Positions 1-32,000 of a stretch of DNA of 32,000 nt are shown here, in pieces; position 1 is the stretch's first letter; every line of letters begins with the position of its first letter. The translations under genes were made by a program, and so were the position numbers. The notes beneath the pieces are model-generated. The model had not been told where the DNA came from. It searched no databases and saw only the letters and a list, made by a program, of their open reading frames with translations. The stretch is taken from positions 90,001 to 122,000 of the forward strand of contig NC_014736.1 of the NCBI RefSeq assembly GCF_000172995.2, written 5' to 3'. Origin of the DNA: Halogeometricum borinquense DSM 11551. GTDB taxonomy: Archaea > Halobacteriota > Halobacteria > Halobacteriales > Haloferacaceae.

Positions 1-501
1 GAGTGTCTCCCCGAGCACTTCTGGCAAGTCGAGTAGTCGGAGCGTATGCCCAGTCGGTGCAGTGTCGAATACGACGTGGCTGTACCCGGCGTCGGCGTAG
101 CGGGCGATGTACTCCAGAGCAGCCACCTCATCGCCACCCGGTACGAGTCCGGCCTTGAACAGTCGCTCCAAATCGTCGTCATCCAGTCGCAGTCCGGCGT
201 CTCGAAACTCGTCGGCGAGTGCCTCAACGACGTGCCGGTAAGCCTCCTGTCCGGTTTCGGCATCAACTTCGATGGCAAACAGTGAGTCAACAACCTCCGT
301 GGGTTCTCCACTGAGTTCTTGTTCGAAAGCGTCGCCGAGTGAGTGGGCAGGATCAGTTGAGACCACGAGTGTGTCTCCCTCACGCCGTTTCGAGAGCGCG
401 AGAGCGTGCGCTGCCGCACAGGTCGTCTTTCCGACGCCACCTTTCCCTCCGTACAGAACAATGTCGGTTTCGTCACCGTGCGGATGCTCTGTCTCGGTCA
501 T
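1..501 (-). CDS. ArsA/Get3-family P-loop ATPase, N-terminal 167 codons (3' end runs off the left edge of the window)
   Basis: Absent from the ORF track because there is no stop in the window. My reverse-complement translation from the ATG at 501-499 reads MTETEHPHGDETDIVLYGGKGGVGKTTCAAAHALALSKRREGDTLVVSTDPAHSLGDAF...YSHVVFDTAPTGHTLRLLDLPEVLGETL, with no stop down to position 1. GKGGVGKTT, STDPAHSL and DTAPTGHTLRLL are hallmark ArsA/Get3 motifs. Confidence 0.88.
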   Translation of the reverse strand, partial: MTETEHPHGDETDIVLYGGKGGVGKTTCAAAHALALSKRREGDTLVVSTDPAHSLGDAFEQELSGEPTEVVDSLFAIEVDAETGQEAYRHVVEALADEFRDAGLRLDDDDLERLFKAGLVPGGDEVAALEYIARYADAGYSHVVFDTAPTGHTLRLLDLPEVLGETL

Positions 502-638
502 TGCGTTGGTGTAGGGTCTGTAAGGTTACAAAGGCGTGGGCGGCCCTCATCGCGCGTGTGCGTGAGTAGAAAAGCGTGCGCGAGTAGAAGCAGGGCGAAG
601 ATGAGAGAGAACAGGAGTGAGACAGTAGCGCTCGGAGG

Positions 639-1637
639 TTATAGATCCGGCCGTGGTGCGAGTCCGGTCCAGTCGATAATCGCGTGCTCGCTGTGGTAGT
701 TCTGGAGTTGGTCGGCGCGTTCGTAGCGGCCAGTGAACGAAGTGATGCCGTGGCCCGTCACTTGCGCGTCGCTCGGTGGTCGAACCCCCATGCCGACGTA
801 GCAATCTCGGAGTTGGCAGCGGAAGTGATCGACCAGGGTTCGCTGGAACGCTGCCACGGAGATAATCGGCGTATGGTCTGGTGTAAGTTGGATGCGGGCA
901 GCGAGCGTGGCATCCTCGTCCGGTTCCGTCCCGTCACCGTATTCGATGCGTGTCGGTCCGTCTGTATTCCAGTGGACACGGAGCGGAGAGATAACGCGGA
1001 GGAACTGCTCGCTGGACGCATCTTCAGTAAAGGTGGACTCAGATGTCGAGAGCACGCGGTTCAGACGGGAGAACAGGTCCGAATCTTTCCGGTCAGGACG
1101 GACATCAAGTGCCTGTCGGATTTCTCCGAGGCTGTTCAGTTCGGCGAGGACTTCGGCGAGTCGCCGGATCTCCTCGGTATCCAAGGTGAGGTGAATGTCC
1201 TGTTCGATGAGTTCCCAATCTGCGTCTGGCGCTACCTGTGGAGGTTCCACTGGCGGGGTATCGTTCGTCCGGAGAGCGGCGAGTTGGTCGTAACAGGTCG
1301 TGAGATGCGATTCGAGTGTGTCCTGAGCCATCGCGCCGATCAACAGTGTCGTGACGGCGAGTCGGTCGGGATCAGCGATCTGATCGGATTGACTGTACGG
1401 TGAGAGGGCGTTAGATCCGGTTGTGCGGGTGAGATAGTACTTCGCAAAACGTTCGACGCGAGCCAAGCGCTCTTTGACCCCTAGTGATCGGTCATCGCTG
1501 TCGGGAAAATGTTGGTCACACCAGTGGTCTGTGACCTCCCCTTCCTTAGAGAGGGTGAGGTGGTGTTGTACATCATCATGGTCGGTGATTCGAAGCTCGA
1601 CTGTACGGTCCGTTTCGGAGTGTTCGGTGACGTTCAT
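639..1637 (-). CDS. Uncharacterised acidic protein, diverged third paralogue of the two effector-linked partner proteins at 11352-12287 and 13216-14178
   Basis: 332-aa ORF. It shares the family landmarks RFAKYY (vs RFARYHVY), DPDRLAV (vs NPDRIAAVLLA) and the C-terminal block FRCQLRDCYVGMGVRPP (vs ICQIRDCFIGMGVEPP). Acidic composition is typical of haloarchaeal proteins. The antisense ORF 684-1403 is Arg/Cys-rich and is rejected. Confidence 0.8.
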   Translation of the reverse strand: MNVTEHSETDRTVELRITDHDDVQHHLTLSKEGEVTDHWCDQHFPDSDDRSLGVKERLARVERFAKYYLTRTTGSNALSPYSQSDQIADPDRLAVTTLLIGAMAQDTLESHLTTCYDQLAALRTNDTPPVEPPQVAPDADWELIEQDIHLTLDTEEIRRLAEVLAELNSLGEIRQALDVRPDRKDSDLFSRLNRVLSTSESTFTEDASSEQFLRVISPLRVHWNTDGPTRIEYGDGTEPDEDATLAARIQLTPDHTPIISVAAFQRTLVDHFRCQLRDCYVGMGVRPPSDAQVTGHGITSFTGRYERADQLQNYHSEHAIIDWTGLAPRPDL

Positions 1638-1782
1638 ACTGAATTAGTATCGGATTTCGTCGGTGGGAGCGTTGAACGAGGACATTGGAGCGGTCTATAT
1701 TCCTGTTATTTCAGTAATCGGAAGGTAGGGATTAAATTGTGTGGTCTCGTCCGGATAGAAATTGGTGGTGCGTTGGAGGAAA

Positions 1783-1820
1783 GTTCGGTTTGTAATGTTT
1801 TCTAACCGAACATTTTATAA
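1783..1820 (+). promoter_or_regulatory. Inverted repeat (GTTCGGTT-N13-AACCGAAC) abutting a TATA-like box (TTTTATAA), upstream of the first CIS-operon gene
   Basis: Arms at 1783-1790 and 1804-1811 are exact reverse complements. The TTTTATAA box sits at about 1813-1820, roughly 40 nt upstream of the ATG at 1860, inside a 222-nt AT-rich divergent intergenic region. Confidence 0.35.
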
Positions 1821-1859
1821 GAGAACAATGTTATCCTCAGTGTACTAACCTTACTTCGT

Positions 1860-3107
1860 ATGCCACGTGACGATACCTACTCGGATTCGGATACGCCTGC
1901 TCTGTCGCAGTTCCAGAAGAACCGATTCTTCAAGGGCAAGTTGATGACGCCCCGCGACATGGAAGCAGAACAGGCGTACCACGCCGAACGCTTGCATACG
2001 ATCAACCGCTTCCTCAACGGGAAAGGTATCGTTCACGGCATCGAGATACAATCTGTGACAGAGACCGACGATGGTCTCGACGTCACCCTGACGCCGGGGT
2101 TGGCTCTAGATGGCAACGGTCGGCCCATCGTCGTCGAACAGGTCACGACGAAGTCCGTCCCCATGCCTGCCGATGACGAGGTGTATTTCTTCCTCGAATT
2201 TACTGAGGCCGCGATGGAGACGATTCCGGTACCAGACACGGAAGGTGCAGTTGACGACGATACCGCACCCAACCGTGCTGTCGAATCGTTCACGCTGACG
2301 TATCATGAGACGGAACCCGACGAGGTGGCTGCTGTTCCGGATGTCGATATTCCGAACCTGCAGGTAGATAATTTCGACCCGCAAACGCTTCGAGAAGCTC
2401 TCTCTGAGCAGTATCAACAGTACCAGTCGAGCCGTGGCAGTTCCGGGCCAGCCGTCTTCGTCGGTGCCTTCGAGCGGACACCCGATGGAAATTGGGTACC
2501 GATTGATGACGCTCCAGCACGGCCGGTCGTGTTCGACAGCGAGTATCTGTTTGGTGTACTGGTTGATCACGTTGCAGACACCGACAATCCGCACCGGACT
2601 CCCGTCACGAAGGAGCCGATGGATGTGCCGGAAGACGTCGATGAGATCATGGACGCACTGGAGGGACTACAGGCGCAGGTCGAAACACTGCAGGACGACC
2701 GCCGGTCTCTCACGAGGTACGTCATGCGGAAGACGATCAAAGACCGGATTCGGTTCTTCGAGGAACTCGCAGACAGAGTACAAGAGCAAAGTGGCGAAGC
2801 CAGTCAGATCGCACGAAGTATCGTTGATCGGTCGCGTGAGAACCTGCAGGCAGTTCGTGTGCGAGAAGAAGACTACGAAAAGCAGTTAGATAATCTCATC
2901 GCTCCGTTGGTCGAGCTTGGCGATTGTCTCGAACCGGTAACCACAGAAGAGAGCCTCGAGGATTATCTGCGGGCCGTGTCGAACCTACAATCGGCCGTCG
3001 AAGAAGATCGGTCGTTGTTAGATCAGGTTGACGCACACGACGAAGTGTGTGAAGCGGCGGATTCACTCGAGGTACTCCTGGACGTTGTCCCAGTGACCAA
3101 CAAATAG
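1860..3107 (+). CDS. Hypothetical protein heading the CIS structural genes: conserved-looking N-terminal domain plus coiled-coil-rich acidic C-terminal half
   Basis: 415-aa ORF, co-oriented with and upstream of the sheath gene. The N-terminus reads QFQKNRFFKGKLMTPRDMEAEQAYHAERLHTINRFLNGKGIVHGIEI. The C-terminal approximately 170 aa carry heptad-like charged repeats (LEGLQAQVETLQDDRRSL..., LQAVRVREEDYEKQLDNL...). I cannot assign a family from memory. Confidence 0.75.
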   Translation: MPRDDTYSDSDTPALSQFQKNRFFKGKLMTPRDMEAEQAYHAERLHTINRFLNGKGIVHGIEIQSVTETDDGLDVTLTPGLALDGNGRPIVVEQVTTKSVPMPADDEVYFFLEFTEAAMETIPVPDTEGAVDDDTAPNRAVESFTLTYHETEPDEVAAVPDVDIPNLQVDNFDPQTLREALSEQYQQYQSSRGSSGPAVFVGAFERTPDGNWVPIDDAPARPVVFDSEYLFGVLVDHVADTDNPHRTPVTKEPMDVPEDVDEIMDALEGLQAQVETLQDDRRSLTRYVMRKTIKDRIRFFEELADRVQEQSGEASQIARSIVDRSRENLQAVRVREEDYEKQLDNLIAPLVELGDCLEPVTTEESLEDYLRAVSNLQSAVEEDRSLLDQVDAHDEVCEAADSLEVLLDVVPVTNK

Positions 3108-3379
3108 CGATCCACCGTGCCACCAAATGTGTCAGGCAGAAATGGAAGCCTGATTCAATCGCGTGGTGAACCGGTTATGATCTCGTGGTTGCGTTCGAGT
3201 GGGAGATATCGGGGAGGAGTCACAGAGGTCACCGCAGGGTTGAGAATACACAGATAACTCTGCGAGTTGTCTTCATTTCTGGTATCAGACCCACCTCTAG
3301 ATATTTAAATTAATTAAGTAAGTGATAAGATTTATAACCATACAGTTAGTAGATTGACATCGTTGGAGTCAGAAAACAG

Positions 3380-5104
3380 ATGAGTGAATATCAGTCTCCA
3401 GGCGTTTATGTCGAAGAGGTCCAGAGCGGAAGCAAATCCGTCGAAGGAGTCAGCACTAGTACTGCTGGCTTCCTCGGCCAGACCGAACGCGGCCCGGTCG
3501 AACCCCGCCTTGTCACGAATTACGCCGATTTCGAGCGGCTCTACGGTGCGAGCCCGAAGTCCTCCGATCTTGATGCCGCTGTTGACGGGTTCTTCAAAAA
3601 CGGCGGTAGCCGCTGTTTCATCGGACGCGTCAGTGGTGCCGATATCGACGACGTAGCGACTGGCATCCTCGCAGACGACGAGGGCAACGAAATCGCCGAA
3701 GTCGAGGCCAACGGTCCCGGCCAGTGGGGCGAATCCGTCGCCGTCATCGTCGAAGACAGTCAGTACCCCAACCAGTTCGACATCACCGTTCGCTACTGGT
3801 CCGGCGACCTCGAAGCAGTCAGCAAGCCGCACGGCGACCGACCCGACCCGTCGCCTGACGTCGAAGAGGTCTACGACGGCCTGTCGGCTGATCCTGAGGC
3901 AAGCAACTTCTACGAGAAGCAACTCGAAAGCTCGGTTCTCGTGGACATCGAGTACAAAGACGACGGCACGCCCGTTGACGGCCTGACCTGGCTGCACCGC
4001 GACAGCCACCCCACCGCGTACTCCGACGGTGGTCTCGTCGAAACCGACGAAGAAGAGACGGTCGTTCACATCCCCGAGGACCTCGACGAACTCGAGCAGG
4101 AGAGCCTCGAAGGCATCGCCGAGCCTCTCGAAATCGAAATCGACGAGGACGCCGACAAAGACGACCTCGTCGTCGAACTCGAAGAGGTCCGCGAAGGCGA
4201 ACGAGACGTCGACGTCGAAATCGTCACCGAGAAGCCAGAGGCAGACGGCGAAGTCACCCTCAAAGACTACGAAGGTGTCAACAAGCCCGGTCTCCGAACC
4301 GGTCTCGCCGGCTTCAAAGCGATCGACGAAATTTCGATGGTCTGCGCGCCGGACGAGAACGACATCGACGGTCTGACTGACTCGATTGTCGCACACTGTG
4401 AGAACATGGGCGACCGCTTTGCGATTCTGCAGTCGCCGCAGAACCCCGGTCCGGTCTCCGAGATGGAGACGCCGGTCGATTCCTCGTACGCGGCATACTA
4501 CTACCCGTGGGTCAACGTGCTCGACCCCGTCACGAACCGAGAGAAACTCGTCCCGCCGGGCGGCCACATCGCCGGTATCTACTCGCGGACCGACCAGGAA
4601 CACGGTGTCCACAAAGCGCCCGCTAACGAGACGCTTCGCGGCATCGTCGGCCTCCAGCACAACATCACGAAGGGTGAGCAGGACGTCCTGAACCCGAAGG
4701 GTATCAACTGCATCCGCAGCTTCCAGGGCCGCGGTATCCGCGTGTGGGGTGCTCGTACCACGTCGTCTGATCCCGAGTGGAAGTACCTCAACGTTCGCCG
4801 CCTGTTCCTGTTCATCGAGCAGTCGATCCAGGAAGGCACGCAGTGGGCGGTCTTCGAGCCGAACGAGCAGGACACCTGGGGTCGGATCCGACAGTCTGTC
4901 ACCAACTTCCTCCGCACGGTCTGGCGGAACGGTGGCCTCCAGGGTCAAAGCGAAGACGATGCGTTCTACGTGAAGTGTGGCGAAGAGACGATGTCCGAGG
5001 ACGACATCGACAACGGACGCCTCATCGTCGAAATCGGTGTTGCGCCGGTCAAGCCCGCCGAGTTCGTTATCTTCCGCATCAGCCAGGATACCGAACAGGC
5101 ATAA
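3380..5104 (+). CDS. Contractile tail sheath protein (phage/eCIS sheath family, Afp2-4 / Cis2-like)
   Basis: 574 aa. The N-terminus MSEYQSPGVYVEEV is classic for sheath proteins. The C-terminal domain is also typical: INCIRSFQGRGIRVWGARTTSSDPEWKYLNVRRLFLFIEQSI...WAVFEPN...FYVKCGEETM...DIDNGRLIVEIGVAPVKPAEFVIFRISQ. It is followed directly by tube genes. Confidence 0.95.
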   Translation: MSEYQSPGVYVEEVQSGSKSVEGVSTSTAGFLGQTERGPVEPRLVTNYADFERLYGASPKSSDLDAAVDGFFKNGGSRCFIGRVSGADIDDVATGILADDEGNEIAEVEANGPGQWGESVAVIVEDSQYPNQFDITVRYWSGDLEAVSKPHGDRPDPSPDVEEVYDGLSADPEASNFYEKQLESSVLVDIEYKDDGTPVDGLTWLHRDSHPTAYSDGGLVETDEEETVVHIPEDLDELEQESLEGIAEPLEIEIDEDADKDDLVVELEEVREGERDVDVEIVTEKPEADGEVTLKDYEGVNKPGLRTGLAGFKAIDEISMVCAPDENDIDGLTDSIVAHCENMGDRFAILQSPQNPGPVSEMETPVDSSYAAYYYPWVNVLDPVTNREKLVPPGGHIAGIYSRTDQEHGVHKAPANETLRGIVGLQHNITKGEQDVLNPKGINCIRSFQGRGIRVWGARTTSSDPEWKYLNVRRLFLFIEQSIQEGTQWAVFEPNEQDTWGRIRQSVTNFLRTVWRNGGLQGQSEDDAFYVKCGEETMSEDDIDNGRLIVEIGVAPVKPAEFVIFRISQDTEQA

Positions 5105-5153
5105 CCGCTCACACAGAACCAGCTAACTAACCACTACGATAACGGAATACACA

Positions 5154-5603
5154 ATGTCCAAAGCATCACAACCCATCTCAAACACTCAATTCGACGTCGA
5201 ACTCGACGGGACGAACATCCCGGGCGTCGTCGAAGTCAAGCTCCCTGAGAAGAACGTCCAAACGCACAACTACCGAGAGGGTACCGACATCGCCTCCGGG
5301 ACGAAGCACCTGGGCGAAGTCACGTACACCAAACTCGAGTTCGCACGAAGTGCGGACAAAAAGAACTCAGCCCTCGACGACTGGCTCAAAGCAGCCGAGG
5401 AAGGCCGCGAAAACGATGCGAAAAAGCAGATCGCGGTTCTGCTCAAGGACCGAACCGGCCAGACGGTCGCTCGCTACAACATGGAAGGGGCGATGGTCAT
5501 CCAGTACAGCCCCCCGAACCTCAACGCGACCCCTGGTGGCGACCAGATCGCTGTTGAGACCTTCGTCGTCGACTTCGACACGATGCAAGTCGACCGCTCC
5601 TAA
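5154..5603 (+). CDS. CIS/phage tail tube protein (T4 gp19-like, Afp1-like)
   Basis: 149 aa, immediately after the sheath gene. It shows the pattern FDVELDG...IPGVVEV...YREG...G....Y..LEF.R......L..W and a C-terminal IAVETFVVDF strand, all typical of the PF06841 tube family. Confidence 0.88.
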   Translation: MSKASQPISNTQFDVELDGTNIPGVVEVKLPEKNVQTHNYREGTDIASGTKHLGEVTYTKLEFARSADKKNSALDDWLKAAEEGRENDAKKQIAVLLKDRTGQTVARYNMEGAMVIQYSPPNLNATPGGDQIAVETFVVDFDTMQVDRS

Positions 5604-5755
5604 TGAGCCAATCCACCACCGACCCGACGGACGGCTACGCTGTTGACAGATACCGCGAGGAGTGTCACCTCGACAATGAGGGATACCTCCACACCGGGAC
5701 CGCGTCGGCACACGTCAACAGAATAATTATCAAGACGGAAGAACAACGCCGGTAA
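5603..5755 (+). CDS. Candidate 50-codon small ORF that exactly fills the gap between the tube gene and the next gene
   Basis: Below the ORF-track size cutoff. Its ATG overlaps the tube gene stop (TAATG at 5601-5605) and its TAA at 5753-5755 lies 3 nt before the next ATG (5759). Translation: MSQSTTDPTDGYAVDRYREECHLDNEGYLHTGTASAHVNRIIIKTEEQRR. By my count about 72% of third codon positions are G/C, similar to the neighbouring genes. Confidence 0.4.
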   Translation: MSQSTTDPTDGYAVDRYREECHLDNEGYLHTGTASAHVNRIIIKTEEQRR

Positions 5756-5758
5756 CGA

Positions 5759-6295
5759 ATGACGAATCAGACGCTCCAGACCGAATTCGAGTTCACCCTA
5801 CCGAAGGGGTACGTTGACGACGAGGGGACCCTCCACAAAGAGGGCCGAATGCGGCTTGCGACCGCCGCAGACGAGATTCAACCGCTGAACAACCCACGCG
5901 TTCAGTCAAACTCGTCGTATCTGACGATAGTGCTGCTCGCGCGGACGGTCACGGAGCTTGGCTCGCTCGATACCGTTGACGAAAGTATCATCCAGAACCT
6001 CTTCGTCTCGGATCTCGAGTACTTGCAGGCGATGTACGAGCGCGTCAACAACAGCGGTCTGAACGCGGTCGATACCGCCTGCCCAGAATGCGGTGAACCG
6101 TTCACCGTCGAAGTCGAAACCGGCGCACACGTCACCGGCGGGGCCAACGACGAGATGGCGTCGATGGATTCGGAATCCCCTGTCGATGATACAGACACCC
6201 AGTTCCGCGACATCTCGACGGTGTCTGACACGCCAGAAGACGCAGTCGAACCCGCCTCGGAGGAGGAAGCCGACACGGGAAATCCAGCCGAATGA
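5759..6295 (+). CDS. Putative CIS tail-assembly protein (conserved position between the two tube genes) with an acidic disordered C-terminal tail
   Basis: 178 aa. It begins FEFTLPKGYVDDEGTLHKEGRMRLATAADEI and carries a single CPECGEPF knuckle, followed by a D/E-rich tail. The position between tube genes matches the unnamed assembly or chaperone-like genes of bacterial eCIS loci. This is an assignment by context, not by a recognised motif. Confidence 0.65.
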   Translation: MTNQTLQTEFEFTLPKGYVDDEGTLHKEGRMRLATAADEIQPLNNPRVQSNSSYLTIVLLARTVTELGSLDTVDESIIQNLFVSDLEYLQAMYERVNNSGLNAVDTACPECGEPFTVEVETGAHVTGGANDEMASMDSESPVDDTDTQFRDISTVSDTPEDAVEPASEEEADTGNPAE

Positions 6296-6561
6296 TCCAT
6301 CTCCACGACCCTGACGTGTTGTTCGAGGAAGTCGCCTTCGTGGCCTACCACTTCGGTTGGAGCCGCGACGAGGTGCTGGGGATGTCCCACTGGGAACGTC
6401 AGCGGTGGTGCGAGGAGATCAGCGACATCAACGAAGAGATGAACGCGAACGGAGACACCGCCCCAGGGCGCCAATCCCAACAGCAAGGCGCGAACTTCCT
6501 CGATACCGAGGGCGGCGGAAAGGTACTCTCGAAGTCGCTTGACGAACTACGCGACGAGTAA
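6292..6561 (+). CDS. Small CIS-associated protein of unknown function, translationally coupled to the preceding gene
   Basis: 89 aa. ATGA start/stop overlap at 6292-6295. The sequence VAFVAYHFGWSRDEVLGMSHWERQRWCEEISDINEE resembles the small conserved ORF found at this position in eCIS loci; this is from recollection and is unverified. Confidence 0.6.
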   Translation: MIHLHDPDVLFEEVAFVAYHFGWSRDEVLGMSHWERQRWCEEISDINEEMNANGDTAPGRQSQQQGANFLDTEGGGKVLSKSLDELRDE

Positions 6562-6585
6562 TCGCCACGAGCAACGGACACAACC

Positions 6586-7050
6586 ATGGCTGATAGCGCA
6601 AACACATCCAACAACAGCCCCTACGGACAGTACAACTTCGAGGTCGTGATCGACGGCGAGTCCGTCGCCGGCTTCTCGGAAGTCTCCGGAATCGCAATGC
6701 AGTTAGAGACCGTCTCGTACCAGGAAGGTGGCGTTGACGAGTACGTCCACCAACTCCCTGATCAGTTCGCACATGCGAACTTGGTCCTGCAACGAGGGTT
6801 GACGGACGACGTCACCTTCTGGGAGTGGATACAGGACGTGATGAGCGGCAACGTGACAAGAAAGAACGTGACGGTGAAAGTCCAAGAGAGTCACATGGGA
6901 CCGAACACGTGGGGCTGGCAGTTCCTCGGCGCGTACCCGACTACGTGGCGTGGTCCCGACCTCATCGGTGGCCGACAAGGCGGTGTCGCCATCGAGACCA
7001 TCGAACTCGCGTACAAGAAGTTCAACAAACTGTCCGGCGCGCCCAAGTAA
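6586..7050 (+). CDS. Second CIS/phage tail tube paralogue (T4 gp19-like, Afp5-like)
   Basis: 154 aa. YNFEVVIDGESVAGFSEVSGI...VSYQEGG...LPDQ..H.NLVLQRGL..D..FWEWI...VAIETIELAY is the canonical PF06841-type tube signature. Confidence 0.9.
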   Translation: MADSANTSNNSPYGQYNFEVVIDGESVAGFSEVSGIAMQLETVSYQEGGVDEYVHQLPDQFAHANLVLQRGLTDDVTFWEWIQDVMSGNVTRKNVTVKVQESHMGPNTWGWQFLGAYPTTWRGPDLIGGRQGGVAIETIELAYKKFNKLSGAPK

Positions 7051-7062
7051 GCCCGAAGGCGA

Positions 7063-7659
7063 TCACTCGCTATCGGGGTTTCGTTCTACACCGACATCAC
7101 GTTCGGCGATACGCGAGAATTCTGCTTCGTTGATCGACTGAATCATCACCGGCGACACTTCAACCGTAACTGACGGTTGATATGTGGCGTCGAACCGTGC
7201 CCAAAGAGAGAACACTTCGTCGAGCGGCGCATTCGTAATTGTGAGTCCGATTCGAGTATCCTGCTCGATTCCCTCAGTCTCTTCAGGTTCGAGTATGCCG
7301 ACGTCGTTGAGTGTCTGGAGGACGAGCCCAAGTGCCTGTTGTTGGCCGATAGTACCGGTGACGTTGTCTTCGTCATCTCTCGGATAGGCCGTCACCAGAT
7401 AGTCGATTGTAATCGGCAGCGGCGGGTCTCGTTTGGCCGACTCTCCGACCGGCGTCGTGTTCATCGATCCAACTGAACCGTCTTTCCGGACGCGATAGGG
7501 GTAGAACCCGATTCGAACAGTCGAGTTCGGGCCGATATCCGCCGGAGAAATCAGTTCGATCTCATCGGGTTCGACAGGAAGTTCCGGATAGTCGGCAGTC
7601 TCCTTGAGTAGGTCAACGAGCGCTTCGCTCACGTATCGAATTGCTTCGTAGGTCATCAA
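7063..7659 (-). CDS. DUF4255 / Pvc16-Afp16-like tail terminator (cap) protein
   Basis: 198 aa. It has the typical DUF4255 layout: N-terminal I..VSEALVDLL..., then RIGFYPYRVRKDG, PLPITIDYLVTAY, QQQALGLVLQTLND..IL, and C-terminal LDEVFSLWARFDATYQPSVTVEVSPV. Confidence 0.85.
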   Translation of the reverse strand: MMTYEAIRYVSEALVDLLKETADYPELPVEPDEIELISPADIGPNSTVRIGFYPYRVRKDGSVGSMNTTPVGESAKRDPPLPITIDYLVTAYPRDDEDNVTGTIGQQQALGLVLQTLNDVGILEPEETEGIEQDTRIGLTITNAPLDEVFSLWARFDATYQPSVTVEVSPVMIQSINEAEFSRIAERDVGVERNPDSE

Positions 7660-7750
7660 TCAAGCCCCTCGAGACGTGATTCTGAAATCGTCGGTTCGGT
7701 TATCCACATACGACGCCCGTTCGTGGACCGGCGGAAAAAGGATTCCGAGG

Positions 7751-9931
7751 TCAGCGTCGATTCCGCCGTCGGCCGTCAGGTTCCTGTGCTGGTTCGACGA
7801 GCGCCTCGTCGTATGGCTCGAACTCCGATTTCCGGACGACGCGACCGGCATCCCGGTAATCTCGTTCGAGTACGCGAACAGCGTGTTTCATCTGGATCGA
7901 CTCGTCGCCACAACTGGCGGCCTCGACGGCGATTCGTTTGGCCAACGAGGCGATTTCGCCCCCGCTGAAGTCGAACTGTGCGAGCCACTCGGCGTCGATA
8001 CCGTCTGTCGGAGTCTCGTCGGGGAACGCGGCCTCCCAAATTGCCTCTCGCGTCTCTTCTTGAGGGTTCTCGAACCGAACTGTGTGGTTGATACGTCGCG
8101 TGAACGCTTCGTCAATATTGGACGCGTAGTTCGTCGTCAGGAGGATGACGCCGTCATAGGTTTCGATGCGCTGGAGGAGGTAGTTCACTTCCGCGTTGGC
8201 GTATCGGTCCGTTGCGTCCGACACCTCAGCACGGTCACCGAACACCGAATCCGCTTCGTCGAACAGAAGAATCGCGTTCGACTGCTCGGCCGCTTGGAAG
8301 ATCTGTTCGAGGTTCTCCTCGGTCTCTCCGATGTACTTACTCACCACACTCGACAAGTCGATCTTGTAGATGTGCATGCCCACCTCGTTGGCGAGCGCCT
8401 CGGCGGCCATCGTCTTCCCAGTCCCGGGCTTCCCCTTGAATAGGGCGACCACGCCAGCGTTCTTCTCCTTGTCACGGAAGCCCCAGTCATCGTAGATTCG
8501 GCCTCGATTCGAGATGTGTGCCTGAAGCTGATCGAGTTTCTTATCAGTCCGCTCCCGGAGCATGACCTCCTCACGAGCGATGGTCGGTGTGATCTGCTGT
8601 GCGAGATCGGCTAACTGACTGGAAGACTGGGCTCGGCATCCTTTCCGAACGTGTTCGACGGTCAGTTCGTCGCCGCCCGCAAGCGTGTTTGCGGCCGCCA
8701 GCGCGGACTCCATCTGCCCCAAGGTCAGATCGAACGTGCTGGCCATGCGTTCCGGATCAAGGTCGTCGGGGAGGTCGTCGGCGTGCGCCTGCCAGAACTG
8801 CCGCCGCAGCGGGATGGTCGGCCGGTCGAATCCGACGAGTGCATCGACTGGTTGCTGACTGGTTCCAGCAGGCGTCCAAGACGATTCGCCGAGCAGGAAC
8901 ACGTCGCTCACCACGGGATCGAACCGGTCGATGACGGCCGACAGCGACCGATCCCCGTCCGCACTCGCGCTCGTTGCCTCGTCTGCACCAGTGACCACGA
9001 CCGGTCGTGCTTGGAGGGCGGCCTCCCGGACGACCATATCGAGGATACCGGCCTCGAGCACCGCAGGGAGATCAACTTGTAAGTACGCCTCTTCCTCACA
9101 AAGGGCTTCAGCGGCACGCTGCGGGCCGCTCCCTCGGGGACCATGGAAGTACAGGCGACGTCCCGACTCTTCGCTATCGCGGAGCGATGCGAGTGTCGAA
9201 TACGTGCCGTCCTCGATGAGTAAGTCATCGAGTGTGGCGTCGGCGGTCGTCTCGGTGAGGAATGCATCGACTGCGTCGGCACTTTGAACACTGGACGGTG
9301 TTCTCAGCCCGGGATCAACTGTGCCGTGACCAAGTAAAAATGCGTAGATGCGGTCATCGACTCGGATCGAATAATCGAGTTTCGAGCCAGTCTGTCTGGT
9401 CCCCTCGGGAGGGTCAAGGACGAGCAGGCTGTACTCATGCAACGGTGAACCCTGTCCGAACAGTTCAGTTGCAGTCAGAAACTCGTCGGGCGTCGTCGAG
9501 AAGAGGTCGGCGACGAGACGGACCGTCGGTCGCTGTTTGCTCGCATCGTTTTGCAGTTCGCTAAATAGTTCAGTACCGGCGGGATCAACGTCAGGAAAGA
9601 GTGCGAGTAACAGGGCATCGAGATGCTGTCTGGTGAGATCGAACGCGTCAGCGAGGGTTTGGAGACGCAGATCGACACCCGCTTCGGTAGCGGCCCGCCG
9701 CTTCTTCTCTATTCGTGTCCGATATCGTTCGAGGTCATCTCGTGCATGTTCGGGGACGACCAACTGAGTTGCCGATGGCGAAGCGTGCGACTCATTCGAT
9801 TGTAGTCGTTCGACCAACCCGAGTTGCGAGCGCGGAAGTTCCGCGTGACGATCACCGAGGAATTCGCGCAGGAGGTAATCGAGACACCCGAGTTCGTCCA
9901 GCAGATGATCTATCGTTCCCTCGTAACTCAT
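7751..9931 (-). CDS. CIS-associated AAA+ ATPase (Afp15/Cis15-like)
   Basis: 726 aa. It has Walker A GKPGTGKTMAAEALA, Walker B ILLFDEADSVFG, sensor/arginine-finger region VILLTTNYASNIDEAFTRR, and a long non-ATPase N-terminal domain. It lies directly upstream of the cap gene on the same strand. Confidence 0.95.
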   Translation of the reverse strand: MSYEGTIDHLLDELGCLDYLLREFLGDRHAELPRSQLGLVERLQSNESHASPSATQLVVPEHARDDLERYRTRIEKKRRAATEAGVDLRLQTLADAFDLTRQHLDALLLALFPDVDPAGTELFSELQNDASKQRPTVRLVADLFSTTPDEFLTATELFGQGSPLHEYSLLVLDPPEGTRQTGSKLDYSIRVDDRIYAFLLGHGTVDPGLRTPSSVQSADAVDAFLTETTADATLDDLLIEDGTYSTLASLRDSEESGRRLYFHGPRGSGPQRAAEALCEEEAYLQVDLPAVLEAGILDMVVREAALQARPVVVTGADEATSASADGDRSLSAVIDRFDPVVSDVFLLGESSWTPAGTSQQPVDALVGFDRPTIPLRRQFWQAHADDLPDDLDPERMASTFDLTLGQMESALAAANTLAGGDELTVEHVRKGCRAQSSSQLADLAQQITPTIAREEVMLRERTDKKLDQLQAHISNRGRIYDDWGFRDKEKNAGVVALFKGKPGTGKTMAAEALANEVGMHIYKIDLSSVVSKYIGETEENLEQIFQAAEQSNAILLFDEADSVFGDRAEVSDATDRYANAEVNYLLQRIETYDGVILLTTNYASNIDEAFTRRINHTVRFENPQEETREAIWEAAFPDETPTDGIDAEWLAQFDFSGGEIASLAKRIAVEAASCGDESIQMKHAVRVLERDYRDAGRVVRKSEFEPYDEALVEPAQEPDGRRRNRR

Positions 9932-10015
9932 TGTCTAAAGTCGAGGTGTCGCAGTAATAATAGTTCTGCGAGATATATTTTGTATATTCAGTTTAGGAAC
10001 AAACAGTTATATAGG
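9932..10015. promoter_or_regulatory. Divergent AT-rich promoter region between the AAA+ ATPase gene and the DUF4157 effector gene
   Basis: 84-nt AT-rich spacer. TATATT at 9983-9988 lies about 28-33 nt upstream of the ATG at 10016. On the other strand, TATTATT (9963-9957) lies about 26-32 nt upstream of the ATG at 9931. Both fit leaderless haloarchaeal promoter geometry. Confidence 0.4.
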
Positions 10016-11344
10016 ATGGCTATCAAGTTTGCAGTAAGAATGAGATTTCGGTCTGCGAACGAGCGGACGACTCCGAGCAAAGAGTCCTCGTCCGTTCCGT
10101 CTATTCAAGAGCTGACGGGAGGCTCGAATCGAAATCAGAGTCGTGGTGGTGGTTCGCTAACACCCCAAGAGTGTGAATCTCGCTTCGGGGTAGAGATCTA
10201 CATGGACGGGCTGGATACGAAGATTCAGCGACTAGCCAAGAAACACGGCGCAGATCAAGTTCGGCAGTGGGCCGACGAAGGCATGACCGTCGATACGATG
10301 GGCAAGCCACGCGACATGCGCGCGTTCCGCCAGCGCCAGAAAGAACGGCCCGCGGAAGTCCCGAAAGACATCGAACGCCGGAACGCTAAATCCGTCCAAC
10401 GCAGTCGCGGCGCGCATCACGAAGCAAGCAAGGCTGGTGACGCGAACGTGCCCGACTCAGTGCGAGACGTGATTTCCTCGCCCGGCCAGCAACTCGACAC
10501 GAGCATCCAGCGCGCGATGGAAGATCGGATGGGCGACAATCTGGGCGATGTACGCGTCCACACGGGTCCATCGGCCGCGAAAGCGTGTGAAGACATCAAC
10601 GCCCGCGCGTTTACCGTCGGCAATCACATCGCGTTCAACCACGGCGAATACGATCCGAGTTCGGCGGAAGGCCAGCATATTCTCGCCCACGAGTTAGCGC
10701 ACGTGCGCCAACAAACCGGTGGCGCGGTGTCGATGCTCCCCCAAGAGGGTTCGTTAGAAATTGATCCTGACCCACGCTTAGAGCGGGAAGCCGAAGAAAC
10801 CGCCCAGCGCGTGATGCAAGGCGGAAAGATTGGCGTGCATCGCATGGAGCACTCCGACGTGCACGTTCAGCGGACGCCCGCAGAGGTAAGCGTCGAGAAC
10901 AACTACGCAGGAATTCGAGAACTCAAAGAGGAAGTTTCGGAGCTCAAGGAAAAGGTGAATTCGGGATGGTCGGAGAAAGTGGCAGGTGGCATGGCAGCCG
11001 TGGGATCGAGTGCCGCAGTCGCTGGGACTCGGGCCGCTCTCGAATCAGACCTCGCTCAAACCATTGAGGGGGGTGAAACGCTATCGAAGATGATCCCCCA
11101 CGCTGGTGAAATAATGGCTCACCATCCCGAAGTGACGGCTGCGGTTGGACTGACCGCAGTCGCAAGCGGAGGCCTCTACGGGGCGCAGCAGGCTGTCGAT
11201 GGCTCCGGAATATTTGACCGCATCGGCGATGGCGTTAAGAGTGCCTTCGGCCACGTGAAGAGCAAATTCAGTCGCAAAGACGAATCCGAGCGTGAGGAAG
11301 AAGAAAGAGAGGAGGACAGTGGTTGGTTCTCAGGACTAAACTAA
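10016..11344 (+). CDS. Full-length DUF4157-domain (HExxH, zincin-like) CIS effector candidate with a coiled-coil plus Gly/Ala-rich hydrophobic C-terminal module
   Basis: DUF4157 signature: LDTSIQRAMEDRMGDNLGDVRVHTGPSAAKACEDINARAFTVGNHIAFNHGEYDPSSAEGQHILAHELAHVRQQ. The track ORF starts at 9824 but overlaps the ATPase gene, so I chose the first ATG after the promoter (10016). The ATG at 10202 is an alternative, because third-position GC rises only after about 10200. Confidence 0.85.
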   Translation: MAIKFAVRMRFRSANERTTPSKESSSVPSIQELTGGSNRNQSRGGGSLTPQECESRFGVEIYMDGLDTKIQRLAKKHGADQVRQWADEGMTVDTMGKPRDMRAFRQRQKERPAEVPKDIERRNAKSVQRSRGAHHEASKAGDANVPDSVRDVISSPGQQLDTSIQRAMEDRMGDNLGDVRVHTGPSAAKACEDINARAFTVGNHIAFNHGEYDPSSAEGQHILAHELAHVRQQTGGAVSMLPQEGSLEIDPDPRLEREAEETAQRVMQGGKIGVHRMEHSDVHVQRTPAEVSVENNYAGIRELKEEVSELKEKVNSGWSEKVAGGMAAVGSSAAVAGTRAALESDLAQTIEGGETLSKMIPHAGEIMAHHPEVTAAVGLTAVASGGLYGAQQAVDGSGIFDRIGDGVKSAFGHVKSKFSRKDESEREEEEREEDSGWFSGLN

Positions 11345-11351
11345 ATTATCA

Positions 11352-12287
11352 ATGAATGGAAATATAATCGGCGAAGACGAAAAAGGGGTGGCACTGTTCG
11401 TGGAGGATAATAGTGGCAACGAGCATGAAATCGGAGTAAACTCTGAAGGAGATATATTCCACCATGCAGATAATGTTATCCCAGACAACCCCTCTGAACG
11501 AAGTGATAAGGAAGATGAAACCTTCTCGCAAGTCCGCCGGTTCGCCCGCTATCACGTCTACCGCGAGAAAGGATACGATACCATCCCCACAGACGAGAAT
11601 CCAGACCGAATCGCTGCGGTCTTGCTGGCCATTATAGACCTCGACGACGAGGAGTTCGAGAACCGCTTCAAACCACTGTACAAGCAGGTCATGAGCCATG
11701 AGCGTCCGGACGTGGAGCCGTCACTGGACCTTCCAGATTCGGTCTACCACGGAGGAGAACCCTGCTACAAGCAGAATATCTACCTCGAAGAGAGCTTGGA
11801 GGAAATGAAAAGTACAGTGAGCGAACAACTGGTCGAGAGTATCGGCCAAGAGCAGATTACGGAAGTACTCCAAGCGGATAGCGGTGATTTCTTCTCAAGA
11901 GCAGCGTCGTTGTTCGGCGGCCCGAACGGCAACTACGGGGGCCTCACTATCGACGGAATCTCCGGAATCGACACGGTACATCTCGTGGACGGGAAGGAAC
12001 AGACCATCAAGAGTGATGACCCCTTCGAGCGCGGGCCTGACGCTCGTCTGGAGTTATACCCCTCGAATTTCGACTTTGAGGCCTTCCGGTTCTACATCGG
12101 ATACAACCTCATCTGCCAAATCAGAGATTGCTTCATCGGCATGGGTGTCGAACCACCAGCACAGTATCGGGTTCTCGGCCCCGGTAAGGACAAGTACACC
12201 GGCAAATACCACGCGTTCGACTTCTATCCCGAATACCACAATCCCGGGGCGACCATTCCGGGCTACATCCGTCCAGCCCCGATATAA
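11352..12287 (+). CDS. Effector-linked partner protein 1 (uncharacterised family; candidate immunity, chaperone or adaptor)
   Basis: 311 aa. It starts 7 nt after the effector stop. It is a paralogue of 13216-14178 and 639-1637, sharing RFARYHVYREKGYDT, NPDRIAAVLLA, YKQN.YLEESL and ICQIRDCFIGMGVEPPAQYR.LG.GK.KY..KY..FDFYP.Y. Confidence 0.85.
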   Translation: MNGNIIGEDEKGVALFVEDNSGNEHEIGVNSEGDIFHHADNVIPDNPSERSDKEDETFSQVRRFARYHVYREKGYDTIPTDENPDRIAAVLLAIIDLDDEEFENRFKPLYKQVMSHERPDVEPSLDLPDSVYHGGEPCYKQNIYLEESLEEMKSTVSEQLVESIGQEQITEVLQADSGDFFSRAASLFGGPNGNYGGLTIDGISGIDTVHLVDGKEQTIKSDDPFERGPDARLELYPSNFDFEAFRFYIGYNLICQIRDCFIGMGVEPPAQYRVLGPGKDKYTGKYHAFDFYPEYHNPGATIPGYIRPAPI

Positions 12288-12372
12288 CTTGAACTCTCCC
12301 CTCAGTTACATCGGATACTCTTGAACACGAAACGATGAAGCAACGTCGCAGAGATGATTAGGAGGGCATCTA

Positions 12373-13212
12373 TTGACCCACGAACTCGCACACGTCCGCC
12401 AACAAACTGGTGGCGCGGTGTCGATGCTTCCCCAAGAGGGTTCGTTAGAAATCGATCCCGATCCGCGCTTAGAACGGGAAGCCGAAGAAACCGCTCAGCA
12501 GGTCATGTCGGACGGACCGGTCGTGCTTAGTCGGATGGGAATGGACGTTCACATCCAGCGGGCGGCAAGCGGATATCACGGAACTCGGCGGGCTACCAAA
12601 GAGGACTGGCAGACGCCCGGGACGAGCGAGTCAGCACACGAAACGCTGTCGGCCGACGAACTCTCAAAGCGAGTTGCCGAACTCGAACAGCAGGTTCAGG
12701 CCAACGAAAAACGCGCTAAGCAGAACAACGAAGGCCTATCCAACGTTCAAGAGGAGCTCAATACGAAAATTGAGGAGAACACGAAAACGCTGGAGAACCA
12801 TGCCGAACAGCTTGGCACTACCAACGAGAAACTGAGCGATCTCAAAAGCGAGGTAGACAGTGGGATCGGAGAGACAGTAGCGGGAGTCATCGGTGGAGGT
12901 ATCGGCACTGGGATAACAGCCCTAGGTCGGGCAGCGACAACCGACACTATACAACAAGGAATCGAAAACGGGAATGCTGTCCTTGACACGCTGGGACCGA
13001 TTGGTGACGCGATGGCCGCGCATCCGGAAATGGCAGCCACTGCGAGTGCAGCCACTATGATGGCATTCACTGTCAGCGCGGCAGGCATTGGTTCCAAAAA
13101 ACTATTCGAGCAAATCAAAGAGCGCTTCTTCGGAGACAAAACCGACGAAGACGAACGGCGCGAGGAAGATCAGACAGACGAAGAAGATGACAGTGTTCTT
13201 GGTATTTTCTAA
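12373..13212 (+). CDS. 5'-truncated orphan DUF4157 effector module that begins at the HExxH motif and carries a diverged C-terminal module
   Basis: The frame opens after the stop at 12355-12357. The only start is TTG at 12373, preceded by GGAGG (12361-12365). The product begins (M)THELAHVRQQTGGAVSMLPQEGSLEIDPDPRLEREAEETAQ, identical in protein to residues of the full-length copy. It then diverges into a coiled coil, GGGIGTGITALG, AAHPEMAA and an acidic tail. Confidence 0.7.
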   Translation: MTHELAHVRQQTGGAVSMLPQEGSLEIDPDPRLEREAEETAQQVMSDGPVVLSRMGMDVHIQRAASGYHGTRRATKEDWQTPGTSESAHETLSADELSKRVAELEQQVQANEKRAKQNNEGLSNVQEELNTKIEENTKTLENHAEQLGTTNEKLSDLKSEVDSGIGETVAGVIGGGIGTGITALGRAATTDTIQQGIENGNAVLDTLGPIGDAMAAHPEMAATASAATMMAFTVSAAGIGSKKLFEQIKERFFGDKTDEDERREEDQTDEEDDSVLGIF

Positions 13213-13215
13213 GAT

Positions 13216-14178
13216 ATGAAAGGAGAGATTGAGGGAATTACAGATGATGGTATCGGCGTGAGAGTTATTGATAAAAATGGTTTCGAGCATAAAATCGAGA
13301 TGCTCTTTGATGGAGAGATAGTTTATCATCATCAGAAGGGCTATCCAGATAACCCGAAGGAGCGCACAAACGAAGAGGACGAAAGCGTTGCCCAAGCCCG
13401 CCGGTTCGCCCGCTATCACGTCTACCGCGAGAAAGGATACGACACGGTTCCAAACCCGGACAACCCCGACCGGATTGCGGCAGTCTTGCTAGCCCTTATC
13501 GGACTGGACGATCAGCAGTTCGACCAGTACTTCGGGATGCTGTACGAGCAGATGGCGAGTCACGAGCGAGCGGACGTGGCTCCCGTATTGGACCTCCCGC
13601 AGGAGGTGTATTCTGAAGAATTCATCGTCTACAAACAGAACGTCTACCTCGAAGAGAGTCTCGACGCTATGCAGGACCAACTCACACAACCGGCAACCGA
13701 GGTTTTCGGGGAGGAGAACCTTCAGGAATTCCTCCAAGAGACCGGGGACGGTCTAGTGGCAAAGGCTCGCTCGTTGGTCGGCGGAGGGACAGACGAGGAT
13801 GAAGATGCGTCCGAGGAACCATCCATCCCCGAAGCAGATCTGTCAATCGCGGACGTGTCGGGACTCGACACGATGTACAGTACGCCAGAGGGATACAAGA
13901 CCATCGAGGGCGAGGACCCGGTCAGTCGTGAGCCAGACGCTCGCATCGAGACGCTCCCGATGGGATACACTCGTGAGCAGTTCCGGTACCACGTGGGTCA
14001 CAATCTGATCTGCCAGATTCGGGATTGCTTCATCAGTATGGGTGTCGAACCGCCAGCCCAGTATCGGCTCTTAGGCCACGGGAAATTCAAGTACTCCGCG
14101 AAGTACCGCGACTTCGACTTTTACCCCGACTACTGGGACTACGAGGCCAACATCCCTGGATACAGCTCCCCAGTATAA
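13216..14178 (+). CDS. Effector-linked partner protein 2 (paralogue of 11352-12287)
   Basis: 320 aa. It starts 3 nt after the orphan effector stop. It has the same motif set as partner 1; the middle region is more acidic and divergent. Confidence 0.85.
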   Translation: MKGEIEGITDDGIGVRVIDKNGFEHKIEMLFDGEIVYHHQKGYPDNPKERTNEEDESVAQARRFARYHVYREKGYDTVPNPDNPDRIAAVLLALIGLDDQQFDQYFGMLYEQMASHERADVAPVLDLPQEVYSEEFIVYKQNVYLEESLDAMQDQLTQPATEVFGEENLQEFLQETGDGLVAKARSLVGGGTDEDEDASEEPSIPEADLSIADVSGLDTMYSTPEGYKTIEGEDPVSREPDARIETLPMGYTREQFRYHVGHNLICQIRDCFISMGVEPPAQYRLLGHGKFKYSAKYRDFDFYPDYWDYEANIPGYSSPV

Positions 14179-14320
14179 CCTTCAAGAAGGTCAGTCCGTT
14201 TTCTACAGCGAACTCCCAGGTAGAACCAATATGCGTCGAGAGCGCAACAACACATCCCAGCCGACGACAACGAGAGTGATTCTGCTGGTACCTATAAAAC
14301 CGAATCAAAATCCCTGGATT

Positions 14321-14798
14321 CGCGAGTTAGCGCACGTGCGCCAGCAAACGGGTAGTGAGGTGTCGATGCCTCCTCAAGATGAGTTGGTGATTGGGCCGAC
14401 CAACGCTTAGAGTGCGGACTGAAGAAGCCGCCCGGCAAGATACCACGGAACTCAACGGGCTACCAAAGAAGACTGGCAGACGCCCGGAGAGTGAAGCGAC
14501 ACGCGAAACGCTGTCGGGTGACGAACTCCCAAAGCGGGTTGTCGAACTCGAACAGGTGCAAGGCAACGAAAAACGCGCCAAACAGAACAACAAAGGGCTG
14601 TCCAACGTCCAACAGGACCTCTGTTCAGCGACGCTGGGGCTGCGACTGATGATGAAGCTGATGCGCAGCGTGAGCGAAATCAGACCGATGGTGCATCGAC
14701 TACCTTCTGGTGATTTCGATGGAAGCAACCACTGTCAGAAGACGAAGTCGATGCAAGTGTCAAGATCACTTTGGACGAGTGAAATGTCTCGACAGTAA
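14321..14798 (+). pseudogene. Eroded third cassette: DUF4157-junction/effector remnant with stops, frameshifts and an internal deletion, plus a stub of a partner-gene 5' end
   Basis: 14323 onward reads ELAHVRQQTGSEVSMPPQDELVIGPTNA*. Shifted frames then give YHGTQRATKEDWQTPGE* and ESEATRETLSGDELPKRVVELEQVQGNEKRAKQNNKGLSNVQQDL, matching 12570-12750 of the orphan copy. An acidic tail-like FSDAGAATDDEADAQRERNQTDGASTTFW* follows (stop at 14711-14713). Five nt later there is an ATG (14719), and a shifted frame reads SEDEVDASVKITLDE, resembling the partner N-termini GEDEKGVALFVEDN. Confidence 0.7.
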
Positions 14799-14814
14799 TT
14801 ACAAGTAGCTCTCA

Positions 14815-14845
14815 TTTTTTAGATTGAGAATCAGACCGGATTCTC
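14815..14845 (+). terminator. T6 run followed by a 7-bp-stem hairpin (GAGAATC-N6-GATTCTC) at the end of the effector array
   Basis: TTTTTT at 14815-14820. Arms at 14826-14832 and 14839-14845 are exact complements. Oligo-T tracts are the usual archaeal termination signal. Confidence 0.3.
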
Positions 14846-15970
14846 GGTCACGGCTGTCGACAGTTTGCTGAGTGAGTCAAAAGCCAATTGCTGATAGAAC
14901 TTCGGTGTCGTCACCAACACTCTGTAACTGAGTTCGTATTCGGGGAGACTAACATGGTGGTCGAACTATCTCAATATCCTTACTATGACGAAGAAGTGAA
15001 ATTTATTCGATATAGCAATGACGCACTTTTCGAGTTGAGCAAAGAGATGGCCCCATCCCCGATGATCTCCCACACTGATATCCAATCGTGGTACTCTGAG
15101 AACTCGGACACCGATCGCGTGCCGTGAAAGGTCACACGAGGCGCGACTTTACCTGACAGACATTTTATTTGATCGGCGGCGACAACCCACGTGTGCACCG
15201 CTCGCTTCGATTTTTGAGTTAGTCGTGAAATCGCCTTGTTCGTCGGTTTCAACGTCGGCGACAGTATCTCAAGTCCAACATACTCCGGCAATTGCACGAA
15301 AGTATGTTCAGATATTATGATATTCCTTTGATATTAAACTCGTTATTCTGAATAGATGACACAGACGGAAGACGGCGAAAACAACTGAGTACAGCCACCA
15401 CCTAGACGTTGTTCACGGAGCTTCGAAGTCCGCCAGCAAACTAGCGGAACAAATAATACCGGAATATCAGCAACCGCTGTCCTATCGTAGTCCGATTATC
15501 ATATCTTGTATACTGAGACGGATGAATAACAGCCATTCATTCTAGCCTGACTAGTAAAATACTTGAAATGTGAGCGGCGTTCTGCAGTACAATGCTCTGT
15601 TGACCCCGATAGAGAACCCCCGACTGCTTCCAGCGGTGAGTATCGTTCCAATAGAAGTCTGAACAGGAAATGGTCCCGACTACGCTACGCTCGACCCCCT
15701 CAGAGCCAGTCGTTTTTTCACTGTTCCTGGACAAGTATCGATCATGCATTACGGTCCTACTTTTGTAATACTGTAATTTTACACCTGGCTTTCAAAATTT
15801 CAGTTATACTGAAACAAATAGCCGGATCGATACGACATCTGGATTGCTCATATTGCGGAGAACAGGTCAGCGGGTGGGGATGAGTCGTCAGAGGGCGAGA
15901 TGCAAGGAAAAGGTCAAACTCTGAGCGAAAGCCGCATTAGTGGAGAGATCTGGAATCATTGTGTGACTCA

Positions 15971-16897
15971 TCAGTCCATGACTGCAGTAAAGACATCTTC
16001 GAGAGACTGGGTCTCCGTCTCGAAGTCCACTACCTCTATGCCGGCCTCAGACAGCGCGATTACGACGTCAGAACGAACGTCAGTCCGAGAGCATTTGACA
16101 CAGATATCTGACTCACTGATCCAAGCGTCCGTAACACCGTCGATCATCTCAACCGTCTCTGGGACACGCTCAGGCGTCGAATTAACGTTTATCCTTATTG
16201 TTGGACCCTCGTTCGCCTGTCCGAGAAGCTCTTCCATCTGCGCTTCCCTAACCAAGCTCCCGTCTTTTATGATTTCGACCCGGTCGCAAACCGCTTGCAC
16301 GTGCCCCAGTTGATGCGAGGAGAAAAAGACTGTCGCTCCCTTCGTGTTCTCCTCCTCAATTATCTCTTTGACCCGGGCGGCACCCAACGGATCAAGGCCC
16401 GCAATCGGCTCATCGAGGATGAGCAAATCCGGGTCTCCAACTAGTGCCATCGCAAGTCCAAGTCGTCGAGTCATACCACGTGAGTATCCTCCAGCCTTCT
16501 GCTCGGCGTCATCGGCAAGTCCAACCCGTTCAAGATAACCGAGGGGCTCGTCTTCATTATGGAGCTGGCAGGCCAACTCCACGTGGCGCAGTCCGGATAA
16601 CTTCGGATATGGCGTGAATCCTTCTGAGAGGATTCCTGTTCGGTTCTTGATTGTGAGTTCGTCCGTCTGAGGGTCATGACCAAACACTCGAACCCGTCCG
16701 CTGGAGGGCCTGAGGAAGTTCACCAACATCCCAATCGTAGTCGTCTTTCCCGCTCCATTCGGCCCGAGAAATCCGTATATCTCACCACGGGAAACGCGCA
16801 TGTCTAACTCGTTCACTGCGGTAACATCTCCGAACGTTCTGGTCACGTCTGTGAGCCTAATCGCAGCGCTATCTGTCGTCGGCGTTGTCTCAGTCAT
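15971..16897 (-). CDS. ABC transporter ATP-binding protein (ABC-2/DrrA-like subfamily)
   Basis: 308 aa. Walker A GPNGAGKTTT, signature-like YSRGMTRRLGLAMAL, Walker B LLILDEPIAGLDP, H-loop FFSSHQL. Confidence 0.93.
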   Translation of the reverse strand: MTETTPTTDSAAIRLTDVTRTFGDVTAVNELDMRVSRGEIYGFLGPNGAGKTTTIGMLVNFLRPSSGRVRVFGHDPQTDELTIKNRTGILSEGFTPYPKLSGLRHVELACQLHNEDEPLGYLERVGLADDAEQKAGGYSRGMTRRLGLAMALVGDPDLLILDEPIAGLDPLGAARVKEIIEEENTKGATVFFSSHQLGHVQAVCDRVEIIKDGSLVREAQMEELLGQANEGPTIRINVNSTPERVPETVEMIDGVTDAWISESDICVKCSRTDVRSDVVIALSEAGIEVVDFETETQSLEDVFTAVMD

Positions 16898-16899
16898 GG

Positions 16900-17865
16900 T
16901 TATTGATCAACCTCCATCCCTTCGATTCGCTTCCAAGCGTATAGTAGTGGACACACAATCCAGAGCAAAAGCACCAAACCAGCAATTGGCCACGAGAAGT
17001 ACACTGGCGGGTCCAGCGATACCATCCCGGTTGACATAAAGCCCTGTCCAAAGCTATCGACTTGTCCAACAGCGATCTGATATAATTTCGGGATCATTTC
17101 TTCGTGGGGCGCAGCAACGAGGACGAGATACGCTTGAGTGGGATCTAAAATCATCCCCGATGGGAATACTCCGACGAGACCGAGAATATACGATTGCAAA
17201 CCGACGAAAACGTTGACAATCACAAAAGTAACGACCATCGATACTCGCCGAGCCGTAGAGAACGAAACAGAGAGCGCAATCCCGATACTCAGCCACGCGA
17301 GTCCGTAGGCTACCGTCGAAGCTGAAAACGCGAGATAGCTCCAGACCGATGCAGTCTCGAAGTTATTTGTGATTCCAATCCAGCCGACGGCCAACGCCAC
17401 AACTAACGCCAACACGAAAACGGCGATTCGACCGAGAGACATCCCGAGTAGAATTTCCTGACGCGAACAGGGCAGCGATAACATCGTCCGTATCTGTCCC
17501 TTCGTTCGGAGATTAACAATCGTCGCGTAGCCGAGCAGCAACCCGACTATCGGAATGAGAAATACGAACGAGTGAAAGTGCCAAGTGGTGTCAACAAACC
17601 CGAAGATAGCGTAGACGGCATCAACCGTCTCGGGTTTGGTGAGAATCATATAGTATGAGCTCCTCGTAGCTGCAGTCCCATCCAAAACGTCCACGTCCGT
17701 CCCGATACGCCAAGATGAGAACATCAAAAACGCAAACAGGACGAGCACTGATTTCGATTTGAACAGACGACGGCCCTCCAAGCGCGCCAAGGCACTCATT
17801 GTCCGCTTGCGTATCGCTGTCTCGCCAATTAATACCCATTCTCTACTAGTGTTGTCAGACATCAT
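16900..17865 (-). CDS. ABC-2 family permease
   Basis: Multi-TM protein with the ABC-2 motif region NLRTKGQIRTMLSLPCSRQEILLGMSLGR. The track start at 17922 overlaps the upstream gene by 61 nt. I prefer the ATG at 17865-17863, which forms an ATGA overlap with the upstream stop. The gene ends 2 nt before the ATPase start. Confidence 0.8.
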   Translation of the reverse strand: MMSDNTSREWVLIGETAIRKRTMSALARLEGRRLFKSKSVLVLFAFLMFSSWRIGTDVDVLDGTAATRSSYYMILTKPETVDAVYAIFGFVDTTWHFHSFVFLIPIVGLLLGYATIVNLRTKGQIRTMLSLPCSRQEILLGMSLGRIAVFVLALVVALAVGWIGITNNFETASVWSYLAFSASTVAYGLAWLSIGIALSVSFSTARRVSMVVTFVIVNVFVGLQSYILGLVGVFPSGMILDPTQAYLVLVAAPHEEMIPKLYQIAVGQVDSFGQGFMSTGMVSLDPPVYFSWPIAGLVLLLWIVCPLLYAWKRIEGMEVDQ

Positions 17866-18716
17866 TCGAACACCTCGTTCCGAAACTGGAGGAAGCCGAC
17901 GGCGGTTGGAAGGATAATCCAACCCAGAACGACAACGGCAGCCAAAGGAAGTGAGAGCAGTTGTGGTGGCAAAAATGCGAGTGGTGAGTACATACCGTCA
18001 AATAGCGAGATCAAGAAACGCGAGTACGCCTGCAAAGGGTGAACGATAATGAGCCAAGACTTCTGCGACAAGAGTAAAACGGGGGTGAAGAGTAACGCAA
18101 AACCTCCTCCAATGACTCCGATAAGTCCCTGATTCCGCGTCGAAACAAGGGCAGAGAGGGCAATTGCTGGGGAGAGTAGTGCGATCCCGTATCCGATAGT
18201 GAGCGTGCCCGCAACGAGGAAAGAGCCGGCACCAAACTTCGATCCCGTTAGCAGCAGTCCAATTCCACCGACGGCAACCCCGATACAGATCATGGAAGCA
18301 AAGGCGGCTATTCGTGTAATCACCTTGCTGAGATAGATATCACGACGAGTCACCGGAAGCGACCCGAGACACGAGAGGTTTCCTCGTTCGCGGTCGTCGA
18401 TGAGTACTCCATACCCGAACAAAAACGCTAGAAACGGGAGCACGAGAGAAGCGAGGTCTACTACCTGAAACCAGAAGCGACTCGCTACGGTGTGCCCTGA
18501 GTCAAGCACGAGAACCGGTAAGAAAACCTTGGATGATGTCTCTGCAGTGACTGACGACACAACTGCAAGGACCATAACGCCAACAACGCAAAGTGCGATG
18601 ATCCAACTCAGCAAAGAACGAGCGAGCAACGCACCCTCGACTCGGATGAGAGCAAATAGCCGTCGCCGAAACGGTAAAGCTCTCGGGGGAGTGTTACTGG
18701 TATGCTCAGCGTGCAT
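17862..18716 (-). CDS. ABC-2 family permease
   Basis: 284 aa with about 6 predicted TM segments and the motif DDRERGNLSCLGSLPVTRRDIYLSKV. It is the first gene of a permease-permease-ATPase operon. Confidence 0.8.
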   Translation of the reverse strand: MHAEHTSNTPPRALPFRRRLFALIRVEGALLARSLLSWIIALCVVGVMVLAVVSSVTAETSSKVFLPVLVLDSGHTVASRFWFQVVDLASLVLPFLAFLFGYGVLIDDRERGNLSCLGSLPVTRRDIYLSKVITRIAAFASMICIGVAVGGIGLLLTGSKFGAGSFLVAGTLTIGYGIALLSPAIALSALVSTRNQGLIGVIGGGFALLFTPVLLLSQKSWLIIVHPLQAYSRFLISLFDGMYSPLAFLPPQLLSLPLAAVVVLGWIILPTAVGFLQFRNEVFE

Positions 18717-18848
18717 GAAAATGCATTCACATGTTACCAGTATATCAGTTATGGTTACAAATATTTGTCAGAGATTGTGGTGATTCCGTAGCGCAATCTC
18801 TTGAGAATTACTCGATATTATTTTTTCACCAAGACAAGTAAAATCGGA

Positions 18849-18874
18849 TTCCCGGCTAGTGTCTCAGCCAGGAA
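18849..18874 (-). terminator. Imperfect hairpin (TTCCCGGCT-N8-AGCCAGGAA) downstream of the Tat-secreted protein gene
   Basis: 9-nt arms with one mismatch, followed on the minus strand by a short T run (GATTTTAC). It sits in the 193-nt gap before the ABC operon. Confidence 0.25.
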
Positions 18875-18909
18875 ACACCGTTTCTCCGATAAACCGGTGA
18901 TTATTCAGG

Positions 18910-19890
18910 TTACCAGAATTTGGTACCTACATCCCACTTGAGCAGGTATCTGATCGCTTCGTTGAAAGCTCCATAGTGGTCAGCTGAACCGCTGATTTTC
19001 ACCGTTGTGTCGTCTTTCCAAAACACATCGGCTTCGTGATCCGCGTTCGTTTTGGGAATGACCGGGAAGTCCTTGTTCCAGAACGACGCCGTCTGATGCA
19101 GTTCCCCACCAGACTTCGAGTAATCGTAATCCTCGGTGTGCCAAGTGGTGTTGAAAGAATCAGGAACACTGCAGTCAATAACTTCGTCGGGGCAAGGGAA
19201 CCGGTCTCCGAAGGATTCACCGTCACAGGCGGCCCCGTCCACGGTGTTCGTGACTAACGAGTGATCCCCGAACTCGTAGTGATCCGAATTCCAATCGTTG
19301 TTCCAGACGCTAGTTGACCGAACTAGGGTTCCACATTCACTGGAGTTTGTCTCAACCCAGGCACCTCCGTCCCAATTGTCGCCGTAATCCGGGTCCGATA
19401 GACCCTGAGTATTGATCCCTTCGCCGCCAATTTGGACATCCGCGACGCTCTTTTCTTCGATTGAGAAGTTATCTTTGTCAAGCGTGTCAACACCCTCGCT
19501 GGTATCGGAAGCACTGACAGCCTTCTCAGCTGCATCGGGGTCAAGCGACAATGAATACCGTACTCCAGCCGGGTTATCCGAAGAATCCGAATCGGGTTCA
19601 GGCACGTCGTAAGCCAGATCGATATGTGCCCGGGACTTCACGACGTCTCCAGCCTGAACAAATACGACCGAAGCCTGTTCCAAGTTGTCCTTGTCACTCG
19701 TATCTAACTCGATCTTGTTGAGGACTTTCTCACCGTTCTCATTTTCTTTTTTCTTCCCTTTGTCATTCTGTGCTGCCGCAGAAGAGATCCCAAACATGGT
19801 TAGGGAGGACGCAGCACCAATACTGCGGAGGACTGATCGGCGATCGACACATCGGCTGGATGTCTCCTTTCGTGACATCAAGCTAACCAT
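18910..19890 (-). CDS. Tat-signal secreted protein of unknown function with a Cys- and Trp-rich C-terminal domain
   Basis: 326 aa. Twin-arginine signal SRCVDRRSVLRSIGAASSLTMFGISSAAA, then a K/E/N-rich linker, then a C-terminal domain with 5 Cys (ECGTL...AACDGESFGDRFPCPDEVIDC) and many W/D/N residues. The alternative start ATG at 19878 gives MSRKETSS... Confidence 0.75.
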   Translation of the reverse strand: MVSLMSRKETSSRCVDRRSVLRSIGAASSLTMFGISSAAAQNDKGKKKENENGEKVLNKIELDTSDKDNLEQASVVFVQAGDVVKSRAHIDLAYDVPEPDSDSSDNPAGVRYSLSLDPDAAEKAVSASDTSEGVDTLDKDNFSIEEKSVADVQIGGEGINTQGLSDPDYGDNWDGGAWVETNSSECGTLVRSTSVWNNDWNSDHYEFGDHSLVTNTVDGAACDGESFGDRFPCPDEVIDCSVPDSFNTTWHTEDYDYSKSGGELHQTASFWNKDFPVIPKTNADHEADVFWKDDTTVKISGSADHYGAFNEAIRYLLKWDVGTKFW

Positions 19891-19917
19891 AATTTGCTGA
19901 CTAATTCAATGTAACCC

Positions 19918-20070
19918 GTGTCAATTGGCGAGGGGTGACCTGTATGCGGTTGACGCACTGACTGGGGGAACGCGCTGGAAACAAGACCTGACCGCAGGCA
20001 AAGGATACGCGGTGTGGACCTTCGCACGCGCTACTGAGCGGCTGATTCTTCCTTATCAATGCTGCAAATA
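19918..20070 (+). pseudogene. Short remnant resembling one PQQ-like beta-propeller repeat
   Basis: My translation gives GDLYAVDALTGGTRWKQDLTAGKGYAVWTF..., which matches the G.LYA.DA.TG...W repeat of PQQ/BamB-like propeller proteins. Only about 50 codons are open, with no convincing start or context. Confidence 0.3.
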
Positions 20071-20283
20071 AGTCACGCATCAGAATCATCTTCCGAATTT
20101 GTACTGGTGGTCATCAAGTTTTGGATGATGATAATCGGCTGGTCAACCGGCATCTACATCACTCCGTTGGAACCAGAATAGAACTTAATTCAATCCAGAT
20201 TCTATTTGATCACTTCCGACCACGAGTCTATACCTACCGACGGCGGACCTGTAGCAGATCACACTGACAATTAATAGATTTAT

Positions 20284-21558
20284 TTGCCAGGGTATAATAT
20301 TGTATTATATGAACGAAAACAGCCTCAGAATCAGCCGGCGAGCAGTTCTTCGAACAGCTACAACGATGGGTATAGAACCGGTATAGTCGGAACGAACACA
20401 GCGACCAATGCCCCATCTGGTGTCAAGCAATATATCGTCCTTGCGGGTGAGCCTGGTCTCCGTGATCGACTTGAGAGTGCTAATTACGAAGTGTTGCATG
20501 AACTTGCTGCCGGTTCTATTTTTATCATTCAGGGACCGGAGGATATGGAGGGCGAGTTGGAATCGATTCCTGCTGTAAATAGCGCATTGTCAAACCAGAC
20601 TTACACTATTGAAACATCTGAACTACAGGCAGACAAAAGCATAGGTGATGCTACTACCGACTCACTGACTAACCAGCAGTATGCGATGAAAGGAACTCGT
20701 GCGTTCGAAGCGCACGATATTACGACCGGTAGCGGAATCATAGTTGCAGTGGTCGATACAGGGATTGATCATACGCATCCAGATCTCGAATCTCAACTCG
20801 ATCAAAAGCAGAGTCGGCTGTTCCGCAACAGTACCGTTCTTACTGGGACTGAGAAGATCAATGTTCCTACCGAGCTAGAGCCGGTAGAGCGTTTCGTTGC
20901 GACTGATATAGAGGGACACAGCACTCAAGTCGCCGGTATTGTCGCTGCATCGCAAAACGAAACAGGAATCGTTGGCGTCGCTCCCGATGCTAAGATCATT
21001 TCGCTTAGACCGTTCTTTTTCGACGAACTAGTAGGTGATATTCTTAGTTTGACTAGCACGTTTGCTGATCTTTTGGTCGCGATTGATTACGCCATTGATA
21101 TCGGTGTTGATGTTGTGAATGTTAGTTTAACAGTAGGAGATCCAGATCCAGGAAGTATATCACGGCGACGGGTGTATGCTGCACTCAATCGAATCATTGT
21201 ACATGCAATCGAGAATGGAACAACCGTCGTCGCTGCAATGGGCAACGATGGAATCAAACGATTTCTCCGGATATATCCTTCCTACCAGTAATCCAGAAAC
21301 GATAAGCGTTGCAGCATCCAACAGATCGGATGAACTTACCGAACAGTCCAACTTTGGAAACAGTACTGTAACTGTTGCTGCTCCCGGCAATCAAATCCTC
21401 TCACTAGCCCCAGACAGACTTTTCGAGGATCAGTATTCTCGCAGTTCTGGGACATCAGTAGCAGCACCACAAGTTACAGGGATTGTATGTTTGCTTCGCG
21501 AACTTGATTCTGAACTCCATCACCGGTCAATTAAACAATTGATCAAAAAGGGCGCAGT
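20284..21558 (+). pseudogene. Halolysin-like subtilisin (peptidase S8) gene, 5' portion: Tat signal in a different frame, one more internal frameshift, then cut by an IS insertion
   Basis: Catalytic motifs are VAVVDTGIDHTHPDL (Asp), EGHSTQVAGIVAA (His), AAMGNDG (oxyanion Asn) and SGTSVAAPQVTGIV (Ser, in the frame of ORF 21176-21601). The ATG at 20309 in another frame gives MNENSLRISRRAVLRTATTMGIEPV* (Tat signal), implying a frameshift near 20375-20385. A second frame change lies near 21250-21265 (GNDGIK / SNDFSGYILPTSNPETISVAASN). Confidence 0.85.
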
Positions 21559-21610
21559 GGCTCTGTTGAAATCCTTAGTAAGCTACATTTCCAGTCGGTA
21601 GTTTGAGTAG

Positions 21611-22431
21611 ATGCAGACTCTCCCAAAGTCTCGGTTGCTCCGGTTTGTCGAAGAAGCATTTCAGTTAGCGCAACGTGCCGTAGCTCGATACTTCTCAAAG
21701 TTCTCGAAACAACGTTACACTCTCCATCAACACATCGTTCTCCTGTGTCTCAAAGTTCGGAAAGACACAACGTATCGAACACTTCTCGACGAACTCATTG
21801 AGATGCTCCGTATTCGGAGCGCGATCAACCTCACCGAACTTCCTGCACCATCCACGCTGTGCAAAGCGTTCGGTAGACTCGATATGGCCGTCTGGAGAGT
21901 GGTTCTCAATCTCTCTGTTTCACTACTCCCGACCAACGGAGTTACGGGGATCGACGCTTCGGGCTTCGACCGCAGTCACGTCTCACAACACTACACAAAA
22001 CGAACCGAACTCACGATTCAGCAGCTCAAAGTGACGCTACTGGTCGATACGAAGCTAAACGCAGTCTTCGATCTACACGTGACGACGACACGAAAACACG
22101 ATACCAGATTGCGCCGTCCTTGATCAAACGCAATCCCGAGCAAATTGACATCCTTCTCGGTGACAAAGGATACGACGACCAGAAAATCAGACGGCTTGTC
22201 CGTCAACACGAGATTCGTCCACTGATCAAGCATCGTGAGTTCACATCGCTCCACAAGGCATGGAACGCACGCTTAGACGCTGATCTCTTCGGACAGCGGA
22301 GTCAATCCGAGACTGTCAACTCAACACTCAAGCGAAAGTACGGTGCGTTCGTCCGGTCACGACGCTGGTGGAAACAATTCCGTGAACTCACCATCGCCTG
22401 TCTCGTTCATAATATCGACCGATCACTCTGA
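21611..22431 (+). CDS. DDE transposase encoded as two overlapping frames (orfA 21611-22123, orfB 22120-22431; -1 frame change)
   Basis: orfB contains ILLGDKGYDD (DDE second Asp region) and SETVNSTLKRKYG...WWKQFRE...CLVHNI, a typical IS5/IS4-type C-terminus. The frames overlap at 22120-22123. This is either a programmed -1 frameshift or a mutation. Confidence 0.85.
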
Positions 22432-22466
22432 CCAGTCAATGCAGGATGAAAGTATCATAGAACAGC

Positions 22467-22718
22467 TCAAGCGGATGCAGAACGCCGTTTTGCAGCGTGT
22501 ACCCCGAGAAGATAGATTAGGATGACGAGAAGTTCGACTACGACTAACTCGATGACAGTACTAAAAACGAACGCAAGCCCCACTCCTAGAACGAATACAG
22601 ATGCTCCTACGACTACCGGGGAGCGCGAGCCATACTTTTTCGCCTCAGAATAGACGAACCACGAAATGAGAGCTTGTACTACGAGGAATATCGGGGTTCC
22701 AATACCGAATGCAAGCAT
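22467..22718 (-). CDS. Small three-TM membrane protein encoded inside the IS, antisense to the transposase (possible passenger gene)
   Basis: 83-aa ORF MLAFGIGTPIFLVVQALISWFVYSEAKKYGSRSPVVVGASVFVLGVGLAFVFSTVIELVVVELLVILIYLLGV... with three clear hydrophobic spans. It lies between the transposase stop and the right IR. Confidence 0.45.
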   Translation of the reverse strand: MLAFGIGTPIFLVVQALISWFVYSEAKKYGSRSPVVVGASVFVLGVGLAFVFSTVIELVVVELLVILIYLLGVHAAKRRSASA

Positions 22719-22864
22719 AGAAACATGTTTTTCCGTCTATACAAGTACTTTCGGTGATGATTGTCCACACCTCTTGACGGAGAGATGAACGGTAACTACG
22801 CAGTTCCCATCTACCGACTGTTTCATTCTACATTGTGTATGAAGAATAGGATTTCAACAGAGCC

Positions 22865-22960
22865 GGCGCAGTCAAATCTAGCGGTAACGAGACCAACGGA
22901 TTCGGTGCCGGTCGGATTGATGTTCTTAATACAATAAACACTTACTTAGAAAACAAATAA
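22865..22960 (+). pseudogene. 3' end of the IS-interrupted S8 protease gene
   Basis: Removing the IS and one copy of the duplication restores the frame: ...IKKGAV-KSSGNETNGFGAGRIDVLNTINTYLENK*, with TAA at 22958-22960. GFGAGRIDV..... is the conserved C-terminal element of subtilases. Confidence 0.85.
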
Positions 22961-22979
22961 CTGATGCAGCTTAGTTAAC

Positions 22980-23260
22980 GTCCTCCCACCCCGAAGGGCG
23001 GGAATTCCCCAATGTGGGGATATTGTGGTTTACAGCGTAGCCTGTTCTCGTGGTGTGAAGCAATCACTCTCTAAATCAAACAGGTGCGTCGATGACTATA
23101 CCAACCGCTGTTACTCCTATCATCGCCATCCGTAACGGGACTCGGAGATACTTTCTGTCGAATGTTCTCAGCACCGTTCACATCAGCGTTTGCTACCATT
23201 CCGCAGCTATCACACACGTACAACCGGTACAAAACAATCAACACAGGATTTCCAAACCTA
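22980..23260 (-). mobile_element. Remnant of an IS200/IS605-family element: TnpB C-terminal zinc-ribbon fragment plus a right-end hairpin
   Basis: Minus-strand translation of 23229-23071 gives YRLYVCDSCGMVANADVNGAENIRQKVSPSPVTDGDDRSNSGW...*, where CxxCG...NADVNGAENIR is the TnpB/OrfB zinc-ribbon end. Downstream on the same strand, 23002-22985 folds as CCCGCCC-UUCG-GGGUGGG. No N-terminal TnpB sequence is present. Confidence 0.55.
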
Positions 23261-23394
23261 TCATCTAACTAAACACAATAACTTTTGTACCCTTGGACTG
23301 ATCCTAAATATATTAACCATCACCGACTGCTCTCCGCTTGAGCGGCACAGATTAGCCAAGTCCAATTAGACATATTCGAAATAAATACCCAAGC

Positions 23395-25269
23395 ATGGCC
23401 TCCACCACAATCGCACGAACTGAATGCCGACGGTATCTTCGCGGAAAGATTCCGTGGATCGTCGCACTGTGTTTCATCGTCCTCAGTCGAGCATCAGTCA
23501 AACCGGACCCAGAAGCCACTCGAATCATCGGCAACGCGATCTCGCTGATACATGCACAGCCCCCGACCGTGATAATCGTCCCATTCGCTGCTGCCGCCAT
23601 CAGTTTCCGGTCTATCATTCGAGAACGCGAATCCGGGACCGCTCGAATACTTCTCGGCACCGAAACAACCCGTCCCGGCCTTGTTCTAGGAATGGTGCTC
23701 GGACGCGCCACCGCACTTCTCGTTCCAATCCTGGCCGCCACCATACTCGTCGTCGGATACGACACCCTCCAGTACGGCCAATTCTCCCCACTGTTACTTC
23801 TCGGATTTCTCACGCTCTCGGCAGCGTACGTATTTGCTTGGACAGGATTGATCGTCGGTATCTCGGCCGCCAGCTCGTCTACGACTCGCGCTATCATCCT
23901 CGGGAGTATCGCGACCATCGGCTTCACACTCTGGAACGACGTCACGCTCTCATTCGTGTGGCAACTCACGACCGGTACCACTCCCGGAACCGAACTCGCG
24001 TACCCAGATGCGTTCGCGGTAGCAGGCTGGCTCTCGCCCGTAAGCGCCTTCCAGGTTCTCGTGAACTGGCTGTTCGGCGTACCCATTGGCCCCGACAGCA
24101 CCGTCACACAGGTTGCCGACGCGATGCGTCAAACCGGCGAGTTCGCACCGACGCCCCCGCCGCTTTCCCCGTGGTGGGCGTGGGTGTTCCTGCTAGCGTG
24201 GCCGGCGCTCACACTCGTTACCGGCATCACGATATTCCAGCGCAGCGACCTCGCCCCGCGTAGTCAACCCGAGATACTCCGCCGACTCATCGACGTCGTG
24301 CCTTCGCTGCCTCCGCTCAGCGAGCGACAATTCGACTGGTTACCCGGACGAAGTAACATCATTGATTCGCTGCCTGGCTCGTGGCAGCCGCTCGCCCGCC
24401 GTGAATTCCACCAGCTTGCTCGTACTCCGCTCGTCTGGGCGGTTGGCGGGCTTGTGTTCGTCGCTGCCATCCTCAGTCTCTCACCAGCCTCGTACATCCA
24501 GCAAGCACTTGGCTCACGTGTCCCGCTAGCCGCCCTTCAGCAACCGCTCAGGTTCATCGGTGGGATTGGTGTACTCTTCGGGACGTTCCGGTCCGTAATT
24601 CACGAGCGGGACACGGGTGCGATTCGCTTCACTGCCGGAACTGCAGTTTCACGCACGGAAACCCTCGTTGGCTTCACCCTTGGTCGCGCAGCCGCATTCG
24701 CTGTTCCGATCGTCCTTGCGGTCGTCCTCACCTGCCTCGTCGCCGTTCCACAACATGGTATTGTTCCCCTTAGCATGCTTGCTGTCTTCCTCTCGTACAC
24801 CGTTCTGTTCGTCGTCGTGATTGCTGGGATTGGCGTCTCGTTGTCGACGATTCTGCGGAGCCAAGCGGTCGCCGGATTCGCAGTTCTCGTCTTCGCTGCC
24901 GTTCAAATCATGTGGCTCCAAATCTCGAACATAATCTATTGGGTAGTCTCGGGCACGAACGTCTCCGGGTTTACTCCACCAAGTAATCCATTCTACTTGG
25001 TCATTCGCTGGTTCCCACCGCTACAACTTTCGAACGTCGTGACGAATGCGATCATCGGCGTTCCAAATTCCGCAGCCACCGCCACCGGCGTCATCAGTAA
25101 CCTTCAGCCAAACCAGTTCTCGAATTCGGTAGTCGTACGGTTACACTACAGCTCCGACGTGCCCGTCTGGTACCTTCATCCATCTGCCGCCCTCGTCGGG
25201 TTAATCCTATGGATGTTCGTTCCGTTTGCGATCGCCCTCGCTCTCTACCGTACTCGAACCATCGATTAG
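23395..25269 (+). CDS. Fused tandem ABC-2 family permease (internal duplication, about 12 or more TM segments)
   Basis: 624 aa. The two halves each carry the ABC-2 motif block IRERESGTARILLGTETTRPGLVLGMVLGRATALLVPI (about nt 23611-23745) and IHERDTGAIRFTAGTAVSRTETLVGFTLGRAAAFAVPI (about nt 24595-24730). Each half starts with a basic stretch followed by a TM segment. Confidence 0.85.
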   Translation: MASTTIARTECRRYLRGKIPWIVALCFIVLSRASVKPDPEATRIIGNAISLIHAQPPTVIIVPFAAAAISFRSIIRERESGTARILLGTETTRPGLVLGMVLGRATALLVPILAATILVVGYDTLQYGQFSPLLLLGFLTLSAAYVFAWTGLIVGISAASSSTTRAIILGSIATIGFTLWNDVTLSFVWQLTTGTTPGTELAYPDAFAVAGWLSPVSAFQVLVNWLFGVPIGPDSTVTQVADAMRQTGEFAPTPPPLSPWWAWVFLLAWPALTLVTGITIFQRSDLAPRSQPEILRRLIDVVPSLPPLSERQFDWLPGRSNIIDSLPGSWQPLARREFHQLARTPLVWAVGGLVFVAAILSLSPASYIQQALGSRVPLAALQQPLRFIGGIGVLFGTFRSVIHERDTGAIRFTAGTAVSRTETLVGFTLGRAAAFAVPIVLAVVLTCLVAVPQHGIVPLSMLAVFLSYTVLFVVVIAGIGVSLSTILRSQAVAGFAVLVFAAVQIMWLQISNIIYWVVSGTNVSGFTPPSNPFYLVIRWFPPLQLSNVVTNAIIGVPNSAATATGVISNLQPNQFSNSVVVRLHYSSDVPVWYLHPSAALVGLILWMFVPFAIALALYRTRTID

Positions 25270-25274
25270 TCTGC

Positions 25275-26174
25275 TCAAGCGTCAGCCAACTCGACGAAAG
25301 CGTCCTCGATTGTTCCTTGCTCGACATCGAACGATCGAATGCTCACCCCAGCTCCTTCCAGCCTCCGTAGCACTTGGTAACAGGCGGTCCGTGGACATGT
25401 AACCACTATCTCACCGGCGTCGTAGGTGGCGTCCTCAACGCCGTCGAAATCACGGATACCTTCTACCGCCAGGTCCTCGTCGGCCGTTTCGATGCAAAGG
25501 CGGGTTTGTACGCCCGCTATGTCGCGGAGTTCCGTTGGCGTTCCTTCGGCAATCAGGTGGCCGTTGGCGAGCAACCCAACCTGATCACAGACTCGTTCGA
25601 CTTGGTCGAGAACGTGGCTGGAGAAGAAGACGGTCGCACCCCGGTCACGTTCAGCTTCGACGACGTCTCTTACGAGACGGACGCCGTACGGGTCAAGGCC
25701 GGAGAACGGTTCGTCAAGGATGAGAAGCTCCGGCTCGCCAGCAATCGCCATCGCAAGCCCCAGCCGTTGCTGCATTCCCTTCGAGTAGCCGCCGGCACGC
25801 TGGTCGATCGCGTCTCCGAGGCCGACACGGTCGAGGACCGCTTCGGGGTTTCCAGTTGCGTCGTTGGCGTCGAGGACGTATCTAACGTGCTCGCGGCCGG
25901 TGAGGGTACTGTAGACGCCAAATTGGTCGGGTAAGATACCAGTGCGGGCGTGAATCTCACTGGCATCCTCTTGAGCGTCCAACCCGAGTACGGTAATACT
26001 GCCCGCCGACGGGCGTGTATAGTTCATTAGCATGTCGATGGTCGTAGACTTCCCTGCACCATTTGGCCCGAGAAAGCCGTACACGACGCCGTCTTCGACT
26101 GTGAGGTCGAGGTCCACGACGGCTGATTCGCCGCCGTAGCGTTTCGAAACTTCAGTTGTCTGAATCACGGTCAT
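25275..26174 (-). CDS. ABC transporter ATP-binding protein (ABC-2/DrrA-like)
   Basis: 299 aa. Walker A GPNGAGKSTT, signature YSKGMQQRLGLAMAI, Walker B LLILDEPFSGLDP, H-loop FFSSHVL. Its end is convergent with the permease gene, 5 nt away. Confidence 0.93.
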   Translation of the reverse strand: MTVIQTTEVSKRYGGESAVVDLDLTVEDGVVYGFLGPNGAGKSTTIDMLMNYTRPSAGSITVLGLDAQEDASEIHARTGILPDQFGVYSTLTGREHVRYVLDANDATGNPEAVLDRVGLGDAIDQRAGGYSKGMQQRLGLAMAIAGEPELLILDEPFSGLDPYGVRLVRDVVEAERDRGATVFFSSHVLDQVERVCDQVGLLANGHLIAEGTPTELRDIAGVQTRLCIETADEDLAVEGIRDFDGVEDATYDAGEIVVTCPRTACYQVLRRLEGAGVSIRSFDVEQGTIEDAFVELADA

Positions 26175-26365
26175 CGGGATACCTTCTGGAGGGTGCCGAG
26201 ACCGCCAATCAAGTATGGGATCTTCGTTTGGAAGGCCATATTCCCGCTACGCAGATCTCGTGTGAAAAACTTGCCATCTAATGGACTGCCGATAACAGAT
26301 GCTATCAGGGAGCCGACTCGACTTCATGCAGCAAAAAAGAAACGGGATACTGTATTCCAATACGC

Positions 26366-27045
26366 TCAGCTGGTAGGGGCGTCGTTCTCGTGGACTTCGT
26401 GTTCACCCGTGTCTTTCCCTTCCGTGACGATCGTGGCTTCACCCTCACGTTCGAATCCGGCGATCTCAGCAGCGTACTCGGCGGACAGAGTTGCGATGAA
26501 CGACGAGGCATTCTCGTCGATGTCGTCCTCCGTCTTCCCTTCGAACGTCGCGAAGGGACCGGGAAGCGATTTTTCTAGTTTCTGAGAGGGGTTTTTGTAG
26601 TCGGTGCCATTGTATTCCCAGGTGAGGATCTGTTCGTGAGTGTAGACCTTCTCCCCTGCAACCATCCCGGTAGCTACAGTGGTTTCGGTCGCGGTCGTGT
26701 AGCTGTCCGCGGGTTGGAGATCCACAGGTTCGGAGTGCGTGGAGATCTCCAGATCAGCATTCATGTAGACGTCACAGATCGCCTCTTTCTGTTCCTTGGA
26801 GAGGTCTTTGGCGTACTCGTTCTGCTCTTCCTCAGAGAGATCGTAGATGTCCTTGATGAACCCGACGACTGCATCGCGGTCATCAGGGTTGAAATCAGTG
26901 TCGACACCGTTATCGGCTAGGGCTGAGCCCGTGCTCGCGACACCGACGCCGGTGATGGATGCAAGCGTGAGACCACTGACCTTCAGATGCTTCTTCGGCT
27001 ACTCTTCGACTGCTGGCTTTGCTGGTTGGAACGCTTTCTCGTCAT
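26366..27045 (-). pseudogene. Secreted acidic protein whose Tat signal peptide is split by a frameshift
   Basis: The track ORF (26366-26764) is open in frame up to 26998 and encodes PKKHLKVSGLTLASITGVGVASTGSALADNG..., but has no start codon and is preceded by TAG. The ATG at 27045 in another frame gives MTRKRSNQQSQQSKSSRRSI*. Joining the two around 26985-26995 gives SRR.HLK + h-region + ALA, a textbook Tat signal. Confidence 0.6.
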
Positions 27046-27133
27046 GGCTCTATCTTGTGTTCGGGGAACCGAACACATCCTTCAGTCCGATACATAATAC
27101 AATAATATTAAGCGTTGAAAAGTAGACCATCTA

Positions 27134-27537
27134 GTGAAATATCACCCACCAGTTGATCAAAATTCTCTATCTGAATCTTCGCACGCGATGCAGTTTCTGT
27201 ACGTTCCCTCGACCAAAGGAGAGGGAACAGCGGTCTTCGCGACGAATCTCTCAGTCGGCCCCAAGGAAGCTAAGACGTTCTGCCGCCGCTACAGCCGTCG
27301 CTGGCAGATCGAGAGCGAGTACAAGAGCATCAAGAACGACTTCTTAGCGAAAACCTCGTCCAGGGATTATCGCGTCCGACTGTTCTACTTGGTGTTCGCG
27401 TGCTATTGCACAATATCTGGCGGCTCACTGATTTCCTGTTGAAGATTAGTGTCGGCGGTGAGATGGATTATGCACCAGTTCTGACTGCTGGAGAGTGTGT
27501 CGAGTTGGTTTGCTCGGCACTAGTCCCGCCTGACTAG
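27134..27537 (+). pseudogene. C-terminal fragment of an IS4-family (ISH8-like) transposase, itself frameshifted
   Basis: CRRYSRRWQIESEYKSIKNDFLAKTSSRDYRVRLFYLVFA contains the IS4 Y-(2)-R-(3)-E-(6)-K region. From 27403 another frame continues LLHNIWRLTDFLLKISVGGEMDYAPVLTAGECVELVCSALVPPD* (stop at 27535-27537). No N-terminal part or left end is present. Confidence 0.7.
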
Positions 27538-28250
27538 CGCTCTACACCAGCTCGGACTGCCTATTGTGAGTGGCGACACTCTGCGAGTGGTCAAATTTTG
27601 GGCTGTTTCCGCGCATTCGGTGGCGTCTCACCGAGGATAGTAGTTGATGCGACACCGATGTGGCCTTTCCGAACCAAAAAAGGCTTAGAAAAGCGCAAAA
27701 ATAACCCATCCTCCGAAACTCTGCAACACGTCAACCGGTCGTTTGTATTGTGATATGTAGTTTATAGAATTGGGTAACGAAGCAGTATAGTCAGTTCCAG
27801 CAGGATACGGTCAGTAGAGACATCCAACTGTGGCCGTAGTCATACGGTGTGACAAGGGAATCAAGCAAATACGTTGTCGTCTTCGGACGGCTTGGTCGGA
27901 AATCCCACGCCGCGGGTCTTGTACTCCCCGAGTTAGTGGCTCAGCGACGCCCCTGTACTCAGGACGGCGTTCATGATCGTCGCGTCAGCAACTGGTACGC
28001 TATCGTCGAAGCTACTCTCAGTCTCCTGGCGCTCGCAGTTGGGTCGTGTCTCTAGCACCTCGGGTGGTCCGGTCAGACTTTTTCCAACGACTTATCTTCG
28101 ATATGCGGAACATGAAAAGACAATCGGAGACAGAAAGATAACCGATGAGGCTCACAGTCCAGTCTCAACCCACACCCATCTAACACACGACGATCAAGGC
28201 ATGGGAGGGTGTCTTCTCACGAGTGAGTGACGAGTCGTATTTAAATCATT

Positions 28251-28860
28251 TATCTGTGATAGACATCTGTTACGAGCGTCTGTTACGGAGCTGATGCTGA
28301 TCTACCGGACCAGAAAATCAAGTACAGAAATCTGTTACAGACATCTGTTCTGAATTTCAAGGATGAATTTCTGTCTCAATATCCCGATAAGCAGTCGGAC
28401 AAGAGAATAGTAACAGTGCTACAGACGACTATTACAGACATCTATCACAGAAGACTATCACAGATAACTACGGCAGAGAAATTATACAGATTTTCACGGC
28501 AGACTCAGGATTGATTTTCTAGAATAGCACGAATTTCGACAGTAAATCCCGAACTAATCACAATACTGCATCATGACAGGCAATTATTACAGATATCTGT
28601 TACAGATAGTTGTTCTCAGTATTTGTAACATCCTCATCCGGTATGATGGAACCGATTGCTACCAAGGAAATATAATACAGACAGATATAACAGAAGTCTG
28701 TTACAGAGACCAATTCTCGATCTCTGTGGTAAATGAGTGAGACGGAAATACTGACAAAATAACCGGGACATCTATTACACTCCAGTGCTACAGAAATCTG
28801 TTACAGATATCTATAACAGACACCATTAACAGAAATTCAGTACGTACGTCTGACACAGAT
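28251..28860. repeat. Iteron array: four perfect and more than 12 degenerate copies of the near-palindromic 11-mer TCTGTTACAGA upstream of the parA-like operon (candidate centromere or origin-associated site)
   Basis: Perfect TCTGTTACAGA copies are at 28331-28341, 28596-28606, 28697-28707 and 28797-28807; the last three are about 100 bp apart. Each is flanked by variants (TCTGTTACGAG 28266, TCTGTTACGGA 28279, TCTGTTCTGA 28345, TCTATCACAGA 28441, ACTATCACAGA 28454, TCTATAACAGA 28810, CCATTAACAGA 28823, and others). There is no long ORF here. Confidence 0.8.
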
Positions 28861-28891
28861 TTATGAGGGAGTGACCAGAATCCCGAAGCGT

Positions 28892-29887
28892 ATGATAACG
28901 GCCGTAGTCTATTCCGAATCAGGTGGGACGTTCAAGACGACTATGACGGCCAACGTCGCAGTCGCACTGGAGCGAATGGGCCAAAACACACTTGTATTGG
29001 ACTTGGACCCTCAGGAAGGAAACCTAACTAGCCTCTTCGACGTCGGCGAACACCGGAGTGACCCAGATGCGGACAATCTGGTCAAGCATATTCTTGATAT
29101 GCCAGACGGGGACTTCCACGATCTGATCGAAACATCGGACGAAGGCGTCGATATCATTCCGAGTCACGATATGCTCGGTGACTTTACCTCGAATTTAGAG
29201 CAGAAAATCTCCTACGAGACCGGAATGAAAAACATGAATCGTGACGAGTATCCCCGGTTCGAGCTTCTATACGAACTACTCTGGGAGAAACAGAAACTGC
29301 ACGAAGAGTACGACGCGATTCTCATCGATCCAAACGCGCGAGCAGAAGACCTACTTTACAATGCGATCTTCGCACTACGGACGCTCATTGCCCCCGTCAA
29401 ACCGGCTGGAAAAGGCAATCTGAGCCTCGAAGGGCTTGATGAACTCGTCGGGAACATGGAGAACCAACTAGAGATAGAGATCGGACTCTCCTGCGTTGTA
29501 CCTTCCGGCGTTGGTCAGACGAACGCCCACCAGCAGTACCAAAAGCAGTTCGAGAACACGGAAGCCTTCTCCACACCGGTTACCATCGGCAACCGAGAAA
29601 GCCTCATGGATGCGATGTGGGAAGCCAGAGGCTCAGCATTCAAGGTGGTCGAAGAGCGGTGGAAGACCTTCGAGAAGGACGGAGAGATGGTGAGCGAACC
29701 CGGCCAACGGAGAGTGCGCGACAGAGAAGTCGAAACGCTACGGAAGCTATCCGAACTCGCCTGGTTCATCGCAACTGAAACGTTCGATACCGACGTTGAG
29801 CCAGTCCTAGAACTCGATATTCGGGGACACGAGAATCGGGTTATCGACCTGCAAGAGGATGCGCTAACGGAGACGACAACCGCATGA
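28892..29887 (+). CDS. ParA/Soj-superfamily-like partition ATPase with a degenerate deviant Walker A
   Basis: The overall layout is ParA-like: MITAVVYSESGGTFKTTMTANVAVALERMGQNTLVLDLDPQEGNLTS, ILIDPNA and so on. The canonical KGGVGKTT is replaced by SGGTFKTT. The track start GTG at 28871 is an alternative. Confidence 0.8.
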   Translation: MITAVVYSESGGTFKTTMTANVAVALERMGQNTLVLDLDPQEGNLTSLFDVGEHRSDPDADNLVKHILDMPDGDFHDLIETSDEGVDIIPSHDMLGDFTSNLEQKISYETGMKNMNRDEYPRFELLYELLWEKQKLHEEYDAILIDPNARAEDLLYNAIFALRTLIAPVKPAGKGNLSLEGLDELVGNMENQLEIEIGLSCVVPSGVGQTNAHQQYQKQFENTEAFSTPVTIGNRESLMDAMWEARGSAFKVVEERWKTFEKDGEMVSEPGQRRVRDREVETLRKLSELAWFIATETFDTDVEPVLELDIRGHENRVIDLQEDALTETTTA

Positions 29888-30342
29888 GCAATTTCAAATC
29901 CGGGTCCGGAAACCTTGATTTTGGTGGCGACGACGAAGAAGACGAAACCGCGACCGAAGCGGCGGACACCCAGACCAAAGAAGCCGACTCGACGACAGAA
30001 CAGCCCACACAACCCGAATCAGAGGAATCAGTACCCGATACAGAACGCTCATCGAATCAATCAGCAACGGAGGAATCGACGGCTAGCTCGCCGGCGGACA
30101 AATATCCGTACTTCGTCCGACGGAGTAACGTCGGAGATGAACGGGATACCCGTCTCGAGATTCACGTCCGGGACAAGGTAGCCGACCAAGAAGCCGCGTT
30201 CCGGAGCGAACTCGCCGAGCAACTCGGAACAAACGAGGTCTCAAAAACGGATGCCCGTGAGTTCGCCCTCCTCATGGCGTATCAACATCCAGACCGCGTT
30301 GCCGAACTGATGCAAGACGAAGGGTTCGGAACGCTCGGCTGA
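29884..30342 (+). CDS. Acidic small protein translationally coupled to the parA-like gene (candidate centromere-binding or adaptor partner)
   Basis: 152 aa. ATGA overlap at 29884-29887. It has a disordered D/E/T-rich N-terminal half and a structured C-terminal half (KYPYFVRRSNVGDERDTRLEIHVRDKV...AREFALLMAYQHPDRVAELM). The function is inferred from operon position only. Confidence 0.65.
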   Translation: MSNFKSGSGNLDFGGDDEEDETATEAADTQTKEADSTTEQPTQPESEESVPDTERSSNQSATEESTASSPADKYPYFVRRSNVGDERDTRLEIHVRDKVADQEAAFRSELAEQLGTNEVSKTDAREFALLMAYQHPDRVAELMQDEGFGTLG

Positions 30343-30598
30343 GAGACATCTGAGAGGTATTTCAGAGTCGCTCCATCTCACGGGCGGCGCGTATTTCAGA
30401 CAGTATCATAAGTTCGGCCTTATATCTGATAGTGATATACATTCGGTGAACGCGGAAACCGGGGTTCTATCACAGGTGGCGTGGGTGTGATAGTTATCCC
30501 GTGCGTCCGGCACCAGACGTCGCAAGTTCCTAAGCACCAGTCCGATTGAACAGCGGTAACTGCTGTTCTGATGGTACTCTCAGCAACGCCTGAGGTAA

Positions 30599-30970
30599 CT
30601 ATCGACGCTTCATGGCCCGATAACCGAATATGCCAGACACGCTAATGAGAGCCACGAGAGCGAGGAGAATCTCATCGGTGAGTTCGCTGCCCTCGATGAG
30701 AGCGGCAACGACCACGGTAACCCCAGAAAAAGCGAATACTGCCCACTCCTGCGGACGGGTCAAGTGCTGTTCAATCTCCTCACGAAACACCCAGTACACA
30801 AAGAAGACCGCCATCGTGACACCGAGAATGAGGCCCCATTCACCAGGTGCCGCGCCGACTCCAATGAACAAGACTGCGGCGGCGCCCGCAAATAGCACTT
30901 GGAACCCGAACCGGAGCCACGCCAAACTACTCCGTCCGGAATCGTCGTCTTCCGTCTGGTTCATCGACAT
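30599..30970 (-). CDS. Small integral membrane protein (about 4 TM segments)
   Basis: MSMNQTEDDDSGRSSLAWLRFGFQVLFAGAAAVLFIGVGAAPGEWGLILGVTMAVFFVYWVF...AVFAFSGVTVVVAALIEG...LLALVALISVSGIFGY. I prefer the internal ATG at 30970 to the track start at 31024. The antisense ORF 30630-31109 is Arg/Ser/Thr-rich and is rejected. Confidence 0.65.
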   Translation of the reverse strand: MSMNQTEDDDSGRSSLAWLRFGFQVLFAGAAAVLFIGVGAAPGEWGLILGVTMAVFFVYWVFREEIEQHLTRPQEWAVFAFSGVTVVVAALIEGSELTDEILLALVALISVSGIFGYRAMKRR

Positions 30971-31227
30971 ACGCACACCTTCACGCTGCAAGACATATGT
31001 TTGTCGTGTTCCGCAGATTTCCACCGATAGCTGTAGCTTTGGTCCTCAACTTAGCGAAGGTCGAAGGTCGGAACACCGCCTCGTCACGAGCATAGAGGAC
31101 CTACCGTGAAAACAGACGGGAAGGGAAAGTGATCAGCTCACTGTAAACCGCACAGAGGGCCAAAATCGGCAGATTGCGGTCGTGTCAATAGGTTTTTGTG
31201 TGGCTGGTCGTGTCTTTCTTTCACTGG

Positions 31228-32000
31228 ATGACCGGCCTCAAGCACCGACGGACACTGTTCGTCATGGTCCTCTCGAATCTAGTGTTACTTGCGGGCGTGT
31301 TCGTGTTCGATTGGAACCCACACCTGCTTTTACTGCTGTACTGGTTTGAGGTGGGGGTCGTCGTCATTCGAGCGGCTATCCAATCGTTGTTCGCAGAGTT
31401 ACCGCCCTCCGAGGGGTACAAACCAACTGGGTCAAGAGCGCCGTTCCCGCTTAAGCTTCTAGCGGAGGTCCGCGGTGGTTTCCACCCCGTGCGCTGGCTA
31501 CCTCCGGTGTACCCGCAGAACATTCCGTACATCCTACTTACATTGATCCCACTTGCCGCCTTCTGGCCGTTTGGGGGACTCATGTTGACCGGTGTCATTT
31601 CTCCGGTCGTCGAGACGTTTGTCCCGCCAGCATCAGCCGCCGTTGCCGCGTTCACCATTCTCGTCAGCCAGTTGTTCGAGCTGGCGGACTGGCTCCGGTC
31701 TCACAAATACGAGACAGTTGCGGCGACCGGCGGTATCTCCCGAACAGCCTTGGTGCTGCTGTTCGCTCTCGCGTTCGTCGCGCCATTCATCGTCGGGATT
31801 GCCGAGGCGGCCGGTGTCGCCCGGGTTGGACTCGGCCTCGTACTCGTCGGGTCCAAAGCCGCCTACGACTTCCTCGAAATTCGAAACCCCGGCTTCGTCC
31901 ATACAACGATGTTCATCGACGAGACGGTCGGGGAGACATCGACAGTTGACGTTCCCGACGGTGAACCAATCGCAGAGTTTCACACCGACCGACGTGCGGG
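31228..32000 (+). CDS. Polytopic membrane protein, partial (runs off the right edge)
   Basis: Absent from the ORF track because there is no stop in the window. My translation from the ATG at 31228 gives MTGLKHRRTLFVMVLSNLVLLAGVFVFDWNPHLLLLLYWFEVGVVVIRAAIQSLFAELPP...IPYILLTLIPLAAFWPFGGLMLTGV...ALVLLFALAFVAPFIVGIAEAAGVARVGLGLVLVGSKAAYDFLEI..., open to 32000. The two minus-strand track ORFs here (31221-31658, 31633-31983) look like shadows. Confidence 0.7.
   Translation, partial: MTGLKHRRTLFVMVLSNLVLLAGVFVFDWNPHLLLLLYWFEVGVVVIRAAIQSLFAELPPSEGYKPTGSRAPFPLKLLAEVRGGFHPVRWLPPVYPQNIPYILLTLIPLAAFWPFGGLMLTGVISPVVETFVPPASAAVAAFTILVSQLFELADWLRSHKYETVAATGGISRTALVLLFALAFVAPFIVGIAEAAGVARVGLGLVLVGSKAAYDFLEIRNPGFVHTTMFIDETVGETSTVDVPDGEPIAEFHTDRRA

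Follow-up and report, generated by a model that had tools for sequence, protein, structure and literature searches.

Are the repeated toxin modules beside the CIS ("archaeal T6SS") genes of Halogeometricum borinquense DSM 11551 a reserve of exchangeable tips, or the debris of a duplicated gene? The stretch of plasmid pHBOR03 analysed in this work (32,000 nucleotides; "the window") lies at the edge of the published CIS cluster. The locus consists of one complete toxin gene, one intact spare tip/immunity cassette and one decayed cassette, adjoining the CIS. The three tandem units proposed by a sequence-only reading of this DNA were all recovered in place by ORF, repeat and tblastn analyses, and the repeats were far above chance: the junction peptide shared by the units matched three places in the window (E values of 1e-25, 2e-25 and 8e-06, tblastn). 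This is very probably a DUF4157-class polymorphic-toxin locus on the H. borinquense CIS, with tips switchable through recombination at the junction.

Setting of the array

Pfam matches identified the CIS sheath gene (3380-5104), a tube gene (6586-7050) and a Pvc16_N gene (7063-7659, minus strand), whose cluster has been described (PMC11566945), as well as a CIS AAA+ ATPase gene (7751..9931, minus strand) transcribed divergently from the toxin gene of unit 1. The region upstream of that toxin gene (9932..10015, plus strand) is AT-rich (67%), carries TATA-like elements and appears to be the only promoter-like stretch in the array. The sole plus-strand T run of at least 5 between 9900 and 15100, a T6 at 14815..14820, is a candidate terminus for one transcription unit covering the whole array.

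The head toxin and its partner

The first gene of the array, U1 (Hbor_38900, 442 aa), occupies 10016-11344 of the plus strand, with an ATG at 10016 inside the ORF 9824-11344. According to HMM matches, it comprises an N-terminal region (NTD, about 10016-10462), the half of the peptidase domain preceding the HExxH motif (10463-10678), the junction (HExxH to HVQR, 10679-10873) and a variable C-terminal toxin module (CT1, 10874-11344) that closes with an acidic tail, all on the plus strand. The DUF4157 domain is complete, as the earlier reading held: PF13699 (eCIS_core/DUF4157/PVC-metallopeptidase) matched residues 159-236 (E 9.3e-32; 109.5 bits vs. a cutoff of 22), HExxH included. After a 7-nt spacer follows the ORF of P1 (Hbor_38910, 311 aa, 11352-12287, plus strand), the cognate immunity/partner protein, of the DUF7958 family (PF25858).

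Hbor_38900 has been reported to be secreted in a T6SS/CIS-dependent manner, the sheath dependence coming from wild-type vs. cis2::novR secretomes, and to be toxic in H. volcanii, this toxicity being relieved by co-expression of the downstream Hbor_38910 (PMC11566945). The published primers fit unit 1, the forward primer ATGGCTATCAAGTTTGCA at 10016 and the reverse at 12266-12285 (supplement of that paper). The toxicity/neutralisation relationship expected between a C-terminal module and its adjacent partner is thus established for unit 1 (PMC11566945), and a cognate immunity gene lies directly 3' of the toxin, the spacers in the array being 3-7 nt. The Pfam scan of U1 and of the orphan U2 returned PF13699 alone, plus weak coiled-coil noise. 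AF2 models reached a pLDDT of 87 for P1 and 50 for the C-terminal module; CT1 combines a coiled coil with Gly/Ala-rich, moderately hydrophobic helices and may therefore be membrane-active.

PF25858 is assigned in precomputed Pfam data to P1, to P2 (the partner in unit 2), to a gene at 639-1637 and to 50 of 50 homologues. The Pfam-A copy searched in this work gave no match for P1 or P2, and may not contain the PF25858 model; an HMM built from 33 DUF7958 members matched all three window genes with E values of 1e-89 or better. No curated toxin or immunity family in that Pfam-A copy matched the C-terminal modules or the partners, and no fold match to DUF7958 was found in the PDB. The gene at 639-1637 (minus strand, 332 aa; 27% identity to P1, E 2e-25, tblastn) is a lone third paralogue bordering the cluster's "interspacing" region; no toxin module precedes it.

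Orphan modules of units 2 and 3

Unit 2 contains an intact orphan module, U2 (ORF of 279 aa, 12373-13212, plus strand), which starts at a TTG and begins LTHELAHVRQQ. In it, neither the NTD nor the first half of the peptidase domain is present; the junction (12370-12561, plus strand) is followed by CT2, made of a long coiled coil, two Gly/Ala-rich segments and an acidic tail. The loss of everything N-terminal to HExxH, described earlier for this unit, agrees with the lack of a PF13699 match to U2, since only the portion from HExxH onward (the last ~15 model positions) has been kept. All three peptidase zinc ligands (HExxH plus the Glu helix) are present in U2. The ORF of P2, the DUF7958 partner of CT2 (320 aa, 13216-14178, plus strand), follows after a 3-nt spacer. 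CT2 is presumably toxic, and P2 would be expressed and neutralise it.

Ungapped DNA homology between U2 and U1 was found from 12366. By eye, in-frame amino acid similarity may start about 5 codons upstream of the TTG (EGQHILAHEL in U1, LGGHLLTHEL in U2), directly after an in-frame TGA. The spacer between P1 and U2 (12288..12365, plus strand) ends in AGGAGG (12360-12365), 7 nt before the TTG. It was no more similar to the region preceding HExxH than shuffled sequences were, and is not related to peptidase-coding sequence. The spacer-plus-orphan block recurs in two other strains. In the searched text of PMC11566945, units 2 and 3, the common junction and strain-level switching all go unmentioned.

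Unit 3 is an older, decayed cassette. Its orphan module, U3, of the CT2 type, is spread over several frames of the plus strand at 14310-14798 (repeat families D4-D7, tblastn and block map). The junction remnant (14323-14431, plus strand) reads RELAH in place of HExxH, the first His having become Arg, and the C-terminal remnant reaches 14621 with 84-92% nucleotide identity to U2; the alignment, reliable over 14310-14621 only, contains indels and a 67-nt deletion. The broken state described for this unit was thereby verified. The other parts attributed to it, namely an acidic tail (ending in DDEADAQRERNQTDGASTTFW and a stop codon), a 5-nt spacer and a partner-gene stub (14743-14798), look plausible by eye and are too short to test, so that the proposed effector-partner spacing of 3-7 nt holds for unit 1 (7 nt) and unit 2 (3 nt) and is plausible for unit 3.

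Conservation of the junction and divergence of the modules

Over the 40 codons shared by U1 (10688-10807) and U2 (12379-12498), 14 codons differ, all of them synonymously, and the protein is identical. The corresponding dS of 0.63 and dN of 0.011 indicate that the copies are old and were not recently homogenised, yet their protein sequence is strictly conserved: selection acts on the junction. Downstream, the tips CT1 and CT2 are about 33-36% identical in amino acids and the partners P1 and P2 50% (E 2e-101). The modules have diverged, as had been proposed, but they are clearly homologous and not unrelated families, and part of the array could consequently stem from local duplication. The proposal that orphans begin exactly at HExxH applies to the lineage of units 2 and 3 but not in general: the start points of other orphans are scattered over the peptidase domain, and with truncation points so variable across haloarchaeal copies HExxH cannot be regarded as a universal start.

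Configurations in sister strains and other haloarchaea

The arrangement sought in related loci, the unit 2 C-terminus on a full N-terminus, has a counterpart in H. borinquense GCA_004150395.1 (L004). A contiguous stretch of this assembly carries a complete eCIS_core domain fused in frame to CT2 (97% nucleotide identity) and followed by a P2-like gene; 10-N scaffold gaps lie just upstream of the stretch, and the far N-terminus of the fused gene would be located beyond them. The crossover maps within the junction, CT1-P1 is absent from the contiguous stretch, and P2 is 90% identical in amino acids to the protein paired with the CT2 head in L004. This fusion speaks against the case in which short copies would be only decay products, never joined to a full N-terminus.

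A different configuration occurs in GCA_040679015.1 (L002). Its sequence matches the window with 97.6% identity as far as 10876, beyond which a new C-terminal module and partner take over. Downstream of this new head pair lie a CT1 orphan (95% amino acid identity, cut at about residue 158 of U1) coupled to a P1-like gene, a CT2-like orphan plus partner and an equivalent of U3, where orthology with the window starts exactly at 14323. In addition, the block formed by P1, the spacer and U2 was found on the chromosome of strain CP048739, where it follows another DUF4157 toxin. These natural strain variants support a scenario in which the expressed C-terminus is replaced by cassette recombination.

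The polymorphism extends beyond these strains. Among the 120 matches listed for U1, many proteins of H. borinquense and other haloarchaea matched only the N-terminal 50-70% or so, and other C-termini included a GH-E nuclease (PF14410), a deaminase (PF14424) and colicin D (PF11429); a constant N-terminal region followed by a variable C-terminal toxin is accordingly seen in the U1 relatives and in the L002 head gene. In 74 loci of other haloarchaeal genomes, 147 junction copies could be classified (89 full and 58 5'-truncated), usually in the order full copy, then truncated; a DUF7958 gene lies downstream of 44 of the 58 truncated copies. Orphan modules with the shared patch and their own immunity gene occur as U2 and U3, in L002, in L006 and in many GTDB loci, and in GCA_040679015.1 the cluster's "interspacing region" forms a second such array.

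Proposed mechanism and alternative explanations

In the mechanism favoured here, the N-terminal region of U1 would probably be a loading signal; in AlgoCIS, a disordered NTD upstream of DUF4157 is needed for cargo loading. The zincin-like peptidase domain would release the toxin, presumably by autoproteolysis, and CT1 would be the toxin tip, possibly directed at a membrane. P1 neutralises it. U2-P2 would represent a displaced or spare cassette, in which CT2 and a dedicated immunity gene accompany only the HExxH-to-HVQR half of the peptidase domain, and the junction (~130-195 nt) may serve as the homology patch for recombination. Two routes can be envisaged: deletion of CT1-P1, fusing CT2 to the head, or insertion of an incoming C-terminus/immunity cassette, pushing the resident tip downstream. 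The configurations of L004 and L002 support the earlier suggestion that orphan tip/immunity cassettes can displace the expressed C-terminus. Orphan immunity genes may be retained as protection against neighbours deploying the corresponding tip.

Rather than a silent reservoir, unit 2 could be a stand-alone toxin/immunity pair expressed independently from the TTG at 12373, a reading compatible with the main model that we consider unlikely. U2 may be translated by itself given its intact 279-codon ORF, the SD-like AGGAGG 7 nt upstream and a TTG kept in three strains; it is called as a gene in the NCBI annotation of GCA_000337855.1, and Hbor_38760, a gene of the interspacing region of DSM 11551 with no predicted DUF4157, is toxic alone and rescued by its partner (PMC11566945). 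However, the SD-like AGGAGG occurs in DSM 11551 only (the other two strains have CGGAGC), U2 has no AT-rich, promoter-like element in front of it, and the NTD, needed for loading in AlgoCIS, is missing. The dN/dS of 0.25 between U2 and the L004 head copy fits independent expression but may be inherited from a time as head copy. The CIS-dependent secretome comprises nine proteins, 4 structural and 5 with DUF4157 (PMC11566945); U2, which has no DUF4157 match, is not among them.

A purely local tandem duplication with subsequent neutral decay, which would make the truncated copies never-used junk, is disfavoured and seems very improbable. U3 is clearly decaying, units 1-3 draw their C-terminal modules and partners from common families, and 14 of the 58 truncated copies elsewhere have no downstream partner, but U2 and P2 are intact and under purifying selection, CT2 heads a complete gene in one sister strain while CT1 is an orphan in another, and the P1-spacer-U2 block is found again at a chromosomal DUF4157 locus unrelated to this one. 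The high junction dS without amino acid change also speaks against both neutrality and a recent duplication in situ. Almost no credence can be given to an assembly or annotation artefact: a draft assembly of the same strain does break a contig inside U1 near the junction, and scaffold gaps interrupt the N-terminal repeat of L004, but the independent same-strain draft encodes an identical P2 protein and reproduces gene lengths and gene order between P1 and the ABC genes, numerous substitutions separate the copies, and syntenic arrays exist in other strains and genera.

Returning to the switchable array, a doubtful extension is that the orphans are active, U2 working in trans by pairing or competing with the peptidase half of the head, or genome copies carrying different head tips, with the array transcribed as one unit to the T6 at 14815. 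Haloarchaea of this kind are highly polyploid. If genome copies did carry different head tips, one clone would deploy a mixed, switchable arsenal.

Comparison with known systems

The kind of system is already known, and the novelty is smaller than first assumed. DUF4157 polymorphic toxins have been known in this species since 2012 (PMC3482391) and the unit 1 pair since 2024, Hbor_38900/Hbor_38910 being one of six toxin-immunity pairs in Sci Adv 2024 (PMC11566945). No description of the orphan arrays, of strain-level switching or of the DUF7958 partner family was found in the literature searched, which did not cover Makarova et al. 2019. The searched text of PMC11566945 does not treat the loci as polymorphic-toxin arrays ("orphan" and "polymorphic" appear in its reference list only).

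The formal likeness to the orphan C-terminus/immunity arrays of Rhs and CdiA is borne out by U2, U3 and the sister strains. As in Rhs, CdiA and MafB systems, a full-length gene has 5'-truncated modules behind it, every one of them provided with its own immunity gene (PMC4436062; Koskiniemi et al. 2014, as cited there), the head and the orphans have a common homologous patch with the toxin preceding the immunity gene, and the expressed tip differs among strains of one species (PMC4436062). The array differs from those systems in containing neither RHS/YD repeats, filamentous-haemagglutinin repeats nor a MafB N-terminal domain, and in lacking VENN and PxxxxDPxGL as demarcation motifs. Trafficking falls to the NTD and the DUF4157 zincin-like peptidase domain, whose second half provides the patch. 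The host is archaeal, the toxins travel through a membrane-anchored phage-tail-like CIS, and switching is deduced here from strain comparison. With no Pfam family other than PF13699 found in U1 or U2, the locus works like Rhs/CdiA/MafB systems and is not a member of them.

A further likeness is with PVC-metallopeptidase toxins, in which an N-terminal DUF4157 with HExxHxxQ...E precedes a variable C-terminal toxin beside CIS genes (Zhang et al. 2012, PMC3482391; Geller et al. 2021, PMC8213781). Zhang et al. 2012 name H. borinquense as having several DUF4157 toxins with variable C-termini (PMC3482391). Many PVC-type toxins have no adjacent immunity genes, and effector systems of this type seldom have stand-alone cassettes next to them (PMC3482391), whereas here a partner gene is found in every unit and orphan cassettes are common.

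Organisation of the array

Three tandem units were mapped by ORFs, Pfam searches and direct-repeat analysis, confirming the array proposed in the sequence-only reading. Unit 1 consisted of U1, the head toxin gene (10016-11344, 442 aa), followed after a 7-nt spacer by its partner P1 (11352-12287, 311 aa). Unit 2 consisted of U2, an intact orphan module (12373-13212, 279 aa, TTG start, N-terminus LTHELAHVRQQ), followed after only 3 nt by P2 (13216-14178, 320 aa), and unit 3 (U3, 14310-14798) was made up of fragments in several frames. The DUF4157 domain family assigned to the units was matched by PF13699 (“eCIS core domain”) in U1 (residues 159-236, E 9.3e-32) but not in U2 in the same Pfam scan. 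U3 was indeed a broken copy: it aligned with U2 over 14310-14621 (74-92% nucleotide identity), with several indels, one 67-nt deletion and the HExxH motif now reading RELAH; past 14621, an acidic tail ending in FW-stop, a spacer of 5 nt and a short stub resembling a partner gene were only plausible by eye. The stretch 14800-15970, between the array and a convergent ABC transporter operon, was GC-poor (0.47-0.48 vs. about 0.55 nearby), with neither an ORF above approximately 100 aa nor any trace of a toxin or partner gene.

Two cloning primers from the supplement of PMC11566945 matched the window exactly, the Hbor_38900 forward primer (ATGGCTATCAAGTTTGCA) at 10016 and the Hbor_38910 reverse primer, in reverse-complement orientation, at 12266-12285, which identifies unit 1 as the gene pair Hbor_38900 and Hbor_38910. 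The neighbouring genes identified by Pfam were consistent with this assignment: the sheath (3380-5104), a gp19-like tube protein (6586-7050), Pvc16_N (7063-7659, minus strand) and an AAA+ ATPase (7751-9931, minus strand). Two other proteins of the contractile injection system (CIS) cluster had no Pfam match: one of 415 aa just upstream of the sheath gene (1860-3107, plus strand) and one of 178 aa between the sheath and tube genes (5759-6295, plus strand).

The window belongs to pHBOR03, the 210-kb plasmid of H. borinquense DSM 11551 on which the CIS cluster (Hbor_38640-38890) sits, and Hbor_38900 could not be maintained in H. volcanii without its co-expressed downstream gene (2024, PMC11566945). 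The same publication showed that CT1, the variable C-terminal module of U1, is toxic and neutralised by P1; a lysis phenotype is also reported. DUF4157 was named “PVC-metallopeptidase” by Zhang et al. 2012 (PMC3482391), who proposed toxin release by autoproteolysis, and was made an eCIS core/toxin marker by Geller et al. 2021 (PMC8213781); according to the AlgoCIS 2026 preprint, a disordered region N-terminal to DUF4157 is required for cargo loading, DUF4157 itself being dispensable. Unit 2, unit 3, orphan modules at these loci and DUF7958, the partner family, were not mentioned in the searchable literature, a body of text that excluded Makarova et al. 2019 (mBio).

A conserved junction followed by divergent modules

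The junction, the second half of the DUF4157 peptidase domain from HExxH to HVQR, was shared by the units. Direct-repeat analysis showed 83% nucleotide identity between 10675-10825 and 12366-12516, and a third copy beginning at 14310. Compared codon by codon, 10688-10807 and 12379-12498 differed in 14 of 40 codons without a single amino-acid change (dS 0.63, dN 0.011 for the U1 and U2 junctions, Nei-Gojobori). Past the junction, the toxin modules of units 1 and 2 were only about 33-36% identical and the partners 50%, in agreement with the divergence described from sequence, but both remained clearly paralogous families.

The spacers upstream of U2 and U3 were considered as decayed peptidase-coding sequence, selection starting at the TTG. 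This was rejected: their local alignments to peptidase-coding sequence scored no better than shuffles, and the truncation points are therefore true breakpoints.

The C-terminal modules contained a coiled coil whose length varied, the conserved motif V[HN]SG..EK, an acidic tail and two Gly/Ala-rich, moderately hydrophobic segments (Kyte-Doolittle 1.1-1.35). Pfam searches at E <= 5 returned noise only, the AlphaFold (AF2) model of U2 (pLDDT 49.8) was confident only in the coiled coil (residues 94-162), and a homology search with CT2 (the U2 module) alone retrieved two proteins only, with a sensitivity limited by the word index. The sequence features fit, tentatively, a membrane-active toxin and the reported lysis phenotype.

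The AF2 model of DUF7958 (PF25858), the family of P1 and P2, was confident (pLDDT 87, pTM 0.88), and a Foldseek search of the PDB gave nothing for it at E <= 0.001, so that this predicted fold is not represented among solved structures. A fourth family member was a lone DUF7958 gene on the opposite strand (639-1637, minus strand), with no toxin module upstream, which may be an orphan immunity gene ending the “interspacing” array of the cluster. A Logan contig from a public run encodes a protein identical to that of 639-1637; both there and in GCA_040679015.1, the next gene downstream was ParA/ArsA-like. DUF7958 is suggested to be a haloarchaeal immunity-like partner family, Hbor_38910 being the only member matched here to a tested partner.

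Different modules serve as head and orphan in sister strains

Three further H. borinquense assemblies carrying the locus or pieces of it were compared. The flanks in GCA_004150395.1 matched the window at 97-99.8%, and a contiguous 1,159-nt stretch, with 10-N scaffold gaps just upstream of it, encoded the complete eCIS_core domain in frame into the unit-2 C-terminus. The fused gene was followed by a P2-like gene (90% amino-acid identity), the U3 remnant and the ABC genes; the CT1-P1 cassette was absent at this locus. The junction was a mosaic, U1-like at its 5' end and U2-like from approximately window position 10760 (equivalent to 12450) onward.

GCA_040679015.1 was 97.6% identical to window 2539-10876, up to just past HVQR, beyond which another C-terminus took over, accompanied by a DUF7958 partner of its own. 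This cassette was followed by a CT1 homologue (95% amino-acid identity), whose truncation point lay at U1 residue ~158, and its P1-like gene (86%); after these came an orphan starting LTHELAHV (65% to U2) with its partner, and a lone DUF7958 gene. Orthology with the window resumed exactly at 14323, the HExxH of U3, and the U3 equivalent had lost about 110 nt less of the peptidase domain than U3. On the CP048739 chromosome, a different DUF4157 toxin was followed by a broken P1-like gene (94%), and then by a spacer and a U2-type junction, both as in the window.

CT1 is thus head in one strain and orphan in another, and CT2 is orphan in one and head in another. The displacement of the expressed C-terminus suggested by the sequence-only reading was supported by homologous loci, including the fusion of the unit-2 C-terminus to a complete domain that it proposed to look for. 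As the CP048739 arrangement shows, the block itself moves between DUF4157 loci; together with the CT1/CT2 exchange, this is a signature of displacement.

The draft assembly of the same strain (GCA_000337855.1) had a contig starting at window position ~10733, a break inside U1 and within the junction, as would fit an N-terminus and junction of DUF4157 genes that are repeated in several copies in the DSM 11551 genome; arrays of this kind will thus tend to be broken up or under-reported in short-read assemblies. Farther downstream, a segment of ~7.6 kb (window ~20100-27700) was absent from GCA_004150395.1, which joins 20097 to 27707. It carries an S8 peptidase gene (20284-21291), a DDE transposase fragment and ABC-2 transporter genes (23395-26174), and its right edge adjoins an IS4-like transposase fragment (ORF 27134-27442, motif ..RRWQIESEYKSIKN..). 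IS-like sequence from 27184-27723 was also found, inverted and at 87% identity, in CP048739 (11243-11782 of the locus), immediately behind what remains of the orphan junction. The toxin arrays are thus bordered by remnants of mobile elements.

Orphan cassettes across haloarchaea

One genome per species was scanned with the DUF7958 profile, giving 74 haloarchaeal loci, in which 151 junction copies were detected with HMMs for the first and second half of the peptidase domain: 89 with the complete domain, 28 with a partial first half, 30 with no first half and 4 at a contig edge. A DUF7958 gene lay within 2.5 kb downstream of 44 of the 58 truncated copies, and the usual order was a full gene followed by truncated copies. 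The HExxH-to-HVQR half was always retained in orphans, with a sharp conservation boundary at HVQR. The most extreme array, in Halomicrobium katesii DSM 19301 (NZ_KB905379.1), ran through about nine junction copies in a row. The peptidase domain was complete in most of them, and a DUF7958 gene, in several cases split, stood behind every copy. A search of PLSDB matched a single plasmid, from Haloferax larsenii, with 79% identity across the N-terminus.

Orphans had been proposed to begin exactly at HExxH. This held for the U2/U3 lineage but not in general: the truncated copies started anywhere over positions 7-103 of the 138-position domain, and the 11 starting at positions 73-79 fall in a bin inflated by the HMM border. 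HExxH was therefore rejected as a universal breakpoint; this start point belongs to the U2/U3 lineage specifically, for which the shared upstream spacer indicates a single origin.

A second array was found in GCA_040679015.1, upstream of the window's equivalent (10001-19837 of the extracted locus), in the “interspacing region” between two CIS sub-clusters: a 500-aa full DUF4157 gene with DUF7958 stood ahead of three additional modules, all of which had a DUF7958 gene behind them. Among these modules, two were 5'-truncated (at residue ~28 and residue ~23 within the 72 residues of the first half), and the third had no match to the junction HMM. In the searched text of PMC11566945, interspacing genes appear only as “hypothetical” genes and toxin-immunity pairs. 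No DUF4157 is predicted in Hbor_38760, from the corresponding region of DSM 11551, whose toxicity when expressed on its own is relieved by its partner (PMC11566945); it may be such an orphan.

Proposed working of the array

The head protein would be loaded through its N-terminal region, processed near the conservation boundary at HVQR, and would deliver CT1, which P1 neutralises (toxicity and neutralisation as published). U2, being without the loading region, would not be deliverable until junction recombination joined it to a head; meanwhile P2 could give immunity to CT2-using neighbours, which exist. Within the array, AT-rich sequence with TATA-like elements occurs upstream of U1 alone, and the only plus-strand run of five or more T (14815-14820) just past U3, so that the array may be one transcription unit. 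U2 may also be translated separately from its TTG, an AGGAGG standing 7 nt ahead of it in the window, although this motif is degraded in other strains. The preferred reading is still that of a cassette awaiting recombination into the head.

Implications

The cassette array explains strain differences in the CIS arsenal of H. borinquense, and predicts functional toxin/immunity pairs beyond those of PMC11566945 (e.g. U2/P2), whose “interspacing region” is suggested to be a second toxin array, as seen in the sister strain. The HVQR boundary and the retained half provide a handle on the role of DUF4157: HVQR (U1 residues ~283-286) is a candidate processing site, and a match between this half and the toxin is a possible requirement.

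The feature is real and its interpretation as a polymorphic-toxin array is right. The concept of DUF4157 polymorphic toxins, their occurrence in H. borinquense and the toxin/immunity nature of unit 1 were known before; absent from the literature searched, and so possibly new, are the arrangement in orphan cassettes, the position of the junction within the peptidase domain, the natural switching of heads and orphans among strains, and DUF7958 as a partner family. The array is thus a well-supported case of an already known kind of system, not a new kind: the orphan-cassette logic of bacterial polymorphic toxins extends to an experimentally tractable archaeal contractile injection system.

Follow-up and report, generated by a model that had tools for sequence, protein, structure and literature searches.

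The toxin locus of the Halogeometricum borinquense type VI secretion system (T6SS) is probably a polymorphic-toxin cassette array, in which the constant-region remnant of an orphan toxin gene serves as a homology arm for tail exchange. The orphan would be a stored or displaced tail-plus-partner cassette that has kept only the 3' end of the effector head, and recombination between this remnant and a full-length gene would add, remove or activate tails. On the strength of the sequence comparisons described below, we infer that the repeat shared by the two genes is used mechanistically by recombination; the orphan product itself is presumably not delivered.

Organization of the cassette array and its effector family

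The 32,000-nucleotide stretch of DNA analysed here (the window) is part of the T6SS plasmid of H. borinquense DSM 11551 (210,350 bp). The conserved left anchor of the array is the CIS/T6SS AAA+ ATPase Hbor_38890 (7751-9931, reverse strand; exact match), which carries Pfam WHD and AAA domains. The full-length T6SS effector Hbor_38900 (10040-11344, forward strand) starts at 10040 in RefSeq (434 aa) and at 10016 in GenBank (442 aa); it is an exact match to WP_049890718 / ADQ69204, consists of a constant head up to 10873 and a variable tail from 10874, and matches PF13699 eCIS_core over profile positions 1-78 of 79 (E 1e-31, 109 bits, cut-off 22). Its secretion is T6SS-dependent and it is toxic in H. 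volcanii (Zachs et al., Sci Adv 2024, PMC11566945). Co-expression of Hbor_38910 prevented this toxicity, making the two a validated pair (PMC11566945), and the cloning primers in the supplement of that study match the window at 10016 and 12266-12285. Hbor_38910 (11352-12287, forward strand; 311 aa, exact match to ADQ69205) is an immunity-type partner of the DUF7958 family.

Downstream lies an 85-nt spacer (12288-12372, forward strand), unrelated to the constant region and containing AGGAGG at 12360-12365, and then the orphan toxin ORF (12373-13212, forward strand; 279 aa, TTG start), an exact match to ADQ69206 and Hbor_38920 by numbering. It is made up of a 5'-truncated constant-region remnant, a type-B linker and a second tail (tail 2). 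The presumed immunity partner of this tail is a second DUF7958 gene (13216-14178, forward strand; 320 aa, exact match to ADQ69207), whose product is 51% identical to Hbor_38910; PF25858 is on record for orthologues of both partner genes. The array also holds a third copy, a decayed pseudogene fragment of a tail-2 type cassette (14310-14625, forward strand), and a solitary DUF7958 paralogue, Hbor_38800 (639-1637, reverse strand), is found across the CIS structural genes from it. Between 9500 and 15500, no Rfam model matched at the gathering threshold. The only match from a plasmid search of PLSDB, a collection that contains no H. borinquense plasmid, was to Haloferax.

Homology searches identified 1,246 homologues that have in common the head, 50-70% of the query, and carry unrelated tails of GH-E nuclease, deaminase, colicin D or Gly-zipper types, or tails with no Pfam domain. 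Sequence comparison indicates that all effectors of the family share a common head of ~280 residues, ending at the motif VH[VI]QR and followed by what appear to be interchangeable toxin tails. The head runs from a disordered N-terminus through a helical region to the eCIS_core/DUF4157 zincin module. In family alignments the tails part ways only after QR, whose positions are kept in at least 95% of copies, and in 191 of 200 proteins QR follows HExxH at a distance of 61-65 aa. Nearly all toxin ORFs, full-length and orphan alike, are directly followed by a DUF7958 gene. A set of 85 loci contained 81 copies having a complete constant-region end; no H. borinquense locus was among those listed by the contig scan, and its strain loci were obtained through exact-protein look-ups. 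Among the 85 loci, 27 5'-truncated copies reach QR, two of them being second halves of split single-copy alignments, which leaves at least 25 further 5'-truncated orphans spread over haloarchaeal genera. The truncation points of these 27 copies vary from q14 to q104 and the 3' end is fixed at QR; the window orphan begins at q66-68 of the 129-aa probe. Truncated copies that follow another copy mostly lie 1.2-1.7 kb behind it.

Within the head, repeat copy 1 (10688-10807, forward strand; 40 codons) encodes the HExxH helix, the strand VSMLP, a loop and the helix DPRLEREAEETAQ, and repeat copy 2 (12379-12498, forward strand; 40 codons) is the putative homology arm of the orphan. The preliminary description had placed the encoded peptide at the junction between the DUF4157 domain and the cargo, but it forms the C-terminal half of the conserved zincin module. 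It is the last strongly conserved block of the head (HExxH helix, strand, LEREAEETA helix), and the true constant/variable boundary lies 22 residues downstream, at the QR that ends the type-A pre-toxin linker RVMQGGKIGVHRMEHSDVHVQR (10808-10873, forward strand). No variation was seen at H217, E218, H221 or E248 in 56-62 homologues. In the AF2 domain model, the repeat helices have pLDDT values of 82-94 and E248 sits on a confident helix after the strand, suggesting that Glu248 could act as the third zinc ligand; the linker 10808-10873 has a pLDDT of ~50 and is therefore predicted to be disordered. A Foldseek search of the PDB with both AF2 models gave nothing significant (best matches M1 aminopeptidases, E ~0.6), and phmmer found no solved relative among PDB sequences. 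The first two thirds of the zincin fold, on the N-terminal side, are missing from the orphan remnant: a PF13699 profile search of ORF 12373-13212 returned no match, and only the last ~12 positions of the model are left (HELAHVRQQTGG). For the orphan tail, NCBIfam gave only sub-threshold coiled-coil or pore-forming-toxin matches.

Silent divergence between the two repeats

Aligned without gaps, 10688-10808 and 12379-12499 differ at 13 of 121 nt (11 transitions and 2 transversions), and both repeats, read in the frames of their ORFs (9824/10040-11344 and 12373-13212), encode the same 40-residue peptide, HELAHVRQQTGGAVSMLPQEGSLEIDPDPRLEREAEETAQ, in agreement with the preliminary description. Counting by the Nei-Gojobori method (28.2 synonymous and 91.8 non-synonymous sites, pS 0.43) revealed no replacement that had been overlooked: all 12 changed codons are synonymous, and the one 'non-synonymous' step returned by the method is a path-averaging artefact at TTA/CTC Leu. 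The variation is at third codon positions, and the constraint therefore acts on the protein. The probability that 13 random changes would all be silent is ~7e-9, and this outcome did not arise once in 200,000 simulated mutation sets of matched transition/transversion mix. The silent excess had been attributed to purifying selection on the peptide, and this holds. Silent-only divergence is found family-wide (pN/pS ~0.1), and the comparisons indicate that strong purifying selection acts on the peptide in every full-length effector that contains it.

The limits of the repeat are sharp at the nucleotide level. Homology begins abruptly at ~12377, 5' of which lies the unrelated spacer that follows the stop codon of the gene before, and nucleotide identity falls off at 10808/12499. 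The earlier statement that the proteins diverge immediately afterwards is right for the nucleotides only, because the proteins can be aligned for 22 more residues (RVMQGGKIGVHRMEHSDVHVQR against QVMSDGPVVLSRM-GMDVHIQR). Decay of the third copy, also proposed earlier, is evident: the HExxH His is changed to Arg, several other residues are replaced, indels and stops disrupt the frame, and the linker has lost ~70 nt, a deletion that is also present in strain B. The same 40 aa are encoded by six H. borinquense copies, which differ pairwise by 0-13 silent changes, or by 7-13 when only distinct sequences are compared.

The same bias extends to orphan remnants in general. For the junction, pN/pS is 0.144 between orphans and their nearest full copies and 0.110 between full copies. 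In other orphans, the remnants upstream of HExxH show synonymous:non-synonymous counts of 9:0, 9:0 and 6:0, and the bias is seen in remnants of every length, including fragments cut at arbitrary points of the fold. Between two orphans, the remnant counts are 12:0 and those of their own tails 22:39 (P = 3e-5); a second such comparison gives 9:0 against 22:35 (P = 5e-4). The remnant thus appears more conserved as protein than the orphan tail, a pattern that genuine constraint and repair by gene conversion could each produce.

The further claim that selection acts in both copies, with the orphan maintained as such, is unsupported. A pairwise dN/dS value cannot tell on which lineage selection has acted and so gives no proof of selection on the orphan, and strain C carries nine of the 13 silent differences in its long copy (sites 5, 6, 8, 74, 80, 83, 86, 95 and 116, numbered within the 120-nt repeat segment); only two silent sites, 29T and 50T, are the window orphan's own. 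As far as the sequences tell, the 13 silent differences are not a record of long-term selection on the orphan; they would represent synonymous variation standing in a multigene family and reshuffled through recombination. Recent gene conversion from a third donor had been named as an alternative source that would refute the selection reading. The silent differences do appear to come from other donors, but the pattern points to standing variation and mosaicism and not to one recent donor.

Strain comparison and alternative explanations

At this locus, the number of cassettes rises across three strains from one to two to three or more, beside an ATPase (Hbor_38890) that is 97-99.8% identical in strains B and C. 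In strain B (GCA_040679015.1; locus L084), homology to the window stops at 10876 (QR) and gives way to a different tail and DUF7958 gene; the Hbor_38900 tail is present there as orphan number 1, and the orphan of the window as orphan number 2, with the same LTHELAH truncation. The long copy of strain C (GCA_004150395.1; locus L085) has tail 2 and the type-B linker. Its tail 2 is contiguous with at least 111 upstream constant-region codons and lies beside the ATPase, although the 5' end of the effector and the ATPase adjacency rest on scaffolding because this draft has 10-N gaps at L085 5524-6000. What sets the window apart from strain C is exactly one unit of 1,691 bp, with the two peptide-coding repeats on either side. 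Natural variants thus include tail 2 on a long head (strain C) and as an orphan (window), and tail 1 as an orphan (strain B); tail 2 is also found in the full-length homologues P0010 and P0015. The breakpoints of whole-cassette strain differences fall in the repeat or at QR. The arrangement of strain B locus L083 suggests that the published toxic genes Hbor_38740 and Hbor_38760 may themselves be orphans. Of the three roles first proposed for the peptide (recombination landing pad, processing site and loading determinant), the landing pad is the one that these comparative data favour.

The strain C junction provides a counter-point, as one clean crossover between the two copies in the window does not account for it: its allele pattern is o-f-o rather than f-o, and such an origin was rejected. 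The arm is in any case a poor substrate for exchange between the window's two copies, because they are 89% identical with a longest perfect run of 23 nt.

A neutral remnant that is steadily overwritten by gene conversion from the at least 10 full-length paralogues per genome is a credible alternative, though we do not favour it. Conversion would import only variants that have passed selection, which are silent, and would leave the peptide intact through concerted evolution rather than recent origin. The mosaic allele patterns speak for it, as do the sharp identity boundary where homology to type-A paralogues ends and the synonymous divergence among orphan copies, which is higher in the junction than in the adjoining linker: the orphan and locus L001 have a pS of 0.39 across the junction, against 0.07 over the 21 codons that follow and 0.15 over the tail (P = 0.003). 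This mosaic synonymous divergence speaks for the preferred reading too, as does the between-strain pS of 0.40 for the effector head and 0.084 for the adjacent ATPase (P = 3e-21). However, the type-B linker is perfectly conserved too (one silent change), the one possible type-B donor found in H. borinquense is the strain C copy, and the sites are too few for a formal breakpoint test.

It is also possible, if somewhat doubtful, that the two 120-nt repeats are a working switch, in which RadA-mediated recombination or gene conversion deletes cassette 1. Such a deletion, perhaps by exchange between genome copies of a polyploid haloarchaeon, would join the stored tail to the head that is competent for secretion. 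If this were true, a population would keep yielding cells with a different toxin while the ancestor holds both immunity genes; it would be the first effector-switching system in Archaea and would also explain the protein-perfect arm.

Selection on the orphan state itself, with a product translated from its own start that needs the remnant and linker for docking, processing or activation, seems unlikely. The ORF is intact, as previously described, and its TTG start and truncation point are common to strains W and B. Orthologous orphans show 8 silent changes and no replacement in the junction and 1:0 in the linker, their tails have pN/pS values of ~0.45-0.5, and 15 of 27 orphans are pristine at conserved positions. 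Against this, once strain C is included, the two remaining orphan-specific silent changes have a chance probability of ~0.06-0.09, and the same silent bias marks remnants cut at many points. The orphan class is moreover relaxed: where at least 95% of full copies agree, deviations are ~4x more frequent in orphans (7.4% vs 1.8%, P = 8e-14), and some orphans carry stops. The remnant also lacks most of the zincin fold, with PF13699 undetected. A dedicated translation signal for the orphan was considered and rejected, since the AGGAGG located 7 nt before its TTG reads CGGAGC in strain B; inspection of the 85-nt spacer by eye revealed no obvious TATA-like box. Judged by analogy with AlgoCIS, where a disordered N-terminal domain is required for loading and DUF4157 is dispensable, the orphan would also be without a loading signal, and a role of the peptide as loading determinant is unlikely for the same reason.

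A proteolytic processing site or substrate, cut by the zincin domain to release the toxin tail, is more improbable still. A conserved motif at the head/tail boundary would suit it, and the domain is predicted to be a releasing peptidase ('PVC-metallopeptidase') with hypothesised release or maturation roles; the 40 residues, however, are predicted to be structured catalytic core, HExxH included, and a cleavage site would be likelier around VH[VI]QR, the conserved boundary motif located 22 residues further on within the low-confidence linker. Chance or mutational bias, by which the 13 third-position changes merely happened to be silent, gains little from 11 of them being transitions and is rejected by the probability and simulations given above, the pattern also recurring in many independent copies.

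Relation to known toxin systems and implications

The preferred reading, a cassette array with orphan remnants as homology arms, has close parallels in the orphan modules of CdiA, Rhs and MafB (Neisseria), which likewise combine a conserved N-terminal region with variable C-terminal toxins and an immunity-type partner downstream. In these bacterial systems, arrays of 5'-truncated tips downstream also stay homologous to the 3' part of the constant region, the constant/variable boundary likewise carries a conserved motif (VENN or PxxxxDPxGL, against VH[VI]QR in the haloarchaeal family), and toxin sets vary among strains of one species. The differences lie in the archaeal host and in delivery by a membrane-bound CIS/T6SS, in the constant region (a DUF4157 zincin head here, filamentous haemagglutinin or YD repeats in CDI/Rhs), and in the arm, which here is catalytic-core sequence including HExxH and is only 89% identical. 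According to a review of the bacterial systems, from which their description here is taken, recombination was demonstrated experimentally in Salmonella Rhs, whereas for the H. borinquense array it is deduced from strain comparison only.

Similarity is equally clear to the eCIS DUF4157 effectors (EATs; AlgoCIS Cgo1/Cgo2), which have a disordered N-terminus, DUF4157 with HExxH and a variable C-terminal toxin, and are tied to CIS gene clusters. The haloarchaeal family adds a conserved extension of ~50 residues past the Pfam model (AVSMLPQ...LEREAEETAQ...VHVQR), and bacterial matches cease aligning at HELAHVRQQ or soon after. Orphan arrays are not described in the eCIS DUF4157 effector literature examined. 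Archaeal T6SS were described only in 2024, with their effectors treated as separate toxin-immunity pairs (PMC11566945); that study by Zachs et al. concerns the same organism, plasmid and gene as Hbor_38900/38910 here, and makes no mention of Hbor_38920/38930, orphan or truncated effectors, or cassette displacement.

The orphan-module strategy known from bacteria is thus documented, at the level of sequence, in an archaeon. Paralogue divergence that is silent only, in a recombining family such as this, does not prove selection on both copies and should be read with caution. The boundary rule, with VH[VI]QR 62-63 residues after HExxH, delimits the toxin, and unannotated toxin and immunity candidates are gained, including Hbor_38920/38930. 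Archaeal T6SS effectors would accordingly form a polymorphic-toxin family with stored orphan tips, in which strains appear to gain, displace or activate whole cassettes at a defined repeat, providing a concrete model for weapon diversification in haloarchaea.

Toxin and partner genes of the CIS/T6SS locus

The window lies on a 210,350-bp plasmid of Halogeometricum borinquense DSM 11551, and its CIS/T6SS genes include a sheath gene (3380-5104), an AAA+ ATPase gene (7751-9931), tube genes and Pvc16_N. The full-length effector is Hbor_38900, followed by Hbor_38910; the supplement to Zachs et al. (Sci Adv 2024, PMC11566945) lists cloning primers that match 10016 and 12266-12285. That study found secretion of Hbor_38900 to be sheath-dependent, and the protein to be toxic in Haloferax volcanii, with toxicity prevented by co-expression of the downstream partner. 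Neither the paper nor its supplement mentions the orphan (12373-13212; ADQ69206, 279 aa), a 5′-truncated toxin ORF that keeps a remnant of the constant effector head, or its partner ADQ69207. Both partner genes belong to DUF7958, as does a solitary third paralogue of this immunity family, Hbor_38800 (639-1637, minus strand). It shares 30% identity with Hbor_38910, has no upstream toxin gene and lies at the opposite edge of the CIS structural genes, beside a ParA/ArsA-like gene; possibly it is an orphan immunity gene.

The motif TTATATA, within 9990-10040, stands ~25-30 nt 5′ of the alternative effector starts (10016 in GenBank, 10040 in RefSeq) and, as a sequence pattern, would fit an archaeal TATA box with an effector transcript that is leaderless or has a short leader; the orphan has no similar motif. 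The Hbor_38900 tail (10874-11341) and the orphan tail, tail 2 (12562-13212), each comprise a coiled coil, a Gly/Ala-rich hydrophobic stretch and an acidic C-terminus. The orphan tail also matches, below threshold, two alpha-pore-forming toxins, MakB and XaxA (E 2e-4 to 2e-3, well short of the cut-offs), a hint of membrane-damaging activity. Farther downstream, in a low-GC stretch read from translations alone, two overlapping ORFs (20284-21601 and 21611-22431) resemble one frameshift-split subtilisin-type protease (DTGIDHTHPDL ... GTSVAAPQVTG) and are followed by two IS-type transposase ORFs.

The repeated segment within the effector head

The preliminary description held that Hbor_38900 (10688-10808) and the orphan (12379-12499) encode one identical 40-residue peptide despite about 13 silent differences. 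This is confirmed by gapless alignment, in which 13 of 121 nucleotides are mismatched (11 of them transitions) and both copies translate in frame to HELAHVRQQTGGAVSMLPQEGSLEIDPDPRLEREAEETAQ. At codon level pS is 0.43 (28.2 synonymous and 91.8 non-synonymous sites) and all changed codons are synonymous, an outcome with a chance of ~7e-9 for 13 random changes and seen in 0 of 200,000 simulated sets. Homology in the orphan starts sharply at ~12377, after an 85-nt unrelated spacer. The proteins had also been said to diverge right after the peptide; nucleotide identity does fall at 10808/12499, but the proteins stay alignable for 22 more residues, to a common DVH[VI]QR.

The first 50-70% of Hbor_38900 recurs in over 1,200 homologues whose remaining tails are unrelated, and divergence among aligned homologues begins only past VH[VI]QR. 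The Pfam eCIS_core (DUF4157) model stops at HELAHVRQQTGG, with haloarchaeal conservation extending beyond it. QR follows the first His of HExxH at a distance of 61-65 residues in 191/200 proteins, and H217, E218, H221 and E248, the last being the first Glu of LEREAE, show no variation in alignments of 56-62 homologues. In an AlphaFold domain model (mean pLDDT 81), the 40 residues form the HExxH helix, the strand VSMLP, a loop and a confident helix, DPRLEREAEETAQRV, while the next 22 residues, which contain the true boundary, have a pLDDT of ~50. The conserved span and the model together make the 40 residues the C-terminal half of the catalytic module and not, as first proposed, the junction of DUF4157 and cargo, which lies 22 residues downstream. 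We infer that the module is a gluzincin with Glu248 as third ligand; Foldseek searches of the domain models and phmmer, both against the PDB, returned no significant match.

Should processing occur, a putative cleavage site would more plausibly lie at the conserved VH[VI]QR of the low-confidence linker than in the structured 40 residues. A loading role for the segment is unlikely, given that AlgoCIS requires a disordered N-terminal domain, with DUF4157 dispensable, and that the orphan lacks such an N-terminus. The 22-residue linker (10808-10873 and 12499-12561) exists in two deeply diverged versions, both widespread across genera: type A, RVM.GG.[LI]G[IV].RM...VHVQR, and type B, Q.M.DGPV...RM-G..VHIQR, the latter seen in H. 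borinquense only with tail 2. No RNA element was found at 9500-15500 with Rfam at the gathering threshold.

Origin of the silent differences

Strain C (GCA_004150395.1) encodes the same 40 residues and, at the 13 distinguishing sites, carries the orphan allele at nine (5, 6, 8, 74, 80, 83, 86, 95 and 116) and the Hbor_38900 allele at four; 29T and 50T are the only alleles unique to the window orphan. The peptide is identical in six H. borinquense copies, which differ pairwise by 0-13 silent changes (7-13 between distinct sequences) in mosaic combinations. Synonymous divergence is heterogeneous: compared with the locus L001, the window orphan has a pS of 0.39 for the repeat, 0.07 for the 21 codons after it and 0.15 for the tail (P = 0.003). 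Within the repeat, pN/pS is 0.144 for all orphans against their nearest full copy and 0.110 between full copies. The silent bias is equal in remnants upstream of HExxH, which are truncated at arbitrary positions in the fold (e.g. 9:0, 9:0 and 6:0 synonymous:non-synonymous), and orphans as a class deviate at conserved positions four times as frequently, some containing stops. The shared alleles, the equally biased remnants and the excess of deviations argue against the earlier view that the silent excess demonstrates selection on the orphan too. On the simplest reading, the silent-only pattern stems from full-length genes that are under strong selection and was then reshuffled by recombination; it tells us little about selection acting on the orphan.

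Comparisons of orphan with orphan give 12:0 and 9:0 synonymous:non-synonymous changes in remnant plus linker against 22:39 and 22:35 in the tails (P = 3e-5 and 5e-4), so the remnant is better preserved than the toxin after it. This fits gene-conversion repair that draws on full-length paralogues or alleles, and fits recent origin; it also fits the genuine constraint proposed at the outset, for which the two orphan-private changes are too few to tell it from the other two.

Cassette displacement between strains and orphan arrays

At the gap-free locus L084 of strain B (GCA_040679015.1), homology to the window spans the tube genes to 10876, the QR boundary. Past QR stand a different tail with its DUF7958 gene, then the Hbor_38900 tail as an orphan that starts where the Pfam domain begins, the Hbor_38910 orthologue, a window-type orphan (same LTHELAH/TTG truncation) and further DUF7958 genes. 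In strain C (L085), a 6.3-kb contiguous piece comprises 334 nt of head sequence upstream of the repeat, the repeat, a type-B linker, tail 2, its DUF7958 gene and all downstream sequence, at 97.4% identity to window 12377-18362; the CIS genes on the left are 99.8% identical to the window, and cassette 1, the Hbor_38900 tail with its partner gene, is absent. The window thus has exactly one 1,691-bp unit that strain C lacks, delimited by the two copies of the 120-nt repeat; strain C is a draft with 10-N gaps (L085 5524-6000), in which the effector 5′ end and ATPase linkage rest on scaffolding. The cassettes number one (strain C, gapped draft), two (window) and three or more (strain B), and P0010 (Haloferax larsenii) and P0015 are full-length proteins that bear the tail 2 type. 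With 89% identity and a longest perfect run of 23 nt, exchange between the two window copies would be inefficient.

Between the window and strain B, pS is 0.40 in the effector head against 0.084 in the adjacent ATPase (P = 3e-21), which indicates that the head itself was exchanged, not the tails alone. Against L084, mismatch density rises from ~0.5% in the tube genes to 10-16% within the head (9939-10735). Tails are also mosaic: the second strain B orphan has an N-terminal coiled coil like that of the window orphan (L084 9391/window 12874; 82% nucleotide identity) and a different C-terminal half and partner gene. The strain C tail differs from tail 2 only in the last ~15 residues (L085 ~7115/window ~13160), and its partner protein at 33/320 residues. 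Tandem 30-residue duplications occur in or beside the repeat in other H. borinquense assemblies (MLPQEGSLEIDPDPRLEREAEETAQRVMQG twice in P0030, AFNHGEYDPSSAEGQHILAHELAHVRQQTG twice in P0139); P0139 comes from a DSM 11551 draft, and since the finished genome (P0149) has no such duplication, this one at least may be an assembly artefact.

The decay reported for a third copy (~14310-14625) is borne out: it is a pseudogene with Arg in place of a His in HExxH, indels, stops and a ~70-nt deletion. The decayed copy is common to the three strains (L084 11871-12300; L085 8272-8571) and its linker deletion is the same in the window and strain B, the two aligned for it, so the copy predates the strain split; the window copy has extra indels and a shorter 5′ remnant than that of strain B.

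Orphans are common. Probing 85 loci with the last 129 head residues recovered 81 copies with a complete constant-region end and 27 5′-truncated copies reaching QR, two of which represent the second half of a single copy whose alignment was split. Truncation points spread over probe residues 14-104 and cluster near HExxH, and most truncated copies downstream of another copy lie at 1.2-1.7 kb, a distance that corresponds to a tail and a DUF7958 gene. In strain B, the 'interspacing region' (L083) has a full-length effector and, after it, two orphans with a head remnant, as well as another short toxin-like ORF paired with a DUF7958 gene, and two head fragments that have decayed.

In bacteria, polymorphic toxins with orphan modules are textbook knowledge; DUF4157 is known to mark archaeal polymorphic toxins and CIS effectors, and the H. 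borinquense T6SS and Hbor_38900/38910 pair are published (PMC11566945). For this archaeal system, the searchable literature yielded no account of orphan arrays, of an extended conserved module that closes with VH[VI]QR or of between-strain cassette displacement, a subject on which Makarova et al. 2019 (mBio 10:e00715-19) may touch. The haloarchaeal arrays have the architecture of the orphan modules known from CdiA, Rhs and MafB, where a stretch of homology is believed to permit recombination with the full-length gene.

Follow-up and report, generated by a model that had tools for sequence, protein, structure and literature searches.

Toxin-immunity systems of the CdiA-CT/CdiI and Rhs-CT/RhsI types are among the closest described systems to the locus analyzed here. 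In both, as in this locus, a conserved trunk and junction are followed by a variable C-terminus, and the cognate immunity gene is found directly downstream. Orphan cassettes that are truncated at the 5' end but keep the junction for recombination are also shared, as is the co-diversification of the C-terminus with the immunity protein. One difference lies in the delivery, which is by an archaeal membrane-anchored CIS in the present case. Glycine-zipper membrane toxins with immunities, for example Tse4/Tsi4 and CdzC/D, form a second comparison, and hydrophobic helices of this type are found in the C-termini of the toxins studied here. Small proteins of the membrane or the periplasm serve as the known immunities to glycine-zipper toxins, whereas the partner proteins described below, named DUF7958, are soluble, acidic, 35-kDa proteins without a TM segment. 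Third, the Eag/DUF1795, DUF4123, and DUF2169 chaperones of the T6SS are cytoplasmic partners of effectors with hydrophobic helices. In contrast to these, the DUF7958 gene is located downstream and not upstream of its effector, neutralises toxicity, and is retained beside orphan C-termini.

The T6SS-like CIS locus of Halogeometricum borinquense DSM 11551 was reported on plasmid pHBOR03 (Zachs et al., Sci Adv 2024, PMC11566945). According to that study, Hbor_38900 is secreted in a CIS-dependent manner and is toxic in H. volcanii. H. volcanii could not be transformed with Hbor_38900 alone and became transformable when Hbor_38910 was supplied together with it, with expression of Hbor_38910 detected at 35.1 kDa; this is an immunity phenotype. 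What the assay scored was rescue of transformation and not the survival of a recipient to which the toxin is delivered; the neutralisation applies in cis only. The downstream partners were termed immunity proteins from this co-expression rescue, and neutralisation was likewise published for Hbor_38740/38750. Neither Hbor_38910 nor Hbor_38800 appears among the CIS-dependent secreted proteins, and expression of Hbor_38800 alone, labelled "interspacing gene 9", was non-toxic (PMC11566945). The toxin immunity function of the DUF4157 partners is already known from this work on the first archaeal T6SS to be described, and no new kind of system is therefore opened here. DUF4157 itself has been described as a signature of polymorphic toxins (Zhang et al. 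2012, cited by PMC6393860). In the text and supplement of PMC11566945, the partners are not recognised as one protein family, neither mechanism nor structure is given for them, Hbor_38800 is not singled out as a conserved cluster gene, and the orphan cassette at 12373-14178 and its decayed successor are unmentioned. DUF7958 is mentioned in no paper of the literature searched.

The window, meaning the whole stretch of 32,000 nucleotides that was analyzed (GCF_000172995.2, NC_014736.1:90001-122000), contains this same locus. The primers of Zachs et al. match it exactly for Hbor_38900, Hbor_38910, Hbor_38800, and Hbor_38790 (PMC11566945), by which the gene identities are demonstrated. The features are as follows.

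639..1637, minus strand: paralogue 3, Hbor_38800, DUF7958 lineage B, 332 aa (primers exact at 1618-1637 and 642-661)
1860..9931, genes on both strands: sheath-tube subcluster of the T6SS-like CIS (Pfam and NCBIfam matches, as for its named genes below)
1860-3107, plus strand: cis13
3380-5104, plus strand: sheath gene
5154-5603, plus strand: first tube gene
5759-6295, plus strand: unnamed ORF of the subcluster
6292-6561, plus strand: DUF6760 gene
6586-7050, plus strand: second tube gene
7063-7659, minus strand: Pvc16_N gene
7751-9931, minus strand: AAA ATPase gene
10016..11344, plus strand: Hbor_38900, DUF4157/eCIS_core polymorphic toxin, 442 aa as counted from the ATG used in PMC11566945, the mechanical ORF beginning at TTG 9824 (primers at 10016-10033 and 11325-11344)
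11352..12287, plus strand: paralogue 1, Hbor_38910, DUF7958 lineage A (reverse primer exact at 12265-12284)
12373..13212, plus strand: orphan toxin C-terminal cassette, starting inside DUF4157 at (L/M)THELAHVRQQ
13216..14178, plus strand: paralogue 2, C499_00650, presumably Hbor_38930, DUF7958 lineage A, 320 aa (identical to P0025)
14310..14800, plus strand: decayed third orphan cassette (junction repeat and three-frame translation)

The three paralogous ORFs proposed in the initial annotation are all present, with lengths of 311, 320, and 332 aa. The motifs RFA.Y, PDR.A, CQ.RDC, MGV.PP, G.G, and Y, which had been listed as shared, are all invariant in the three-way alignment. This alignment contains 57 invariant columns, and the identity to paralogue 1 is 51% for paralogue 2 and 30% for paralogue 3. 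The paralogy is far beyond chance. Database searches with the paralogues gave 50 homologues (lowest E-value 1e-199) and 16 homologues (lowest E-value 1e-214), and when 1.84 billion representatives were searched with the family profile, 193 clusters (50% identity) were recovered. The proteins had been said to match no named family; a name does exist, Pfam PF25858 (DUF7958), and no characterised relatives were found in the scanned copy of Pfam-A, NCBIfam, PADLOC, PDB sequences, or Foldseek. Membership was defined by precomputed PF25858 matches and by our own family HMM. The precomputed annotation covers 66 of 66 database homologues and, in the WGS record, the genes of the window itself. When the three paralogues were scanned with Pfam-A, NCBIfam, and PADLOC, nothing significant was obtained; the Pfam-A scan was empty because PF25858 is missing from the scanned copy. 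A sub-threshold TonB Plug match (E=0.018) was regarded as noise. All DUF7958 matches that bear an organism name are from haloarchaea. The partners are computed to be soluble and acidic (pI 4.4-4.7) and without a TM-like segment. For Hbor_38910, the computed values are 311 aa, 35.1 kDa, and pI 4.5, without a hydrophobic segment, and the mass equals that given in PMC11566945.

Membership probably extends to other pairs of the published locus. Hbor_38750 is probably a DUF7958 member, judging from its primer-encoded N-terminus MKAKITG and from the synteny in the sister strain wsp4, and Hbor_38730 is likely to be one as well. The interspacing region of wsp4 contains two eCIS_core genes, each with a DUF7958 gene after it; this region differs between the strains, and the DSM 11551 primers for Hbor_38720-38780 have no match there.

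The toxin side of the pairs was then compared. Hbor_38900 is ordered as an N-terminal region, the DUF4157 core (full-domain eCIS_core match, E=1.2e-31), a conserved junction, a coiled coil, Gly/Ala-rich hydrophobic helices, and an acidic tail. Both plus-strand paralogues adjoin an upstream DUF4157/eCIS_core ORF, with gaps of 7 nt for paralogue 1 and 3 nt for paralogue 2. The orphan cassette upstream of paralogue 2 has a TTG start with GGAGG 7 nt upstream, covers only positions 60-79 of the DUF4157 profile, and retains the junction; its C-terminus is divergent but belongs to the same class. The two toxins share 78% identity over the 64-aa junction and 28% after it, and their partners share 51%. 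Together with three junction repeats, this forms a polymorphic-toxin signature within the window. The first two repeats are a direct DNA repeat of 83% (10675-10825 and 12366-12516), and the third copy is at 14310-14379 (74%). This last copy opens the decayed cassette, in which the junction remnant ELAHVRQQTGSEVSMPPQ is followed by stops and frameshifts and then by a piece similar to the second cassette's coiled coil, with no partner gene downstream. In other strains, the orphan C-terminus is also found on longer proteins, namely P0213 (327 aa, 93% identical) and P0215 (452 aa, 58% identical). Paralogue 2 and the orphan cassette are not among the six pairs named in PMC11566945; paralogue 2 is the predicted cognate partner of this cassette. 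Across the family, the C-termini linked to DUF7958 contain a hydrophobic segment of ~20-45 aa, and some of their homologues match Pfam Gly-zipper_Omp, Gly-zipper_YMGG, and C19orf12. MakB and alpha-xenorhabdolysin were considered for the orphan C-terminus and rejected; the matches were far below the cut-off and confined to its coiled coil.

The initial annotation had described the family as hard-wired to DUF4157 effector modules and had proposed a census of gene neighbourhoods. This census covered 74 reference loci with 127 evaluable DUF7958 genes, and the description holds for 118 of the 127, in which the gene immediately upstream encodes either a DUF4157 toxin or an orphan toxin C-terminus. 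The upstream ORF carries a DUF4157 signal in 96 cases (74 full, 17 truncated at the 5' end, and 5 cut by a contig end) and is an orphan CT-like ORF in a further 22. The gaps between toxin and partner are mostly -4 to +6 nt. Structural CIS genes were found within 6 kb in only 9 of the 74 loci. There are also DUF7958 domains that are not in a toxin context and form fusions with TPR or helical-repeat regions.

Linkage is accompanied by co-diversification. Among 71 non-redundant pairs, the partner identity correlates with the identity of the toxin C-terminus (Pearson 0.75, Mantel p=0.001) as against r=0.11 with the identity of the DUF4157 core. On average, these pairs are 70% identical in the core, 29% in the C-terminus, and 39% in the immunity protein. 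The Spearman value of 0.30 is much weaker than the Pearson value, which indicates that cassette pairs of close relationship contribute most of the signal. The variability within the partner is also localized. In lineage A, the column identity is 0.14-0.26 at residues 121-220 compared with 0.35-0.55 elsewhere, and this supports the earlier suggestion that the variable middle is of the kind expected where specificity is determined. The picture of a variable middle between conserved ends applies to the cassette-linked lineage A and fails for lineage B, in which the middle is conserved (residues 161-200: 0.14-0.15 in lineage A and 0.36-0.46 in lineage B).

These data, with the published rescue (PMC11566945), make it probable that lineage A DUF7958 proteins are the cognate immunity proteins of DUF4157-headed polymorphic toxins fired by the membrane-anchored T6SS-like CIS. 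Each toxin consists of a conserved DUF4157 trunk and junction followed by a variable C-terminus of roughly 200 aa, in which a coiled coil comes first, then a hydrophobic hairpin of Gly-zipper-like character, and then a tail that is polar or acidic. The partner gene, directly downstream, is translationally coupled, and its soluble, acidic, cytoplasmic product is proposed to bind the C-terminus of its own toxin 1:1 and thereby block its action. The direct binding, the location of the interface, and a membrane target of the toxin are what we infer from this pattern. Specificity would lie mainly in the hypervariable helical middle, about residues 120-220, held by an invariant scaffold made of an N-terminal beta-meander and a C-terminal Q-x-R-D helix with G..PP..G.G loops. 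New cassettes of C-terminus and immunity gene may recombine onto the trunk via the conserved junction, and displaced cassettes may stay behind as orphan arrays. In the window, such an array is represented by 12373-14178 and the decayed remnant at 14310; elsewhere, the 17 truncated and 22 C-terminus-only upstream ORFs are of the same kind. It had been held earlier that an adaptor, a co-effector, or a regulator was equally possible, the protein being larger than typical immunity proteins; for paralogue 1, this is contradicted by the Hbor_38910 rescue (PMC11566945). A soluble cytoplasmic immunity protein against a presumed membrane-active toxin is atypical, and this counts against the immunity reading.

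A chaperone or loading adaptor could also be considered. DUF7958 would then keep the hydrophobic toxin C-terminus soluble and pass the toxin to the spike or to the Cis15 ATPase, and the co-expression rescue would be a by-product of sequestration. Long hydrophobic Gly-zipper-like helices would need shielding in the cytoplasm, and Eag-like shielding of this region by DUF7958 is conceivable by analogy. The partner is soluble, its 310-330 aa are large for an immunity protein, lineage B is conserved in the cluster without a toxin of its own, and the fusions with TPR or helical repeats are typical protein-protein scaffolds. However, the 22 CT-like and 17 5'-truncated toxins without a trunk still keep their partner gene, as is expected for protection and not for loading. 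The cassettes are mostly far from the CIS cluster, as the 9 of 74 loci show, and Hbor_38910 is not among the CIS-dependent secreted proteins (PMC11566945). DUF7958 also resembles none of the T6SS chaperone families DUF1795/Eag, DUF4123, and DUF2169 in Pfam or in Foldseek searches of PDB and BFVD. These chaperones are not known to confer a rescue of the published kind. Overall, a chaperone role is improbable, and the immunity reading is preferred.

The 3D structure of Hbor_38910 was predicted by AlphaFold as a single domain with high confidence (pLDDT 89.4, pTM 0.88). Foldseek comparison of this model with PDB and BFVD returned no match with E<0.1 (best E 0.2, TM <=0.16), and in a profile search of PDB sequences, the single match was a ribosomal protein (E=0.22). 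The statement that DUF7958 has no known fold covers these two libraries, PDB and BFVD. DUF7958 is likewise unrelated, in sequence and in predicted fold, to the solved immunity proteins searched. Paralogue 2 was modeled in a single-chain fusion with the orphan toxin C-terminus, the toxin part being without alignment depth. Its secondary structure was again the same, and pLDDT was >92 except in the variable middle. In the hydrophobic toxin region, however, this fusion model has pLDDT <50, so that it reveals no readable interface.

Conservation was measured over 271 non-redundant members. R258 and D259 are conserved in 100%, Q256 in 98%, H38 in 96%, H25 in 94%, and D19 in 93%. Such invariant polar residues are unusual for a pure binder and could form a catalytic or ligand site. 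DUF7958 might accordingly be an enzymatic immunity protein, with D19/H25/H38 and Q256/R258/D259 as its active site, which modifies or processes the toxin or reverses its effect on the target. The near-perfect conservation of these residues, against an average column identity of 36% for the remainder, favors this possibility, as does their retention in lineage B and in the helical-repeat fusions P0173 and P0189 ("LRCQQRDRC" and "LTRQVRDRY"). However, no similarity to an enzyme fold or family was found in Pfam-A, NCBIfam, PDB sequences, or Foldseek, the invariant residues may do no more than hold the beta-meander and the long helix together, and the strong cassette-specific co-diversification favors recognition by binding. 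The Cys pair noted earlier in the conserved C-terminal block is not invariant: C255 is conserved in 92%, C260 in <85%, and some members are without both. A His2Cys2 zinc site is weakened by the same numbers, and a Cys-based metal site is unlikely because the pair is not invariant. An enzymatic mechanism is very improbable, and immunity by binding remains the preferred reading.

The three copies in the window are not equivalent, and paralogue 3 belongs to a toxin-less lineage that is anchored to the CIS cluster. Hbor_38800 and 22 relatives are separate from the cassette-linked lineage A. Paralogue 3 is divergent from cis13 and is followed on its own strand by the ParA/ArsA-like gene Hbor_38790. 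This divergent arrangement was found in 9 of 9 lineage B contexts, from 5 named genera and 2 metagenome contigs. It is not universal; in the covered part of the Halostella pelagica cluster (L029), there is no lineage B gene at that position. These observations show that Hbor_38800 is a conserved component of the CIS cluster. It has the same fold as lineage A, is a single-copy gene anchored to the cluster, and would have a partner that is conserved and not driven by an arms race.

Two roles may be proposed for this lineage. It is possible that paralogue 3 and its relatives are ordinary immunity genes against a widespread conserved toxin, kept beside the cluster. The fold family and conserved scaffold are those of lineage A, Hbor_38800 is non-toxic and without another assigned role, and in Haloferax and Haloarcula the lineage B gene is found at the end of toxin-immunity arrays. 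However, no lineage B gene, paralogue 3 included, has a toxin or CT-like ORF in front of it, and its strand is opposite to the arrays. The place divergent from cis13 is kept without an array in Natrinema sp. H-ect1, Natrialba sp. SSL1, and two metagenome contigs, and the middle region is not hypervariable. Lineage B is also co-inherited with the structural genes, at 73-76% identity where cis13 and the sheath are at 87-92%. Alternatively, though no more probably, lineage B may be a cytoplasmic accessory factor of the haloarchaeal T6SS, either a generic receptor or loader of DUF4157 toxins or a regulator, and not an immunity protein. The cassette immunity proteins would then have arisen from lineage B by duplication, or vice versa, and DUF7958 would be a new fold for both toxin handling and toxin neutralisation.

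What is added to the published immunity function is the family-wide linkage, the co-diversification, the orphan array, the predicted fold without a match in PDB or BFVD, and the separate lineage B. With DUF7958 as a marker, one major class of toxin-immunity cassettes of the haloarchaeal T6SS can be recognised, orphan arrays included, which makes it possible to take stock of toxin repertoires and to predict strain incompatibilities. The confident model without a library match, together with the mapped hypervariable region, makes DUF7958 a structural target for work on specificity. Hbor_38800, until now treated as a spacer gene, is a conserved component of the cluster.

Three paralogous ORFs with shared motifs had been reported in the window by the initial annotation. 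This observation was confirmed, as the coordinates are correct and every quoted motif is invariant; the interpretation attached to it was partly supported.

Paralogous ORFs of the window
11352-12287, plus strand: paralogue 1, 311 aa
13216-14178, plus strand: paralogue 2, 320 aa
639-1637, minus strand: paralogue 3, 332 aa

The three proteins were aligned end to end, and the identity to paralogue 1 was 51% for paralogue 2 and 30% for paralogue 3. The three-way alignment contains 57 invariant columns, among them RFA.Y, PDR.A, CQ.RDC, MGV.PP, and G.G. Homologues numbered 50 and 16 in the database searches, with best E-values of 1e-199 and 1e-214, and all matches having an organism name were haloarchaeal. 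A search of 1.84 billion representatives with the family profile gave only 193 clusters (50% identity). The initial annotation had matched the proteins to no named family; however, all homologues carry a precomputed annotation of PF25858, identified by context look-up as DUF7958. DUF7958 is a small, real, single-lineage family.

The neighbours of these genes in the window are those of a contractile injection system (CIS), with the CIS13 family (E=5e-174), a sheath, two tube proteins, DUF6760, Pvc16_N, and a WHD-AAA ATPase. The best protein matches came from Halogeometricum borinquense. For strain DSM 11551 of this species, Zachs et al. (2024, PMC11566945, Sci Adv) described a T6SS-like CIS that is anchored in the membrane and encoded on plasmid pHBOR03. 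Gene names were assigned via exact matches in the window of the Table S4 primers of that paper.

Published genes located by exact primer matches
10016-11344, plus strand: Hbor_38900
ending at 12284, plus strand: Hbor_38910 (one match)
642-1637, minus strand: Hbor_38800
starting at 501, minus strand, continuing past the left window edge: Hbor_38790

From these positions, Hbor_38910 is paralogue 1 and Hbor_38800 is paralogue 3. At 35.1 kDa, the mass calculated for paralogue 1 equals that published for Hbor_38910 (PMC11566945). The mechanical ORF of Hbor_38900 starts with TTG at 9824, within the 5' end of the divergent AAA ATPase gene (7751-9931, minus strand), which gives an overlap of ~100 nt. 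The published experiments used the ATG at 10016 instead, and the RefSeq form is shorter still (434 aa).

DUF4157 is a recognised polymorphic-toxin signature in archaea (PMC6393860). Five DUF4157 proteins, Hbor_38900 included, were secreted only with an intact sheath gene (PMC11566945). Haloferax volcanii could not be transformed with Hbor_38900 alone, and transformation succeeded once Hbor_38910, the partner encoded downstream, was supplied as well; the authors named such partners immunity proteins and counted six such pairs (PMC11566945). The function of paralogue 1 has therefore been tested experimentally. The earlier view, in which adaptor, co-effector, and regulator were equally possible, is superseded for paralogue 1 by this published rescue. 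On the best-supported reading, the cassette-linked members of the family (lineage A, with paralogues 1 and 2) are likely cognate immunity proteins that act in the cytoplasm, where they would neutralise DUF4157 polymorphic toxins at their Gly-zipper-type C-terminus.

The family-wide neighbourhood was surveyed by scanning one genome per species, which gave 74 loci from ~20 haloarchaeal genera. These loci contain 150 DUF7958 ORFs, frequently in tandem arrays and frequently in many copies per genome. The upstream neighbour was evaluable for 127 of the 150.

Upstream neighbours of evaluable DUF7958 genes
Full DUF4157 core ORF: 74 genes
5'-truncated DUF4157 ORF: 17 genes
DUF4157 ORF interrupted by the contig end: 5 genes
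ORF homologous to a toxin C-terminus without DUF4157 remnant: 22 genes
None of these classes, lineage B: 3 genes
None of these classes, unexplained: 6 genes

Linkage to the toxin is tight. The intergenic distance is mostly -4 to +6 nt among the 127 genes, and such short gaps suggest translational coupling of the DUF7958 gene to the upstream ORF. In the window, both plus-strand copies start a few nt after an ORF with a DUF4157/eCIS_core signal, in agreement with the earlier proposal that two copies are hard-wired to DUF4157 modules. Most DUF7958 genes lie behind DUF4157 ORFs, and structural CIS genes were found within 6 kb in only 9 of the 74 loci. The linkage of DUF7958 is therefore to the toxin rather than to the injection machinery.

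The median length of the toxin C-termini is 208 aa, usually with a hydrophobic stretch of ~20-45 aa and a polar or acidic tail at the end. Homologues of the window's toxin C-terminus matched Gly-zipper_Omp, Gly-zipper_YMGG, and C19orf12. In place of such a C-terminus, other haloarchaeal DUF4157 proteins have GH-E nuclease or colicin-D domains; therefore, DUF7958 appears to serve one DUF4157 toxin class among several.

Fusion proteins were also observed. In two Halopiger-type records (L083 7001-10371 and L084 7001-12048), proteins of 750-800 aa combine an N-terminal helical-repeat region of ~450 aa with a short-form DUF7958 without the variable middle. A stand-alone DUF7958 gene follows each fusion gene, and in L084 also a HEAT-repeat gene. 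The neighbourhoods of both fusion genes are housekeeping, with no DUF4157 toxin around them. Another homologue, P0123, is a TPR-DUF7958 fusion. Given such fusions outside the toxin context, the domain is not limited to toxin cassettes.

The toxin C-terminus and the partner co-diversify. Among 71 non-redundant pairs, partner identity correlated with C-terminus identity (Pearson 0.75, Mantel p=0.001, Spearman 0.30) and was independent of DUF4157 core identity (0.11). Mean identity was 70% for the core (uniform), 29% for the C-terminus, and 39% for the partner. Hbor_38900 and the ORF at 12373-13212 share 78% identity across a 64-residue junction (HELAHVRQQTGGAVSMLPQEGSLEIDPDP...) and 28% beyond. 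The latter ORF begins within the DUF4157 domain and is therefore an orphan toxin C-terminus cassette, with paralogue 2 as its partner. A third junction copy at 14310-14379 (plus strand) is the remnant ELAHVRQQTGSEVSMPPQ, followed by stops and frameshifts. In the decayed cassette at 14310-14800 (plus strand), the frameshifts are followed by a piece similar to the second cassette's coiled coil. This decayed cassette has no partner gene downstream and marks the fading end of the orphan array. That orphan cassettes retain partners argues against DUF7958 acting as a chaperone or loader, a function that is also hard to fit to the published rescue phenotype and is improbable.

The orphan array is absent from the six pairs of Zachs et al. 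2024 (PMC11566945), where Hbor_38760 is described as a small toxic protein. The primer-encoded N-terminus of Hbor_38760, MLPQTG, is similar to the junction motif SMLPQEG, a likeness which hints that orphan C-termini can be toxic alone. In the interspacing region, DSM 11551 and H. borinquense wsp4 (L077 12200-18490) do not have the same toxin-immunity content. The Hbor_38720-38780 primers had no match in wsp4, and the flanking Hbor_38790, 38800, and 38900 primers matched.

The structure of paralogue 1 was predicted confidently via AlphaFold2 from a 47-sequence alignment, with a mean pLDDT of 89.4 and a pTM of 0.88.

Elements of the paralogue 1 model
Residues 2-40: four-strand N-terminal beta-meander
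Residues 52-115: three helices
Residues 138-145: strand
Residues ~150-190: helical insert, low confidence
Residues 200-235: beta-sheet
Residues 242-263: long helix with CQIRDC
After the long helix: Gly/Pro-rich loops

Foldseek found no match for this model in PDB or BFVD (best E ~0.2, TM <=0.16), and no match for DUF7958 was found by profile search against PDB sequences. Among 271 non-redundant members, R258, D259, and G276 are 100% conserved, Q256 98%, G265/P268/P269/G278 98-99%, H38 96%, H25 94%, D19 93%, and C255 92%. The invariant polar residues are the sole hint of an enzymatic immunity protein, which is very improbable. A Cys-based metal site was also considered and is unlikely because the second Cys is less conserved.

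The variable middle with conserved ends noted in the initial annotation was recovered as a column identity of 0.14-0.26 at residues 121-220 versus 0.35-0.55 elsewhere in cassette-linked members. The middle segment is entirely missing from ~40 family members of 225-250 aa. Toxin C-terminus similarity correlates with partner residues 51-311 (r 0.57-0.64) and not with the first 50 (r 0.15). Judged from these sequence comparisons, partner specificity is probably located in the hypervariable middle. Paralogue 2 is near-identical to P0022 and P0030, homologues from other H. borinquense strains, from ~RRFAR onward and different before. The N-terminal ~50 residues are thus exchanged, independently of the rest, on an otherwise near-identical protein, and the partner gene itself is therefore mosaic. 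From this pattern, a recombination breakpoint may lie at the conserved stretch RRFARYHVYRE.

As an immunity protein, the partner would bind the toxin C-terminus 1:1 and so neutralise the toxin, the main interface would be the hypervariable middle, and the membrane would be the toxin target. A single-chain fusion model of the second toxin C-terminus and its immunity protein reproduced the partner fold with pLDDT >92 outside the variable middle; in this single-chain stand-in for a complex, the hydrophobic toxin segment had pLDDT <50.

The deepest split in the family separates 23 sequences, paralogue 3 included, from 248 others. The sequences share a mean identity of 47.5% within the 23, 36.5% within the 248, and 25% between the groups. 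In all nine readable contexts, the smaller group (lineage B) lies directly upstream of, and divergent from, cis13, the CIS gene at 1860-3107 (plus strand) of the window. These contexts are H. borinquense DSM 11551 and wsp4, Haloferax elongans, Haloferax sp. S1W, Haloarcula sp. S1CR25-12, Natrinema sp. H-ect1, Natrialba sp. SSL1, and two metagenome contigs. This position is kept even without a toxin-immunity array nearby, and a toxin was never upstream of lineage B in the neighbour survey. Between Halogeometricum and Haloferax, lineage B is 73-76% identical, and cis13 and sheath are 87-92% identical. The middle region of lineage B is as conserved as the remainder (column identity 0.36-0.46). 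Hbor_38800 was published as the non-toxic 'interspacing gene 9' (PMC11566945). The lineage-B putative partner is not in an arms race. Tentatively, lineage B may be an ordinary conserved immunity gene or may have a conserved accessory or regulatory role in the T6SS outside immunity, the former being only slightly more probable and neither being more likely than not.

Hbor_38790 (window 1-501, minus strand), a ParA/ArsA-like P-loop ATPase of 321 aa in the full record, is encoded directly 3' of paralogue 3 and in the same orientation. This pairing was found in both H. borinquense strains and not in the Haloferax, Haloarcula, Natrinema, or Natrialba clusters.

Other features of the window were also observed. 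A 50-aa ORF at 5603-5759 (plus strand) lies between the first tube gene and the ORF at 5759-6295. Its counterpart (50-67 aa) was called in all related CIS clusters inspected except L082, and this ORF, without family assignment, could encode a conserved small component of the CIS. In the segment 20284-22431 (plus strand), a frameshift has probably divided a subtilase gene (Peptidase_S8) into the overlapping ORFs 20284-21291 and 21176-21601. The ORF at 22120-22431, 3' of the subtilase, is annotated in the WGS record as a DDE_Tnp_1 transposase fragment. The GC content drops from 0.55-0.61 in the CIS part to 0.47-0.49 in the subtilase region, which has a separate ABC-2-type transporter module on either side.

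ABC-2-type transporter modules
15971-18716, minus strand: module 1, ATPase and two permeases
23395-26174, permease on the plus strand: module 2, fused double permease and convergent ATPase

The conserved trunk and junction, the variable C-terminus, the adjacent immunity gene, and the orphan arrays resemble CdiA-CT/CdiI and Rhs. By this analogy, the arrangement is functionally a textbook polymorphic-toxin system. The specific toxin-immunity pair of the window is already published, and the core of the finding is already known. No paper among the literature searched describes the family as a whole, its fold, the orphan array, or the division into two lineages, and these are the modest value added beyond the published pair.
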